DNA of 32,000 nucleotides from Flavobacteriaceae bacterium (lineage in GTDB: Bacteria > Bacteroidota > Bacteroidia > Flavobacteriales > Flavobacteriaceae), in the NCBI GenBank assembly GCA_965224465.1, contig OZ245049.1, forward strand, positions 3,870,001 to 3,902,000. Reading direction: 5' to 3'. Shown piece after piece: positions 1-32,000 of the stretch (within the stretch, counting starts at the first letter, position 1; the number at the start of each line of letters is the position of its first letter). Under the pieces are notes generated by a model. That model saw nothing but the letters and a program-made list of their open reading frames with translations. It was not told the origin of the DNA and did not search any database. Both the position numbers and the translations under genes were made by a program.

Positions 1-221
1 TCCGATGTTGGAAGGTATTGAGAGGTAGATTTATTTACACCTTTTATGAGACTGTCGATTGCTTTTTGTACATCTAGATTTTCTGTATGTATAAATTTGA
101 TGGAATAGGTAGTTCCAATAGCATTTCCTTGTAAAGCGTTGATTTTGAAATCTTGATTTTTACCAGTTTTTTTACACGAAATTATACTGATAAGACTGAT
201 CAAAAGAATAATTTTTTTCAT
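1..221 (-). CDS. ApbE-like FAD:protein FMN transferase lipoprotein, N-terminal fragment (runs off window start)
   Basis: Hand translation of the minus strand from ATG at 219-221 gives MKKIILLISLISIISCKKTGKNQDFKINALQGNAIGTTYSIKFIHTENLDVQKAIDSLIKGVNKSTSQYLPTSD, open to position 1. It has a lipoprotein signal (IISC) and GTTYxI and SxYxPxS motifs recalled from ApbE N-termini. It is absent from the ORF track because no stop lies in the window. Confidence 0.55.
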   Translation of the reverse strand, partial: MKKIILLISLISIISCKKTGKNQDFKINALQGNAIGTTYSIKFIHTENLDVQKAIDSLIKGVNKSTSQYLPTS

Positions 222-321
222 CGAATAGTGAGTGGTTATAAGTGATTGCAAAGATAATATAAAAAATGTATAAAAAACTTTTAAAAAGGATGAAATCGTT
301 CTTGTTGTGGTACGCTTTTTG

Positions 322-329
322 TACATTTG
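322..329 (+). promoter_or_regulatory. Bacteroidota-type -7 promoter box (TACATTTG)
   Basis: Matches the TAnnTTTG consensus 50 nt upstream of the ATG at 379. TTG triplets at 302-307 sit at roughly -33 spacing. Confidence 0.4.
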
Positions 330-378
330 TAACATTCGTTAAAAAACGAATATTTTTAAAACCTGTAAAATTAATATA

Positions 379-1233
379 ATGAAAAAATTCCTCGTAGTGG
401 CAATCATGTCATCTGTAGTGTTGAGTTCTTGTGTGTCTAAGAAACAATATGCAGATTTAGAAAGTAAATTTGGAAAAAGCAAACAAGAGTTGGTTGATGC
501 TAAAGCAAATTTAATGAAATGTGAAATTGAAAAAGACAAAAATACCACATTGGTTTCCTCTTTGGAACAACGTGTTGTTGAGTTGAAAAAAGACAAAGAA
601 AAAACGTTGGAGTTTGTAGGAGACTTGACAGTTATTTCTAAGTCTGCTTCTGAAAACATTAAAGAAACATTGGCTCAAATGGCAAAAAAAGATGAGTATA
701 TTCACTATATTCAAAATGCTATGAATGCTAAAGATTCTTTGAATTTAGCAATTGGATTCAAATTGAAAAGTGTATTGAAAGATGGACTGCATGATGAAGA
801 TATCCAAGTGAATGTAGAAAAAACTGTTGTATATATTTCTATTGCAGATAAATTATTGTTTAGAAGTGGTAGTGCTATAATTTCTGATAGAGCGACTGCT
901 GTTTTACGAAAAGTAGCTAAGGTGGTAAATGCACAGCCAGTTGATATGGAAGTAATGGTAGAAGGGTATACTGATAATATCTCTATTCGTACTGCTGGAA
1001 TTAAAGATAACTGGGATTTAAGTGTTAAAAGAGCTACAGCTGTTGTACGTATTTTACAAAATAAATTCAACGTAGCACCTTCTAGATTGGTTGCTGCAGG
1101 TCGTGGTGAATACACTCCAATTGATAGTAATGATACTGTTGAAGGTAGAGCTAAAAACAGAAGAACTAGAATTGTTTTAATGCCTAAATTAGATCAATTT
1201 TTTGATATCTTAAATACAAAAGTAGGAGAGTAA
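379..1233 (+). CDS. OmpA/MotB-domain lipoprotein
   Basis: 284-aa ORF with lipoprotein signal MKKFLVVAIMSSVVLSSC and a coiled-coil-like N-terminal half. The C-terminal OmpA-like domain shows GYTDN...S...NWDLSVKRA...V and RAKNRRTRIV. Confidence 0.9.
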   Translation: MKKFLVVAIMSSVVLSSCVSKKQYADLESKFGKSKQELVDAKANLMKCEIEKDKNTTLVSSLEQRVVELKKDKEKTLEFVGDLTVISKSASENIKETLAQMAKKDEYIHYIQNAMNAKDSLNLAIGFKLKSVLKDGLHDEDIQVNVEKTVVYISIADKLLFRSGSAIISDRATAVLRKVAKVVNAQPVDMEVMVEGYTDNISIRTAGIKDNWDLSVKRATAVVRILQNKFNVAPSRLVAAGRGEYTPIDSNDTVEGRAKNRRTRIVLMPKLDQFFDILNTKVGE

Positions 1234-1253
1234 TTTTCAACTTAATATTTTAT

Positions 1254-1283
1254 AAAAAAGCTGCCATTGGCAGCTTTTTTTTT
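1254..1283 (+). terminator. Rho-independent terminator
   Basis: Hairpin gctgcc-att-ggcagc (1260-1274) preceded by an A-run and followed by a 9-nt T-run, 20 nt after the stop. Confidence 0.8.
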
Positions 1284-1435
1284 GTAATAAAATACAAGAA
1301 AAAGTAACCTAAGCAAATGATTTTGTGTCTAATGATTGAATAGTGCTTGATAATCAACTGATATTTTTGTAAGCAGAAATATATTATTGATATTAGGAGC
1401 TATAAATATTAAAAATCAAATCAATCAAAATTATT

Positions 1436-2128
1436 ATGGAAGGAATTTTAGAATCTTCAAAAGAATTAGGTGCACAGCTTTGGGATAGTTTCGGGCATTT
1501 TGTGAATGAAATAGTTGGGTTTGTCCCAAAACTTTTTTTAGCCCTTATCGTATGGATTATTGGGAAATGGATAGCCAAGGTATTGAGGCGTCTTATAATC
1601 AAAGGTCTTCAAATTGTAAAAATTGATACCATTGCAGATAAAATTGAGTTGGATAAATTATTAGGGCAAATAGGAATCAATCAGAAGTTGTCAGTAATTA
1701 TGGCAAACCTAGTCTACTACGTTTTATTGCTAGTGGTCTTATTATCTGTATTTGATGCTGTAGGATTGGGAGTTGCAAAACAACTGTTTGATAAAGTAAT
1801 TCTATTTATACCTAACTTGGTGATCGCTATTGTTTTATTGGTTTTCGGATTGTTCTTAGCTAATTTTGTAAGTAAGTTTATTGCAGACAGATTGCGGAAT
1901 ATGGATATTGAGTATGCAGATGCTATTGGTAAAATTTCCAAGTTTGCCATTATGCTTATTGCTGTTTCTATGGTGTTTTCTCAATTGAATATCGGAAATG
2001 GATTAATTGCTCAATTAACTCAGTATTTATTTATGGCCGTATTCTTTGCTTTGGCAATTGCTCTTGGTTTAGGTGGTAAAAATCATGCAGAAAAACTCTT
2101 AGATAAGTTTTTTGATAGTAAAAAATAA
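1436..2128 (+). CDS. Multi-pass membrane protein with repeated conserved-TM-helix segments (mechanosensitive-channel-related family)
   Basis: 230-aa ORF with several long hydrophobic helices alternating with short charged linkers. The family assignment is from memory of similar Bacteroidota proteins and is unverified. Confidence 0.7.
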   Translation: MEGILESSKELGAQLWDSFGHFVNEIVGFVPKLFLALIVWIIGKWIAKVLRRLIIKGLQIVKIDTIADKIELDKLLGQIGINQKLSVIMANLVYYVLLLVVLLSVFDAVGLGVAKQLFDKVILFIPNLVIAIVLLVFGLFLANFVSKFIADRLRNMDIEYADAIGKISKFAIMLIAVSMVFSQLNIGNGLIAQLTQYLFMAVFFALAIALGLGGKNHAEKLLDKFFDSKK

Positions 2129-2209
2129 CATGTTATGTTACCCTATTTCCAACTGATTGTTTGAGAATTGGTTTCACTGTTGTTTTAATAGGTGTAATAG
2201 TTATAAAAT

Positions 2210-2234
2210 GACCGAGCATGTGCTCGGTCTTTTT
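2210..2234 (+). terminator. Rho-independent terminator
   Basis: Stem gaccgagca / tgctcggtc followed by ttttt. Confidence 0.7.
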
Positions 2235-2242
2235 ATGTATTT

Positions 2243-2316
2243 ATACCAACTACATTTCCAAGTGACAGTTTAAAAACAACCTCTTAATATCGGTTATTTT
2301 GAATTGTATTTGGTAT
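2243..2316 (+). repeat. Intergenic hairpin repeat, short form (~74 bp)
   Basis: ataccaactacatttccaagtgacagttt...atcggttattttgaattgtatttggtat. The left and right arms are imperfect inverted complements. It belongs to the same family as the copies at 3842, 4004, 9780, 17167, 17925, 18373 and 23678-24001. Confidence 0.85.
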
Positions 2317-2343
2317 TATACAAGGGGTTAATTTCTTGGGTTT

Positions 2344-3720
2344 CTATTTTTTTTGTGGAGATTTGTATTTGACAGGTTTGTTTTCCATCAGTTGTTTATG
2401 GATGTAATAATTAACGTCCATCCAAGCTTTACTTTCTTCCCAAAGTGGAGCAATCATATTGTGTTCCCAGTTTTTTAGTTGATTTGAGAGTAATTTAAAT
2501 CTGATACTATCGCTGTTAGATAAATTAGTGATTTCTCCTAAATCGTTCTTAAGGTTGTACAACCTACTTCCGTAATTTCTCATTCGAATCATCTTAAAAT
2601 CTCCATACCTAATCGCTGCCTTGTCTAACTTTCTCCAATACAATTGTTGATGTGGGTTTCCTTGCTTTTTGTTTTTTAAATAAGGAAGTAAACTAATGCC
2701 ATCCAAAATTTGCCCCGCTTCTTTTTCAATACCTGCAGCATCCAATGATGTAGCAAAAATATCCAAGGAAGAACTAAGTCCAGAAAAATTTTTGTTAGGA
2801 GACAAAACCAACGGCCAACTAATGATAAAAGGAACTCTGTGTCCTCCTTCAAATTTGTTCCCTTTCCATCCTTTTAAGGGGCCTGTTTTTGATGTATTGG
2901 TACTGGCGCCTCCATTATCACTTAAAAAATAAATAAGTGTATTGTCTAATAGGTTTAACTCTTTTAGTTTAGCTCTTAGTTTTCCTATGTTCTCATCTAA
3001 AGACCATGTCATGGCAGCTAATTTTTGACGTGGGTGGTTTTTGTATTTTTCTAAATGTATGGCTTTTGCATCCATTGGAGTATGTACTGCATTAAATGAT
3101 ACGTACATAAAAAAAGGATGCTTTTGGTGTTTGTCTATGTATTGTACTGCATATGTTCCTAGTTTATCGGTAAGGTATCCGTCAAAAATTACGCGTTTTC
3201 CATTGTGTTGGAGCATGGTGTTCTTGGAAGGAGTTTTAAGCGGGAAATAAGACCTGCTTCCTCCTAAAAAACCATAAAAATCGTCAAAGCCTCTATTGTT
3301 GGGGTGGTCGCTGACTGTACTTCCTAGATGCCATTTTCCGATGGCAACTGTATGGTACCCGTTTTTATTTAAAACATCAGCCATTGTTCTTACATTGTCA
3401 CTTAAGCCGATGTCTTCTGACCCAGATCCATTGGCTTCAAAACCAAATCGCTGTTGGTACTTTCCCGTAAGTAATCCTGCTCTAGATGGCGCGCAAACAC
3501 TTGCACTTACATGGGCATCTGTGAAAACAGTTCCGTTTTTTGCGATTTTGTCTATTTCGGGTGTGTCTAAATCTTCAGAACCCATAAAACCAAAATCTAC
3601 AAACCCAGCATCGTCTATTAAAATGATAATAATATTTGGTTTCTGAACCGCGGGTTTTTTATGCGTACATGTTAAAAATAAAAGACTAATTAGAATGATT
3701 GAAATTGAATGTGAGGTCAT
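2344..3720 (-). CDS. Arylsulfatase-family (formylglycine-dependent) sulfatase, lipoprotein
   Basis: 458-aa ORF with the Cys-type sulfatase signature CAPSRAGLLTGK, an N-terminal DD metal-binding motif (IILIDDAGF), GKWHLG, and lipoprotein signal LLFLTC. Confidence 0.92.
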   Translation of the reverse strand: MTSHSISIILISLLFLTCTHKKPAVQKPNIIIILIDDAGFVDFGFMGSEDLDTPEIDKIAKNGTVFTDAHVSASVCAPSRAGLLTGKYQQRFGFEANGSGSEDIGLSDNVRTMADVLNKNGYHTVAIGKWHLGSTVSDHPNNRGFDDFYGFLGGSRSYFPLKTPSKNTMLQHNGKRVIFDGYLTDKLGTYAVQYIDKHQKHPFFMYVSFNAVHTPMDAKAIHLEKYKNHPRQKLAAMTWSLDENIGKLRAKLKELNLLDNTLIYFLSDNGGASTNTSKTGPLKGWKGNKFEGGHRVPFIISWPLVLSPNKNFSGLSSSLDIFATSLDAAGIEKEAGQILDGISLLPYLKNKKQGNPHQQLYWRKLDKAAIRYGDFKMIRMRNYGSRLYNLKNDLGEITNLSNSDSIRFKLLSNQLKNWEHNMIAPLWEESKAWMDVNYYIHKQLMENKPVKYKSPQKK

Positions 3721-3841
3721 CTGATTGCTATTTATGTAAAGATAATTATTTTACGTAAAATTTACGTTTATTATTTAGATGATTTTCATCGAATTTAATT
3801 TTCAGAAATATTCTTTACTTTTAAGCAGGTGCTAAGTGTAC

Positions 3842-4002
3842 TACCAACTACATTTCCAAGTAACGGTTTAGAAATGGAATTATTTTTTGTTATAGCTAGG
3901 CGAAAAATGGAAGGATAGCCTTCGCTATGGTTCTGTTTTTTCAACAACGCTAGAACGTGAAATAACCTATTTATATCGGTTATTTTGGATTGTAGTTGGT
4001 AT
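3842..4002 (+). repeat. Intergenic hairpin repeat, long form (~160 bp), tandem copy 1
   Basis: Structure is taccaactacatttccaagtaacggtttagaaatgg... central module gctaggcgaaaaatggaaggatagccttcgctat...cgctagaacgtg ... atcggttattttggattgtagttggtat. Track ORF 3795..4010 lies inside it and is discounted. Confidence 0.9.
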
Positions 4003-4003
4003 A

Positions 4004-4164
4004 ATACCAACTACATTTTCAAATAATGGTTTAGAAATGGAATTATTTTTTGTTATAGCTAGGCGAAAAAGGGAAGGATAGCCTTCGCTATCGTTCTGTT
4101 TTTTAGCGACGCTAGAACGTGAAATCACCTATTTATATCGGTTATTTTGGATTGTAATGGGTGT
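4004..4164 (+). repeat. Intergenic hairpin repeat, long form, tandem copy 2
   Basis: Near-identical to 3842-4002 and follows it head-to-tail, separated only by about 1 nt. The right terminus is slightly degenerate (attgtaatgggtg). Confidence 0.9.
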
Positions 4165-4341
4165 AAATGTGACGGATTTTTATCTTTTGTGTCTTAAATA
4201 TAAAGATAAGGGTTTGTTGCAAGTTGTTAGATATTGAATTAGTAAGATAATAAGGATAGATGTTGAAGGTTGTCTGACAGCTTGTAATTTTAACATATAG
4301 TCGTTCCCAAGTAAATTTTTGTACTATTTTCTTTTAAAGAC

Positions 4342-4369
4342 AAAAAGGACTGCAGAAGCAGTCCTTTTT
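4342..4369 (-). terminator. Bidirectional-looking hairpin terminator downstream of gpmI
   Basis: Hairpin ggactgc-agaa-gcagtcc flanked by aaaaa and ttttt. Confidence 0.65.
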
Positions 4370-4487
4370 GTGTAGTACCATTTAACGTTATAATGTCGTA
4401 TTATAGGATTTATTTTTTACAAGTTGTTTGCGAAAAATAATTCAATATAATTGATACGACTTTAATAAATGGGTATAATAATATTTT

Positions 4488-6008
4488 TTAAATTAACGAA
4501 CTTCTCGTCATTTCTTTTGGTTGTGCTACGCCCATTAATTTTAATATAGTAGGTGCAATATCACCTAGAACACCATCTTTGATTTGTGTAAGTTCTTTGT
4601 CTACTAGAATCATAGGTACAGGGTTTGTTGTGTGTGATGTATGTGGTGTTCCATCAGGATTCATCATTGTTTCACAATTCCCATGATCTGCTATAATAAT
4701 AGTTGTATAGTCGTTTTTGATAGCGCTATTTACAACATCTTCTACACATTTATCTACGGTTTCACATGCTTTAATTGCAGCGTCCATGATTCCGGTATGC
4801 CCTACCATGTCTCCATTGGCAAAGTTTAAACATACAAAATCCACTTCTTTTTTGTCTAGTTCTGGAATAATTGCGTCTCTAAGTTCAAAGGCACTCATTT
4901 CTGGTTGCATGTCATATGTAGCAACTTTAGGAGAGTTTCTTAAGATTCTAGATTCTCCTTTAAATTCTTTTTCACGACCTCCAGAGAAGAAAAAGGTAAC
5001 ATGTGGATATTTTTCTGTTTCTGCAATACGAATTTGTTTCTTATTTGCATTTGATAATACTTCACCTAAGGTGTTTTCTAAATTATCGTTTGTGTAAATT
5101 ACATGCAGTCCTTTGAATGTTTCATCATACATTGTCATTGTAACATAATGTAGCGGAATGGTTTCCATATCAAATTCAGGAAAGTTGTTTTGTGTCAACA
5201 CATCTGTCAATTCACGTCCTCGATCTGTTCTGTAGTTGAAGAAAATAACAACGTCGTCCTTTGCGATAGATGCTTTAGGCTTCCCGTCTGCATTCGTCAT
5301 AATTATTGGCTGGATAAATTCATCCGTAACACCTGCTTCATAACTTTTTTTAATGCTTTCAACAGCATTTGTAGAGGATGTTCCTATTCCTTTTACTAAG
5401 GCATCATACGCTATTTTTACTCGTTCCCAGCGTTTGTCTCTGTCCATGGAAAAATAGCGCCCCGTGATTGTAGCGATACTTCCCGTTGTTTTTTTCATGT
5501 GCTCTTCGATCTCATTGATAAAGTAGCCTCCCGATTTTGGGTCACAGTCACGTCCATCTGTAAAAGCATGTACAAATACGTTTTCCGCACCTTGTTCACT
5601 AGCAACATCCAATAGTCCTTTTAGGTGATTGATGTGGGAGTGGATTCCTCCATTAGAAACCAATCCTAATAAGTGAATGTTTTTATTGTTTTCTTTAGCG
5701 TATGCAATAGCATCTTTCAATACTTTTTCTTGCCCCAAAGTCTTTTCTTCAACAGCTTTGTTGATTTTTACTAAGTTTTGATATACAATACGTCCAGCAC
5801 CTAAATTCATGTGGCCTACTTCTGAATTTCCCATCTGACCTACAGGAAGTCCTACATGTTCTCCATCAGTTCGAAGGCTAGCATTTGCGTATTTTTTGTA
5901 TAAATTATCGATAAATGAAGTGTTGGCCTTAAATACTGCCGAAACTTTTGGGTCTTGTGTAATTCCCCATCCGTCTAATATCATTAAGATTACTTTCTTA
6001 GTCATCAT
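4488..6008 (-). CDS. gpmI: 2,3-bisphosphoglycerate-independent phosphoglycerate mutase
   Basis: 506-aa ORF with characteristic iPGM motifs: ILDGWG, NSEVGHMNLGAGR, GGIHSH, FTDGRD, NFANGDMVGHTG, ADHGN. Confidence 0.97.
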   Translation of the reverse strand: MMTKKVILMILDGWGITQDPKVSAVFKANTSFIDNLYKKYANASLRTDGEHVGLPVGQMGNSEVGHMNLGAGRIVYQNLVKINKAVEEKTLGQEKVLKDAIAYAKENNKNIHLLGLVSNGGIHSHINHLKGLLDVASEQGAENVFVHAFTDGRDCDPKSGGYFINEIEEHMKKTTGSIATITGRYFSMDRDKRWERVKIAYDALVKGIGTSSTNAVESIKKSYEAGVTDEFIQPIIMTNADGKPKASIAKDDVVIFFNYRTDRGRELTDVLTQNNFPEFDMETIPLHYVTMTMYDETFKGLHVIYTNDNLENTLGEVLSNANKKQIRIAETEKYPHVTFFFSGGREKEFKGESRILRNSPKVATYDMQPEMSAFELRDAIIPELDKKEVDFVCLNFANGDMVGHTGIMDAAIKACETVDKCVEDVVNSAIKNDYTTIIIADHGNCETMMNPDGTPHTSHTTNPVPMILVDKELTQIKDGVLGDIAPTILKLMGVAQPKEMTRSSLI

Positions 6009-6030
6009 AAGTTGTTGTTTTAAAAGTATA

Positions 6031-6038
6031 CAAAGATA
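6031..6038 (-). promoter_or_regulatory. -7 promoter box (TATCTTTG on minus strand) for gpmI
   Basis: caaagata on the plus strand, 23 nt upstream of the gpmI start. Matches TAnnTTTG. Confidence 0.45.
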
Positions 6039-6089
6039 CTAAGAACTCAAATGCCACCCTCTTTTGTATTCCTCTTATTGATTAAAAAT

Positions 6090-6109
6090 CTACGATAACG
6101 TTATCGTAG
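6090..6109. promoter_or_regulatory. Perfect 20-bp palindrome, candidate operator
   Basis: ctacgataac|gttatcgtag lies in the divergent gpmI/ankyrin intergenic region. The central ACGT core resembles LacI-type operators. Confidence 0.3.
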
Positions 6110-6271
6110 TAGCATTGTTACAGATGTTTTTTGTTAATTGGGAGTATTTTAACGCATTTAAGCTCTATTGGTTAAAAATACGTTAATATGTTCTATTTCT
6201 GTAACTATTTTAAAAGATATGAGTCTTTTAAGTATACAAAAACATGTACTATTTATTTAAAACATATCATT

Positions 6272-6667
6272 ATGAGAAACTTATTTTTAACCGCTGTATT
6301 TTTAGTTAGTGTTAGTTCTATGAACGCTACGAATTTTTATTCTACTCCTGCTTTAGAGGTGATAACTGTTGAGACTTTGGTAAAACCATTAAGATTAACT
6401 GCATTATGTAAAATGGTTCAAAAAGGAAATTTAGAAGGGGTAAAAGCACTTATAGAAAATGGAGCAGATGTAAATGGAAGGTCTAAAGGGATGACTCCTT
6501 TAATGTTTGCAGCCCGTTATAACAAAGCAGAAATTGCTACGTTTTTAATTGAAAATGGCGCAAAATTAAAACTAAAAGATAAAAAGGGATTTACGGCTTT
6601 AAAACATGCAAAAATTTCTAGAGCAACAGCGTCGTATGCTGTTATTGAAAAAGCATTGTCAAAATAA
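6272..6667 (+). CDS. Secreted ankyrin-repeat protein
   Basis: The track ORF starts at 6188. I prefer the ATG at 6272, which gives signal peptide MRNLFLTAVFLVSVSSMNA. Ankyrin repeats are visible: GADVNGRSKGMTPLMFAARYNKAEIATFLIENGAKLKLKDKKGFTALKHA. Confidence 0.8.
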   Translation: MRNLFLTAVFLVSVSSMNATNFYSTPALEVITVETLVKPLRLTALCKMVQKGNLEGVKALIENGADVNGRSKGMTPLMFAARYNKAEIATFLIENGAKLKLKDKKGFTALKHAKISRATASYAVIEKALSK

Positions 6668-6690
6668 GTATAGTTAATTTTTTTTGGTAA

Positions 6691-6725
6691 AGTGCAACCC
6701 AACGATTTGTTGGGGTGCACTTTTG
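6691..6725 (+). terminator. Hairpin terminator between convergent genes
   Basis: 13-bp stem agtgcaacccaac / gttggggtgcact with one mismatch, followed by ttttgtt. It abuts the stop of the minus-strand M48 gene. Confidence 0.65.
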
Positions 6726-7517
6726 TTATTTTTGATAGGTTCGAATCGCTTCTTTTATTTTTTCAATTCTGTTTTCTGGGTCTGGATGTGTACTCAATCG
6801 CTCAGGGGTTCTGTTGGGACCTGCAGCATTTTTTAGGATTCTCATAACTCCTATTAATGCTTCTGGATTATAGCCCGCATCTATCATTATTTGTACACCT
6901 AACAGGTCGCTTTCAAGTTCGTCCTCTCTTCCGTAACTCATGTTTATAGCATTGGCAATAGCTGCGGCTCCTTGGGCTGTGCTTGGGTCAAAACCTACTG
7001 CTACACCGCTTAAGAGTCCTTGTGTTAATCCTTGTTTTGCCATGCGTTCTGCAGAATGTCTTGCGATGACATGTCCTATTTCATGTCCTAATACTCCTGC
7101 CAATTGGTCTTCGTTTTCTAAGCGTGCAAATAGGGCATGTGTAATAAATATTTGACCTCCAGGTAAGGCAAAAGCATTGATGATTTTCGGGTCTCTTAAC
7201 AAATGAAAATCAAAAGTATAGGGAGATTGTGCTGCCACACTTGATTTGACGAGCCGTTGTCCTATACGGTCTACTAAGGCTTGAAATTTTTGATCAGGGT
7301 ATAAGCCTCCATGTTGTTGTGCCATTTGAGGAGCACTTTGCAATCCAATGGCTATTTCTTCCTGTGGTTCTATGGAAATATGTTGTGTTTTCCCTGTGAA
7401 TTCGTTGACATCGCTGTTCGAATAGTATTTGAATAAGGTAAACAGTACTATTCCTGCCCCAATAAGCAGTTTTATTTTAGAATTTCCTCTTCTCATAACG
7501 CAATTTTTTATGTCCAA
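6726..7517 (-). CDS. M48-family zinc metalloprotease
   Basis: 263-aa ORF with HEIGHVIARH (HExxH), a downstream E-x-x-x-D (ELESDLLG) and an N-terminal TM anchor. The start could instead be the internal MRRGNSK. Confidence 0.88.
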   Translation of the reverse strand: MDIKNCVMRRGNSKIKLLIGAGIVLFTLFKYYSNSDVNEFTGKTQHISIEPQEEIAIGLQSAPQMAQQHGGLYPDQKFQALVDRIGQRLVKSSVAAQSPYTFDFHLLRDPKIINAFALPGGQIFITHALFARLENEDQLAGVLGHEIGHVIARHSAERMAKQGLTQGLLSGVAVGFDPSTAQGAAAIANAINMSYGREDELESDLLGVQIMIDAGYNPEALIGVMRILKNAAGPNRTPERLSTHPDPENRIEKIKEAIRTYQK

Positions 7518-7595
7518 TATACATTTTTTTTGATACTTTTTTTCGTTCGTTTTTATTAAAATGTGTAAATTTAGGCACTAATTTTTAATATACCA

Positions 7596-9338
7596 ATGAA
7601 TATAGCTATCGAATTTAATGAAATAACAAAACGTTTGCCTAAGCATTTACACCCGTTTATAGTAAAACAACCTTATGAGGCTTACACGGCACAAAATCAA
7701 GCTGTCTGGCGTTATGTAATGCGAATGAATATGGATTATTTGGTAAAAGTAGCGCATGGGTCTTATTTAGTGGGGCTGGAGACTGCAGGGATCTCTTCCG
7801 AGGAAATACCTAGAATGGAAGGGATGAATAGGATTTTGAAAAATATTGGATGGGCGGCTGTGGCTGTTGATGGCTTTATTCCTCCCAATGCTTTTATGGA
7901 ATTTCAAGCCTATAATGTATTAGTAATTGCTTCTGATATACGTACGTTGGGGCATTTAGAATATACACCAGCACCAGATATTATTCACGAAGCGGCAGGG
8001 CATGCTCCCATTATAGCAAATCCAGAATATGCGGAGTATTTACGTCGTTTTGGTGAAATTGGAAGCAAAGCTATTTCTTCTGCAAAGGATTATGAAATGT
8101 ATGAGGCTGTGCGGAAATTATCTATTTTAAAAGAAGATCCCACAGTACCTAAAGAGGATGTGATAGCAGCACAAAGGGTAGTAGAAGCGTTGCAAGAGAA
8201 TGTGGGGGATTTGTCTGAAATGGCTCAAATTAGAAATTTACATTGGTGGACTGTAGAATATGGTTTGATTGGTGATTTGACGGATCCTAAGATTTATGGT
8301 GCTGGACTATTGTCCTCCATAGGGGAAAGTGAATGTTGCTTGAAAACTGAGGTGGAGAAATTACCCTATGATATTTCAGCGGCATATAAGAGTTTTGATA
8401 TAACCAAACCACAACCTCAATTATATGTAACGCCAAATTTTGCGCACTTAAGTTTTGTATTGGAAGAGTTTGCAAACAATATGGCCATTCGAAAAGGTGG
8501 TTTGTCTGGATTGCAAAAACTGGTAAAATCAGGAAATCTAGGGACGATAGAATTAAGTACGGGAATTCAAATTTCAGGGCTATTTACCAATGTGATTTCA
8601 CAAGAATTAAAACCCATTTATATTCAAACTACTGGTGCTACAGCTTTGGCGAGTAGAGATAAAGAACTCATAGGACATGGAGTGCTGGCTCATAAAGATG
8701 GATTTGGAAGCCCCATAGGAAAATTAAAAGGAATCAATCTAGCTATTGAGGATATGTCACCGAGAGATTTGGAAGTGTATGGAATTTGTGAAGGAAAAAA
8801 CGTGTGTTTAGAATTTGAAGGAGGTGTTAAGGTACAAGGAGATGTTATTACAGGGAAACGAGATTTACAAGGTAAAATAATATTGATCTCTTTTAAAAAC
8901 TGTACCGTTACTTATGGGGACATTGTATTGTTTGATCCTGCTTGGGGACTGTACGATATGGCAGTGGGTAAATCTGTGATTTCGGCATTTGCAGGCCCAG
9001 CATCTGTTCACTCTTTTGAAGGAGTTCAACAAGTTTCGGAGATTAAAACGCATAAGATTGAGTATTCTAAAAAGGATAAAATACTGTATAAATTATATGC
9101 CGAGGTAAGAGCCGTGAGGGCAGGGGAAGCCGCTGTAGATTGTTTAAAAAGAGTGTTTGACCAAGTTCAAAAAGAATATCCTTTGGATTGGTTATTGCCT
9201 TTGGAAATATATGAACTTATAGCAAAAGAAAACACGGTACTCTCTATGCGAGTAGCAAATCATTTAGATGCGCTGTCTTTGAAAAACGAATTCAAAAAAT
9301 TGATTTCAAATGGGTTGCAATTAATTTCTAATAGCTAA
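7596..9338 (+). CDS. Aromatic amino-acid hydroxylase (phenylalanine-4-hydroxylase-like), long form with ~280-aa C-terminal extension
   Basis: 580-aa ORF with biopterin-dependent hydroxylase motifs: PDIIHEAAGHAPI (two His iron ligands), HWWTVEYGL (Glu ligand) and YGAGLLSSIGE. The C-terminal half has no motif I recognise. Confidence 0.85.
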   Translation: MNIAIEFNEITKRLPKHLHPFIVKQPYEAYTAQNQAVWRYVMRMNMDYLVKVAHGSYLVGLETAGISSEEIPRMEGMNRILKNIGWAAVAVDGFIPPNAFMEFQAYNVLVIASDIRTLGHLEYTPAPDIIHEAAGHAPIIANPEYAEYLRRFGEIGSKAISSAKDYEMYEAVRKLSILKEDPTVPKEDVIAAQRVVEALQENVGDLSEMAQIRNLHWWTVEYGLIGDLTDPKIYGAGLLSSIGESECCLKTEVEKLPYDISAAYKSFDITKPQPQLYVTPNFAHLSFVLEEFANNMAIRKGGLSGLQKLVKSGNLGTIELSTGIQISGLFTNVISQELKPIYIQTTGATALASRDKELIGHGVLAHKDGFGSPIGKLKGINLAIEDMSPRDLEVYGICEGKNVCLEFEGGVKVQGDVITGKRDLQGKIILISFKNCTVTYGDIVLFDPAWGLYDMAVGKSVISAFAGPASVHSFEGVQQVSEIKTHKIEYSKKDKILYKLYAEVRAVRAGEAAVDCLKRVFDQVQKEYPLDWLLPLEIYELIAKENTVLSMRVANHLDALSLKNEFKKLISNGLQLISNS

Positions 9339-9385
9339 TTTGATTTTAGTGTAATTAAGGTTACGGTGGTGAAAAATAATTATTT

Positions 9386-9393
9386 TATATTTG
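9386..9393 (+). promoter_or_regulatory. -7 promoter box (TATATTTG)
   Basis: Matches TAnnTTTG 25 nt upstream of the ATG at 9418. Confidence 0.4.
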
Positions 9394-9417
9394 TAACTTA
9401 ATTTTAAAAAATAAAAA

Positions 9418-9726
9418 ATGAGTTTTTTCGGATTATTTGGAGGTGGAGATAAAGACCAAATTGAAGTGTATTTAAAAGAGGGTGCAGTGATCATAGATGT
9501 GAGAACAGTCGCAGAATTTAACGATGGTCATGTAGCAGGCTCTAAAAATATTGTATTGGATACCATTCCAACAAAAATTGCAGAAATTAAAGCAATGAAT
9601 AAAAAAGTAGTTGCTTGTTGTAAAAGTGGAGGTCGTAGTGGACAAGCTACAGATTTTTTAAAGCAACATGGTGTTGACTGTATCAACGGTGGCCCCTGGC
9701 AGAATGTAAATAAATTTGTGAAGTAA
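9418..9726 (+). CDS. Rhodanese-domain sulfurtransferase
   Basis: 102-aa ORF with the active-site loop CKSGGRSGQA (CxxGxR) and IDVRT..EF..GH. Confidence 0.9.
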   Translation: MSFFGLFGGGDKDQIEVYLKEGAVIIDVRTVAEFNDGHVAGSKNIVLDTIPTKIAEIKAMNKKVVACCKSGGRSGQATDFLKQHGVDCINGGPWQNVNKFVK

Positions 9727-9745
9727 ATTCATTAAATTATAAGAT

Positions 9746-9774
9746 AAAAAGGAAGCTATTGGCTTCCTTTTTTT
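9746..9774 (+). terminator. Rho-independent terminator
   Basis: Hairpin ggaagc-tattg-gcttcc preceded by aaaaa and followed by a 7-nt T-run. Confidence 0.8.
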
Positions 9775-9779
9775 ATGCG

Positions 9780-9857
9780 TTTTAAGTGCTGTTTTTTAAC
9801 AATGCTAGAACGTGAAATAACCTATTTATACCGATTATTTTGGATTGTAAATGGTAT
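9780..9857 (+). repeat. Intergenic hairpin repeat, medium/partial form
   Basis: ttaagtgctgttttttaacaatgctagaacgtgaaataacctatttataccgattattttggattgtaaatggtat. The left arm is degenerate. The truncated central module and the right arm are intact. Confidence 0.75.
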
Positions 9858-9955
9858 ATGATATCTGTTCTTTAGTGTTTTGTTAAAGCGTTTGGTTTTT
9901 GGTGAAATGGCATCGGTATTTACGAAAATACATTTTTTTAACATTTTTAATGCAT

Positions 9956-10900
9956 CTAAAATTTAATGTTGTAGCGTGATTTTAATGCTGAAATCTTTTG
10001 TTCAAGTGACGTTGTAAATTGTTGATGTTGTTTAGAGTCAGGATTAAAGGGTCTGTGATTTAATCCTTTTTGGATTGTTGCTACCTCTTTTTGAATGCTT
10101 GCTGTTTTTGGATGTATCCAAACGTGGGAAAACTGTTCCCAAATATATTGAATTGCAGTATTGCTAGGATGGAGCATATCGGAAGTGTAAAATCTATAAT
10201 CACGTAAATCGTCCATCATAATTTCAAAAGAGGGGAAGTAGTGTATGTTATTTTTTTCTGATATTAAGGAGTGAATCCCCGCTATTAAATGTGCCTTACT
10301 TCGTGAGTTTTCTACAAATCCATCCTTTAAATGTCGAATGGGACTCACGGTGAAAATAATTTCTATGTTTGGGTTGATATCCTTTGTCAAGGATGTAATT
10401 GCATGTAAGGATGCAGAAATTTCATCAACAGTCAATAATTCTTTTATAAATTGTTTCTGAGGTATTTTGTGACAGTTACCAACAATTTGATCCTTGGCGA
10501 TATAACGATATACCCAAGCAGTACCAAGTGTAATAATAAGGTGGCTCGCTTTTTCTAAAGCAATTTTAGTGGTTTTTATTTGATGATTTAAAGTACTTAA
10601 TAATTGACGTAGGTCTACAGAACTCAAATCCGAATGTGCATCAAAACTATGCCATCGCTCGTTGGAGAAAAACACGTCATTCTCGGTATATACTTTTTGA
10701 TGAATACTGTTTGTAATGATGGTTTCTAGCGCCTTTGGATTGAATAAAATTCCAAAAGGATTGCTTTGAGTATTGAATTTAAAGTAGGTGAGTTTTTTAC
10801 TGATGTTTTCCGTAAAACAAGATCCAAATAAGAGGATGTTCGATTGGTAATCTATTTGATTCGTATTCGGTATACCTGTTATTTGGGTTCTGAATTCCAT
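9956..10900 (-). CDS. GSCFA-domain protein
   Basis: 314-aa ORF whose N-terminal LLFGSCFTENI contains the eponymous GSCFA-family motif. I recall this gene being commonly adjacent to alaS in Bacteroidota. Confidence 0.85.
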   Translation of the reverse strand: MEFRTQITGIPNTNQIDYQSNILLFGSCFTENISKKLTYFKFNTQSNPFGILFNPKALETIITNSIHQKVYTENDVFFSNERWHSFDAHSDLSSVDLRQLLSTLNHQIKTTKIALEKASHLIITLGTAWVYRYIAKDQIVGNCHKIPQKQFIKELLTVDEISASLHAITSLTKDINPNIEIIFTVSPIRHLKDGFVENSRSKAHLIAGIHSLISEKNNIHYFPSFEIMMDDLRDYRFYTSDMLHPSNTAIQYIWEQFSHVWIHPKTASIQKEVATIQKGLNHRPFNPDSKQHQQFTTSLEQKISALKSRYNIKF

Positions 10901-11047
10901 GGAATTGTTTTTTATGTACTTATTGCGAGGCTATGCCGAAGCAATTTGACTTGTTTGATGCAATTCTGAACGCCATCCTCATCTATTCTGGGCAGCGTTC
11001 TTTGCAATAATTCGATTTGTCTCGCAATGTCAAAGTCTTGTGTCTCA

Positions 11048-13672
11048 CTATTCACTAAGATACTCAATTGCTTTTTCCAATGCAGCAGGGATCCCAGCAG
11101 GATTTTTACCGCCAGCAGTAGCAAAGAAAGGTTGGCCACCGCCGCCTCCATGAATCAGTTTTCCGAGTTCTCGAACTACGGTTCCAGCGTGTATATCGCT
11201 TGATTTTGCTAATGCCTTAGAAACAAAACAAGTCAACATTGCTTTTCCGTCTTTTTCAGTCGCGGCTAAGAAAAATAAATTATCTACTTCGCTTCCTATT
11301 TCAAACAGTAAATCTTTAATATTACTTTGGTCTAGATCAAGTTTTTTAGCGATAAAATTGATGCCATTTACGGTTTTAATTTCTTGAATTAAAGTGCCTT
11401 TTAAATGGGTTGCTTTTTGTTTTAATAAGCTTTCTACTTGTTTTTTAAGTGTGGAGTTTTCCTCTTGTAATGATTTCACATTTTTGATTGGAGCATCATT
11501 GTTTTTGAACAGGTCTTTAATTTCCACATAATCTCTTGTGTTATTAAAGAAGAACGTTTTACTAGCTTCGGCAGTAATGGCTTCGATACGTCTAATTCCA
11601 GCAGCAACACCCCCTTCTGAAGTGATTTTAAAATGCCAAATGTCACTGGTGTTTTGTACGTGGATACCTCCACATAATTCCATGGATTGACCAAAGCGGA
11701 TGGCGCGTACTTGATCGCCGTATTTTTCGCCAAATAACATGATAGCGCCTTCTTTTTTTGCGTCTTCTATAGGGATATTTCTAAATTCTTCTAGGGGTAG
11801 TTTCCCTGTAATACGTGCATTTACAAAATCTTCAATTTCTAAAATTTCGGTATTGGTCAATTTGGCAAAGTGAGAAAAATCAAAACGTAAGTTTTTGGCA
11901 TTTACAGAAGAACCTTTTTGTTCGATATGTTCTCCTAAAATGGTTCTTAAAGCTTGGTGTAATAAATGCGTTGCCGTATGATTACAAGCACTTAAAAAAC
12001 GTTGATTTTTATCTACAACTACATGTAGCTTTTCTGTAATCGTATTTGGTAGGTGTTTTGTGAAATGTATGATGAGGTTGTTTTCCTTTTTCGTGTCAAT
12101 AATGTAAATAACATCACTATTAGGAATCTCTATATATCCTTTACTTCCTGCTTGTCCACCTCCTTCTGGGTAAAAGGGCGTTTTATCAAACACAAGTTGG
12201 TACATGTCGCCTGCTTTTTTAGTGGAAATTCTTCTGTATCGGAGTACTTTTACATCTGCTTTTGTAGTGTCATACCCAATAAATTCAGCATCTAAAGTAT
12301 CATCTAGAATCACCCAGTCATCAGTTTCTATGGTAGAAGCTGCTCTAGAGCGTGTTTTTTGTTTTTGAAGTTCTTCATTAAACGTTTTTTCATCCAAGGA
12401 CAATCCTTTTTCAGAAAGAATTAAAGCGGTTAAATCTATTGGGAAACCGTAGGTGTCGAACAATTCAAAAGCTTTTTTTCCAGAAACTTCGTTGCCCTTA
12501 GTGCCGTCAATAATTTTGTCTAATAAAATAAGTCCTTGCCCTAATGTACGTAAAAAAGAGGCTTCTTCTTCTTTTATTACATTGGTTACTAGTTGTTTTT
12601 GAGTGACTATTTCTGGGAATGTTTCTCCCATTTGATGGCTCAATACTTCAACCAATCTGTAAATAAATGGTTCTTTTTGATTCAGAAATGTAAAACCATA
12701 ACGGACAGCACGTCTTAAGATACGACGGATTACATATCCAGCTCCTGTATTAGAAGGTAGCTGACCATCGGCAATAGCAAAAGCCACGGCGCGCACGTGA
12801 TCCGAAATAACGCGGATAGCAATGTCAGATTTTTCACTGTCCTCTCCCTGTTCATAAACCGTATTTGTAATGGTTTCTACTTCTCTTATTAAAGGGCTGA
12901 AAACATCGGTATCGTAGTTGGATTGTACCTTTTGCATTACCATGCATAAACGTTCAAATCCCATTCCTGTATCTACGTGTTGTGCAGGTAAATCTTCGAG
13001 ACTTCCGTTTGCTTTTCTGTTAAATTGCATAAATACCAAGTTCCAGATTTCAACCACTTGTGGGTGGTCCATATTTACTAGTTCACGACCAGGTACTTGT
13101 GCTTTTTCTGCTGCAGAACGTATGTCAACATGTATTTCAGAACAAGGGCCACAAGGTCCCTGAGCACCCATTTCCCAAAAGTTGTCTTTTTTGTTTCCTA
13201 AAATTATTTGATTTTCTGGAACAATGTTTTTCCATAAGTCATACGCCTCTTGGTCAAAAGCTAGATTTTCGTCTTTGGCTCCTTCAAAAACAGAAACGTA
13301 TAAGCAGCTTTTATCTATTTCTAAGACATCTGTCAAAAATTCCCACGCCCATTCGATGGCTTCTTTTTTGAAGTAATCACCAAAACTCCAGTTTCCTAAC
13401 ATTTCGAACATAGTATGGTGGTAAGTATCCATACCTACCTCTTCTAAATCGTTGTGTTTTCCAGAAACTCGCAAACATTTTTGAGTATCAGATACACGTT
13501 TGATTTCGATTTTTCGTTGCCCTAAAAAGAATTCTTTGAACTGATTCATTCCTGCATTGGTAAACATCAATGTAGGATCATCTTTTATAACTATTGGAGC
13601 AGAGGATACTAACGTATGTTGTTTTGACTTAAAAAAATCTAAAAATTGCTTTCTTACTTCTTGTGATTTCAT
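11048..13672 (-). CDS. alaS: Alanine--tRNA ligase
   Basis: 874-aa ORF with class II AlaRS motifs: [28 protein letters not shown]. The editing domain shows [12 protein letters not shown] and CGGIHV, and the C-terminal DHHA1 region shows GGGGGQP. Confidence 0.98.
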
Positions 13673-13927
13673 AAATGATATTCATTATTCCTACTTTTTA
13701 GGTAGGTTTCGGAACATATCCGAGTGTTACTGTGTTGATGCTATTGTTTATCTTGTCAGATTAAGGATGTGAAGCCCTAATGTCATATGAAATAAACGTT
13801 AATTTCCTATTAAAAAACAAAAGCGAATGTTCGGTTCTAAAACATTTTGTATTTTTGTATTTAATGATCAAAGCAATATTAAATTAAATGACTACTTTTA
13901 ATATGCGAAAATAATATAAATTATACA

Positions 13928-14899
13928 ATGGCAAAAGTAAAATATTATTATGACTCTGAAACCTTATCTTATCGAAAAATAAAGGATAAAAAGAGACACA
14001 AGTTTGCGAGATTAGGATTGACTATTGTTACAGCTGGTATTTTTATGGTACTTGGTTTTGTTGTGCTTACCCCTGTTTTTGAGTCGCCTAACGAAAAGAA
14101 ATTGAAACGAGAATTGGAATATGTAAAACTCAATGAAGAATTACATGGAAAAAAACTGGTTCAATTAGAAAAAGTTTTAGAAGATTTACAAGTAAGAGAT
14201 AACAATATTTACCGTGTTTATTTTGAATTGAATCCTATTTCAAATGATAAAAAGGCAGCAGGGTTTGGAGGAGTGAATCGGTATAAATCATTGGAAGGAT
14301 TTGATAATTCTGAAATGATAATTGGAGTTTCTAAGAACATGGATATTTTGGCAAAACAATTGTACATGCAGTCAAAATCCTTAGATGAAATTGTTAGTTT
14401 GGCAGAGAAAAAAGAAGAGTTATTAGCCGCTATGCCAGCAATCCAACCTGTTAGGAAAGAAAATTTGACACGCATGGCTTCTGGGTACGGATGGCGTTCT
14501 GACCCGTTTACAAAGGCTCGGAAAATGCATAAAGGAATGGATTTTACAGCTCCTAGAGGTACTCCTGTGTATGCCTCTGGTGATGGGGTAGTTGTGAGAG
14601 CTGATAATAATTCTAGTGGATATGGAAAACACATTCGTATAAATCACGGATTTGGCTATTTATCCTTGTACGCGCATTTAAGTAAATACAATACAGTAAA
14701 AGGAAAGCGTGTGAAACGTGGTGATTTAATCGGGTTTGTAGGGAATACAGGACGGTCTCAAGCACCTCATTTACATTATGAAGTACATAAAAATGGAAAG
14801 GCAATTAATCCTATCAATTTTTATTCAGGTAATTTAACTCCCGAAGAATTTGTGGCCATGCAAAAAGCAGCACAAATAGAAGGACAATCTTTAGACTAA
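13928..14899 (+). CDS. M23-family metallopeptidase
   Basis: 323-aa ORF with an N-terminal TM helix, a coiled-coil region, and LytM-type motifs HKGMDF, GYG..I.I.H and HLHYEV. Confidence 0.92.
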   Translation: MAKVKYYYDSETLSYRKIKDKKRHKFARLGLTIVTAGIFMVLGFVVLTPVFESPNEKKLKRELEYVKLNEELHGKKLVQLEKVLEDLQVRDNNIYRVYFELNPISNDKKAAGFGGVNRYKSLEGFDNSEMIIGVSKNMDILAKQLYMQSKSLDEIVSLAEKKEELLAAMPAIQPVRKENLTRMASGYGWRSDPFTKARKMHKGMDFTAPRGTPVYASGDGVVVRADNNSSGYGKHIRINHGFGYLSLYAHLSKYNTVKGKRVKRGDLIGFVGNTGRSQAPHLHYEVHKNGKAINPINFYSGNLTPEEFVAMQKAAQIEGQSLD

Positions 14900-15231
14900 T
14901 GCTGATAGACCTTCCAGAAAAACGCTATTATAAAATAGGAGAAGTAGCAAAGGCTTTTAATGTAAACACTTCCTTGATTCGCTTTTGGGAAAAAGAGTTT
15001 GATGCTTTAAAACCTAAAAAAAATGCCAAAGGAAATCGTTTATTTACGAAGGATGATGTTAAAAATCTAGAATTGATTTATAATTTAGTAAAAGAGAGAG
15101 GCTTTACCTTGGAAGGTGCAAAAAATAAGTTAAAAAAACAACCTAATAAAACGGTGCACAACCATGAAATAGTTTTGAGATTGGAAAAAATTAAAGCAGA
15201 ATTGATAACCATAAAAAATCAATTGTCTTAG
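14899..15231 (+). CDS. MerR-family transcriptional regulator
   Basis: 110-aa ORF with the HTH YYKIGEVAKAFNVNTSLIRFWEKEF. Its start overlaps the M23 stop (TAATG), which suggests coupling. Confidence 0.88.
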   Translation: MLIDLPEKRYYKIGEVAKAFNVNTSLIRFWEKEFDALKPKKNAKGNRLFTKDDVKNLELIYNLVKERGFTLEGAKNKLKKQPNKTVHNHEIVLRLEKIKAELITIKNQLS

Positions 15232-15305
15232 GATTTCTTAGGGAAGATGTAACTACTTTCGTTTTTTTGGGTCTTATAAAATAAATCAATTAAAATAAAA
15301 TAATT

Positions 15306-15896
15306 ATGAAAAAGTTTTTGATTGCCATCGTTGTTCTTCTAGGGATAGGTTTTTTTGCATTTAAAATGCTGTCAGGATTTTATAATAAAGCAAATGAGTT
15401 TCAAAAAAATGCACAAACTTCTTGGTCGAATGTAGAAAGTTCATATCAGCGTAGAGCAGATTTAATACCAAATTTAGTAAGTGTAGTTAAAGGGTATGCG
15501 GCTCATGAAAAAGAAACCTTGGAAGGGGTCATAAAAGCGCGCTCTGAAGCAACTAAAACAACCATTGATGCCTCTAATTTAACACCAGAAAAAATGGCTC
15601 AATTTCAAAAAGCCCAACAAGGTTTGAGCAGTGCATTATCTCGATTATTGGTTACCGTAGAAAGATACCCTGATCTAAAAGCAAACAAAAACTTTTTGGA
15701 ATTACAATCTCAATTGGAAGGAACTGAAAATAGAATTAACGTAGAACGAAATAGGTTTAATAATGTTGCAAATATTTACAATAAGCATATTTCTTCATTC
15801 GTAAATAGATTTTTGGCAAGTTATTACGATTTTAAAGAAATGGCATTGTTTAAAGCGGATGAAGGAAGTAAAAATGCTCCAAAAATATCGTTTTAG
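15306..15896 (+). CDS. LemA-family protein
   Basis: 196-aa ORF with an N-terminal TM helix and the LemA hallmarks YQRRADLIPNLV, VERYPDLKAN and LEGTENRI. Confidence 0.92.
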   Translation: MKKFLIAIVVLLGIGFFAFKMLSGFYNKANEFQKNAQTSWSNVESSYQRRADLIPNLVSVVKGYAAHEKETLEGVIKARSEATKTTIDASNLTPEKMAQFQKAQQGLSSALSRLLVTVERYPDLKANKNFLELQSQLEGTENRINVERNRFNNVANIYNKHISSFVNRFLASYYDFKEMALFKADEGSKNAPKISF

Positions 15897-15897
15897 A

Positions 15898-16335
15898 ATG
15901 TCTAAACTAGAAGATTTCTTAAGCCCAAAAGAGGAACAGCTAATTATACAAAGCATTCAGAAAGCAGAGAAGAATACCTCTGGAGAAATAAGAGTCCATA
16001 TAGAAGAAACATGTAAAAACCTTCCGATTCAAAGGGCTCAAGAGGTGTTTTGTAAGCTTAGAATGGATGCTACTAAAAATCATAATGGAGTCTTGTTTTA
16101 TGTTGCTGTGGCAAGTAAAAAGTTTGCTGTAATTGGAGATAAAGGCATTGATAAAGTAGTTCCTAACGATTTTTGGGAATCGGTCAAAGATCCCCTGATA
16201 GCCGCGTTTAAACAAGGGGAGTATTTACAAGGAATTGTAAATGGAATAGAGGAATGTGGACTTAAATTAAAAACTTTTTTCCCTCACCAATCAAATGATA
16301 AAAATGAATTGCCTGATGAAATTTCGAAAGGATAG
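15898..16335 (+). CDS. TPM-domain protein
   Basis: The track ORF starts at 15859 and overlaps LemA. The ATG at 15898, 2 nt after the LemA stop, gives MSKLEDFLS... It has the typical TPM pattern EIRVHIE and VLFYVAVASKKFAVIGDKGI. Confidence 0.85.
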   Translation: MSKLEDFLSPKEEQLIIQSIQKAEKNTSGEIRVHIEETCKNLPIQRAQEVFCKLRMDATKNHNGVLFYVAVASKKFAVIGDKGIDKVVPNDFWESVKDPLIAAFKQGEYLQGIVNGIEECGLKLKTFFPHQSNDKNELPDEISKG

Positions 16336-17113
16336 TTGTTTAATAGTGCTTTCTTTTTTACTGCTTTTTACAAGTGCTATTTATGCACAAAATATACCCG
16401 AAAAACCTCGGTTTATTCCTGCGCTTATAGATAGTACAGGGACCTTAACTGCTGCTCAAAAAGTCAAGTTAGCGCTTAAATTAGAGCACTATAGCGATAC
16501 TACTTCTACACAAATGTTTTTGATGATTTTACCGTCTACCTATGGTGAAAATATTAATTTTTATGCTGCTGAGTTAGGGGATAAATGGGAGATAGGTCTT
16601 GGTGGAAAAGATAATGGAATACTTGTTTTAGTGGCTATAAACGATCGTAAAATCGCCATTTCTACTGGCTATGGCGTGGAGCATTTATTGACCGACGCCC
16701 TATCTCGTAGGATTATTGAAAATTCAATGTTACCTGAGTTTAAACAAGGTCGTTATTATGTGGGATTGGACAAAGGAATCGACGCTATTATTGAAGTGTT
16801 ACAAGGTGCTTATCAGGCAGATTCTGAAGAGGAAGTAAGTACTAAGTTTCCTGTCCAGTTACTTTTGATTGTCGGTTTTATCATTCTATTTATCCTTTTG
16901 GTGAAGAGAAATAAAAAAGGAGGTGGTGGCAATCATCGTACGAATCGCAAAGATTCCACAACTAGTTTGTTAGATGCAATTCTGTTAAGCGGAATGGGAC
17001 GTAGTAGTGGTGGTGCTTTTGGCAGCGGTGGTTTTGGTGGGAGTTCTGGAGGTTTCGGTGGTTTCGGTGGAGGCGGAGGCTTTGGAGGCGGAGGAGCTAG
17101 TGGAGGCTGGTAA
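16316..17113 (+). CDS. TPM-domain membrane protein (YgcG-like) with Gly-rich tail
   Basis: Signal peptide MKFRKDSCLIVLSFLLLFTSAIYA (alternative starts at 16295/16304). It also has a TPM core (NGILVLVAINDRKIAISTGYGVE), a TM helix, and the tail GGFGGSSGGFGGFGGGGGFGGGGASGGW. Confidence 0.85.
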   Translation: MKFRKDSCLIVLSFLLLFTSAIYAQNIPEKPRFIPALIDSTGTLTAAQKVKLALKLEHYSDTTSTQMFLMILPSTYGENINFYAAELGDKWEIGLGGKDNGILVLVAINDRKIAISTGYGVEHLLTDALSRRIIENSMLPEFKQGRYYVGLDKGIDAIIEVLQGAYQADSEEEVSTKFPVQLLLIVGFIILFILLVKRNKKGGGGNHRTNRKDSTTSLLDAILLSGMGRSSGGAFGSGGFGGSSGGFGGFGGGGGFGGGGASGGW

Positions 17114-17166
17114 CTTCTTTTTAAGAATGTAATTTATGCGGAGGTGTTGGAGTGGTTGGTAGAGAG

Positions 17167-17239
17167 CACTATGCGACTCAAGTGAAAGAAGCTTTGTGTA
17201 TAAACTATTTAAGCGGTCATTTCGAATTGTAATTGGTGT
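17167..17239 (+). repeat. Degenerate short-form copy of the intergenic hairpin repeat
   Basis: cactatgcgactcaagtgaaag...aactatttaagcggtcatttcgaattgtaattggtgt aligns by eye to both arms of the family consensus with many substitutions. Confidence 0.4.
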
Positions 17240-17397
17240 AAAACCTAGCTCCATGCTCAACTTTATTTTTTCAGGAGTGCTTCTCTCTTTTTTAATCTTT
17301 ATACAAACGTGTTTTCTGCATTTTCTAACATGATAAATAACAGTGTTCTTGGTAGAAATAACACTTAATTTTAAGTTTAATTTTTAGCACATAACAA

Positions 17398-17946
17398 ATG
17401 TTAGACTCGTATATAGAATTTGTAAAATCATACCCGTTAATCAGTGCTATGTTACAGTTTTCTGTCCTTGGAACGGTTGGGGATTTAATAGCGAAATGCC
17501 TTCAGAAAGAGGTGTTTTTTATGCCGTATTCTATGCGTATCTTATTGTTAAAAATGTTAGAATGGGCATTGTTAGCGCTATGTATTAAGTATGCTTTTGT
17601 CGGTTTTCAGGGATTTGTAGATGGGTTATTACTGCATGGAATGATTCCTGATTTGGGTGTTTTTGGACGTGCATTTGCTGTTTCTTTGTGTATGAATTTA
17701 CAATTTGGATTGCTATTGGTGATTTTACATCGGTATTTAGACAACCTTATAGCAAGAGAAAATAACTGGGGTAATTTAGATAAAGGAATGAAATCTTTAG
17801 TCTGGTTTTGGATTCCTGCACATACCATCACTTTTATGCTAGACAAGCCATATCAAATTGGCTTAGCAGCATTATGGTCTGTGGTTTTGGGTGTTATTTT
17901 GGGCTATTATAATAGATCAAGTACAAGCAAATGCATTTCCAAGTGA
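17398..17946 (+). CDS. Hypothetical multi-pass membrane protein
   Basis: 182-aa ORF with about 5 hydrophobic helices and no motif I recognise. The last ~7 codons and the stop lie inside a repeat copy. Confidence 0.6.
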   Translation: MLDSYIEFVKSYPLISAMLQFSVLGTVGDLIAKCLQKEVFFMPYSMRILLLKMLEWALLALCIKYAFVGFQGFVDGLLLHGMIPDLGVFGRAFAVSLCMNLQFGLLLVILHRYLDNLIARENNWGNLDKGMKSLVWFWIPAHTITFMLDKPYQIGLAALWSVVLGVILGYYNRSSTSKCISK

Positions 17947-18033
17947 CGGTTTAGAAATGGAATTATTTTTTGTTTTAACAATGCTAGAACGTAACCCAAA
18001 CTATTTATATCGGTTATTTTGGATTGTAATTGA
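17925..18033 (+). repeat. Intergenic hairpin repeat, medium form (~105 bp)
   Basis: ...atgcatttccaagtgacggtttagaaatggaattattttttgttttaacaatgctagaacgtaacccaaactatttatatcggttattttggattgtaattg. Track ORF 17891..18079 lies within it and is discounted. Confidence 0.8.
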
Positions 18034-18372
18034 ATTATTAGGGGATGCAAGAGTTTTTATCCTTGGAAAAAAGGAATAGTTAGCAATTTTTAGGTTTTTT
18101 CTTCTAGAGAATCCAACAACTGTCTGTACTCAATCTTATTTGTATTAGTTGTTTTTTTTAGTGCTATTAAGTGCTATGATGATCCGAGGTTAGGCTAAAG
18201 GATAGAGAATCATTCTTTTGGATGTATAGCAGGTGTATTTAGGATGGGTTTGTTGATTCAGAAAAACAGGATTCAGCTATTTTCTTTGTTTGTAAAGGTG
18301 TTTTTTAATAAAATTACAACATTTTATTGGGAGTTTTTTAAGAGTACGTCCCTTACATTTGTACTGTAATAC

Positions 18373-18443
18373 GAAATACATTTCCAAGTGACGGTTTAAA
18401 AAATAAACTATTTGTCTCTGTTATTTTGGATTGGAATTGGTAT
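18373..18443 (+). repeat. Intergenic hairpin repeat, short form
   Basis: gaaatacatttccaagtgacggtttaaaaaataaactatttgtctctgttattttggattggaattggtat. Confidence 0.8.
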
Positions 18444-18581
18444 AAATAGTGCTAAAGATACAGCACATGTAAAGTAAATAGAAAGTTGTATCAATGTGTT
18501 CTCAAGGGGATTTAAAATACCTAGATTATACAGAAAGCATATGTAACGAAATTAAGAATAGTTTGATTGTTTTTTAATGAG

Positions 18582-18625
18582 AAACACCCCTTGTACAACT
18601 GAATGGACAAGGGGTGTTTTATTTT
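18582..18625. terminator. Strong hairpin downstream of der
   Basis: Perfect 13-bp stem aaacaccccttgt / acaaggggtgttt with a 12-nt loop. The U-tract is much better on the plus strand (ttttattttt) than on the der (minus) strand. Confidence 0.6.
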
Positions 18626-18642
18626 TATAGAGTAGAATACTT

Positions 18643-19947
18643 CTATTTTTGTCTAAAGTAGATGGTGATAGGTACTCCGTGGAAATCGTATATTTCACGT
18701 AATTTATTCTCAATAAAACGTTTATAAGATTCGCTAATATACTGTGGTAAATTGGCGAAAAACACGAATTGTGGAGTAGGTGTAGGCAATTGCATACAGT
18801 ATTTTATTTTCACAAACTTACCTTTTAATGCTGGTGGTGGATAACTTTTAATTATCTCTAGCATGGTTTCGTTTAGTTTGCTTGTAGGAATACGTTTTTT
18901 ACGATTATTAAATACTTCTACAGCAGTTTCAATAGCTTTGAAAATACGTTGTTTTTCTAATACAGAAATAAATACGATGGGTACATCTGTAAATGGAGCA
19001 ATTTCTTTTCTTACCATTGCTTCAAAATCACGTAAGGTATTGGTTTCTTTTTCTATTAAATCCCATTTATTGACAAGGATTATAATACCTTTTTTGTTTT
19101 TTTGTGCCAGCCAGAAAATATTTTCATCTTGCCCTTCAAAACCTCTATCTGCATCTACTATTAAAATAGCAATATCACAGTATTCAATAGCTCTTACGGC
19201 ACGCATTACAGAATAGAATTCTAAATCTTCTTTTACCTTTGATTTTTTACGAATCCCAGCAGTGTCTACCAAGTTGAATTCAAAACCAAAACGGTTGTAT
19301 TTGGTATCAATACTATCACGTGTAGTTCCTGCAATGTCAGTAACAATATTACGTTCTTCACCAACTAAAGCATTGATAAAAGATGATTTTCCTGCGTTTG
19401 GACGTCCAACCACAGCAAATCTTGGTAATTCATTTTCGTCTGGGATAGCTTCTTCATCTAGCTCTTTTGCTAATGCGTCCAAAAGTTCTCCAGTTCCTCC
19501 TCCGTTGATAGATGATATGGTGTAGTATTCCCCCAATCCAAGGTTGTAAAATTCAACAGCATCATCATTACGCATAGAGTTGTCGACCTTGTTTACCGCC
19601 ATAAAAATTGGCTTTTTAGCCTTGCGGAGCAACTGTGCAACAACAGTATCCATAGGGGTAATTCCTTCCACTACATCTACTACAAAAATAATATAGTCAG
19701 CTTCTTCAATAGCTAATTGTACTTGTTTTCTGATTTCTGATTCAAAAATATCATCAGATCCAATGGCATATCCACCCGTATCAATCAATGAAAATTCTTT
19801 ACCGTTCCAATCACTTTTCCCGTAATGGCGGTCACGTGTAACTCCACTTGTCGAATCTACAATTGCCTCACGGCGTTGCACTAAGCGATTAAATAACGTC
19901 GATTTTCCTACATTAGGTCTCCCTACAATGGCTACAATATTACTCAT
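18643..19947 (-). CDS. der: Ribosome-biogenesis GTPase Der (EngA)
   Basis: 434-aa ORF with two tandem GTPase domains (GRPNVGKST...DTGG...NKVD and GRPNAGKSS...DTAG...NKWD) plus a KH-like C-terminus. Confidence 0.97.
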
Positions 19948-19969
19948 TTTTTACTGTCTAATTTTTTTG

Positions 19970-19977
19970 CAAAGGTA
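19970..19977 (-). promoter_or_regulatory. -7 promoter box (TACCTTTG on minus strand) for der
   Basis: caaaggta on the plus strand, 23 nt upstream of the der start. Confidence 0.45.
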
Positions 19978-20026
19978 GTTTTTTTTGAATGATAACAATC
20001 ACTTTTTTTTCCTTGTTAATTAGGAC

Positions 20027-20845
20027 CTATTTCTTACTGATATTTAAAGGTGTTTTTTTCTTTTTTTTACTAAATCCTTGTTGGTTAAAAAGTTCAGATA
20101 GTAATCTGTACAATTCTGGATGTTTTCGTTTGAGTAGTTTTGGGCGTTCAAAAAAGTATTCACCTGCGACAGCGTAAAATTCGATTGCCGAACTGCCTCC
20201 ATAGTTTCTTATATCGGATTTACCCGTGTTTATTTCAGCTATTTTTTTTCTGACAAATTCAATCCATGGAAGGCTTATTTGATTCTCCAAAAGTACTTGA
20301 GGAATTCCGTCTATTGTAAGATCCTCCTTGTCTATCAAATGAATAAACTCGTGAATGGCAACGTTTTGCTTGTCTGTTTTATTCGAAAACCCATGTCGTA
20401 AAGCGGGTTTGGACAATATCATAATATTATTCAAATGCCCTGTTCCTACCATGCCTGTTATGTGTTCCTTGCTTTTCTTGTCTGTAAAATCTAGATTCTG
20501 GGTGAACGATTTTTTGTACAGTAACACTTCTTTTAACGAAGAGTAATTCCATTTTTTAAATCCGAAAATTGGGATAATAGCTCCAGAAGCAATAAGGATT
20601 TGATCTAGTGGTTCTACGCTTGTTTCTATCCCTGTTATTTTTACATCACTTAAGAACTGACTGATGCGAAGCTTAAAAAAATTTTGTTTTTTAGGAGAAA
20701 GTTTGGAATAATACAAAACATTTGTTTCAAGTAAACGGATGTGTAAACTTGATAAAATAAACGGAGTGATAGATTTATTTTTTCTTTTCTTATTGATAAA
20801 GTATAAACCTGCAATAAGTAAAATGATTATTAATGTTGGAAGCAT
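20027..20845 (-). CDS. Zinc-dependent peptidase, MtfA/M90-like
   Basis: 272-aa ORF with an N-terminal TM helix and HEFIHLID (HExxH) followed by E-F-Y-A-V-A-x-E-x-F-F, as in MtfA-type peptidases. Confidence 0.8.
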   Translation of the reverse strand: MLPTLIIILLIAGLYFINKKRKNKSITPFILSSLHIRLLETNVLYYSKLSPKKQNFFKLRISQFLSDVKITGIETSVEPLDQILIASGAIIPIFGFKKWNYSSLKEVLLYKKSFTQNLDFTDKKSKEHITGMVGTGHLNNIMILSKPALRHGFSNKTDKQNVAIHEFIHLIDKEDLTIDGIPQVLLENQISLPWIEFVRKKIAEINTGKSDIRNYGGSSAIEFYAVAGEYFFERPKLLKRKHPELYRLLSELFNQQGFSKKKKKTPLNISKK

Positions 20846-20923
20846 CTGTTGATTTTTGGCTAAAGGTAAATATTTATAAGTTTATAAAAAATGTTATATT
20901 GTGAGCACTAACTAACAGAAATA

Positions 20924-21439
20924 ATGAGAGAAGAACGAAGTAATGTACACTTACGGCCTAGATTTAAAGATGAATTCCCCATTCCGCCGAGTAAATTATT
21001 AGCCAAATTTGAAAAGGCTATCCAACACAGTTCATTTAAATATAAGGGAGTAGTTATCGGAAATCATGTTATTTTAGACATTGCATCTCCCGAAGATCAT
21101 TTTTGGTCACCTCAATTGAATATTACAATCGAAAAAGGACAAGAAAAGGCATGCTTGTTACGTGGACTTTTTGGACCGAAACCTCAAATTTGGACATTTT
21201 TTATGTTTATTCATTTTGCTATCGCGTTTGCTTTTACTGGTTTTGGAATCATGGCATATGTAAAAATGAATTTAGGGAAAACATTTGCATTCCCTTTAAT
21301 TGTATGCTGTGCGATGCCTGTAATTTGGTTGCTGATGTATATGATTGGGCAATTAGGAAAACGAAAAGGACGTTCTCAAATGATTGCTCTCAATAATTTT
21401 ATGAACGAGGTGATTGAAGGGGGACTCCACGAAAAATGA
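20924..21439 (+). CDS. Hypothetical membrane protein
   Basis: 171-aa ORF with a soluble ~85-aa N-terminal part followed by hydrophobic helices (IWTFFMFIHFAIAFAFTGFGIMAY; FAFPLIVCCAMPVIWLLMYMI). No recognisable motif. Confidence 0.6.
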   Translation: MREERSNVHLRPRFKDEFPIPPSKLLAKFEKAIQHSSFKYKGVVIGNHVILDIASPEDHFWSPQLNITIEKGQEKACLLRGLFGPKPQIWTFFMFIHFAIAFAFTGFGIMAYVKMNLGKTFAFPLIVCCAMPVIWLLMYMIGQLGKRKGRSQMIALNNFMNEVIEGGLHEK

Positions 21440-21463
21440 AATAAGGAACACTGATATATCCGT

Positions 21464-22357
21464 TTATTTTTTTGTGTAATACTTTTTTAATTCACGTGCA
21501 ATAAGTAGATGGGCATCTGTTTTTTTAGCGTGATTTATAAAACGTATGTTTAGATGCTTGGTGTTTTTTAAAAGGATACTATCTGTAGGGAATAGTTGGA
21601 TGGCTATTGTTTTAATGGTGCTGTTTTTGATTAAAACTGAATCTACAAGCTGGTTTGTTTTGTAAATATTAATGGAAGCTGGTTTTTTAAATCCCATTTC
21701 CAAGGCTTCTATTTTTAAATAATGTGCCTTCGTTTCTTGCATTGTAATTACTGTGTTTTCAGTAAATATAAGCATAGGAGACATCAGGATCAAATTATAA
21801 AGACCGTGAAATAAAATACTCCATACAAAACCTAGTTTTAAGCGAATGTACCCTAAGGAAATTCCGATAATAAATTGTGGAATTACAAGCAGTGGAGCTA
21901 ACATATAAAATAGGAGTCCAGTGTTTGTGTAGTTGCCAATATGGACAATTGCAAAAATAAGTGCAGAAAGGTAAAAGAAAAAATGAAAATATTTCACCCA
22001 AAAATGCTTGGCAATAGGTGTGTTACTGACCCTGTCTATTGCTCTAAATAGAAAGTTGCGTTTGTATTTTAAGAACAGCCTGAAAATTGTTTCTTCTAAT
22101 ATTGGAACTAGAATAGTAATTAAGAGTAGTATTTCAAAAGGACTTTTATTAGTTAATAATTCCTCGAAATTATCTTGCTTTAAAGGGATAATAGAGTCTA
22201 TAAGACCTATAATCGAGAGGCTGATAAAGACGAGAAATAAATCTAAACCTAAGATCCATCCAACAGTTTTCCATTTTTCTTGAGCTGTCAAGGGTTCGTT
22301 TAAAAAAGCATGTGGCTTTTTTAAATAGCTAAAAAACTGTTGGATAATTGGATGCAA
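21464..22357 (-). CDS. CPBP-family intramembrane glutamic endopeptidase (CAAX protease/Abi-like) with extra C-terminal domain
   Basis: 297-aa ORF with the three CPBP motifs: EETIFRLFL, FAIVHIGN and HGLYN. About 90 further soluble residues follow at the C-terminus. Confidence 0.82.
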   Translation of the reverse strand: MHPIIQQFFSYLKKPHAFLNEPLTAQEKWKTVGWILGLDLFLVFISLSIIGLIDSIIPLKQDNFEELLTNKSPFEILLLITILVPILEETIFRLFLKYKRNFLFRAIDRVSNTPIAKHFWVKYFHFFFYLSALIFAIVHIGNYTNTGLLFYMLAPLLVIPQFIIGISLGYIRLKLGFVWSILFHGLYNLILMSPMLIFTENTVITMQETKAHYLKIEALEMGFKKPASINIYKTNQLVDSVLIKNSTIKTIAIQLFPTDSILLKNTKHLNIRFINHAKKTDAHLLIARELKKYYTKK

Positions 22358-22371
22358 TGGAATTTATTTTT

Positions 22372-23253
22372 TTATTCGTTGTAGCCAAACCTACGTAATT
22401 GTTTGGTATTACTACGCCAATTTTTATTTACTTTTACGTATAATTCTAGGAATACTTTCTTGTCAAAGAATTTTTCTAGGTCTTTTCGTGCTTCGGTACC
22501 TACTCTTTTAATTGCAGAACCTTTGTGTCCAATAATAATTCCTTTTTGAGTGGTGCGCTCTACCATGATCACAGAACGAATTCTGATGATTTTTTCGTCT
22601 TCAAAAAATTCTTCCGTATCAATTTCTACAGCGTATGGAATTTCTTTTTTGTAATGCATTAATATTTTTTCACGAATGGCTTCATTCACAAAAAAACGTT
22701 CAGGCTTATCTGTTAATTGATCCTTTGGGTAAAATGCAGGAGATTCTGGAAGTTTTTCCAAAATAGCATCGAACACACCTTGTACGTTGAAATTTTCTAA
22801 GGCAGAAATTACAAACACCTCTGCATTAGGTACTTTTTCTGACCAATAGGCTAGTTTTTCTTCTACTTCTTCTTGGTTCGATTTGTCTATCTTATTTATC
22901 AATAAGAATACAGGGATTTTAGCATGGGTGATTTTATTGAAAAAAGTTTCGTCTTTCAATTCTTTTTCTCCCATTTCTACCATGTAAATTAAGATGTCCG
23001 CGTCATCAAAGGCTGATTTCACAAAGTTCATCATTGATTCTTGCAGCTCATACGCTGGTTTAATGATTCCTGGAGTGTCCGAAAACAGTATTTGAAAGTC
23101 ATCTCCGTTCACAATTCCCAAGATCCGATGCCTAGTTGTTTGTGCTTTAGAGGTGATTATGGACATACGTTCGCCCACTAATGCGTTCATTAATGTTGAT
23201 TTTCCTACGTTTGGATTTCCTATGATGTTTACAAAACCTGCTTTATGCTTCAT
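22372..23253 (-). CDS. era: GTPase Era
   Basis: 293-aa ORF with GNPNVGKST, DTPG, NKID and a C-terminal KH domain (VIMVERTTQKGIIIGHKGSAIKRVG). Confidence 0.97.
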   Translation of the reverse strand: MKHKAGFVNIIGNPNVGKSTLMNALVGERMSIITSKAQTTRHRILGIVNGDDFQILFSDTPGIIKPAYELQESMMNFVKSAFDDADILIYMVEMGEKELKDETFFNKITHAKIPVFLLINKIDKSNQEEVEEKLAYWSEKVPNAEVFVISALENFNVQGVFDAILEKLPESPAFYPKDQLTDKPERFFVNEAIREKILMHYKKEIPYAVEIDTEEFFEDEKIIRIRSVIMVERTTQKGIIIGHKGSAIKRVGTEARKDLEKFFDKKVFLELYVKVNKNWRSNTKQLRRFGYNE

Positions 23254-23270
23254 TTTCAGTATTTAAAATG

Positions 23271-23278
23271 CAAAGATA
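23271..23278 (-). promoter_or_regulatory. -7 promoter box (TATCTTTG on minus strand) for era
   Basis: caaagata on the plus strand, 18 nt upstream of the era start. Confidence 0.45.
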
Positions 23279-23342
23279 CTATTTATTCAAATTTTAATGA
23301 CGAAAAAAAATAAAAAATGGCATTAGAATTAAATAAAGGTTG

Positions 23343-23350
23343 TACCTTTG
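23343..23350 (+). promoter_or_regulatory. -7 promoter box (TACCTTTG) for the tRNA
   Basis: Matches TAnnTTTG and ends 10 nt before the first tRNA nucleotide. Confidence 0.5.
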
Positions 23351-23360
23351 CAACCGAAAT

Positions 23361-23433
<73 letters not shown>

Positions 23434-23442
23434 CTAAGCGGA

Positions 23443-23474
23443 AAGCTTCATCATAAAGATGGAGCTTTTTTTTT
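23443..23474 (+). terminator. Rho-independent terminator after the tRNA
   Basis: Stem agcttcatc / gatggagct (one G-U pair) followed by a 9-nt T-run. Confidence 0.7.
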
Positions 23475-23677
23475 GTCCATTATTTGCCTTTATAATAATC
23501 GAAGCTATCATCCCTTTTTTTTTATTCCTCTTGATTCATTTTTTACGCACCTATATTTTTTTTACGGGTATTTGTAGGTACTTCGCTCCTCTAAATAATA
23601 AATAAAATAAAAGGTTTTTAAGATGTGGTTTTTTAGGTGAAAAACACTTATTAAAAACCATGCTCAAAAATGCGCAT

Positions 23678-23730
23678 TATACCAACTTCATTTCCAGGTG
23701 ACAGTTTGTAAATGGAATTATTTTTTATTC
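23678..23730 (+). repeat. Hairpin repeat, left arm only (outer copy, 5' part)
   Basis: tataccaacttcatttccaggtgacagtttgtaaatggaattattttttattc stops where the central module would begin. Confidence 0.75.
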
Positions 23731-23891
23731 TACCAATTAAATTTCCAAGTGACGGTTTAGAAATAGAATTACTTTTTTGTTCTAGCTAGGCGGAAAATGG
23801 AAGGATAGCCTTAGCTATCGTTCTGTTTTTCAACAACGCTAGCACGTAAAATAGACTATTTATATCTGTCATTTTGGATTTTAATTGGTAG
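23731..23891 (+). repeat. Hairpin repeat, full long form (inner copy)
   Basis: taccaattaaatttccaagtgacggtttagaaatag...gctaggcggaaaatggaaggatagccttagctatcg...cgctagcacgt...tatctgtcattttggattttaattggtag. Confidence 0.85.
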
Positions 23892-24001
23892 TATAGCTAG
23901 GCGAAAAATCTTAGGGTAGCCATTAGCGATCGTTCTATTTCTATCAACGCTAGAACATATAATAAACTATTTAGATCTGTTATTTTGTATTGTAGTTGGT
24001 T
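23892..24001 (+). repeat. Hairpin repeat, central module plus right arm (outer copy, 3' part)
   Basis: tatagctaggcgaaaaatcttagggtagccattagcgatcg...cgctagaacat...atctgttattttgtattgtagttggtt. Joined to 23678-23730 it reconstitutes a full long-form copy. Confidence 0.75.
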
Positions 24002-24351
24002 GTACGTAACGAATTATAGTTTTAAGCGATAAAAACAGCTCCTAAAAAGTATCTAGTTCTGAATTATATTTTTTCCATGCATTGCCATCTTAAGGTAACG
24101 GTTTTTAAGGAGTACAAAAAAAGGAAAACACAACCAAATAATAATTATCGCATATAACTATTTTACGTACATTTGAAAAATGCTTTAGGTATGTGCAGAT
24201 AAATACTAATACCCAAATGCTACAACATCCCACGCAATAGAATGCACCATCATATTTGGGGCTGCTATTGTGGGAGCATGAGTGTTCTAGGTAATTTGAC
24301 TCACTCAAAATGTATAAACGAAACAGAAAACCAACTAGAAAATAGAAAATT

Positions 24352-25050
24352 ATGGCAGGAAAACCAGCAGCAACTGTAGGAAGTAATCATTCTTGCCCAA
24401 TGTGTAGTGGTATTACGCCGCACGTTGGTGGTCCGATTACTCAAGGCTCTCCAGATGTTTTTATTAATGATAAACCAGTGGCTCGTATCGGGGATATATG
24501 TACTTGTAATGGAGGTCCAGATACCATTGTGACAGGGAATTCAACCGTGTTAATTAATGGATTACCTATTGCTTGTGTAGGTGATCAAACTTCTCACGGG
24601 GCTGTTATAATTTCGGGCTCTTCTAACGTTATTATCGGAAGTAGAACCTCTAAGCCTGCAACCGCAGTGATGGCAGTAAAAAAAATACCTTTCCCTAAAA
24701 TCACATTTATAAACAGAGTTTTGGGTAATGCAAAAGAAGCGATTGTGAATCAGCAAGCCATAAGAGAATTAGCAGAAAACACAGAAGGCGAACCTAGAGT
24801 GTACAATTTACGTTGGCGTAGAGAAGAAACCATTATACGAGATCGTAAAATTTTTAATATGGTGATTTTAACTGCTGACGTAATTAATATCCCTGACGGT
24901 CAGGCAGCTACTGTCAAAGTATTAAAGCCTTCGAGCAACGGAAATGAAGAAGATCAAGTTGTTGAACTTACAGGAACTGTTAAAAATAAAAGAATTACCG
25001 TAGAATGGGAATTGGAAGACGCGAGTGCTAACGAAAACAGCAATAACTAA
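24352..25050 (+). CDS. PAAR-domain protein with ~130-aa C-terminal extension
   Basis: 232-aa ORF whose first ~98 aa carry three PAAR-type repeats (KPAATVGS, KPVARIGD, LPIACVGD) with Cys/His (HSCPMC, CTC, SHG). The remainder has no recognisable motif. Confidence 0.88.
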   Translation: MAGKPAATVGSNHSCPMCSGITPHVGGPITQGSPDVFINDKPVARIGDICTCNGGPDTIVTGNSTVLINGLPIACVGDQTSHGAVIISGSSNVIIGSRTSKPATAVMAVKKIPFPKITFINRVLGNAKEAIVNQQAIRELAENTEGEPRVYNLRWRREETIIRDRKIFNMVILTADVINIPDGQAATVKVLKPSSNGNEEDQVVELTGTVKNKRITVEWELEDASANENSNN

Positions 25051-25053
25051 ACT

Positions 25054-28000
25054 ATGGAAAGAAACAAGGCTCTCGAAACTTACCAAAAAGAAGCTTACAA
25101 TCAAGATCTAGCTACCTATACTTTTACAGTAGAAGTAGCAGGGAAGACATCTGATGAACGAGCAGAATTAAAAGTGAAAAAACCAGGTATTAATTTACAC
25201 TTTTTAAGGTATGGTATTTTTAGTCCACGATGGTATTATAAAACATCTTTTATTGATGTACATGCTCCAAATCTAAGTAAACCCTACGAACCTTTTCCCG
25301 TAGATAATGATCCTGAACTTATAAACCCCAACGACCCCATAGAACTTGATGAGGTTTTTGTAACAGCTGAAAGAAAAGTTCCTGCTCCATCAAGTAAAGC
25401 AAGTAAACTAAATACAGCACAGTATCGAATTACAGGAATCAATGAAGGTTATATTTATGTTCACGAAGAAGGTAAAGAAAACTTTTGGTTAGAATTTGCT
25501 GTAGATATTTATGGTTTTTTGCATCCTATTTTATGGGAACAAAATATAAATAAAGATGGAACATATAAAGATATAAGAGAGAAAATAAGTGATAAAAATC
25601 TTACCTCATACATCATAAAGGAAGGTGCAAAAATATGGGTTACATTATCTCAATCTCAATTGTCTACAAAACAATTACAAGAATATGCTAATAATCCAGA
25701 TAATTTTGATAGGCTACAATCCTTAACTTGTAATCCCATTGAAAAAATATCTGATTTAACAGAACGTAAAGAAAAATGCTATAGGTCCTTTAAAGAATTT
25801 ACTGCCTCATATACTGTTTATGAAGAAGACAATGCTAAAATATTACAATCTAGATTAGAACATATTTCAAAATTAGAATATCCTGAAAATAGAGAAGAAG
25901 AAGATGCTACCTTTGAAGACCTGTTTATTCTTTTAGAAGACCCCGTACAGTGTGCTAATGATTTAGCTACCGTTATTGATGGAGAAATGGCATGGTTAAA
26001 AGCTTTGAAGGATACTTTAAAAATAGGGAAATCTGCTTATGACGTGTATGATAAATTAATGAAGTTACCTGTTTATAATAATAGTACTATTAAAGTATCG
26101 CCAGAAGAAGCCGAAGAAATTAGCTATATTTTTGCATTAGCACTTACTACCTATAAGTTTATTTATGATAATGAAGAATTAAAAGACGATTTTAGTCGAA
26201 AACATGGTGAATGGTATTTAAATCGTGGCATAGATGACGAAAAACTAGACAAAATATTAGGGATTACACAGCGTAAAAATCAGCGTTGCCTAATCAATAA
26301 ATTGCGTGATGATTTAGGTAATTTTTTGAAAAGTGAGTATTATAACACTGCACTTAATGACTTTAAGCAAGGGTCATACCCAATGAAAGAAAGTGGTAAA
26401 GATATTATTGCTGGTCATTTAGGAACACTAGTAGTACACCCTACTATGGTAGATAGGCATTTATTGCTAACCAGTGAATACAAACCCTACGAAGATAAAT
26501 GGATAAAACAAGTACGTAAAACCATTACAGGGAATAGTGATTTTACAGCAATAAATGAACTTTTAAATATCCGTATTCCTATTAATGAGGTTGAACAACA
26601 AGATAGCAATGCTAATATTTATGCAGTCAAATTTTGTAAAAAATTCTTAAGCCATTTTGGTAAAATGACCAAAGCGTACATTGGGGTTGGCGCATTAAGT
26701 GCTACCGAAATTAAATTGGTAGACACTAAAGTAAACTATTTAAATTCCATTTCTAAAGGTGGAAAAGAAGGTCCTTTTTTTAAGATAAACCGCAAAGATT
26801 TTTTAAGAACTGCTGGTTTTGAAAAATATAAAAAGTACAGAAGTAGCAGTCACAACCACTTTACTAAAACCTATGCTTTTTTAAAAATACATGAAGAGGT
26901 ATTAAAAGAAAGTAAAGATATTGCACGTAGAACAGGTTTGGGAAAAGAAACTTCCATTGTGGTACAAGGGCGTGATCGTTTGAAGTTTTCTAAACAGCTA
27001 GAAAAAATGGTGCAAAGCCCTGAGTATAAATCGGCAGTACTCGTTTTTGAAATTTGGGCGCTTATCTCTTCTGTAGAGAAAGGAAATAAAAATGGATGGG
27101 GTTTAAATTCGAAAATAAGCCTTGGAGGAGCAATTGTAAAAACTACTGCGTCGAGTTTGAAGCTAGTTGAAGAATTTGATAAAATAAGAGGAATACAAAG
27201 AACCGATTTATTTAAAACTACAACTAAATATTTTAGTGTGGCAGGTTCCGCTTTTACAGTCTATTCAGCAACCAAAGATATGGTAAAAGCAATAAATGTC
27301 AATGATAATGATGCTGCATTGGCTTATAGTGTAGCTGCAGGGATTAGTGGGTGTTTATTAGCGGCAGAATTAGGCATTATAGCTCTTTCTACAGGGCCAT
27401 TTATTGTAGTAGCAGGTATTGGGATGCTGGTCTATGGTTTAGCTTATTATTTAACCGATAGTGATTTGGAACAATTTTTTAAGCATTACCCTTTTAGTAC
27501 CCAAATGACACATGCTACTACAAGTGATAATCCTTTTTTGTATGCGCGTGCAATGTATAAGCAACGTGATATACTTATTAAACGTTGGGAGTCTAAATAT
27601 ATGGATAGTAATAATAATACATACAAGCATCTTTTTGTAAGACTCACTAATTTATTAGCTGGAGGTATGCTTAAAATAGAAGGTAGTTCAAATCCACACT
27701 CTAAAAATGATAGAGGACATTATTTAAGTGAATCCGGGAGAAATAATGGAATTGTTCCAAATTCAGAGCTTTGGATTTCTATGGATATCCAAATCTCTTT
27801 TGCATCCTTTTTGCAAAACCAAAATCAAATTGAATATGAAGTGTACTTACTACAGAAAAAAGACCTTTTTTCTAAAACCATAAGTTACCGTATTCCCAAT
27901 AGAAAATTACAACCCTTTATGATAAAAAAAGATAATGGGACGCAACAACTGCAATTATGGTTACAAATCCCTAGATACTTAGAAGTTAAAGTTACAACAC

Positions 28001-28287
28001 CTGTAAAACAATCTGCCAATATTTCGGTTATGCTACAACAAACCCGTAAAACTACTAAAAAAGTAACTATACAACCAGATGCGAAAATTGCAGTATTGTG
28101 CAAATTTAAAGGGAATACAGAAACAATTTTCCCTTTAACACTAGACGATAAACACGGATATTTATACACCGCTATGCAAATAGGACAACGTAATGGTGAT
28201 GGTTATTTAATCCGTCGTTCTTTTGATGCCATGATTATTAAAAAAGAAGCCTTTTTAAATGCCTACCCACTTCAAAACCCTAAGTAA
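25054..28287 (+). CDS. Large putative T6SS-delivered effector, predicted membrane-targeting; function unknown
   Basis: 1077-aa ORF starting 3 nt after the PAAR stop. Hydrophobic helices cluster at aa ~660-800, including AALAYSVAAGISGCLLAAELGIIALSTGPFIVVAGIGMLVYGLAYYL. I could find no nuclease, lipase (GxSxG), peptidase or glycosidase motif. The N-terminal YRITGINEGYIYVHEEG...WLEF segment is reminiscent of VasX/BTH_I2691-class effectors, from memory and unverified. Confidence 0.75.
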   Translation: MERNKALETYQKEAYNQDLATYTFTVEVAGKTSDERAELKVKKPGINLHFLRYGIFSPRWYYKTSFIDVHAPNLSKPYEPFPVDNDPELINPNDPIELDEVFVTAERKVPAPSSKASKLNTAQYRITGINEGYIYVHEEGKENFWLEFAVDIYGFLHPILWEQNINKDGTYKDIREKISDKNLTSYIIKEGAKIWVTLSQSQLSTKQLQEYANNPDNFDRLQSLTCNPIEKISDLTERKEKCYRSFKEFTASYTVYEEDNAKILQSRLEHISKLEYPENREEEDATFEDLFILLEDPVQCANDLATVIDGEMAWLKALKDTLKIGKSAYDVYDKLMKLPVYNNSTIKVSPEEAEEISYIFALALTTYKFIYDNEELKDDFSRKHGEWYLNRGIDDEKLDKILGITQRKNQRCLINKLRDDLGNFLKSEYYNTALNDFKQGSYPMKESGKDIIAGHLGTLVVHPTMVDRHLLLTSEYKPYEDKWIKQVRKTITGNSDFTAINELLNIRIPINEVEQQDSNANIYAVKFCKKFLSHFGKMTKAYIGVGALSATEIKLVDTKVNYLNSISKGGKEGPFFKINRKDFLRTAGFEKYKKYRSSSHNHFTKTYAFLKIHEEVLKESKDIARRTGLGKETSIVVQGRDRLKFSKQLEKMVQSPEYKSAVLVFEIWALISSVEKGNKNGWGLNSKISLGGAIVKTTASSLKLVEEFDKIRGIQRTDLFKTTTKYFSVAGSAFTVYSATKDMVKAINVNDNDAALAYSVAAGISGCLLAAELGIIALSTGPFIVVAGIGMLVYGLAYYLTDSDLEQFFKHYPFSTQMTHATTSDNPFLYARAMYKQRDILIKRWESKYMDSNNNTYKHLFVRLTNLLAGGMLKIEGSSNPHSKNDRGHYLSESGRNNGIVPNSELWISMDIQISFASFLQNQNQIEYEVYLLQKKDLFSKTISYRIPNRKLQPFMIKKDNGTQQLQLWLQIPRYLEVKVTTPVKQSANISVMLQQTRKTTKKVTIQPDAKIAVLCKFKGNTETIFPLTLDDKHGYLYTAMQIGQRNGDGYLIRRSFDAMIIKKEAFLNAYPLQNPK

Positions 28288-29018
28288 TGAGTGATTTTTG
28301 GAAAAATAAACCTTTAGAAAAGGAGATACGTCATCAAATAGAGTATCACCAAATAAAACAAGAACGAATAAAGCCTAGTAAACGTTTAAATATACAAGAA
28401 GCAAATGACCTATTTTTTGTTAGGAATGTATCTAGTAATATGGGCTATGCCAAGATAAATTTTTTAACAGGTGTAGGTATTAATTTTATTATTATATTAG
28501 TTTCTCTAGGAAATGAAAAAGATGACCTTTTTGAGAATATAGGCTTAGGACTACTACCTTTCTTATTAATAAGCCTTATTTTTCTAATCATACATTTTAT
28601 GGCGCCAATAAAAGAAATAATATTAGACCGTTTACATGGCAAAATAACGTATCCTCGTTTGTTTGGTAATAAAGAACATCGTACCATACAATTTGATTCG
28701 TTGCACGTGTATGCTACTATGACCACCACTGGTGATTTTGCTGCGACAGGAAAAACAATACGTATTAAAGACAGAAAGTACAGTTATACGTGGGATTTAG
28801 AAAGTAGTAATCCAGATGAATATTGGAGTTTTATGGTGTGGTATATGGATAGGAACAGACCATTGCCTCCTGGTACTGCTTTTGATGCGTATAGGAAAAA
28901 GGACTTTGAGCGCAGAAAAACCGCTGGATTTCCTAAGCCTTTATATCCAAGCAATATAGCAACACCTGAATTTACCAAATCGCAACAAAAAGAACGGAAA
29001 TTAATTGGAGGATGGTAA
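28287..29018 (+). CDS. Putative cognate immunity protein, two-TM (paralog 1)
   Basis: 243-aa ORF whose ATG overlaps the effector stop (TAATG). Two hydrophobic helices sit at aa ~58-75 and ~85-105. The conserved C-terminal ~135 aa has no recognised motif. The immunity role is inferred from position only. Confidence 0.7.
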   Translation: MSDFWKNKPLEKEIRHQIEYHQIKQERIKPSKRLNIQEANDLFFVRNVSSNMGYAKINFLTGVGINFIIILVSLGNEKDDLFENIGLGLLPFLLISLIFLIIHFMAPIKEIILDRLHGKITYPRLFGNKEHRTIQFDSLHVYATMTTTGDFAATGKTIRIKDRKYSYTWDLESSNPDEYWSFMVWYMDRNRPLPPGTAFDAYRKKDFERRKTAGFPKPLYPSNIATPEFTKSQQKERKLIGGW

Positions 29019-29027
29019 TAAAATCGC

Positions 29028-29235
29028 ATGCAAAAATTGCCGTATTATGTAAGTTTAAAGGAAATACAGAAACTATTTTTCCTTTAACATTAGACGATAA
29101 GCAGGGTATTTATACACCGCTATGCAAATAGAACAACGCAATGGTGATGGTTATTTAATTCGTCGTTCTTTTGATGCCATGATTGTCAAAAAAACAGCCT
29201 TTTTAAATGCCTACCCACTTCAAAACCCAGAATAA
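29028..29235 (+). pseudogene. Orphan effector 3' fragment, frameshifted
   Basis: Homologous to 28078-28287 (last ~70 codons of the effector). A 1-nt deletion (gataagcagggtattt versus gatgagcacgggtattt in the next unit) breaks the frame. Confidence 0.8.
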
Positions 29236-29966
29236 TGAGTGATTTTTGGAAAAACAAACCTTTAGAAAAAGTGATACGTCACCAAATAGAGTATCACCAA
29301 ATAAAACAAGAGCGAGTAATACCAAACAAGCGCTTAGAAATACAAGAGGCAAATGACCTGTTTTTCGTAAAAAATGTATCAAGTTATATTTCTGGAGCTA
29401 AGTTGTATTTTTTTTTAGGTTTGGGTATAGTTATATTTGTTTATTTGATTACAATAGGCATGCCTAAAGAAAAAATATCATTTCCTCGATATTTAGGGTT
29501 GATTCCTTTTTTATGTATAAGTCTTATCTATTTGATTATGCATTATATGGCGCCAATAAAAGAAATAATATTAGACCGTTTACATGGCAAAATAACGTAT
29601 CCTCGTTTGTTTGGAAATAAAGAACATCGTACCATACAATTTGATTCGTTGCACGTGTATGCTACCATGACCACCACTGGTGATTTTGCTGCGACAGGAA
29701 AAACAATACGCATTAAAGACAGAAAGTACAGTTATACATGGGATTTAGAAAGTAGTAATCCAGATGAATATTGGAGTTTTATGGTGTGGTATATGGATAG
29801 GAACAGACCATTGCCTTCTGGTGCTGCTTTTGATCCGTATAGGAAAAAGGACTTTGAGCGCAGAAAAACTGCGGGATTTCCTAAGCCTTTATATCCAAGC
29901 AATATAGCAACACCTGAATTTACCAAAGCGCAACAAAAAGAACGGAAATTAATTGGAGGATGGTAA
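29235..29966 (+). CDS. Putative immunity protein paralog 2
   Basis: 243-aa ORF. Its C-terminal half is near-identical to paralog 1, its N-terminal ~44 aa are moderately conserved, and aa ~45-105 are divergent. Confidence 0.7.
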   Translation: MSDFWKNKPLEKVIRHQIEYHQIKQERVIPNKRLEIQEANDLFFVKNVSSYISGAKLYFFLGLGIVIFVYLITIGMPKEKISFPRYLGLIPFLCISLIYLIMHYMAPIKEIILDRLHGKITYPRLFGNKEHRTIQFDSLHVYATMTTTGDFAATGKTIRIKDRKYSYTWDLESSNPDEYWSFMVWYMDRNRPLPSGAAFDPYRKKDFERRKTAGFPKPLYPSNIATPEFTKAQQKERKLIGGW

Positions 29967-30184
29967 TAAAATTGCATGCAAAAATTGCCGTATTATGTAA
30001 GTTTAAAGGAAATACAGAAACTATTTTTCCTTTAACACTAGATGATGAGCACGGGTATTTATACACCGCTATGCAAATAGAACAACGCAATGGTGATGGT
30101 TATTTAATTCGTCGTTCTTTTGATGCCATGATTGTCAAAAAAACAGCCTTTTTAAATGCCTACCCACTTCAAAACCCAGAATAA
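29960..30184 (+). other. Orphan effector C-terminal fragment, open 74-codon ORF
   Basis: MVIKLHAKIAVLCKFKGNTETIFPLTLDDEHGYLYTAMQIEQRNGDGYLIRRSFDAMIVKKTAFLNAYPLQNPE matches the last ~70 aa of the 1077-aa protein. The ATG arises from the gga-tgg-taa end of paralog 2. Expression is doubtful. Confidence 0.5.
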
Positions 30185-30563
30185 TGAGTGATTTTTGGAA
30201 AAACAAACCTTTAGAAAAAGTGATACGTCACCAAATAGAGTATCATCAAATAAAACAAGAACGTATAAAACCTAATAAACGCCTAGAGATACAAGAAGCT
30301 AACGATCAATTTTTTGTAACAAATGAAACAGAAGCATTAACCGCTTTTTGGTGCTATTTTAGTATGGGTGTGGGAGGGGTGTTTTTTTTAATTATCGTAC
30401 AATACTTTGGTGTTGGGTTTGTTAATATGGTTACTTTATGGATAGGATTACCTTTTGTTTTATTAGCTTTATTTCATTTAATCATATTCTTTTTAGTACC
30501 AATAAAAGAAATAATATTAGACCGTTTACATGGCAAAATAACGTATCCTCGTTTGTTTGGTAA
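30184..30563 (+). pseudogene. Immunity paralog 3, 5' part, disrupted by IS30-family insertion
   Basis: Reads MSDFWKNKPLEKVIRHQ...ITYPRLFG and then runs into the IS (KLNSSHKRNF stop, track ORF 30184..30594). Confidence 0.85.
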
Positions 30564-31688
30564 GCTGAATTCAAGTCACAAACGCAACTTTTAGTTAAAT
30601 AATAATTGTTCCATTACAAATATAGGGTTTTGATATTTATGTCTCTTCCTAGGTCTGTTATTTAATTTTGTTTCTACCTCTTTGATTCTTTGATCTGTTA
30701 GGTTTGTAAAGTCACTTCCTTTGGCAAAATATTGTCTAATCAAACCATTTAAATTTTCGTTAGATCCTCTTTCCCAAGAGTGATATGGATGCGCAAAAAA
30801 GTAATCAATACATAAATTTTCTGCAACCTGCTCATGGCCTGCAAATTCTTTTCCATTATCAGCTGTTATAGTATGTAGATAAGGCTTCCAGTCTTCTAAT
30901 ATTTCATTGATAGCTTTAGTGACAACAACTGCTTCTTTAGAGCTTACTTTTTTCATTTTAAGCATTCCAGAAGCTCTATCATTTACGGTAAGTATGGCTT
31001 GATTATGGTTTTTACCTATGATTAAATCGACCTCTAAATCTCCAAATCGATTTCTTTGTTCAACAACTTCAGGGCGTTGTTCTATACTAATACGATTCTT
31101 TATAACCCCTCTAGAATCCTTTGATGAGCCACGTTTTCTATATCTCCTTCCCTGTCTGCGAAGGTGTGTATGTAAATCACCATCATTCCTCTTGTCTTCC
31201 CTAATATGCTGATATATACGCTCAATAGACACCGTTTCTTTACCTTGTTTTTTTAGGACACCAACTACTTGCTCAGGACTATAATCGTCTCGCAATAACA
31301 ACTCTATTGCTTGTTGAATATCTTCTGTAAAGCGTTTTCTTTTAGGCTTTTCTTTATGACGTTTAGCATACTTTTTTTGGGCTAATTCATGCTTGTAAAC
31401 TCCATTTCTTTTGTCTGAATTACGCTTAATCTCTTTGCTAATAACAGACTTGTCTTTTCCTATAGCAGCTGCTATCTCAACCTGTTTATAACCTTGTTTT
31501 AACATGCAACAAATTGTGTATCTTTGCGCTTGGGTGATGTGTTTCATACAACTTCTTTTTTCGAGATTTGAGACCGTAAGATACATATCCATCAAGACAA
31601 GAAAGGTAGGTTTTCCTACTTTTCTGTTTTGAAAATATAACCATCATAGAATCAAATCGAAAAGTTGCGTTTATTAGTTGAATTTAAG
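30564..31688 (-). mobile_element. IS30-family insertion sequence (1125 bp)
   Basis: Imperfect 29-bp terminal inverted repeats: gctgaattcaagtcacaaacgcaactttt at the left end and aaaagttgcgtttattagttgaatttaag at the right end, 23/29 matching. TAA is duplicated at 30561-30563 and 31689-31691. Removing the IS and one TAA restores ...ttt ggt aat aaa gag cat..., the sequence of the intact paralogs. Confidence 0.9.
30591..31547 (-). CDS. IS30-family transposase
   Basis: The N-terminal HTH is MKHITQAQRYTICCMLKQGYKQVEIAAAIGKDKSVISKEIKRNS and a DDE-type catalytic core follows (DLIIG...TADNGKEF...SWERGSNEN). The track ORF extends to 31595, but I prefer the ATG at 31547. Confidence 0.88.
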   Translation of the reverse strand: MKHITQAQRYTICCMLKQGYKQVEIAAAIGKDKSVISKEIKRNSDKRNGVYKHELAQKKYAKRHKEKPKRKRFTEDIQQAIELLLRDDYSPEQVVGVLKKQGKETVSIERIYQHIREDKRNDGDLHTHLRRQGRRYRKRGSSKDSRGVIKNRISIEQRPEVVEQRNRFGDLEVDLIIGKNHNQAILTVNDRASGMLKMKKVSSKEAVVVTKAINEILEDWKPYLHTITADNGKEFAGHEQVAENLCIDYFFAHPYHSWERGSNENLNGLIRQYFAKGSDFTNLTDQRIKEVETKLNNRPRKRHKYQNPIFVMEQLLFN

Positions 31689-32000
31689 TAATAAAGAGCA
31701 TCGTACCATACAATTTGATTCGTTGCACGTGTATGCTACCATGACCACCACTGGCGATTTTGCTGCGACAGGAAAAAAAATACGCATTAAAGACAGAAAG
31801 TACAGTTATACATGGGATTTAGAAAGTAGTAATCCAGATGAATATTGGAGTTTTATGGTGTGGTATATGGATAGGAACAGGCCATTGCCTCCTGGTACTG
31901 CTTTTGATCCGTATAGGAAAAAGGACTTTGAGCGCAGAAAAACCGCGGGATTTCCTAAGCCTTTATATCCAAGCAATATAGCAACACCTGAATTTACCAA
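31689..32000 (+). pseudogene. Immunity paralog 3, 3' part (continues past window end)
   Basis: In-frame continuation NKEHRTIQFDSLHVYATMTTTGDFAATGKKIRIKDRKYSYTWDLESSNPDEYWSFMVWYMDRNRPLPPG..., near-identical to paralogs 1 and 2. Confidence 0.85.

Follow-up and report, generated by a model that had tools for sequence, protein, structure and literature searches.

Which system is encoded by a gene island that begins with a PAAR spike-tip gene, continues with a 1077-codon ORF and several immunity-like ORFs, and lies beside a tRNA gene rather than in a T6SS cluster? The question is raised by the right end of a 32,000-nt stretch of a Flavobacteriaceae genome, analysed as a whole and called the window hereafter. 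The locus is a real weapon cassette and a fairly ordinary one, made of a spike tip, a toxin of the VasX/Bte2 family and several immunity copies. It is very probably (roughly 85%) a T6SS(iii) effector module of the auxiliary ("orphan") type, which belongs to the VasX/BTH_I2691 family and has paar-bte2-bti2 of Bacteroides fragilis GA3 as its closest characterised counterpart. A preliminary description of the sequence had proposed a PAAR-led T6SS effector/immunity cassette with an uncharacterised toxin; the cassette is borne out, with several immunity genes, but the uncharacterised nature of the toxin is not.

Locus layout and variable site

The 24 kb upstream of the cassette carry housekeeping-type genes only (OmpA, sulfatase, iPGM, AlaRS, M23 peptidase, LemA/TPM, Der, Era and others). 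As already noticed in the preliminary description, Hcp, VgrG, TssB/C and DUF4123 adaptor genes, looked for in these 24 kb, are absent, and the cassette is stand-alone within the window. The host is a marine flavobacterium, in which the cassette adjoins a tRNA gene at a variable spot. This gene, a tRNA-Met, is conserved and flanks the variable region on its left (Table 1). Three relatives (L030, L032 and L033) share the era/tRNA-Met flank and lack the cassette at this site: blastn synteny with them ends at 23473 and, in the alignment, all three diverge past the T-run. Since their synteny with the window extends to the tRNA-Met terminator and is lost beyond it, the island is variable and does not belong to the core genome, and the module occupies the site right after this terminator.

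The non-coding, repeat-rich stretch reported after the tRNA gene is present, with a length of 917 nt (23435-24351) and not about 890 nt. Its repeats are not specific to the island because dispersed intergenic copies occur elsewhere in the window (blastn, 2241-2314, 3841-4162, 9786-9856, 17928-18032 and 18370-18442). They do not resemble the leader of related cassettes, and homology to the related locus L001 begins at 24339 (blastn).

The ORF list and the junctions confirm the operon-like packing of the PAAR gene, the 1077-aa ORF and the first 243-aa ORF. The first two are separated by 3 nt and, at the following TAATG junction, the ATG of the 243-aa ORF shares one base with the TAA of the 1077-aa ORF. 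As the cassette genes have homologues and show dN/dS values of 0.09-0.17 against the closest related locus, they are real genes and not chance ORFs.

Table 1. Features of the cassette and of its left flank (window coordinates).
Feature	Position	Strand	Basis or remark
tRNA-Met (CAT)	23361..23434	+	ARAGORN; Rfam tRNA 64.9 bits; kept in L030, L032, L033
Terminator-like hairpin and T-run 3' of tRNA	23440..23473	+	Terminator scan; left island boundary
Tandem repeats, 51 nt x2 and 111 nt x2	23676..24004	.	TRF; dispersed intergenic repeat family
PAAR spike-tip protein, 232 aa	24352..25050	+	PAAR domain aa ~20-96 and conserved ~130-aa C-terminal extension
VasX/BTH_I2691/Bte2-family effector, 1077 aa, predicted pore-forming (membrane-depolarising)	25054..28287	+	Profiles, AF2 model, Foldseek
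Effector N-terminal beta-rich MIX domain, aa ~18-253	25105..25812	+	Pfam; DSSP of model
Effector alpha-helical scaffold, aa ~255-869	25816..27660	+	DSSP, hydropathy, NF041559 match
Effector C-terminal beta-rich (Ig-like) domain, aa ~871-1062	27664..28239	+	DSSP strands 871-1062; pLDDT mostly 80-90
imm1, 243 aa, cognate-position immunity	28287..29018	+	Two predicted TM helices, aa ~54-75 and 80-114; conserved C-terminal domain
Effector 3'-end relic (last ~70 codons), start of repeat unit 2	29027..29235	+	Direct repeat family D1; alignment
imm2, 243 aa, orphan immunity gene	29235..29966	+	ORF list, dS comparisons
Second effector 3'-end relic, open 74-aa frame, start of repeat unit 3	29960..30184	+	ORF list, alignment
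imm3, 5' part, third hairpin type	30184..30563	+	Interrupted by IS after codon ~126
IS30-family insertion sequence	30564..31687	-	Transposase 30591-31595, minus strand
imm3, 3' part, conserved C-terminal domain	31688..32000	+	Frame-1 translation NKEHRTIQFDSL...PEFT; repeat family D2; exits window end

Immunity genes and their tandem array

The multiple immunity-like ORFs described downstream of the toxin gene are found, i.e., imm1, a second 243-aa copy and the beginning of a third one. Two features had escaped the preliminary description. The third copy is interrupted by an IS30-family element (transposase 290.7 bits against NF033563, cut-off 80), which is bounded by imperfect terminal inverted repeats (I5) and by a GTAA duplication at both sides. 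Furthermore, a relic of the toxin gene, corresponding to its last ~210 nt, stands in front of every additional immunity copy; the relic of unit 2 is frameshifted through a 1-nt deletion (alignment). The tail of the cassette is composed of three tandem units of ~948 bp, each consisting of a toxin 3' end and an immunity gene, with the third unit split by IS30. This array probably arose by tandem duplication of such a unit.

The 243-aa proteins are two-helix membrane proteins, as predicted from hydropathy, and distant relatives of the Bfi2/Bti2 immunity family. They score 16-20 bits against NF053700 (bfi2_fam), far under its cut-off of 350, with E=0.005 for imm1; the profile is matched by 31 of the 54 members of the immunity family (best E 6e-7), a recurrent but distant resemblance. 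Sequence comparisons indicate that the immunity genes are mosaics, whose membrane-hairpin types are common to different genomes. Between imm2 and imm1, dS is 0.078 at codons 111-243 and 1.15 at codons 46-110, whereas between imm2 and L001.1 it is 0.13 at codons 46-110 and ~1 in the flanks. This TM-hairpin cassette (codons 46-110) of imm2 shares 96% DNA identity with the cognate immunity gene of the L001 toxin. The hairpin segment probably acts as an exchangeable specificity cassette. The 243-aa proteins would provide immunity at the inner membrane, imm1 being the cognate one, while imm2 and imm3 would be orphan variants, most likely guarding against other toxin alleles of competitors.

Such an array could also be the main reason for the maintenance of the island. 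The host would then have no working T6SS, or would have lost it, and the Bti2-like array would be kept against the VasX-family toxins of neighbours, the PAAR and toxin genes being leftovers. This is consistent with the T6SS core genes missing nearby, with the presence of three immunity copies of three hairpin types and with the imm2 hairpin matching the immunity gene that is cognate to a toxin of another genome. In the same way, the related loci L001, L002, L011/L027 and L020 have neither Hcp nor VgrG within 10 kb. However, the PAAR gene is intact, as is the 1077-aa ORF, to which it is tightly coupled, and purifying selection acts on both (dN/dS of 0.16 for each against the closest locus), the IS disrupts an immunity gene and spares the toxin, and the order PAAR-toxin-immunity is kept in 25 of the 29 related loci. 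A mainly defensive island is therefore unlikely.

Spike tip and toxin

The PAAR protein scores 93.4 bits against PF05488 (cut-off 27). Its residues 5-222 give a full-length match, C-terminal extension included, to the T6SS PAAR protein of B. fragilis 8gra_J (PDB 8GRA, E=5.7e-42), described in strain GA3 as the PAAR of Bte2 (PMC13402684). PAAR-type tips are common to several contractile injection machines, and SalCis10 (9rce_c, E=2e-16) ranks second among the PDB sequence matches of the PAAR domain; the cassette might thus serve, for example, an extracellular contractile injection system instead of a T6SS(iii). This is highly improbable, since the match over the full protein favours the B. fragilis T6SS PAAR, genes encoding a TssD-type Hcp (PF17642) and a VgrG (TIGR01646) lie directly upstream of the cassette in 11 of the 25 ordered loci, and the MIX domain carried by the toxin marks T6SS effectors (10.1101/2025.04.30.651342).

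The 1077-aa protein matches Pfam PF20249 VasX_N (MIX) at aa 113-217 (41.9 bits, above the cut-off of 27) and, at aa 648-817, NCBIfam NF041559 (BTH_I2691; E=2.6e-16, 59 bits, under the curated cut-off of 150), a profile matched by all nine sampled relatives. The profile of the effector family also matches the MIX domain of Ptx2 (9qpv), and the MIX-domain motifs LHFLRYG, TxLNxGYxYI and AYSxVQWS are conserved family-wide. In the AF2 model (pLDDT 75.7, pTM 0.74), DSSP delimits a beta-rich MIX, a helical and a beta-rich segment, in this order; such a MIX/helical/C-terminal beta architecture has been described for Ptx2, Tke5 and Bte2 (bioRxiv 10.1101/2025.04.30.651342; PMC12718326). The scaffold contains hydrophobic helices (aa ~753-802, 27310-27459; hydropathy) and a hypervariable patch (aa 661-720, 27034-27213), where sliding identity between close homologues is ~50% compared with ~80% elsewhere. 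Covariation of this patch with the immunity hairpin is not significant (rho 0.44, p=0.10). When the model was compared with the PDB by Foldseek, the sole significant match was Tke5 (9r8g_A, E=2.6e-9, probability 1.0), with low TM-scores (0.30-0.34) and ~11% structural-alignment identity, i.e., a similarity at the level of topology only. Open versus closed conformations could account for these low TM-scores.

[quoted passage not shown] An uncharacterised kind of toxin/immunity system with a new mode of action, proposed on the ground that no motif could be assigned, is hardly tenable: the very low identity to characterised members (~11% to Tke5), the scores under the curated NCBIfam cut-offs (NF041559, NF053700) and a receptor need possibly unlike that of Bte2, given that the dependence on Rnf is reportedly confined to gut Bacteroidales (PMC12718326), are outweighed by the PF20249 score above threshold, the three-part architecture of the known family, Tke5 as the only significant fold match and the homology of the PAAR and immunity proteins to the partners of Bte2, so that all three protein types are assignable.

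Proposed mode of action and comparison with known systems

[quoted passage not shown] Because there is no Tap/DUF4123 adaptor, the loading partner would probably be the conserved C-terminal extension of the PAAR protein or VgrG. Once fired into the periplasm of a neighbour, the toxin could open its helical scaffold; its hydrophobic helices (aa ~750-800) would enter the inner membrane, where the ion-conducting pore made by them would lead to the collapse of the membrane potential.

The variable region 2 of B. fragilis GA3 (8GRA PAAR - Bte2/Bfe2 - Bti2/Bfi2) has the same gene order, with a PAAR gene, a large toxin gene and at least one membrane immunity gene. The PAAR proteins are homologous along their full length, the toxin resembles Bte2 by its described architecture (MIX, helical with TM helices, C-terminal beta-domain; PMC12718326) and the immunity proteins show a distant relationship to bfi2_fam. 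More than one immunity gene is also found in strain NCTC9343, which carries Bti2a and Bti2b (PMC13035841). Unlike the GA3 module, the cassette lies, within the window, outside any T6SS cluster, beside a tRNA gene and in a marine flavobacterium, its immunity scores are far under the family cut-off and toxin 3'-end relics stand between the immunity copies. Bte2 has also been shown to depend on Rnf, a requirement reportedly confined to gut Bacteroidales.

With the proteobacterial pairs VasX-TsiV2, Tke5-Tki5 and Ptx2-Pti2, the cassette shares the MIX domain (PF20249), a helical scaffold with buried hydrophobic helices, a C-terminal Ig-like domain and a downstream gene for a membrane immunity protein; Tke5 and Ptx2 are the members reached by structure and by sequence profile, respectively. 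It differs from them by the lack of a Tap adaptor, by a PAAR with a C-terminal extension that always precedes the toxin, by its distance (59 bits for 150 required by NF041559, ~11% identity in structural alignment) and by its delivery machine, which would be a T6SS(iii) and not a T6SS(i).

The array also recalls orphan Rhs/CdiA toxin-tip/immunity arrays and the acquired immunity clusters of Bacteroidales, since tandem toxin-3'-fragment/immunity units follow a full-length toxin gene and orphan immunity genes match the toxin alleles of other genomes. In contrast to both, variation is centred here on the membrane-hairpin segment of ~65 immunity codons and not on whole genes. The relics of the window also differ in comprising only the last ~70 codons, a part of the Ig-like domain, the toxic part being missing. 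Larger orphan fragments are present in two related loci, L018 and L029.

Family of the toxin and of its PAAR partner

The cassette located downstream of the tRNA-Met gene is a marine flavobacterial member of the VasX/Bte2 family and carries the PAAR and immunity partners of this family. The ORF list agrees with the preliminary description of closely packed genes encoding a PAAR protein, a 1077-aa protein and 243-aa proteins (see table), all the cassette genes are under purifying selection (dN/dS 0.09-0.17), and the T6SS effector-immunity cassette proposed there is real. Its presentation as an "uncharacterised" toxin/immunity system does not hold, given the match of the toxin to PF20249, that of its predicted fold to Tke5 and that of the PAAR protein to 8gra_J.

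The toxin has a MIX domain. Residues 113-217 match PF20249 (VasX_N, MIX; 41.9 bits, gathering score 27), a profile built from ten toxin homologues (A1) matches the MIX domain of the toxin Ptx2 (9qpv_A, E=1.6e-5), and the motifs LHFLRYG, GYxY and YSxxQWS are conserved in this region. Residues 648-817 match NF041559 ("T6SS effector BTH_I2691 family", E=2.6e-16) with 59.3 bits, below the curated cut-off of 150, and the nine relatives sampled all match this model below its cut-off as well. These scores therefore place the toxin in a divergent branch, outside the curated proteobacterial subfamily model. An exhaustive profile search retrieved 317 representative proteins at E<=0.001, including 124 at E<=1e-30; a second, word-index search with profile A1 added no further protein.

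The AlphaFold2 model considered here was built from 70 sequences (pLDDT 75.7, pTM 0.74), a model from 10 sequences having reached a pLDDT of only 44.7. It comprises a beta-rich N-terminal part (residues 18-253), helices (255-869) and a beta-rich C-terminal part (871-1062) whose predicted strands mostly have a pLDDT of 80-90. Hydropathy reveals a hydrophobic segment in the helical part (residues 753-802). The toxin is thus predicted to have a helical scaffold with hydrophobic (transmembrane) helices and a C-terminal Ig-like beta domain, the Ig-domain matches of this last part being sub-significant only. Comparison of the model with the PDB by Foldseek gave a sole match at E<=0.001, Tke5, a pore-forming toxin from P. 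putida (9r8g_A, E=2.6e-9, probability 1.00); the alignment extends across the whole length (1184 columns), with low TM-scores (0.30-0.34). A three-part architecture was reported for Ptx2 (bioRxiv 10.1101/2025.04.30.651342) and for Tke5 (PMC12909789). Furthermore, Ratner et al. described Bte2 as a divergent pore former of the VasX family that acts from the periplasm (PMC12718326). The order predicted for the window toxin (MIX, helical, beta) is the same as in Ptx2, Tke5 and Bte2.

[quoted passage not shown] The protein thus combines a PAAR domain with likeness to a spike-borne PAAR, as expected of a T6SS spike tip. Because the match to 8gra_J covers residues 5-222, the C-terminal extension of about 130 residues is no novelty of the window locus. 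The PAAR of 8GRA is the one belonging to Bte2 (PMC13402684). It may be that, in Bacteroidota, the conserved C-terminal extension of PAAR rather than a Tap adaptor recruits the MIX domain, and a PAAR protein that is the constant partner in place of Tap is a modest point of interest.

By homology to characterised members of the family, the toxin would be loaded onto the spike through its MIX domain and delivered into the periplasm, where it would form a pore, while the membrane immunity proteins would protect against it. Depolarisation of the inner membrane and T6SS-dependent export are predicted for the window toxin on the same ground, and a T6SS core is assumed in the source genome.

The cassette does not amount to a new kind of system. 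It extends the recently characterised Bte2/VasX pore-forming family, with its own PAAR and Bti2-like immunity, beyond gut Bacteroidales to marine Flavobacteriaceae and some Marinilabiliales. Its interest is modest and lies in the exchangeable immunity hairpin, the constant PAAR partner and the variable tRNA-Met site.

Coordinates of features in the window and in related loci from other genomes (L numbers)
Feature	Sequence	Position	Strand	Remark	Source
Intergenic repeat family	window	2241-2314, 3841-4162, 9786-9856, 17928-18032, 18370-18442, 23676-24004
GC-rich hairpin in one repeat copy	window	23804-23819
580-aa ORF	window	7596-9338
tRNA-Met	window	23361-23434
Terminator-like hairpin after tRNA-Met	window	23440-23470			terminator scan
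PAAR ORF, 232 aa	window	24352-25050			ORF list
Toxin ORF, 1077 aa	window	25054-28287		3-nt gap after PAAR ORF	ORF list
imm1, 243 aa	window	28287-29018		ATG shares one base with toxin TAA	ORF list, alignment
imm2, 243 aa	window	29235-29966			ORF list
74-aa ORF	window	29960-30184		toxin relic before imm3	ORF list
136-aa ORF	window	30184-30594		5' part of imm3	ORF list
IS30 element, 1124 bp	window	30564-31687
IS30 transposase ORF, 334 aa	window	30591-31595	minus		ORF list
MobC gene	L003	7200-9188
MobC gene	L005	7205-9193
ORF of MobC cluster	L007	14-1978
Orphan toxin fragment	L018	12046-12963
Orphan toxin fragments	L029	14306-14872, 16873-17637, 19755-20327
Lengthened PAAR and additional gene	L014	7590-9991
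Lengthened PAAR and additional gene	L022	7579-9971
Lengthened PAAR and additional gene	L023	7586-9978
Lengthened PAAR and additional gene	L029	7443-9777
Large PAAR-fused protein	L013	4373-7615
Large PAAR-fused protein	L018	514-3756
Large PAAR-fused protein	L025	17446-20625

The immunity array

Direct-repeat analysis and alignment resolve the array into three units of about 948 bp, each made of ~210 nt from the 3' end of the toxin gene followed by one immunity copy (imm1 to imm3). The toxin relic that precedes imm2 has a 1-nt deletion, and the frame of the one preceding imm3 is still open. The 243-aa proteins have two hydrophobic helices according to hydropathy. Like Bfi2/Bti2-type immunity, imm1 encodes a membrane protein directly downstream of the toxin, and an immunity gene occupies this position in 25 of the 29 related loci. 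The 243-aa proteins score 16.4 and 19.8 bits with NF053700 (bfi2_fam), against a cut-off of 350, and 31 of 54 family members from the related loci match this model (best E=6.2e-7). Sequence comparison thus makes them distant relatives of Bfi2/Bti2, not equivalogs.

The divergence between imm1 and imm2 is very uneven. Codons 46-110, which encode the membrane hairpin, have a dS of 1.15 and a dN of 0.42, whereas codons 111-243 share 97% DNA identity (dS 0.078); codons 1-45 are 86% identical, with a dS of 0.94. The comparison of imm2 with the first immunity gene of L001, a stand-alone cassette from another genome, gives 96% DNA identity in codons 46-110 (dS 0.13) and a dS of about 1 in codons 111-243. 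The immunity genes are mosaics: hairpin types are common to different genomes, and outside the hairpin the copies of one genome are homogenised. One type is common to imm2 and L001.1 (95%), another to L001.2, L004.3 and L005.1 (82-94% among one another) and a third to L003.1 and L004.4 (71%). Since these types recur across genomes, orphan immunity genes match genes in the cognate position of other genomes, which fits a protection against non-kin toxin alleles.

The most useful by-product of the analysis is this mosaic pattern, which makes the membrane hairpin the likely determinant of specificity. The toxin has a variable patch at residues 661-720 (about 50% identity among close relatives against about 80% elsewhere). 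Its covariation with the cognate hairpin is not significant over 15 pairs (rho 0.44, p=0.10), so that no co-evolution is claimed. We tentatively propose, giving both readings jointly about one chance in three, that the hairpin of ~65 codons is a discrete, horizontally exchanged specificity cassette and that the PAAR extension, not Tap, recruits MIX. If the former were true, each array would be a library against the VasX-family toxin alleles of non-kin, and this would amount to a natural map of the sites at which immunity recognises the toxin family.

The third immunity copy is split after codon ~126 by an IS30 element. This element is complete: it encodes a transposase (NF033563, 290.7 bits, cut-off 80), ends in 25-nt imperfect inverted repeats (88% complementary) and has GTAA on either side, a target duplication with which the imm reading frame is re-established. 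Apart from the interruption this frame is intact, so that the insertion appears to be recent.

In L018 and L029, orphan toxin fragments (188-305 aa) separate immunity genes. The L018 fragment aligns to residues 743-1045 of the window toxin. Rhs and CdiA loci have orphan toxin-tip/immunity modules of a comparable arrangement.

Genomic setting and distribution of the cassette

The 29 related loci come from Tenacibaculum, Aquimarina, Olleya, Hyunsoonleella, Spongiivirga and further Flavobacteriaceae, as well as from a Marinilabiliaceae MAG, an Ancylomarina isolate and one Bacteroidetes MAG. In 25 of them, the toxin gene stands between a PAAR gene of ~235 aa and the immunity genes, whose number ranges from one to eight or more. 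In 11 loci the cassette directly follows genes for a TssD-type Hcp (PF17642) and VgrG (TIGR01646), which ties the toxin family to T6SS. Others (L001, L002, L011/L027 and L020) are stand-alone cassettes, as in the window. A gene for the Bacteroidetes conjugative coupling protein MobC lies shortly before the cassette in the Tenacibaculum genomes L003 and L005 (the L003 copy scores 1118 bits with NF041326), and an ORF of the same cluster is found ~7 kb upstream in L007, an Aquimarina MAG. An integrative conjugative element may thus carry the cassette. The cassette is mobile as a self-contained unit, being found behind hcp-vgrG, next to a MobC gene or, in the window, at a variable tRNA site. None of the 29 related loci has era beside the cassette, and no tRNA adjoins it in 24 related loci.

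Some Tenacibaculum and Aquimarina loci have a PAAR gene lengthened to 537-651 aa. In these loci, an additional gene of 125-260 aa without family match lies between PAAR and toxin, and its product may be an accessory protein or serve in loading. The same hcp-vgrG islands also encode second PAAR-fused proteins that are much larger (1059-1080 aa) and precede small conserved ORFs (cluster c20); these are probably PAAR-toxin/immunity pairs in their own right.

The window AlaRS is 90-92% identical to that of Flavobacteriaceae MAGs and only 74% to that of Lutibacter, the nearest named genus; an assignment of the organism to Aquimarina was rejected on this basis. In three relatives sharing the era/tRNA-Met flank (L030, L032 and L033, the last a metagenome contig with a 95.6% identical Era), collinearity with the window stops at 23473, where the tRNA terminator ends. 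Past this position all three depart from the window sequence, and L030 is moreover unlike L032. The 2.3 kb read past the terminator in L030 (1-2267) contain an ISL3 transposase remnant and a cold-shock gene, and the 8.9 kb of L033 (3384-12315) an SH3-domain protein, unknown ORFs and a Fic/DOC-domain protein; neither stretch has PAAR, toxin or immunity homologues. The L032 sequence was read over 0.6 kb only. The variable presence of the island at this flank, which the preliminary description named as a point to be checked, is thereby confirmed, and comparison of these sequences makes the site look like an insertion hot spot. No integrase gene was found in 23435-32000 (ORF list, Pfam), nor does the tRNA 3' end recur within the window as an att-like repeat; the island extends past the end of the window.

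Upstream, 20 ORFs were analysed with Pfam: they belong to housekeeping-type families only, except two without match, and ORFs of about equal length are called at similar places in the syntenic region of relatives. As previously stated from the sequence, no T6SS core or adaptor gene is present among them. Pfam scans of window positions 1-24351 detected no Hcp, VgrG, sheath or DUF4123 adaptor gene, and the cassette hence lacks on this side the adjoining Hcp/VgrG genes that characterise auxiliary T6SS modules.

The spacer between tRNA-Met and the PAAR gene is 917 nt long. An Rfam scan of it returned nothing besides the tRNA, and a sigma-70 promoter scan did not give more sites than shuffled sequence. 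Its tandem repeats were considered as a component of the island and rejected, their copies being dispersed through the source genome. The spacer repeat is present at five other sites of the window and is therefore uninformative about the island. The family has units of about 50-160 nt that frequently form tandem pairs; its copies are 80-93% alike, one of them with a short GC-rich hairpin, and it resembles a REP/MITE-type element of the source genome.

Among the upstream genes, the 580-aa ORF matches biopterin-dependent aromatic amino-acid hydroxylases over residues 26-153 only. The ORF extends far beyond this matched part of the domain and is conserved in the relative L030.

Follow-up and report, generated by a model that had tools for sequence, protein, structure and literature searches.

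A probable VasX/Bte2-family pore-forming T6SS effector and its tandem immunity cassettes in a Flavobacteriaceae genome

Introduction

Does the large ORF at 25054-28287 of the window, by which we mean the whole 32,000-nt stretch of a Flavobacteriaceae genome analyzed here, encode a toxin that inserts into membranes, or an enzyme? A preliminary description, made from the sequence alone, had proposed a 1077-aa protein at this position and favored a membrane-inserting or pore-forming effector over an enzyme. The ATG start and the length of 1077 aa were both confirmed, and we argue below that the protein is very likely a VasX/BTH_I2691-family effector of the Bacteroidota Bte2 type, in other words a large, non-enzymatic, pore-forming antibacterial T6SS effector. 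The features of the locus are collected in Table 1.

Table 1. Features of the toxin, its carrier and its immunity genes in the window.
Feature	Position (nt)	Strand	Residues	Basis or remark
tRNA-Met (CAT)	23361..23434	+		ARAGORN; Rfam RF00005, 64.9 bits
PAAR spike-tip protein, 232 aa	24352..25050	+		Pfam PAAR_motif, E=1e-26
Toxin ORF, probable VasX/Bte2-family pore-forming T6SS effector	25054-28287	+	1077 aa	ATG start
N-terminal beta-rich MIX/VasX_N domain	25054..25803	+	~1-250	Pfam PF20249, profile alignment, AF2
Alpha-helical scaffold	25804..27018	+	~251-655	AF2 helices 255-653; full-length Foldseek alignment to Tke5 and Ptx2
Putative transmembrane/pore-forming domain	27019..27486	+	656-811	Three moderately hydrophobic helices and a hydrophobic hairpin
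Hypervariable helix-loop-helix, candidate immunity-specificity determinant	27064..27234	+	~671-727	Allele comparison
Conserved hydrophobic helical hairpin	27307..27453	+	752-800	Hydropathy; positional conservation
C-terminal beta-rich domain, likely the family's Ig-like domain	27667..28284	+	~872-1077	AF2 strands
imm1, toxin-adjacent presumed cognate immunity gene, 243 aa	28287..29018	+		Two predicted TM segments
Stub 2, degraded copy of the toxin 3' end (last ~70 codons)	29027..29234	+		Frameshifted, 1-nt deletion
imm2, orphan immunity gene, 243 aa	29235..29966	+		Two predicted TM segments
ORF74 (stub 3), intact-frame remnant of the toxin C-terminus	29960..30184	+		
imm3, 5' part, orphan immunity gene	30184..30567	+		Interrupted after ~residue 128
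IS30-family-like insertion sequence	30568..31684	-		25-nt inverted repeats 30568-30592 and 31660-31684
imm3, 3' part	31688..32000	+		Resumes past the IS, runs off the window end

Family assignment of the toxin

The proposal of a pore-forming effector is supported by the Pfam VasX_N and NCBIfam BTH_I2691 models, by a family profile and by Foldseek. VasX_N (PF20249) matches residues 113-217 at E=1.4e-10, its 41.9 bits exceeding the gathering score of 27. The NCBIfam model BTH_I2691_fam (NF041559) aligns toxin residues 648-817 to model positions 647-837, which is the transmembrane-domain part only, and does so with 59.3 bits, below the curated cutoff of 150; the toxin is a divergent relative that falls outside this proteobacterial subfamily model of NCBI. 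A search of the PDB sequences with the toxin as a single sequence gave no match. With a family profile built from 119 sequences, the only significant matches were Tke5 (9r8g_A) and Ptx2 (9qpv_A), at E=1.5e-18 each; the alignment covers their MIX domains (stretch E-values 1.7e-11 and 2.3e-17), and a second stretch, at 489-826 of Tke5, spans the Tke5 transmembrane region. The family itself is sizeable, with 317 clusters (50% identity) at E<=1e-3 and with full-length matches of ~1000-1100 aa among those listed. Aquimarina, Olleya, Tenacibaculum and Spongiivirga are known carriers of Bte2 orthologs (Dataset S3 of Ratner 2025, PMC12718326), and two of the homologs that we found come from species in that dataset (P0012 from Olleya aquimaris and L018 from Spongiivirga citrea).

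The preliminary description had suggested modelling with AlphaFold followed by Foldseek. When the AF2 model was compared with the PDB, Tke5 (E=8.9e-10) and Ptx2 (E=4.9e-9) were the sole matches at E<=0.001, both with a probability of 1.00 and ~1200 aligned columns; the next match had E=0.065. The TM-scores are low (0.20-0.33) and the rmsd is 27-32 A, so the match is to be read as one of architecture and not as a rigid superposition. Such low TM-scores are what one would expect when a protein has several domains and its transmembrane domain is mobile.

The protein might instead be a toxic enzyme, for example a lipase, phospholipase or peptidoglycan hydrolase, with a catalytic domain too divergent to be recognized and the hydrophobic block serving as a mere membrane anchor. 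Room for such a domain exists, as no activity is assigned to ~45% of the sequence (scaffold and C-terminal domain) and residues 588-655 are modelled poorly. We nevertheless give this reading a next to negligible likelihood. Searches of the toxin against Pfam, NCBIfam and the PDB sequences returned no enzyme family, and Foldseek returned no enzymatic fold, its only significant matches being two non-enzymatic pore formers whose solved structures have no active site. No GxSxG, HxxD or HExxH motif had been seen by eye in the earlier reading, and a regular-expression search agrees, with GxSxG, HExxH, HxxD, HxKxxxxD, Walker A and CxxC all absent from the toxin. The invariant residues of the toxin, moreover, are concentrated in the MIX and transmembrane regions. 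An enzymatic HMM or fold match is what the preliminary description had named as evidence against a pore former; neither turned up, nor did any enzymatic motif.

The same description had invoked "colicin or VasX logic". The VasX half of this is a matter of homology, VasX being the toxin family's founding member (Pfam VasX_N), but the colicin half is a functional analogy only: Pfam gave no colicin match at E<=0.1, and there was none among the 50 Foldseek PDB matches listed. The pore-forming colicins (A, E1, Ia, N) follow the same logic in that their soluble form hides a hydrophobic helical hairpin among more polar helices, that they depolarize the inner membrane from the periplasmic side, and that integral-membrane immunity proteins recognize the inserted toxin. 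They differ in lacking homology to the window toxin, in relying on receptor/Tol/Ton import instead of T6SS delivery, and in that the scaffold of the window toxin is much larger. Rhs-type and other T6SS pore formers (Tse5, Tse4, Ssp6) were also considered and set aside, with no Pfam or NCBIfam match to Rhs/YD repeats or to the small proteins of those families, and with a different size and architecture.

Domain architecture and the hydrophobic hairpin

The AF2 model of the toxin (pLDDT 73.6, pTM 0.72) has a beta/helical/beta layout, and the three parts of the family are all present: a MIX/VasX_N domain, a helical scaffold with the transmembrane domain, and a C-terminal beta domain. Model confidence is low in places, with a pLDDT of 50-67 in the transmembrane domain and <50 at residues 588-655. 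Helices run from 255 to 869, and D/E/K/R make up 26% of the whole 1077-aa protein, in line with the earlier characterization of it as highly charged and helix-rich. In the N-terminal domain, strands extend over 18-225, with a pLDDT mostly of 82-93 over residues 110-230. Canonical MIX motifs read shhPhR, hRxGhhYhh and hhF/YSxxxWS/T (PMC12909789). Their equivalents in the toxin, LHFLR (48-52), INEGYIYVH (129-137) and VTLSQSQLS (196-204), stand at the aligned positions with the signature residues partly substituted: F replaces P in the first (P->F), N replaces R in the second (R->N), where G132 and Y135 are invariant, and L replaces both Y/F and W in the third (Y/F->L, W->L). The consensus of the broader toxin family keeps WxAYSxVQWS. 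The strands of the C-terminal domain lie at 872-1062 (pLDDT mostly 70-89), and Foldseek matches Ig domains only weakly (E 0.5-1.5); an Ig-like C-terminal domain is part of the VasX-type family architecture (PMC12909789; PMC12718326).

Four hydrophobic segments had been described within this charged protein, and all four are present: AVLVFEIWALISSV at residues 661-674 (nt 27034-27075), SLGGAIVKTTASSL at 689-702, YFSVAGSAFTVYSA at 726-739, and a Gly/Ala-rich block at 754-800 (nt 27313-27453). Only the last is of transmembrane grade, with a 19-residue Kyte-Doolittle peak of 2.22; it contains 10 Ala, 8 Leu and 7 Gly in 48 residues, and charged residues account for 4% of residues 752-801. The other three lie in predicted helices, but because their mean hydropathy is near 0-0.14 and each holds 6-8 charged residues, they are only moderately hydrophobic and would not span a membrane alone. 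The hydrophobicity of the hairpin is not due to chance, the 40-residue hydropathy maximum being 1.84 versus a mean of 0.85 in 2000 shuffles. When the relatives were aligned, the 40-residue segment of highest hydropathy fell at one and the same alignment position (query residues 774-789) in 69/69, including relatives with as little as 18% identity. Conserved acidic motifs border the hairpin (NDNDAA, 750-755; TDSDLE, 801-806); in the family, D751 is invariant and D753, D802 and K810 are nearly so.

PAAR gene and locus

The housekeeping side of the island is marked by the tRNA-Met gene, after which come a terminator-like hairpin (23440-23470) and a non-coding stretch of ~900 nt with repeats spaced 111 nt apart. 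Beyond these, the PAAR stop codon lies 3 nt upstream of the toxin start, and the ATG of imm1 shares one base with the TAA stop of the toxin (TAATG); the PAAR, toxin and immunity genes form an apparent operon. This gene order is kept in most of 29 related loci: a PAAR gene is found upstream of the toxin in 25/29 genome loci (immediately upstream in 21), and one to seven immunity paralogs are found downstream in 25/29. The PAAR protein matches, over its full length (residues 5-222), a solved Bacteroides fragilis PAAR (8GRA, chain 8gra_J; E=5.7e-42), which is the PAAR for Bte2 (PMC13402684), and the window protein is likely a Pte2-type carrier of the toxin. Its C-terminal extension of ~130 aa recurs in all PAAR proteins linked to a toxin in the related loci; the remaining PAAR proteins encoded by L016, L021 and L028 gave no match to it.

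Among the characterized systems close to the module is Bte2 (with PAAR Pte2 and immunity Bti2, in GA3 T6SS locus II of B. fragilis), with which it shares the phylum-level T6SSiii setting and the order of an extended PAAR, a VasX-like toxin and a membrane immunity gene. The MIX/helical-TM/C-terminal beta architecture reported for Bte2, which we compared by its description, is common to the window toxin. While Bte2 lies in the GA3 T6SS locus, the window module is an isolated island by tRNA-Met with an orphan-immunity array. Tke5 (Pseudomonas putida, 9R8G) and Ptx2 (P. aeruginosa, 9QPV) have a similar domain order and overall size, a hydrophobic transmembrane domain late in the helical region, and a cognate immunity gene immediately downstream. 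They share only ~10% sequence identity with the window toxin, in which the MIX signature residues have diverged, and they are loaded onto VgrG via a DUF4123/Tap adaptor, whereas the conserved partner of the window family is a PAAR with a C-terminal extension. In most related loci, no adaptor gene is present between PAAR and toxin.

Immunity genes and tandem cassettes

The neighboring immunity candidates had been described as two-TM proteins, and two predicted TM segments were indeed found in both downstream 243-aa ORFs; the topology of imm1 is inferred to be N-in/C-in. An immunity gene stands at the position of imm1 in the related loci as well. Weak matches to NCBIfam bfi2_fam were obtained for the window immunity proteins (E=4.8e-3 and 4.2e-4; 16-20 bits against an equivalog cutoff of 350). 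The model is matched by 16/27 members of the immunity family (best E=3.2e-8), over TM2 and the region after it only, which suggests that the family consists at most of distant Bti2/Bfi2 homologs.

The window holds three tandem cassettes, each of a toxin 3' stub and an immunity gene, with the third split by an IS30-type element. The transposase ORF of this element (30591-31595, minus strand) matches Pfam HTH_38 above the gathering score and rve weakly, below the gathering score. Past the element, the 3' part of imm3 has 97% DNA identity to positions 380-692 of imm1. ORF74 is probably not a functional gene. The TM hairpin of imm2 is 46% identical to that of imm1 and 97% identical to that of a toxin-adjacent immunity protein from another locus (L004 i1). 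From such comparisons we infer that the two extra immunity cassettes may be orphan immunity genes against the toxin alleles of other strains. In Vibrio cholerae, auxiliary T6SS clusters carry orphan immunity arrays with effector 3'-end remnants, described as sequential-displacement arrays, and the array in the window resembles these. It differs from VasX/TsiV2 of V. cholerae in phylum and T6SS subtype, and from the V. cholerae arrays in that its paralogs have near-identical flanks, with almost all of their differences in the TM hairpin.

An orphan island beside a tRNA gene, hit by an IS and lacking a T6SS, might also be a decaying, non-functional relic. Within the 32,000-nt window, no T6SS structural genes besides PAAR were found, and a functional T6SS in this genome is therefore an assumption; stub 2 is frameshifted, imm3 is split, and fragmentary homologs occur elsewhere (e.g., P0007, of 636 aa, and, in L011 and L015, split ORFs). 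We consider a relic highly improbable, however, as PAAR, toxin and imm1 are all intact and tightly coupled, and the toxin retains all family-invariant residues. Decay is confined to the orphan cassettes, as expected given that such genes are dispensable.

The immunity genes also bear on the target of the toxin. Action mainly or additionally on the membranes of eukaryotic hosts would be in keeping with the killing of Dictyostelium by VasX (cited in PMC12909789) and with the carrier genera being marine opportunistic pathogens (PMC9804302). Species that cause disease in fish, crustaceans and algae are found in Aquimarina and Tenacibaculum. Against this speak the tight linkage of the toxin to inner-membrane immunity genes and the match of the orphan immunity arrays to the alleles of other strains; both are signatures of competition between bacteria, because a toxin directed at eukaryotes only needs no immunity. 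We know of no T6SSiii anti-eukaryotic effector, and regard a eukaryotic target as improbable compared with an antibacterial one.

Allele variation and immunity specificity

Among close alleles of the toxin, identity at residues 661-735 is 48-74%, versus 73-99% in other regions. In one additional clade this segment (~661-735) has the lowest conservation of all, and in a second clade it is one of the two lowest. It adjoins the conserved hairpin. The second most variable segment, at ~881-920, lies in the C-terminal domain. Immunity paralogs have near-identical flanks and vary almost only in the TM hairpin. L024 and L026 have toxins that are 97% identical over residues 665-735 and adjacent immunity proteins whose hairpins are 95% identical, while the toxin of L025 has 53% identity at 665-735 (86-94% in other regions) and an immunity hairpin with 41-43% identity. 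In addition, the hairpin of an orphan immunity protein of L026 (i2) is 100% identical to that of the toxin-adjacent one of L025 (i1). Across the six closest loci, with the adjacent immunity gene taken in each, the correlation between toxin-segment and immunity-hairpin identity was not significant (Mantel r=0.32, p=0.12), and it became significant only with post hoc re-pairing for L004. Taken as sequence comparisons, these patterns suggest that the hypervariable TM hairpin of the immunity protein probably recognizes the helix-loop-helix of the toxin (~671-727) inside or at the membrane. The authors of the Ptx2 study propose that immunity binds a "sensor region" of the scaffold, whereas the polymorphism here points to the transmembrane domain.

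Proposed mechanism

The steps of delivery, docking, opening and pore formation are drawn from the characterized members VasX, Ptx2, Tke5 and Bte2 (PMC12909789, PMC12718326, bioRxiv 10.1101/2025.04.30.651342). By analogy with these, the MIX domain would dock the toxin on the PAAR/VgrG spike, and the conserved C-terminal extension of PAAR may help in docking. The T6SS would then fire the toxin into the periplasm of a neighboring cell in a closed, soluble form, in which the scaffold would shield the hydrophobic hairpin (752-800). The scaffold would open on touching the inner membrane or a receptor, upon which the hairpin and its flanking helices (656-811) could insert and form small, ion-selective pores; these would collapse the membrane potential, so that growth stops. 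Kin would be protected by the inner-membrane immunity protein, both ends of which are probably cytoplasmic.

The opening step leaves room for a specific inner-membrane receptor without which the toxin would not insert, in place of spontaneous insertion. Rnf is the physical receptor of Bte2, which cannot intoxicate cells without it (PMC12718326), and the window module has a Pte2-type PAAR and immunity genes that may be distantly related to Bti2. Carriers in Aquimarina, Olleya, Tenacibaculum and Spongiivirga have immunity genes but no rnf (Dataset S3, PMC12718326), so dependence on Rnf itself probably does not apply here. In such rnf-less marine Flavobacteriaceae, the receptor could, speculatively, be a different complex, e.g., the Rnf-related Na+-NQR. 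The variable segment at ~881-920 lies in the C-terminal domain, for which the Tke5 paper proposes a role in receptor binding. Ratner et al., however, describe the use of Rnf as restricted to gut Bacteroidales, with VasX toxins elsewhere probably independent of it (PMC12718326), and V. cholerae VasX kills eukaryotic cells too, which argues against an obligatory specific receptor. The window has no rnf or nqr genes, and its content has no bearing on any receptor. We consider a required receptor unlikely; it would refine the mechanism and leaves the family assignment untouched.

Significance

The toxin family, its Bacteroidota branch and its occurrence in these marine genera are already part of the literature (PMC12718326). 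What is new here are the tandem cassettes of toxin stub and immunity gene, the variation of the immunity proteins in the TM hairpin, the variation of the toxin at ~665-735, and the matches of orphan immunity genes.

A conserved hydrophobic hairpin in a divergent VasX-family toxin

The preliminary description of this DNA proposed that the open reading frame at 25054-28287 encodes a membrane-inserting or pore-forming effector. The frame is indeed as described there, beginning with ATG and encoding 1077 amino acids. All four hydrophobic segments attributed to it are present (residues 661-674, 689-702, 726-739 and 754-800; nt 27034-27453), but only the last is of transmembrane grade. This block has a 19-residue Kyte-Doolittle peak of 2.22, with 10 Ala, 8 Leu and 7 Gly in 48 residues, and charged residues make up 4% of positions 752-801, in a protein that is 26% D/E/K/R overall. 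The other three lie in predicted helices with a mean hydropathy of about 0 and 6-8 charges each. The hairpin exceeds chance expectation (40-residue hydropathy maximum of 1.84 versus a mean of 0.85 in 2000 shuffles), and in 69 of 69 aligned relatives, with identities down to 18%, the most hydrophobic 40-residue window lies at the same aligned position (query residues 774-789).

Pfam VasX_N (PF20249) matches residues 113-217 with 41.9 bits, above its gathering score of 27, and the equivalent positions, 647-837, of the NCBIfam model BTH_I2691 match the hydrophobic region (648-817) with 59 bits, well below the curated 150. Because the protein falls below this cutoff, which NCBI set for a proteobacterial subfamily, and because the signature residues of its MIX domain are partly substituted, we consider it a member of a divergent branch. 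An exhaustive HMM search of representatives placed its relatives in 317 clusters at 50% identity, with full-length relatives of ~1000-1100 aa among the matches listed; family depth was taken from this search, as a word-indexed protein search returned the same 13 proteins each time. A PDB search with the single sequence gave no match at E<=1, so that a family profile, built from 119 relatives, was required. This profile matched exactly two solved toxins, Tke5 of P. putida (9R8G) and Ptx2 of P. aeruginosa (9QPV), each with E=1.5e-18 through the MIX domain, and in Tke5 a second matched stretch covered the transmembrane region.

The structure was predicted with AlphaFold2, as the preliminary description had suggested. 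A 10-sequence alignment gave a model too poor for fold searching (pLDDT 44.7), and the model from 69 sequences (pLDDT 73.6, pTM 0.72) was used instead. It has a beta-rich domain at either end, the C-terminal one at 872-1062, with helices from 255 to 869 between them. This agrees with the architecture published for the VasX family, in which a MIX domain at the N terminus is followed by a helical scaffold around a transmembrane domain and by an Ig-like domain at the C terminus (PMC12909789, PMC12718326, bioRxiv 10.1101/2025.04.30.651342); the C-terminal beta domain seen here is likely the counterpart of the latter. In Foldseek, the only significant PDB matches were again Tke5 (E=8.9e-10) and Ptx2 (E=4.9e-9), both with probability 1.00 over ~1200 columns, followed by a third-best match at E=0.065. 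The TM-scores to both toxins were low (0.20-0.33), which fits multidomain proteins with a mobile transmembrane domain and makes the match an architectural one. We conclude that the protein is homologous to VasX, Tke5 and Ptx2 and most probably of the Bte2 type; its resemblance to colicins is one of analogy, not homology. The proposal of a pore-forming effector is supported by the VasX_N match and by the profile and Foldseek matches to the two solved toxins. That the toxin is instead a cryptic enzyme has little support: the sequence contains none of the catalytic motifs sought in the preliminary description, which had reported none, and the Foldseek PDB matches listed include neither an enzyme fold nor a colicin. 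Colicin, enzymatic and Rhs readings were dropped, having no HMM, motif or fold support.

Gene order and surroundings of the module

The gene immediately upstream encodes a PAAR protein whose residues 5-222 match the solved B. fragilis T6SS PAAR in 8GRA (E=5.7e-42), the PAAR for Bte2 (PMC13402684). In the related loci, all PAAR proteins linked to a toxin keep its C-terminal extension, which had no match in the other PAAR proteins of three of these loci (L016, L021, L028). The idea that this extension is a new adaptor was rejected, as the full protein matches the already solved one. We compared 29 related loci, from Tenacibaculum, Aquimarina, Olleya, Hyunsoonleella, Spongiivirga, Marinilabiliaceae and Ancylomarina. 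The toxin is preceded by a PAAR gene in 25 of them (directly in 21) and followed by one to seven immunity paralogs, likewise in 25 of 29; four of the loci that lack an immunity match stop at the toxin or shortly behind it. With PAAR upstream and immunity downstream, in addition to the full-length PAAR match, the module has the PAAR-Bte2-Bti2 gene order of B. fragilis. An anti-eukaryotic role for the toxin has little support. A sigma-70 promoter scan, a type of scan that does not cover Bacteroidota promoters, was uninformative (28 sites vs 31 expected).

Features of the window
Feature	Position	Location	Description
Ankyrin-repeat protein	6188-6667	amid housekeeping genes	159 aa; Pfam Ank_2, E=3e-27
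tRNA-Met, terminator-like hairpin and non-coding stretch	23361-24351	directly upstream of toxin island	~900 nt non-coding after the hairpin
Direct repeats	23783-24004	after tRNA-Met	two families spaced 111 nt; 28-nt inverted repeat also in the non-coding stretch
PAAR protein	24352-25050	upstream of toxin	Pfam PAAR; C-terminal extension ~130 residues
Toxin	25054-28287 (+)
Immunity gene imm1	28287-29018	downstream of toxin	two TM segments; start shares one base with toxin stop (TAATG)
Cassette array	28079-32000	downstream end of toxin	three tandem cassettes of ~948 bp, starts 28079, 29027, 29976
Cassette 1	start 28079		real toxin 3' end and imm1
Cassette 2	start 29027		stub frameshifted by 1-nt deletion, intact imm2
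Cassette 3	start 29976		in-frame stub (ORF74), imm3
IS30-like element	30568-31684	within imm3	25-nt inverted repeats; transposase 30591-31595 on minus strand

The repeat region after the tRNA gene may be a scar left by integration of the island, or else have a regulatory function. In one Tenacibaculum genome (L002 1-9200), the PAAR-toxin-immunity module directly follows conjugation genes (relaxase, T4SS coupling protein, ParA, DUF4134, DUF3408), and therefore probably lies on an integrative conjugative element. In related genomes, the neighbourhood of VasX-like modules holds other polymorphic-toxin modules as well (L001 6478-7710; L016 373-3615; L021 364-3606), such as a Tox-REase-5/Imm52 pair and a PAAR-Het-C fusion of 1080 aa; such regions therefore seem to be effector islands. 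In one Flavobacteriaceae MAG, toxin paralogs on two contigs (L016 5995-9072 and L021 5995-9129) show 100% identity up to residue ~240 and 97% up to ~280, a stretch that covers the MIX domain, and mostly only 5-60% identity from there on; this suggests recombination in which the loading domain is preserved and the toxin body exchanged. Ankyrin-repeat proteins, of which the window encodes one, are uncommon in bacteria.

An array of toxin stubs and immunity genes

The immunity candidates next to the toxin had been described as two-TM proteins, which imm1 is. Its charge distribution, with 11 K/R before TM1, an acidic 11-residue loop and 24 K/R after TM2, suggests an N-in/C-in topology. The window copies match NCBIfam bfi2_fam weakly, and 16 of 27 immunity-family members match this model (best E=3.2e-8); a family profile found no relative with a solved structure in the PDB. 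The C-terminal residues 107-243 (imm1 numbering), presumed to be cytoplasmic, are very strongly conserved across genera, with W185, M187, D188, N190-P194, G196, R209, R210, G214-P216 and the terminal W243 invariant, and this domain has no Pfam match and no solved relative.

Each cassette of the array joins the final ~210 nt of the toxin gene to one immunity gene. The cassette flanks are nearly identical, and the cores that code for the TM hairpin are ~50% divergent. The three immunity proteins are near-identical outside residues 46-106, the TM hairpin and its loop, and very different inside. The 74-aa ORF74 from the third stub is probably spurious, and imm3 is split by the IS30-like element, its 3' part resuming at ~31688 and running off the window end. 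The PAAR, toxin and imm1 genes are intact, and the view that the module is a decaying relic has little support.

Polymorphism in toxin and immunity proteins

The five closest toxins share 48-74% identity at residues 661-735, versus 73-99% in other regions and 84-99% in the hairpin region (736-810). The segment also stands out in two further clades, as one of the two least conserved regions in the first and as the least conserved one in the second. Between the T. discolor and T. larymnensis toxins, identity is 0.80 in the segment and 0.74 at residues 881-920, versus ~0.95 or more in most other regions; across three further Tenacibaculum toxins (L024, L025, L026) it is 0.63 versus ~0.93 elsewhere. 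L024 and L026 share 97% identity in the toxin segment and 95% in the adjacent immunity hairpins, whereas the L025 toxin is 53% identical to theirs in the segment (86-94% in other regions) and its immunity hairpin 41-43%. The second, orphan immunity gene of L026 is 100% identical to the toxin-adjacent one of L025. Likewise, imm2 of the window and the toxin-adjacent immunity protein of another locus (L004) have hairpins with 97% identity.

A Mantel test of the toxin segment against the adjacent immunity hairpin over six loci was not significant (r=0.32, p=0.12), and reached significance only after post hoc re-pairing for L004; we therefore did not rely on it, and the coupling of the two variable regions is suggestive, not proven. 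The three-allele Tenacibaculum comparison is the cleaner evidence for it. The hypervariable helix-loop-helix (~671-727) directly precedes the invariant hydrophobic hairpin. Immunity in this branch of the VasX family might be decided inside the membrane, with the hypervariable TM hairpin of the immunity protein recognising this helix-loop-helix, a reading from sequence comparison that we hold to have somewhat less than an even chance of being correct. It would differ from Ptx2/Pti2, for which the immunity site has been proposed at a "sensor region" of the scaffold.

Proposed mechanism and significance

Family membership, domain layout, the conserved hairpin, operon-like coupling and the polymorphism patterns are established, and characterised relatives suggest how the module may work. 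The toxin would be loaded on the PAAR/VgrG spike via its MIX domain and brought in closed form into the target periplasm by the T6SS, where the scaffold would open and helices 656-811 insert around the hairpin (752-800). Toxins of the VasX family form small, ion-selective pores that act from the periplasmic side and dissipate the membrane potential (PMC12909789, PMC12718326, bioRxiv 10.1101/2025.04.30.651342); ion-selective pores of this kind would depolarise the cell. From the comparative data, the immunity protein would act in the membrane, where its variable hairpin would pair with residues ~671-727 of the toxin; protection against rival toxin alleles may come from the orphan cassettes. A variant of the mechanism that relies on a receptor, as Bte2 relies on Rnf, would be compatible with this explanation. 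Carriers of Bte2 orthologs include Aquimarina, Olleya aquimaris, Spongiivirga citrea and several Tenacibaculum species, which are without rnf and with immunity genes (Ratner et al., Dataset S3); that these rnf-less bacteria would be targeted via another inner-membrane complex, e.g., Na+-NQR, is a more speculative suggestion.

Earlier publications cover the family, its Bacteroidota branch, the PAAR partner and the occurrence of orthologs in these genera, and the module is otherwise an ordinary representative of a family that was characterised recently. The new content is modest: a mapped polymorphic toxin segment, immunity paralogs with variable hairpins and an array of stubs with immunity genes. 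A large "hypothetical protein" and its neighbours can now be annotated as a complete T6SS module of toxin, carrier and immunity genes. The closest homologs suggest that the organism is one of the marine Flavobacteriaceae, probably an Aquimarina, a group that includes aquaculture pathogens. The conserved hairpin, the polymorphic segments of toxin and immunity proteins and the matching orphans together provide a handle on the immunity mechanism of the family. If immunity is decided by hairpin recognition in the membrane, marine Flavobacteriaceae would form toxin-allele compatibility groups, in which orphan hairpin variants would pile up as a record of competitors.

Follow-up and report, generated by a model that had tools for sequence, protein, structure and literature searches.

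A periodic array of effector 3'-end stubs and immunity genes behind a VasX-like effector in a marine member of the Flavobacteriaceae

Why does the tail of a toxin gene recur, in register, ahead of the downstream genes of an immunity array, and from which toxin allele does it descend? The locus that raises this question belongs to an Aquimarina-like marine member of the Flavobacteriaceae and consists of a PAAR gene, a VasX/BTH_I2691-like effector gene and an array of immunity genes of the same family. It was analysed as a window, that is, the whole stretch of 32,000 nt. We propose that a single unit of stub plus immunity gene was founded and amplified, that its backbone has been homogenised by gene conversion while a central cassette was exchanged, that the head of the operon was replaced, and that the resulting array would be protective. 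Taken as a whole, this explanation has a probability of roughly two in three.

The operon and its repeat unit

24352-25050, forward strand: PAAR-domain protein, 232 aa, the first gene of the module (Pfam PAAR_motif)
25054-28287, forward strand: T6SS effector, 1077 aa, VasX/BTH_I2691-like membrane-active toxin (Pfam, NCBIfam, hydrophobic segments)
27067-27228, forward strand: allele-variable patch of the effector, residues 672-725, outside the stub

The PAAR_motif profile of Pfam matches the first gene with E = 1e-26 (93 bits, cut-off 27), and the order PAAR, effector, immunity is also found in related loci L002, L003, L015, L016 and L017. In the effector, residues 113-217 match Pfam VasX_N (41.9 bits, cut-off 27), residues 648-817 resemble the NCBIfam BTH_I2691 family at a level under the family cut-off (E = 2.6e-16), and hydrophobic segments occupy residues 755-802; its relatives form 139 representative clusters. 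The VasX N-terminal domain is a link to the Vibrio cholerae system, of which VasX/TsiV2 is one effector-immunity module. Among six full-length alleles the mean pairwise identity is 0.45-0.57 in the patch at residues 672-725 against 0.7-1.0 elsewhere. This patch is a candidate immunity-recognition determinant, and its co-variation with the variable region of immunity gene 1 is weak and region-nonspecific (Mantel r = 0.39, p = 0.005, 10 loci). A single Bacteroidetes-type -7 box, TACATTTG, lies 184 nt upstream of the PAAR gene; neither a terminator-like site nor a box of this type was found inside the array, and the 32,000-nt window holds no T6SS structural gene.

28078-28287, forward strand: resident effector 3' end, residues 1009-1077 plus stop, recurring as stubs (repeat search, alignment)
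28287-29018, forward strand: immunity gene 1, 243 aa, two hydrophobic segments; its ATG overlaps the effector stop (TAATG)
29019-29026, forward strand: 8-nt linker from the immunity gene 1 stop to stub 2, TAAAATCG; unit junction
29027-29235, forward strand: stub 2, effector 3' end with a 1-nt deletion (pairwise comparison)
29235-29966, forward strand: immunity gene 2, 243 aa; variable cassette at about 29373-29551, near-identical to that of the first immunity gene of L002
29967-29974: linker before stub 3, same junction, TAAAATTG
29960-30184, forward strand: stub 3, intact 74-aa ORF with effector homology at 29975-30184 (ORF list, alignment)
30184-30563, forward strand: immunity gene 3, 5' part, codons 1-126, cut by an insertion sequence
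30564-31688, reverse strand: IS30-family element, 1125 bp (NCBIfam transpos_IS30; boundaries read from the sequence)
30591-31595, reverse strand: IS30-family transposase (transpos_IS30, 290.7 bits, cut-off 80)
31692-32000, forward strand: immunity gene 3, 3' part, leaving the window about 40 nt short of its stop

A repeat search recovered three in-register copies with start-to-start spacings of 948 and 949 nt, the period given in a preliminary description of this DNA. Tandem Repeats Finder did not detect the array because 500 is the longest period that it handles. Each unit joins a linker of 8 nt and the final 210 nt of an effector gene to an immunity gene of 732 nt; the repeating element is the full 948-nt unit rather than the stub alone. 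The recurrence of the effector 3' end before immunity paralogs 2 and 3 was confirmed, with boundaries at 29027-29235 and 29975-30184. In a three-way alignment the homology begins 8-9 nt past each immunity stop codon, close to the 10 nt first estimated, and the junctions of stubs 2 and 3 are identical. The resident 3' end and the stubs are about 90% identical over 210 nt, far above chance. Relative to the resident sequence, stub 2 carries 21-22 mismatches and one 1-nt deletion, and stub 3 carries 23 mismatches without a gap, within the 20-25 of about 210 counted before. The stubs are separated from each other by 3 mismatches and a 1-nt indel, which is the deletion of stub 2, and this agrees with the handful of differences noticed earlier. 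At 3 mismatches apart and 22-23 from the resident sequence, they are not equidistant.

In stub 2 the effector frame is lost at the deletion, which lies between 29103 and 29104. Stub 3 is catalogued as protein P0121; at its 5' end the ATG overlaps the immunity gene 2 stop (ATGGTAA), and at its 3' end the stop codon overlaps the ATG of immunity gene 3. Stubs in the source genome also happen to chain ORFs in this manner, by overlapping stop and start codons. Beyond the window, the source contig encodes two more immunity paralogs and two further 74-aa stub variants, P0262 and P0263, both of which begin with a junction-encoded MVIK, so that three of four stubs hold an intact ORF. Because of the shared contig and the MVIK start, we infer that the extra paralogs and stub ORFs belong to the same array, which probably counts at least five units in the source genome, three of them within the window. 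The derived residues are common to all four stubs; therefore the unit arose once or was homogenised.

Immunity gene 3 is more than a truncated copy; the IS30-family element splits it. The element has 25-nt inverted repeats (88%) and a TAA target duplication at 30561-30563 and 31689-31691, and its excision in silico (30563 joined to 31692) restores the frame. Is the array real? A regular period alone might suggest a duplicated or mis-joined contig, and we found no support for such an artefact, which we consider exceedingly improbable. The unit centres are about half different, one unit holds an insertion sequence with its target duplication, the unit products are listed as distinct proteins of a single 5.24-Mb contig, and comparable arrays occur in independent assemblies of other genomes.

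Descent of the stubs

Where did the differences between the stubs and the resident effector arise? With ten full-length effector alleles as outgroups for polarity, 18 of the 23 were assigned to the stub lineage, and the 5 substitutions of the resident lineage are all synonymous. Among the 18, 7 are nonsynonymous against 12.6-14.3 expected under neutral decay (P <= 0.004 across transition biases of 1 to 8), and 11 fall at third codon positions (P = 0.014). The dN/dS of the stub lineage, estimated from substitution counts, is about 0.2, which is near the value of about 0.25 roughly estimated between two working effector alleles; the divergence would therefore have accumulated mostly while the sequence was translated and under selection, that is, inside a working effector gene. 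This comparison supports descent of the stubs from another working effector allele, and the synonymous excess could alternatively reflect selection on the 74-aa stub ORF itself. Full-length alleles differ from each other at 16-55 positions per 207 nt, and the shared derived sites bearing on the branching order of the resident, stub and L002 alleles divide 3/2/2. The searchable collections yielded no full-length effector that carries the stub-specific residues (QIEQ, MIVKKT, NPE), and for this reason the donor allele is hypothetical. The earlier proposal that the stubs are relics of a different allele thus stands in that they are not fresh copies of the resident gene and form a lineage of their own; the allele itself is deduced, none having been found.

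A simpler origin would be tandem duplication in place of the resident effector's last 210 nt together with the immunity gene, followed by neutral drift and with no second allele. By number of differences the stubs are indeed nearer to the resident 3' end (22-23) than to any other sampled allele (27-55), most of the changes lie on the stub lineage, as for unconstrained sequence, and every stub amino-acid change falls at a residue that is invariant or nearly so in full-length alleles. Moreover, if the resident's 5 synonymous changes in about 50 sites are taken as the neutral rate, about 21 changes are predicted per 207 nt, close to the 18 observed. We nevertheless judge this origin unlikely, given the nonsynonymous deficit and the third-position bias described above; drift, besides, cannot yield cassettes that are 97-98% identical to other genomes beside flanks of 80%.

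Might the stub ORFs be functional instead, either because the 74-aa peptide is active in its own right or because its translation hands ribosomes to the next immunity gene via the overlapping ATGGTAA and TAATG signals? Intact ORFs in three of four stubs, start and stop codons that overlap the neighbouring genes in every stub ORF and the low dN/dS are what such a role would predict. However, immunity gene 2 is intact despite the frameshift in stub 2, four related loci have 35-nt spacers devoid of an ORF, and the stub peptide matches no NCBIfam family. The intact ORFs are also unsurprising, because 18 random substitutions created no stop codon in 40-63% of simulations, and the junction alone provides an in-frame ATG with a one-in-three chance. 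A functional role is accordingly a very improbable reading. In the explanation that we propose, the stubs would be passengers, one of them frameshifted and all of them lacking the effector's toxic and variable parts.

Mosaic immunity genes

The identity profile of the units is strongly mosaic along their length. Over the central 200-250 nt the units differ by about 50%; the backbone, a contiguous 740 nt or so that runs from the 3' half of one immunity gene through linker and stub to the 5' end of the next, is near-identical. The immunity 3' halves alone contribute 420 nt at 97-98% identity, and the 3' part of immunity gene 3 is 97% identical to unit 1 (28666-28978). At the protein level, residues 106-230 are 97-99% identical among the genome's five paralogs, with identity to foreign ones not exceeding 87%. 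Residues 45-105 (28419-28601 in immunity gene 1) are 45-63% identical within the genome, and here every paralog has its best match in another genome (97%, 87%, 84%, 75% and 70%). Between immunity gene 2 and the first immunity gene of L002, there are 6 differences in the 183 nt of codons 45-105 (3.3%), as against 28 in 132 and 78 in 414 nt in the flanks (19-21%; Fisher p = 6e-9), and synonymous differences are also depleted in the cassette. This central cassette, a two-helix segment of about 180-250 nt, has most likely been exchanged horizontally with other lineages. The immunity product is predicted to be a protein with two transmembrane helices; none of the 674 homologues of immunity gene 1 in the Flavobacteriaceae belongs to a Pfam family.

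The grouping of the paralogs' variable regions with alleles of other genomes, and not with one another, was used as a criterion against duplication by Kirchberger et al. (PMC5361080), and it suits the sequential displacement proposed for Vibrio cholerae, in which an incoming pair ousts the effector and leaves its 3' end and immunity gene behind. A shifted-back effector 3' end was noted there too, in one case (Kirchberger et al. 2017, PMC5361080), and L002 displays a whole displaced module, with promoter-proximal region and internal deletion. Independent events, however, should leave varied breakpoints and stubs as unlike as alleles (16-55 differences per 207 nt). The observed junctions are all alike, and the stubs are 3 nt apart with all derived residues in common. 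Displacement survives only if later gene conversion erased the differences, whereupon it merges with our explanation. We thus hold it, and its corollary that each stub is a relic of the effector matching the immunity gene that follows, to be decidedly unlikely.

How would the array have been built and maintained? In our model a single pair of breakpoints, one lying 210 nt within an effector allele and the other 8 nt beyond the immunity stop, would have created the unit once, and unequal homologous recombination would then have amplified it. Gene conversion would keep the backbone of about 740 nt near-uniform within the genome, while the cassette of about 180-250 nt, two helices that are about half different between units, would be traded horizontally via its conserved flanks. 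Repeated import of complete units would, in a single genome, produce patterns similar to those of gene conversion. The 10% divergence of unit 1 from units 2 and 3 spans the effector 3' end and, without interruption, the initial 50-60 nt of immunity gene 1, and stops ahead of the immunity 3' half, which is conserved in all units (97-98% identity). We assign the resident effector, together with the 5' part of immunity gene 1, to an allele lineage other than that of the array backbone and about 10% diverged from it; the simplest account would be replacement of the operon head by homologous recombination, the right-hand crossover falling within the 3' half of immunity gene 1, which is conserved. 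The stubs had been suggested to be repeats that could drive recombination, but they are not its main substrate, as they make up 210 nt of the near-identical block, and to lengthen this homology would be their sole effect.

Related arrays and the role of the locus

Why is a stub retained at all? Because the effector stop and the immunity start overlap (TAATG), a breakpoint that spares the immunity gene must fall inside the effector and a stub is almost unavoidable. The upstream context of the immunity gene lies within the effector, and an immunity-sparing duplication or deletion would therefore end there. Retention appears largely forced by this overlap, and relatives show other stub lengths. 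Stubs of 35 nt with one common junction (TGGTAA joined to TTTTAAA) are present in L001, L003, L008 and L017. In L002 a 327-nt copy of the sequence immediately upstream of PAAR lies ahead of an 80-nt stub; the arrangement reads as a whole module with an internal deletion. L004-L006 have a 5'-truncated effector (residues 710-1077, about 1.1 kb) plus an immunity gene.

The locus had been likened to the orphan toxin-tip/immunity modules of Rhs and CDI loci, reportedly described by Jackson in 2009, Poole in 2011 and Koskiniemi in 2014. Those modules likewise place a 5'-truncated toxin fragment ahead of each downstream immunity gene and have repeats in common with the main gene that allow recombination. 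The orphans retain the variable toxic domain and a piece of the conserved core, and recombination can therefore install a new toxin. The likeness fails on this defining point. The stub comprises the last 69 codons only (residues 1009-1077), without the membrane region at 755-802 or the patch at 672-725, so recombination cannot regenerate a new toxin from it and can affect the immunity array alone.

The orphan arrays of Vibrio cholerae share with our locus an effector followed by a same-orientation run of immunity genes, immunity alleles common to other strains through horizontal transfer, and a mosaic structure from homologous recombination (Kirchberger et al. 2017, PMC5361080). Those arrays, however, mix unrelated immunity families and are attributed to illegitimate insertions with varied outcomes (PMC5361080), whereas the present array is built from paralogs of one family, repeats with strict periodicity and has a single type of junction; its backbone has been homogenised in this genome, and exchange is confined to the cassette of about 180-250 nt. 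Homogeneous polyimmunity loci are also tandem paralogous immunity genes in one orientation, probably on one transcript, and their presumed role is defence against toxins from non-kin strains (Zhang, Aravind et al. 2012, PMC3482391). Their genes are never broken by toxin genes or cassettes and lie at small intergenic distances (PMC3482391); here a 210-nt toxin-gene remnant separates each immunity pair, and a complete toxin gene immediately precedes the array. The AID and rAID clusters of gut Bacteroidales are likewise orphan T6SS immunity arrays in Bacteroidota, for which both duplication and repeated acquisition have been discussed (10.1101/471110; PMC12247911). They lie on mobile elements or beside recombinases, apart from the toxin gene (10.1101/471110; PMC12247911), unlike the present array, which is fused to its own effector operon and whose sole mobile gene is the IS30 disrupting one unit. 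As judged from its sequence, the array would shield the cell from several allelic variants of the pore-forming effector fired by its neighbours.

The effector module and the anatomy of the array

The array lies at the end of a short module, and the features on which the following argument rests are these:

24352-25050: PAAR protein (Pfam, E = 1e-26)
25054-28287: effector of 1077 aa, with Pfam PF20249 VasX_N at residues 113-217
30564-31688, transposase on the minus strand: IS30-family element of 1125 bp, which splits immunity gene 3

The PAAR gene immediately precedes the effector gene. The VasX_N match scores 41.9 bits against a Pfam gathering score of 27, residues 648-817 resemble NCBIfam NF041559 (BTH_I2691 family; E = 2.6e-16, 59 bits, below the cut-off of 150) and hydrophobic segments are present at residues 755-802. 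A search for relatives in the PDB found none for the effector or the immunity protein. No T6SS structural genes were found within the window, and the genes 5' of PAAR are housekeeping (alaS, der, era and others), so that the locus is better viewed as an auxiliary effector module than as a T6SS core cluster. A TssD gene is located near the homologous locus of A. muelleri. Downstream of the effector lie three paralogs of one family in a single orientation. Their 243-aa products have two hydrophobic segments and match no Pfam family, and 674 homologues come nearly all from Aquimarina, Cellulophaga, Tenacibaculum and related Flavobacteriaceae. Position, with overlapping stop and start codons, and the two-helix membrane topology identify these as putative immunity genes.

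A repeat search of the window reveals three in-register copies of a unit, spaced by 948 and 949 nt, and a three-way alignment places the onset of homology 8-9 nt past each immunity stop codon. The 3' end of the resident, full-length effector gene (28078-28287) recurs as a stub before immunity genes 2 and 3. It differs from stub 2 (29027-29235) by 21-22 mismatches and a 1-nt deletion and from stub 3 (29975-30184) by 23 mismatches without a gap; between the two stubs there are 3 mismatches and the same 1-nt indel. The tandem array with a recurring effector 3' end put forward in the preliminary description is thus confirmed by repeat search and alignment, and its estimates by eye, 20-25 of ~210 positions to the resident and a handful between the stubs, agree with the measured values. 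Alignment of the units, which it had recommended, returns the three in-register copies and a mosaic of identities. An assembly artefact, which it had named as one way to refute the array, is excluded: the units are about half different from one another over their central 200-250 nt, the insertion sequence has a target duplication and similar arrays are found in independent assemblies. Tandem Repeats Finder reports no array because its longest period, 500, is shorter than the unit.

The distance between immunity genes is 216-217 nt, 210 nt of which is toxin-gene remnant. In stub 2 the effector reading frame is disrupted by the deletion. Stub 3 forms an uninterrupted ORF of 74 aa (29960-30184). 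The ATG of this ORF shares bases with the stop codon of immunity gene 2 (ATGGTAA), and its stop codon does so with the ATG of immunity gene 3 (TAATG). Beyond position 32000 the number of units rests on the protein catalogue: five distinct paralogs (P0001, P0261, P0113, P0002 and P0025) and three distinct 74-aa stub ORFs (P0121, P0262 and P0263) are catalogued on the 5.24-Mb source contig, and all three ORFs begin with the junction-encoded MVIK and carry the stub-specific residues. We infer that the array has at least five units and runs past position 32000.

No terminator-like sites or Bacteroidetes-type -7 boxes were found within the array, and one such box, TACATTTG, occurs at 24168, 184 nt 5' of the PAAR gene. 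The ~1.1 kb 5' of PAAR (23254-24351) has no ORF of at least 100 aa, and a strong terminator-like hairpin at 23440-23470 closes the upstream convergent genes. The array would appear to be a single transcript, in which case the IS30 insertion should be polar on units 4 and 5. The transposase matches NF033563 at 290.7 bits (cut-off 80), the inverted repeats of the element are 25 nt long (88%) and its target duplication is TAA. Excision of the element restores the reading frame of immunity gene 3; as the host gene is otherwise intact, the insertion looks recent. A role of the stub as promoter was considered and rejected, sigma-70-like sites being no commoner than in shuffles and no TAnnTTTG box being present in stub or linker.

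Mosaic immunity genes and exchange of a short cassette

Sliding identity along the unit resolves distinct zones. Over the stub, units 2 and 3 share 98-100% identity and unit 1 is ~90% identical to either, a pattern that continues through the first 50-60 nt of the immunity gene. Identity for any pair of units is 40-60% over ~28350-28600 and, over the remainder of the unit (28600 onwards), 97-98% for all pairs. The proteins tell the same story. Across residues 106-230, identity is 97-99% between the five same-genome paralogs and does not exceed 87% with any foreign protein. Over residues 45-105, which comprise both hydrophobic helices and which we term the cassette, the same paralogs share 45-63% identity and their best matches are all in other genomes, at 97% (in L002, one of the homologous loci from other genomes), 87%, 84%, 75% and 70%. 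Between immunity gene 2 and the first immunity gene of L002, 6 of 183 nt are different in the cassette against 28 of 132 and 78 of 414 nt in the flanks (Fisher p = 6e-9), and synonymous differences are also depleted in the cassette. Given this contrast and the synonymous depletion, the similarity to L002 indicates recent horizontal transfer of the cassette rather than protein conservation. The mosaic zones therefore suggest an array that combines concerted evolution of a near-uniform backbone with exchange of a short specificity cassette; the two-helix cassette probably sets specificity.

On the effector side, variation is concentrated in a patch at residues 672-725 (window 27067-27228) between hydrophobic helices, the rest being 70-100% conserved, and this patch is a candidate immunity-recognition site. 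Its co-variation with the first immunity cassette is non-significant over 7 loci (r = 0.29, p = 0.11) and reaches r = 0.39 (p = 0.005) over 10 loci, the value for the patch and the conserved immunity half being r = 0.37; this co-variation is weak evidence and is not cassette-specific.

The ~10% divergence of unit 1 is continuous across the boundary between the effector and the 5' end of immunity gene 1 and ceases ahead of the conserved 3' half. The simplest reading would be that the operon head, that is the effector, the 5' end of immunity gene 1 and its cassette, was replaced by homologous recombination, with the right-hand crossover in the conserved half of immunity gene 1.

Origin of the stubs and remnants at related loci

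Where does the stub lineage come from? The preliminary description interpreted the stubs as relics of a different effector allele. With full-length effector 3' ends as polarising outgroups (first seven, later ten), 18 of the 23 differences that separate stub 3 from the resident are assigned to the stub lineage; the resident lineage accounts for the other 5, all synonymous. Seven of the 18 stub-lineage changes are nonsynonymous, compared with 12.6-14.3 under random substitution of the inferred ancestor (P <= 0.004, transition bias 1 to 8), and 11 of 18 fall at third codon positions (P = 0.014). The stub-lineage dN/dS, estimated from substitution counts, is about 0.2. This is near the rough value of about 0.25 for the working alleles of the window and L002, which show 7 amino-acid changes among 16 differences, and it argues that the stub lineage diverged mostly under purifying selection inside a working effector. 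The same pattern could arise if the stub ORF itself were under selection; against this, stub 2 has lost the frame, the spacers of sister arrays contain no ORF and an open frame survives 18 random changes with a 40-63% chance, so that the intact frame of stub 3 is no strong argument for it. Divergence within a working effector is thus the part of the relic interpretation that is supported.

The donor allele is the part that did not materialise: a full-length effector with the stub-specific residues (ending ...QIEQRNGDGYLIRRSFDAMIVKKTAFLNAYPLQNPE) was not found in protein, genome-collection or metagenome searches. The genome-collection scan yielded 7 loci, the source genome not being in the collection, and a metagenome scan with the stub peptide returned one locus at 69% identity, without the stub-specific residues. 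A protein search with the C-terminal 78 aa of the resident recovered only the stub ORF cluster and one with the C-terminal 577 aa at least 5 proteins; word-indexed C-terminal searches missed known relatives of 75-84% identity, and their negatives do not show absence. No single branching order of the resident, stub and L002 alleles is favoured. Descent of the stubs from an L002-type effector is rejected, with 27-30 differences to L002 against 22-23 to the resident. The first immunity gene of L002 shares its cassette with immunity gene 2. All four stubs have the same derived residues and the same junction between immunity stop and stub (two read in the window, the others through the junction-encoded MVIK), so either the unit has a single origin followed by amplification, or the units have been thoroughly homogenised.

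Why is a stub present? At all loci examined, the stop codon of the effector and the ATG of the immunity gene overlap or are only a few bases apart. With the genes so close, a breakpoint can leave the immunity gene whole only by falling within the effector, and a stub remains. Related loci carry remnants of different lengths.

Effector remnants at homologous loci from other genomes and metagenomes
L001 (A. muelleri, 7 paralogs), L003, L008, L017: 35-nt remnant; one common junction (TGGTAA joined to TTTTAAA)
L002: 80-nt remnant; in front of it, a 327-nt copy (89.6%) of the sequence immediately 5' of PAAR, with its ATGG
L004-L006: effector residues 710-1077 and an immunity gene; behind another immunity array

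By its layout, the L002 structure is the whole module minus PAAR and most of the effector, as an internal deletion would leave it. The copy (10867-11191, matching 5744-6069) lies between two immunity genes, with a TATCTTTG box and the PAAR ATGG, and 11 nt separate it from the last 80 nt of the effector. As the copied region includes the TATCTTTG box, the orphan immunity gene may keep its own promoter. A 109-nt piece of L002 (11021-11129) also matches L002 824-932. At L004 (709-10001), 326-aa paralogs, four or five in tandem and ~41 nt apart, lie 3' of an 888-aa gene and look like another immunity-type array; beyond them are an ORF of 507 aa and an immunity gene. This ORF matches effector residues 710-1077 over its C-terminal 368 aa, has an unrelated N-terminus and recurs on two metagenome contigs (L005 and L006). 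In L001 four close paralogs are followed, at 13075-15236, by three distant ones (~40% identity), the latter with different spacers of 22-41 nt that are not derived from the effector end. At L003 a Tox-REase-5 / Imm52 toxin-immunity pair (3113-4345) lies ~1.5 kb 5' of the PAAR-effector module, a proximity that suggests a toxin island. The 35-nt spacers match the effector end of their own genome almost exactly, a further sign of concerted evolution. A search 3' of the effectors in L003, L008, L010-L013 and L015 found no longer stubs, and no genome but this one has so far shown the 210-nt version.

A possible library of immunity specificities

What are the implications of this organisation? Homologous recombination, as read from these identity patterns, clearly shapes the array. 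The proposal that the stubs drive it is not upheld: the stub is 210 nt of a contiguous near-identical block of ~740 nt, within which nothing singles it out, and the immunity 3' halves alone provide 420 nt at 97-98% identity. We tentatively propose, at odds of roughly three in ten, that the array might be a recombination-maintained library of immunity specificities. The ~740-nt backbone, stub included, would be kept uniform by gene conversion and would act as portable homology arms, by means of which transmembrane-hairpin cassettes of ~180 nt could be both taken up from foreign DNA and reshuffled among units. The cassettes would record effector variants met in the environment, akin to silent-cassette antigenic variation. 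The stub ORFs here may also chain the genes by overlapping stop and start codons, so that all units would be translated from one transcript.

How does the array compare with known systems? The preliminary description likened it to the orphan CT/immunity arrays of Rhs and CDI loci, an analogy that does not hold. In those orphans the fragment holds the variable toxic C-terminal domain, whereas the stub comprises only residues 1009-1077, is without the variable patch (672-725) and the hydrophobic region (755-802) and cannot rebuild a toxin; homology to the main gene is 90% over 210 nt, but a crossover there swaps no toxin-determining sequence. Homogeneous polyimmunity loci have genes that are never interrupted by toxin genes or cassettes and small intergenic distances (Zhang et al. 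2012, PMC3482391). The array resembles these in its tandem one-family paralogs in a single orientation but differs in the toxin-gene remnant that interrupts each immunity pair; the sister arrays with 35-nt spacers are closer to that description. For the orphan immunity arrays of V. cholerae a displacement model has been put forward (PMC5361080), under which paralogs group with foreign alleles and independent insertions leave varied junctions. Here the centre of the gene does group with foreign alleles (70-97%), but the 3' half does the opposite, and both junctions in the window are identical. The AID clusters of Bacteroidales are also among the closest described cases. What distinguishes this array from all four is its strictly periodic, single-junction unit, in which a remnant of the toxin gene separates neighbouring immunity genes, the backbone is homogenised within the genome and only a short transmembrane cassette is exchanged.

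Survival under contact-dependent attack is thought to hinge on arrays of spare immunity genes, and whether these arrays are built and diversified by duplication or by repeated acquisition is debated. The locus reveals no new kind of system, and its interest comes mostly from the cassette mosaic and less from the stubs. It is an unusually clean case, in that both amplification and acquisition can be read from the sequence, and the overlap of effector and immunity genes provides a simple explanation for the presence of toxin-gene stubs beside orphan immunity genes. The cassette moves between genomes, at ~97% nucleotide identity within flanks that are ~80% identical, and the locus would be a convenient model for mapping, by cassette swaps, the code by which membrane immunity proteins recognise pore-forming effectors.

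Follow-up and report, generated by a model that had tools for sequence, protein, structure and literature searches.

The window (the whole stretch of 32,000 nt analysed, from a Flavobacteriaceae bacterium) most likely carried a tandem poly-immunity array that was located behind a PAAR gene and a gene for a VasX-like, predicted pore-forming type VI secretion system (T6SS) toxin and that evolved as a mosaic. A ~706-nt block between the repeats was kept ~98% identical by gene conversion or unequal crossing-over, while the segment encoding a predicted membrane hairpin escaped this array homogenization; hairpins alone, or whole genes with flanks later overwritten, were carried from one genome to another through recombination in the conserved flanks.

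General features of the locus

The module comprised the PAAR gene, the toxin gene, and three immunity paralogs (Table 1), and the toxin stop codon overlapped the ATG of paralog 1 (TAATG). The tRNA-Met gene 5′ of the module is a possible landmark of island integration. The toxin matched Pfam VasX_N (PF20249) at 41.9 bits (cut-off 27) and, partially, over residues 648–817, NCBIfam BTH_I2691_fam at 59.3 bits (below the 150-bit cut-off); judged by its sequence, it is a divergent BTH_I2691-family member and a predicted pore former of the VasX/BTH_I2691 kind. Toxin alignments displayed hydrophobic helices at residues ~755–800 and a variable patch at ~661–735. Association of the toxin with T6SS was indicated by the PAAR gene directly upstream and by tssD near the Aquimarina muelleri homologue.

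The sequence-only reading had described a three-paralog array, and the open reading frames (ORFs) of the paralogs were as described, but it had overlooked the toxin-tail remnants and the split of paralog 3 by an IS30-family element. This element contained a minus-strand transposase gene at 30591–31595 (NF033563, 290.7 bits; cut-off 80) and imperfect 25-nt inverted repeats at 30568–30592 and 31660–31684 (88% complementary), with GTAA at each side. Paralog 3 was broken after ...YPRLFG, its C-terminal part resumed at 31692, and joining 30563 to 31692 (minus 30564–31691) restored the frame. Beyond the window, the same 5.24-Mb contig encoded at least two additional putative immunity proteins, P0002 and P0025 (a fragment), which had C-termini of the window type and hairpin classes different again from those in the window.

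Table 1. Features of the toxin-immunity locus and its surroundings in the window
Feature	Position	Strand	Evidence or remark
tRNA-Met (CAT)	23361..23434	+	Rfam RF00005, 64.9 bits; ARAGORN; 5′ of module, listed as context only
PAAR-domain protein, 232 aa, T6SS spike tip	24352..25050	+	Pfam PAAR_motif, E 1e-26
VasX-like membrane-targeting toxin, 1077 aa	25054..28287	+	Pfam VasX_N and toxin alignments
Putative immunity paralog 1, 243 aa, intact	28287..29018	+	ORF; 674 homologues; AF2 model, pLDDT 84
Hairpin cassette of paralog 1 (two predicted TM helices and loop)	28420..28606	+	Class also in P0003
Homogenized block 1: paralog 1 C-terminal domain, toxin-tail remnant, first 75 nt of paralog 2	28604..29309	+	
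Toxin gene 3′-end remnant, copy 1	29028..29234	+	89.8% identical to 28080-28286; 1-nt deletion
Putative immunity paralog 2 (P0121), 243 aa, intact	29235..29966	+	ORF
Hairpin cassette of paralog 2	29368..29554	+	97% nt identical to cassette of first L002 immunity gene
Homogenized block 2: paralog 2 C-terminal domain, toxin-tail remnant, first 75 nt of paralog 3	29552..30258	+	
Toxin gene 3′-end remnant, copy 2	29976..30183	+	98.6% identical to copy 1; frame intact, 74-aa ORF 29960-30184
Putative immunity paralog 3, 5′ part (N-terminus, hairpin, first C-terminal-domain residues)	30184..30563	+	Gene disrupted
Hairpin cassette of paralog 3	30317..30500	+	Same class as A. muelleri ACSTS3_14130 (76% nt)
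IS30-family insertion, 1128 bp	30564..31691	-	NCBIfam transpos_IS30, E 1.2e-86; inverted repeats; junctions
Putative immunity paralog 3, 3′ part (C-terminal domain)	31692..32000	+	Extends past window end; 98% identity with the other two paralogs

Mosaic structure of the three paralogs

The sequence comparison was applied to the three paralogs by segment: (i) codons 1–45 had 86–87% nt identity; (ii) the hairpin block (codons 46–106) had 60%, 44%, and 42% nt identity across the three pairs; and (iii) the C-terminal 415 nt were 97.6–98% identical in all three, with 10 differences between paralogs 1 and 2. In 30-nt sliding windows, identity fell from 90–100% to 13–60% over ~28420–28600 and was again 100% from 28602. 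These values agreed with those read earlier by eye, namely, an N-terminus 85–90% identical between paralogs 1 and 2, about ten differences in a C-terminal part of ~425 nt, and hypervariable blocks at the present cassette positions.

Breakpoints were located with a two-breakpoint max-chi-square test using 300 permutations per pair, which gave (i) 88 differences/231 nt within 28363–28594 versus 15/498 nt outside for W1/W2, (ii) 102/183 nt within 28420–28606 versus 25/504 nt outside for W1/W3, and (iii) 104/174 nt inside versus 26/513 nt outside for W2/W3. The observed value was reached in 0/300 permutations for every pair (chi-square of 160–253 observed versus a permuted maximum of 27), and the placement of the breakpoints was thus far from random. 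The claim of the sequence-only reading that they were sharp held for the 3′ side of the hairpin block, which was razor sharp, but not for the 5′ side, which was graded: the homogenized part there was the first ~75 nt only (93–99%), and in codons ~26–45 the protein was conserved (dN/dS 0.02–0.06) with synonymous sites diverged (N-segment dS 0.9–1.2). The hairpins in the window displayed dS of 1.35–1.42, which was saturated, and between-class dN/dS (0.3–0.8) was therefore left uninterpreted; dS of the C-terminal segment was 0.07–0.10, giving a gap of more than tenfold between segments of the same paralogs.

Hairpin classes across genomes

The family set had 47 members, and clustering of 36 distinct hairpin sequences gave 12–16 discrete classes. 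Hairpin classes were old and recurred across genomes and genera, with purifying selection within class, and none of the close-subfamily arrays contained two hairpins of one class. The nt identities of same-class hairpins between genomes were 97% for W_2/YR2_1, 96% for L5_2/L6_2, 95–97% for L5_3/L6_1/L8_1, 89% for L5_1/L6_3, and 76% for W_3/Amu_2. The earlier suggestion that hairpins and flanks be compared across homologs was followed: same-class hairpins had dS of 0.08–0.17 (dN/dS 0.09–0.17) versus 0.9–1.9 in the C-termini of genes sharing a hairpin class across genomes. Between the window and L002 (a locus from a Flavobacteriaceae metagenome-assembled genome), which were 83% identical over the whole PAAR-toxin-immunity module, the hairpin of paralog 2 was 97% identical in nt, yet identity was only 79–83% in its flanks and across the entire toxin module. 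At least some hairpins thus had a much later common ancestor in different genomes than the remainder of the locus had, and therefore either hairpins alone or entire genes, their flanks overwritten afterwards, move.

The C-terminal segment followed the genome instead: it was 98% identical within the window, 91–98% within the A. muelleri array, and 95–97% within L006, whereas the identity of the window to another genome never exceeded 84%, so that likeness in this delimited tract, with limits supported by the max-chi-square breakpoints, was greater within than between genomes. In neighbor-joining trees, hairpins grouped by class across genomes with 98–100% bootstrap support, C-termini grouped by genome (window 100%, L006 100%, and A. 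muelleri 81%), and each grouping had 0% support in the other segment. Homogenization was not universal, since the C-termini of L005 and of L002 were only 78–86% identical within the array. The same local mosaic was seen in more distant subfamilies; the array L014, from a distant subfamily, contained two near-identical copies, hairpin included.

Recombination rather than uniform divergence, as the sequence-only reading had argued, was borne out by the segment dS gap together with the incongruent segment trees (81–100% bootstrap). Mutation in place without recombination, under strong diversifying selection in the hairpin and purifying selection in the other segments, would fit a variable region that coincides with a structural module, but it is refuted by saturated hairpins and nearly identical C-termini in the same genes, a 97% identical hairpin in another genome beside flanks of 79–83%, and hairpin and C-terminal trees that disagree. 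Uniform divergence and point-mutational diversifying selection were both discarded as candidates on segment dS and tree incongruence.

Homogenized block and toxin-tail remnants

Blocks 1 and 2 shared 97.9% identity over 706 nt (15 mismatches and 1 indel). The conserved tract was not ended by the stop codon; it continued across ~207 nt copied from the 3′ end of the toxin gene and reached into the paralog that follows. The two tail remnants were 98.6% identical to each other and only ~90% identical to the resident toxin tail; copy 1, with its 1-nt deletion, was therefore a pseudogene fragment. Both remnants had an identical junction with the preceding gene, and thus this junction was formed once and then copied. 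The dS contrast, the breakpoints, and the reciprocal segment trees together indicated that the array was under concerted evolution of the ~706-nt block. Neither a dedicated recombinase nor a recombination signal was detected.

Toxin 3′-end remnants ahead of paralogs 2 and 3, a 79-nt one ahead of the second gene of L002, and a tail remnant in L006 are traces that sequential displacement would leave, a model described for Vibrio cholerae (PMC5361080); if it acted alone, each paralog came with its own toxin, the 3′ end of which was left upstream, and no homogenization followed. Such an origin predicts flanks as old as the hairpins, whereas the flanks were 98% identical (dS 0.07–0.10) and thus not diverged like the cores, as independent arrival in displacement arrays would have it; the identical remnant junctions pointed to one origin followed by copying, and C-termini grouped by genome with 81–100% bootstrap support. 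The array may have been started by displacement, but the mosaic is not explained in this way, and as the only process displacement is very improbable.

Predicted architecture and putative immunity role of the paralogs

The AF2 model of paralog 1 (pLDDT 84 and pTM 0.79) contained helices 51–73 and 81–105 set between strands of a single soluble domain, and hydropathy agreed on two membrane helices; the variable block was thus that of two predicted membrane helices, where the sequence-only reading had placed the variation. The 243-residue protein would be composed of a conserved soluble domain (N-terminal strands ~36–47 plus residues ~107–243) and a two-helix membrane hairpin (residues ~48–105) projecting from it. 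Orientation was taken from positive-charge counts alone, which predict that both ends of the hairpin are cytoplasmic and that the soluble domain is probably cytoplasmic. Conservation across the family was by a wide margin strongest in the soluble domain, where W185, M187, D188, N190, R191, P192, L193, and P194, among other residues, were invariant. Pfam contained no family for the paralogs, and neither a PDB sequence search nor a Foldseek PDB search gave a significant match. Several PH-domain matches had E values of 0.5–2, no more than a hint of a PH-like fold in the soluble domain, which is not claimed.

The NCBIfam Bfi2 model (NF053700) was matched at E ≤ 0.01 by 24 of the 47 family members (best E 5.6e-7), and the whole-protein bfi2_fam scores of paralogs 1 and 2 were 16.4 and 19.8 bits, respectively, far below the 350-bit cut-off. 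A VasX-family toxin gene was located directly upstream in the window, L002, L004, L005, L007, L008, and L024–L026. An immunity role is a reasonable reading of the PAAR/VasX_N synteny, the TAATG overlap, and the Bfi2-model matches, and the earlier designation as T6SS immunity genes stands as a putative one, the genes following directly after PAAR and a VasX_N toxin and the 24 Bfi2 matches being weak. If the paralogs are immunity proteins, the hairpin would be the sole part to meet the toxin within the membrane; an array would then amount to a set of different toxin-neutralizing hairpins on one scaffold and would protect against the resident toxin and against non-kin toxin variants.

Hairpins and toxin variation

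The hairpins represent a plausible but unproven repertoire of toxin specificities. Toxin residues 736–830 were 96–100% identical in T4, L24, L5, L7, and L8, the adjacent immunity hairpins being 16–52% identical, and in several of these loci the adjacent gene was the only close-family paralog. Among nine loci, hairpin similarity displayed no association with that of toxin residues 736–830 (Mantel r = -0.18, p = 0.79) and a weak, non-significant trend with that of the patch 661–735 (Mantel r = 0.27, p = 0.08); a metagenome scan yielded only five short contigs, which left the comparison at nine loci. Since the hydrophobic helices of the toxin were near-invariant, a specificity-setting hairpin would need its match in the patch ~661–735 or outside these toxins.

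Unrelated hairpins beside toxin hydrophobic helices that are 96–100% identical, no significant covariation, and the strong conservation of a soluble domain with invariant residues would all suit a hairpin that serves as a membrane anchor only, with the soluble domain neutralizing the toxin and the classes being old, equivalent relics that persist because conversion tracts are unable to cross a non-homologous segment. We regard this as unlikely: (i) within-class dN/dS of 0.09–0.29 indicates that particular hairpin sequences are maintained; (ii) classes last across genera, and no close-subfamily array doubles a class; (iii) several intact paralogs are kept per genome; (iv) VasX-type toxins act from the periplasmic side (PMC12718326), and the soluble domain probably lies in the cytoplasm; and (v) hairpin-only specific immunity has experimental precedent (PMC11630599). 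The reading put forward here, tentatively and at somewhat less than an even chance, is that the hairpin may be a portable specificity module, functionally CdiI-like, on a conserved cytoplasmic scaffold, exchanged among marine Flavobacteriaceae by recombination at conserved borders, and that the array may be a combinatorial library of immunities to variants of VasX-family toxins. The homology of the borders would be preserved by gene conversion across the array, and the hairpins would therefore stay swappable.

Novelty and implications

T6SS poly-immunity arrays and modular toxin-immunity exchange were already known, the exchanged unit there being a whole gene or toxin domain; new here was that diversity resides in one structural module within the putative immunity protein, the remainder of the array being homogenized. 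In the open-access literature, no paper was found on gene conversion or concerted evolution in T6SS or polymorphic-toxin immunity, and nothing on this paralog family was found under Tenacibaculum T6SS immunity or hypervariable TM immunity arrays. How membrane immunity proteins recognize VasX-type pore formers has been called an unresolved mechanism (PMC13133200). If the hairpin sets specificity, the locus would offer a compact natural chimera series for mapping immunity recognition of these pore formers, bacteria could build broad defence out of ~180-nt modules, and design rules for immunity-specificity swaps would follow; if the hairpin has no role in specificity, the locus would still be a clean bacterial case of concerted evolution with a protected segment.

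Comparison with known systems

In the GA3 T6SS of Bacteroides fragilis, Bti2/Bfi2 was the immunity protein that counters the VasX-family toxin Bte2/Bfe2 (NF053700; PMC12718326). Bti2/Bfi2 and the window proteins both came from Bacteroidota, had genes that directly follow one for a VasX-like toxin, were membrane proteins (predicted for the window ones), and shared a weak recurrent similarity that spanned the second TM helix and the beginning of the soluble domain. At 16–20 bits versus the 350-bit Bfi2 cut-off, the window proteins were therefore a separate family of remote relatives, and tandem mosaic arrays were not found described for Bti2 in the literature searched.

In V. cholerae and relatives, orphan immunity arrays were formed as successive T6SS effector-immunity modules displaced one another (Kirchberger et al. 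2017, PMC5361080), and V. mimicus had duplicates of VasX/TsiV2-type (aux-2 A) immunity genes downstream of the effector (PMC5361080). The Vibrio arrays and the window array shared several immunity genes behind one effector, effector-gene remnants, and horizontal transfer plus homologous recombination. Members of the Vibrio arrays were entire genes, either from different families or diverged from one another as copies (PMC5361080), whereas the window array displayed one homogenized scaffold in which only an internal 180-nt hairpin segment differed, the diversity unit thus lying inside the gene.

CdiI proteins were two-helix hairpins shown by experiment to confer strictly cognate immunity to CDI ionophore toxins (PMC11630599). 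They resembled the window hairpins in being membrane hairpins of similar size, the CdiI hairpin being highly polymorphic with cytoplasmic ends and protecting against membrane-inserting toxins (PMC11630599); this comparison was one of architecture. CdiI was the hairpin alone (72–100 aa), with toxin helices that co-vary, whereas the window hairpin was located within a conserved 243-aa protein and faced toxin hydrophobic helices that were nearly invariant. Tki5/Tke5, TsiV2/VasX, and Pti2/Ptx2 likewise had an inner-membrane immunity protein encoded after a VasX/BTH_I2691-family toxin, and Tki5 binds Tke5 in the membrane (PMC13133200). Tki5, TsiV2, and Pti2 differed in that no sequence relationship to the window proteins was detected with Pfam and no cassette architecture has been reported for them.

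Tandem arrays under concerted evolution with a protected variable segment are represented by silent pilin cassettes and surface-antigen families. As in the window, their flanks are homogenized by gene conversion, and the diversity of a short segment is preserved, with reassortment by recombination at conserved borders. The window copies differed in being apparently expressed, translationally coupled, full-length genes rather than silent donors, and in belonging to a system of defensive immunity rather than of antigenic variation.

Mosaic structure of the three immunity paralogs

The three window paralogs W_1, W_2, and W_3 shared 86–87% nucleotide identity over codons 1–45, 42–60% over codons 46–106 (the hypervariable hairpin of two transmembrane helices), and 98% over codons 107–230; conserved ends around a hypervariable cassette, as described in the sequence-only reading, were thereby confirmed, and its count by eye of roughly ten differences between the C-terminal parts of paralogs 1 and 2 proved accurate (10 in 415 nt). 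The 3′ breakpoint was as sharp as had been claimed and the 5′ one graded: identity in sliding 30-nt windows was 13–60% at about 28420–28600 and back at 100% from 28602, and a two-breakpoint maximum chi-square analysis delimited the divergent tract to 28363–28594 (W_1/W_2) and 28420–28606 (W_1/W_3), with 0 of 300 permutations near the observed statistic. dS (Nei–Gojobori) was 0.07–0.10 in the C-terminal segment versus 1.35–1.42 in the hairpin, so the contrast was not merely one of differing protein constraint. Together with the different grouping of the segments (see below), these values upheld cassette exchange or flank conversion over uniform divergence, and a recombinational mosaic is strongly supported.

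The N-terminal segment was mixed: its first 75 nt, at 93–99% identity, formed a continuation of the homogenised spacer, while codons ~26–45 encoded conserved protein (dN/dS 0.02–0.06) with diverged synonymous sites. The truly homogenised unit was therefore a 706-nt block that began at the 3′ edge of one hairpin, took in the stop codon and toxin-tail remnant, and ended inside the following gene; it was 97.9% identical between the two repeats.

Reciprocal grouping of segments across genomes

Detectable members of the immunity family numbered 674; they came exclusively from marine Flavobacteriaceae (Aquimarina, Cellulophaga, Tenacibaculum, and others) and mostly occurred in arrays. When 19 genes from eight loci were aligned by codon, C-terminal segments grouped by genome (identity 98% in the window, 91–98% in A. 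muelleri, and 95–97% in locus L006, versus at most 84% between the window and any other genome), while hairpins grouped by class across genomes, with nucleotide identities of 97% for W_2/YR2_1 (YR2_1 being the first immunity gene of L002, a Flavobacteriaceae MAG), 96% for L5_2/L6_2, 95–97% for L5_3/L6_1/L8_1, 89% for L5_1/L6_3, and 76% for W_3/Amu_2 (an A. muelleri gene). Neighbour-joining bootstrap values were 98–100% for hairpin classes and 81–100% for genome groups, and either grouping received 0% in the opposite segment.

The entire PAAR–toxin–immunity module was only 83% identical between the window and L002. W_2 and YR2_1 had flanks of 79–83% identity, and their C-terminal dS of 0.93 against a hairpin dS of 0.11 shows that some hairpins, at least, share an ancestry far more recent than that of their surroundings. 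Such ancestry requires inter-genome transfer plus recombination at the hairpin borders: (i) the hairpin could have been transferred alone or (ii) the whole gene could have been transferred, its flanks then being overwritten by the resident array. Within-class hairpin dN/dS was 0.09–0.29, and thus hairpin sequences were kept by selection. The 36 distinct hairpin sequences fell into 12 classes at 60% and 16 classes at 70% amino-acid identity, and among them no close-subfamily array held two hairpins of one class. The hybrid hairpins of family member P0004 and Amu_4 suggest that TM1, loop, and TM2 may also be reassorted on a finer scale. More distant subfamilies displayed the same local mosaic (e.g., L001_13799 versus L001_14526, and the L016 trio), an exception being the distant array L014 with two near-identical copies. 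Homogenisation was not universal, since the C-termini of L005 and L002 were only 78–86% identical.

Gene order and repeat structure of the array

Features of the module and its array (window coordinates)
Feature	Position	Strand	Remark
tRNA-Met	23361–23434	+	
PAAR protein	24352–25050	+	Pfam E 1e-26
1077-aa toxin	after PAAR gene	+	VasX_N domain, 41.9 bits vs cut-off 27; BTH_I2691-family match partial
Toxin variable patch	~27034–27258	+	residues ~661–735
Three immunity paralogs	3′ of toxin	+	paralog 1 start overlaps toxin stop (TAATG)
Toxin 3′-end remnant, copy 1	29028–29234		between paralogs; 1-nt deletion, frameshifted
Toxin 3′-end remnant, copy 2	29976–30183		between paralogs; open 74-codon frame kept
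IS30-family element in paralog 3	30564–31691		1128 bp
Transposase of the element	30591–31595	−	E 1.2e-86

The genes upstream of the module were housekeeping (alaS, der, era, and iPGM), and the module was therefore auxiliary rather than a core T6SS cluster; the homologous module of A. muelleri lay near tssD. The tRNA-Met gene preceded the PAAR gene by ~900 nt, with era/der/alaS on one side and the toxin module on the other; the homologous modules of L001 (A. muelleri) and L002 had other neighbourhoods, and so the tRNA-Met position may be an island integration site.

The array had a repeat period of 948/949 nt, each repeat being composed of ~207 nt copied from the toxin gene 3′ end plus one 732-nt paralog. 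The two tail copies were 98.6% identical to each other and ~90% identical to the end of the resident toxin, and both had an identical junction with the gene before them. Paralog 3, read from sequence alone as a truncated ORF, was actually split by the IS30-family element (25-nt imperfect inverted repeats, GTAA flanking both sides) and is therefore a pseudogene: it was broken after ...YPRLFG, its frame was restored when 30563 was joined to 31692, and its C-terminal part extended beyond the window end. Outside the window, the same 5.24-Mb contig encoded at least two additional members of the family: full-length P0002 and P0025, a fragment of 169 aa. Their C-terminus was the one specific to the window and their hairpins belonged to two additional classes, so the array probably runs on past base 32000.

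In other genomes, arrays with 36-nt spacers kept no more of the toxin gene than its final ~35 nt. L006 (3200–3416) was an orphan array, with only the last ~75 toxin codons followed by three intact paralogs and with unrelated sequence upstream of the remnant. L001 (10001–15236) contained seven genes of two subfamilies (four of ~243 aa and three of 233–236 aa); the toxin frame upstream was open for 677 codons only (annotated product 636 aa), so this toxin may be truncated while the array is retained. In L022 (709–8436), a truncated VasX-like gene and an immunity-family member were immediately preceded by a gene for an 888-aa protein and then a tandem row of five 326-aa paralogs with fragments; this group looks like a second, unrelated toxin/poly-immunity array.

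Predicted structure, probable immunity role, and possible hairpin specificity

An AF2 model from a 47-sequence alignment (pLDDT 84, pTM 0.79) displayed strands at 36–47, helices at 51–73 and 81–105, a beta-rich part at 110–172, and three more helices. The variable block coincided exactly with the two-helix hairpin, and hydropathy concurred, in keeping with the earlier claim that variation falls on a membrane hairpin. In the model the hairpin protruded from a soluble domain formed by residues on either side; the positive-charge distribution favours a cytoplasmic location for both hairpin ends and hence for this domain. Foldseek against PDB gave no significant match, with weak PH-domain hits only.

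An immunity function is likely, given the location directly 3′ of the toxin, translational coupling, predicted membrane localisation, array formation, and a recurrent weak similarity to the NCBIfam Bfi2 model, which matched 24 of the 47 members (best E 5.6e-7), though far under its cut-off. Bti2 protects against Bte2, a VasX-family toxin acting from the periplasm (PMC12718326); binding of Tki5 to Tke5 takes place in the membrane (PMC13133200, which calls the mechanism of VasX-family immunity unresolved); and the protection that two-helix CdiI proteins afford against CDI ionophore toxins is strictly cognate (PMC11630599). By these precedents a hairpin-based specificity module is plausible.

Toxins and hairpins were compared at ten toxin–immunity loci. 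The toxin hydrophobic region (residues 736–830) was 96–100% identical among T4, L24, L5, L7, and L8, beside hairpins of 16–52% identity, and its Mantel correlation with hairpin similarity was −0.18 (p = 0.79; nine loci, L26 being left out as a duplicate of L5; small and phylogeny-confounded); the simplest version of hairpin specificity was therefore not supported. The only strongly variable toxin stretch across loci was the patch at residues ~661–735 (49–75% identity versus 75–100% around it), which sat within the helical, membrane-active region and carried a 38-residue coiled insertion in L004 and L024. Its Mantel correlation was 0.27 (p = 0.08) on the same nine loci, with the same small size and confounding. 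Apart from this patch there was no candidate partner for hairpin specificity, and the hairpin as specificity determinant is a tentative reading, somewhat less probable than its opposite.

Comparison with known systems

Poly-immunity arrays and recombinational modularity are already established. In the open-access literature, no paper was found that describes gene conversion or concerted evolution of T6SS immunity arrays, or cassettes within their genes, and a hairpin-sized cassette in a homogenised immunity scaffold, common to several genera, appears to be undescribed. The nearest described system was the Vibrio orphan-immunity arrays arising from sequential displacement (PMC5361080), which accounts for the toxin-tail remnants of the window but fails on its 98% identical flanks and identical remnant junctions; these need duplication or gene conversion after one founding event. 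The nearest functional analogue was CdiI hairpin immunity (PMC11630599), in which toxin and immunity protein co-vary and CdiI consists of nothing but the hairpin.
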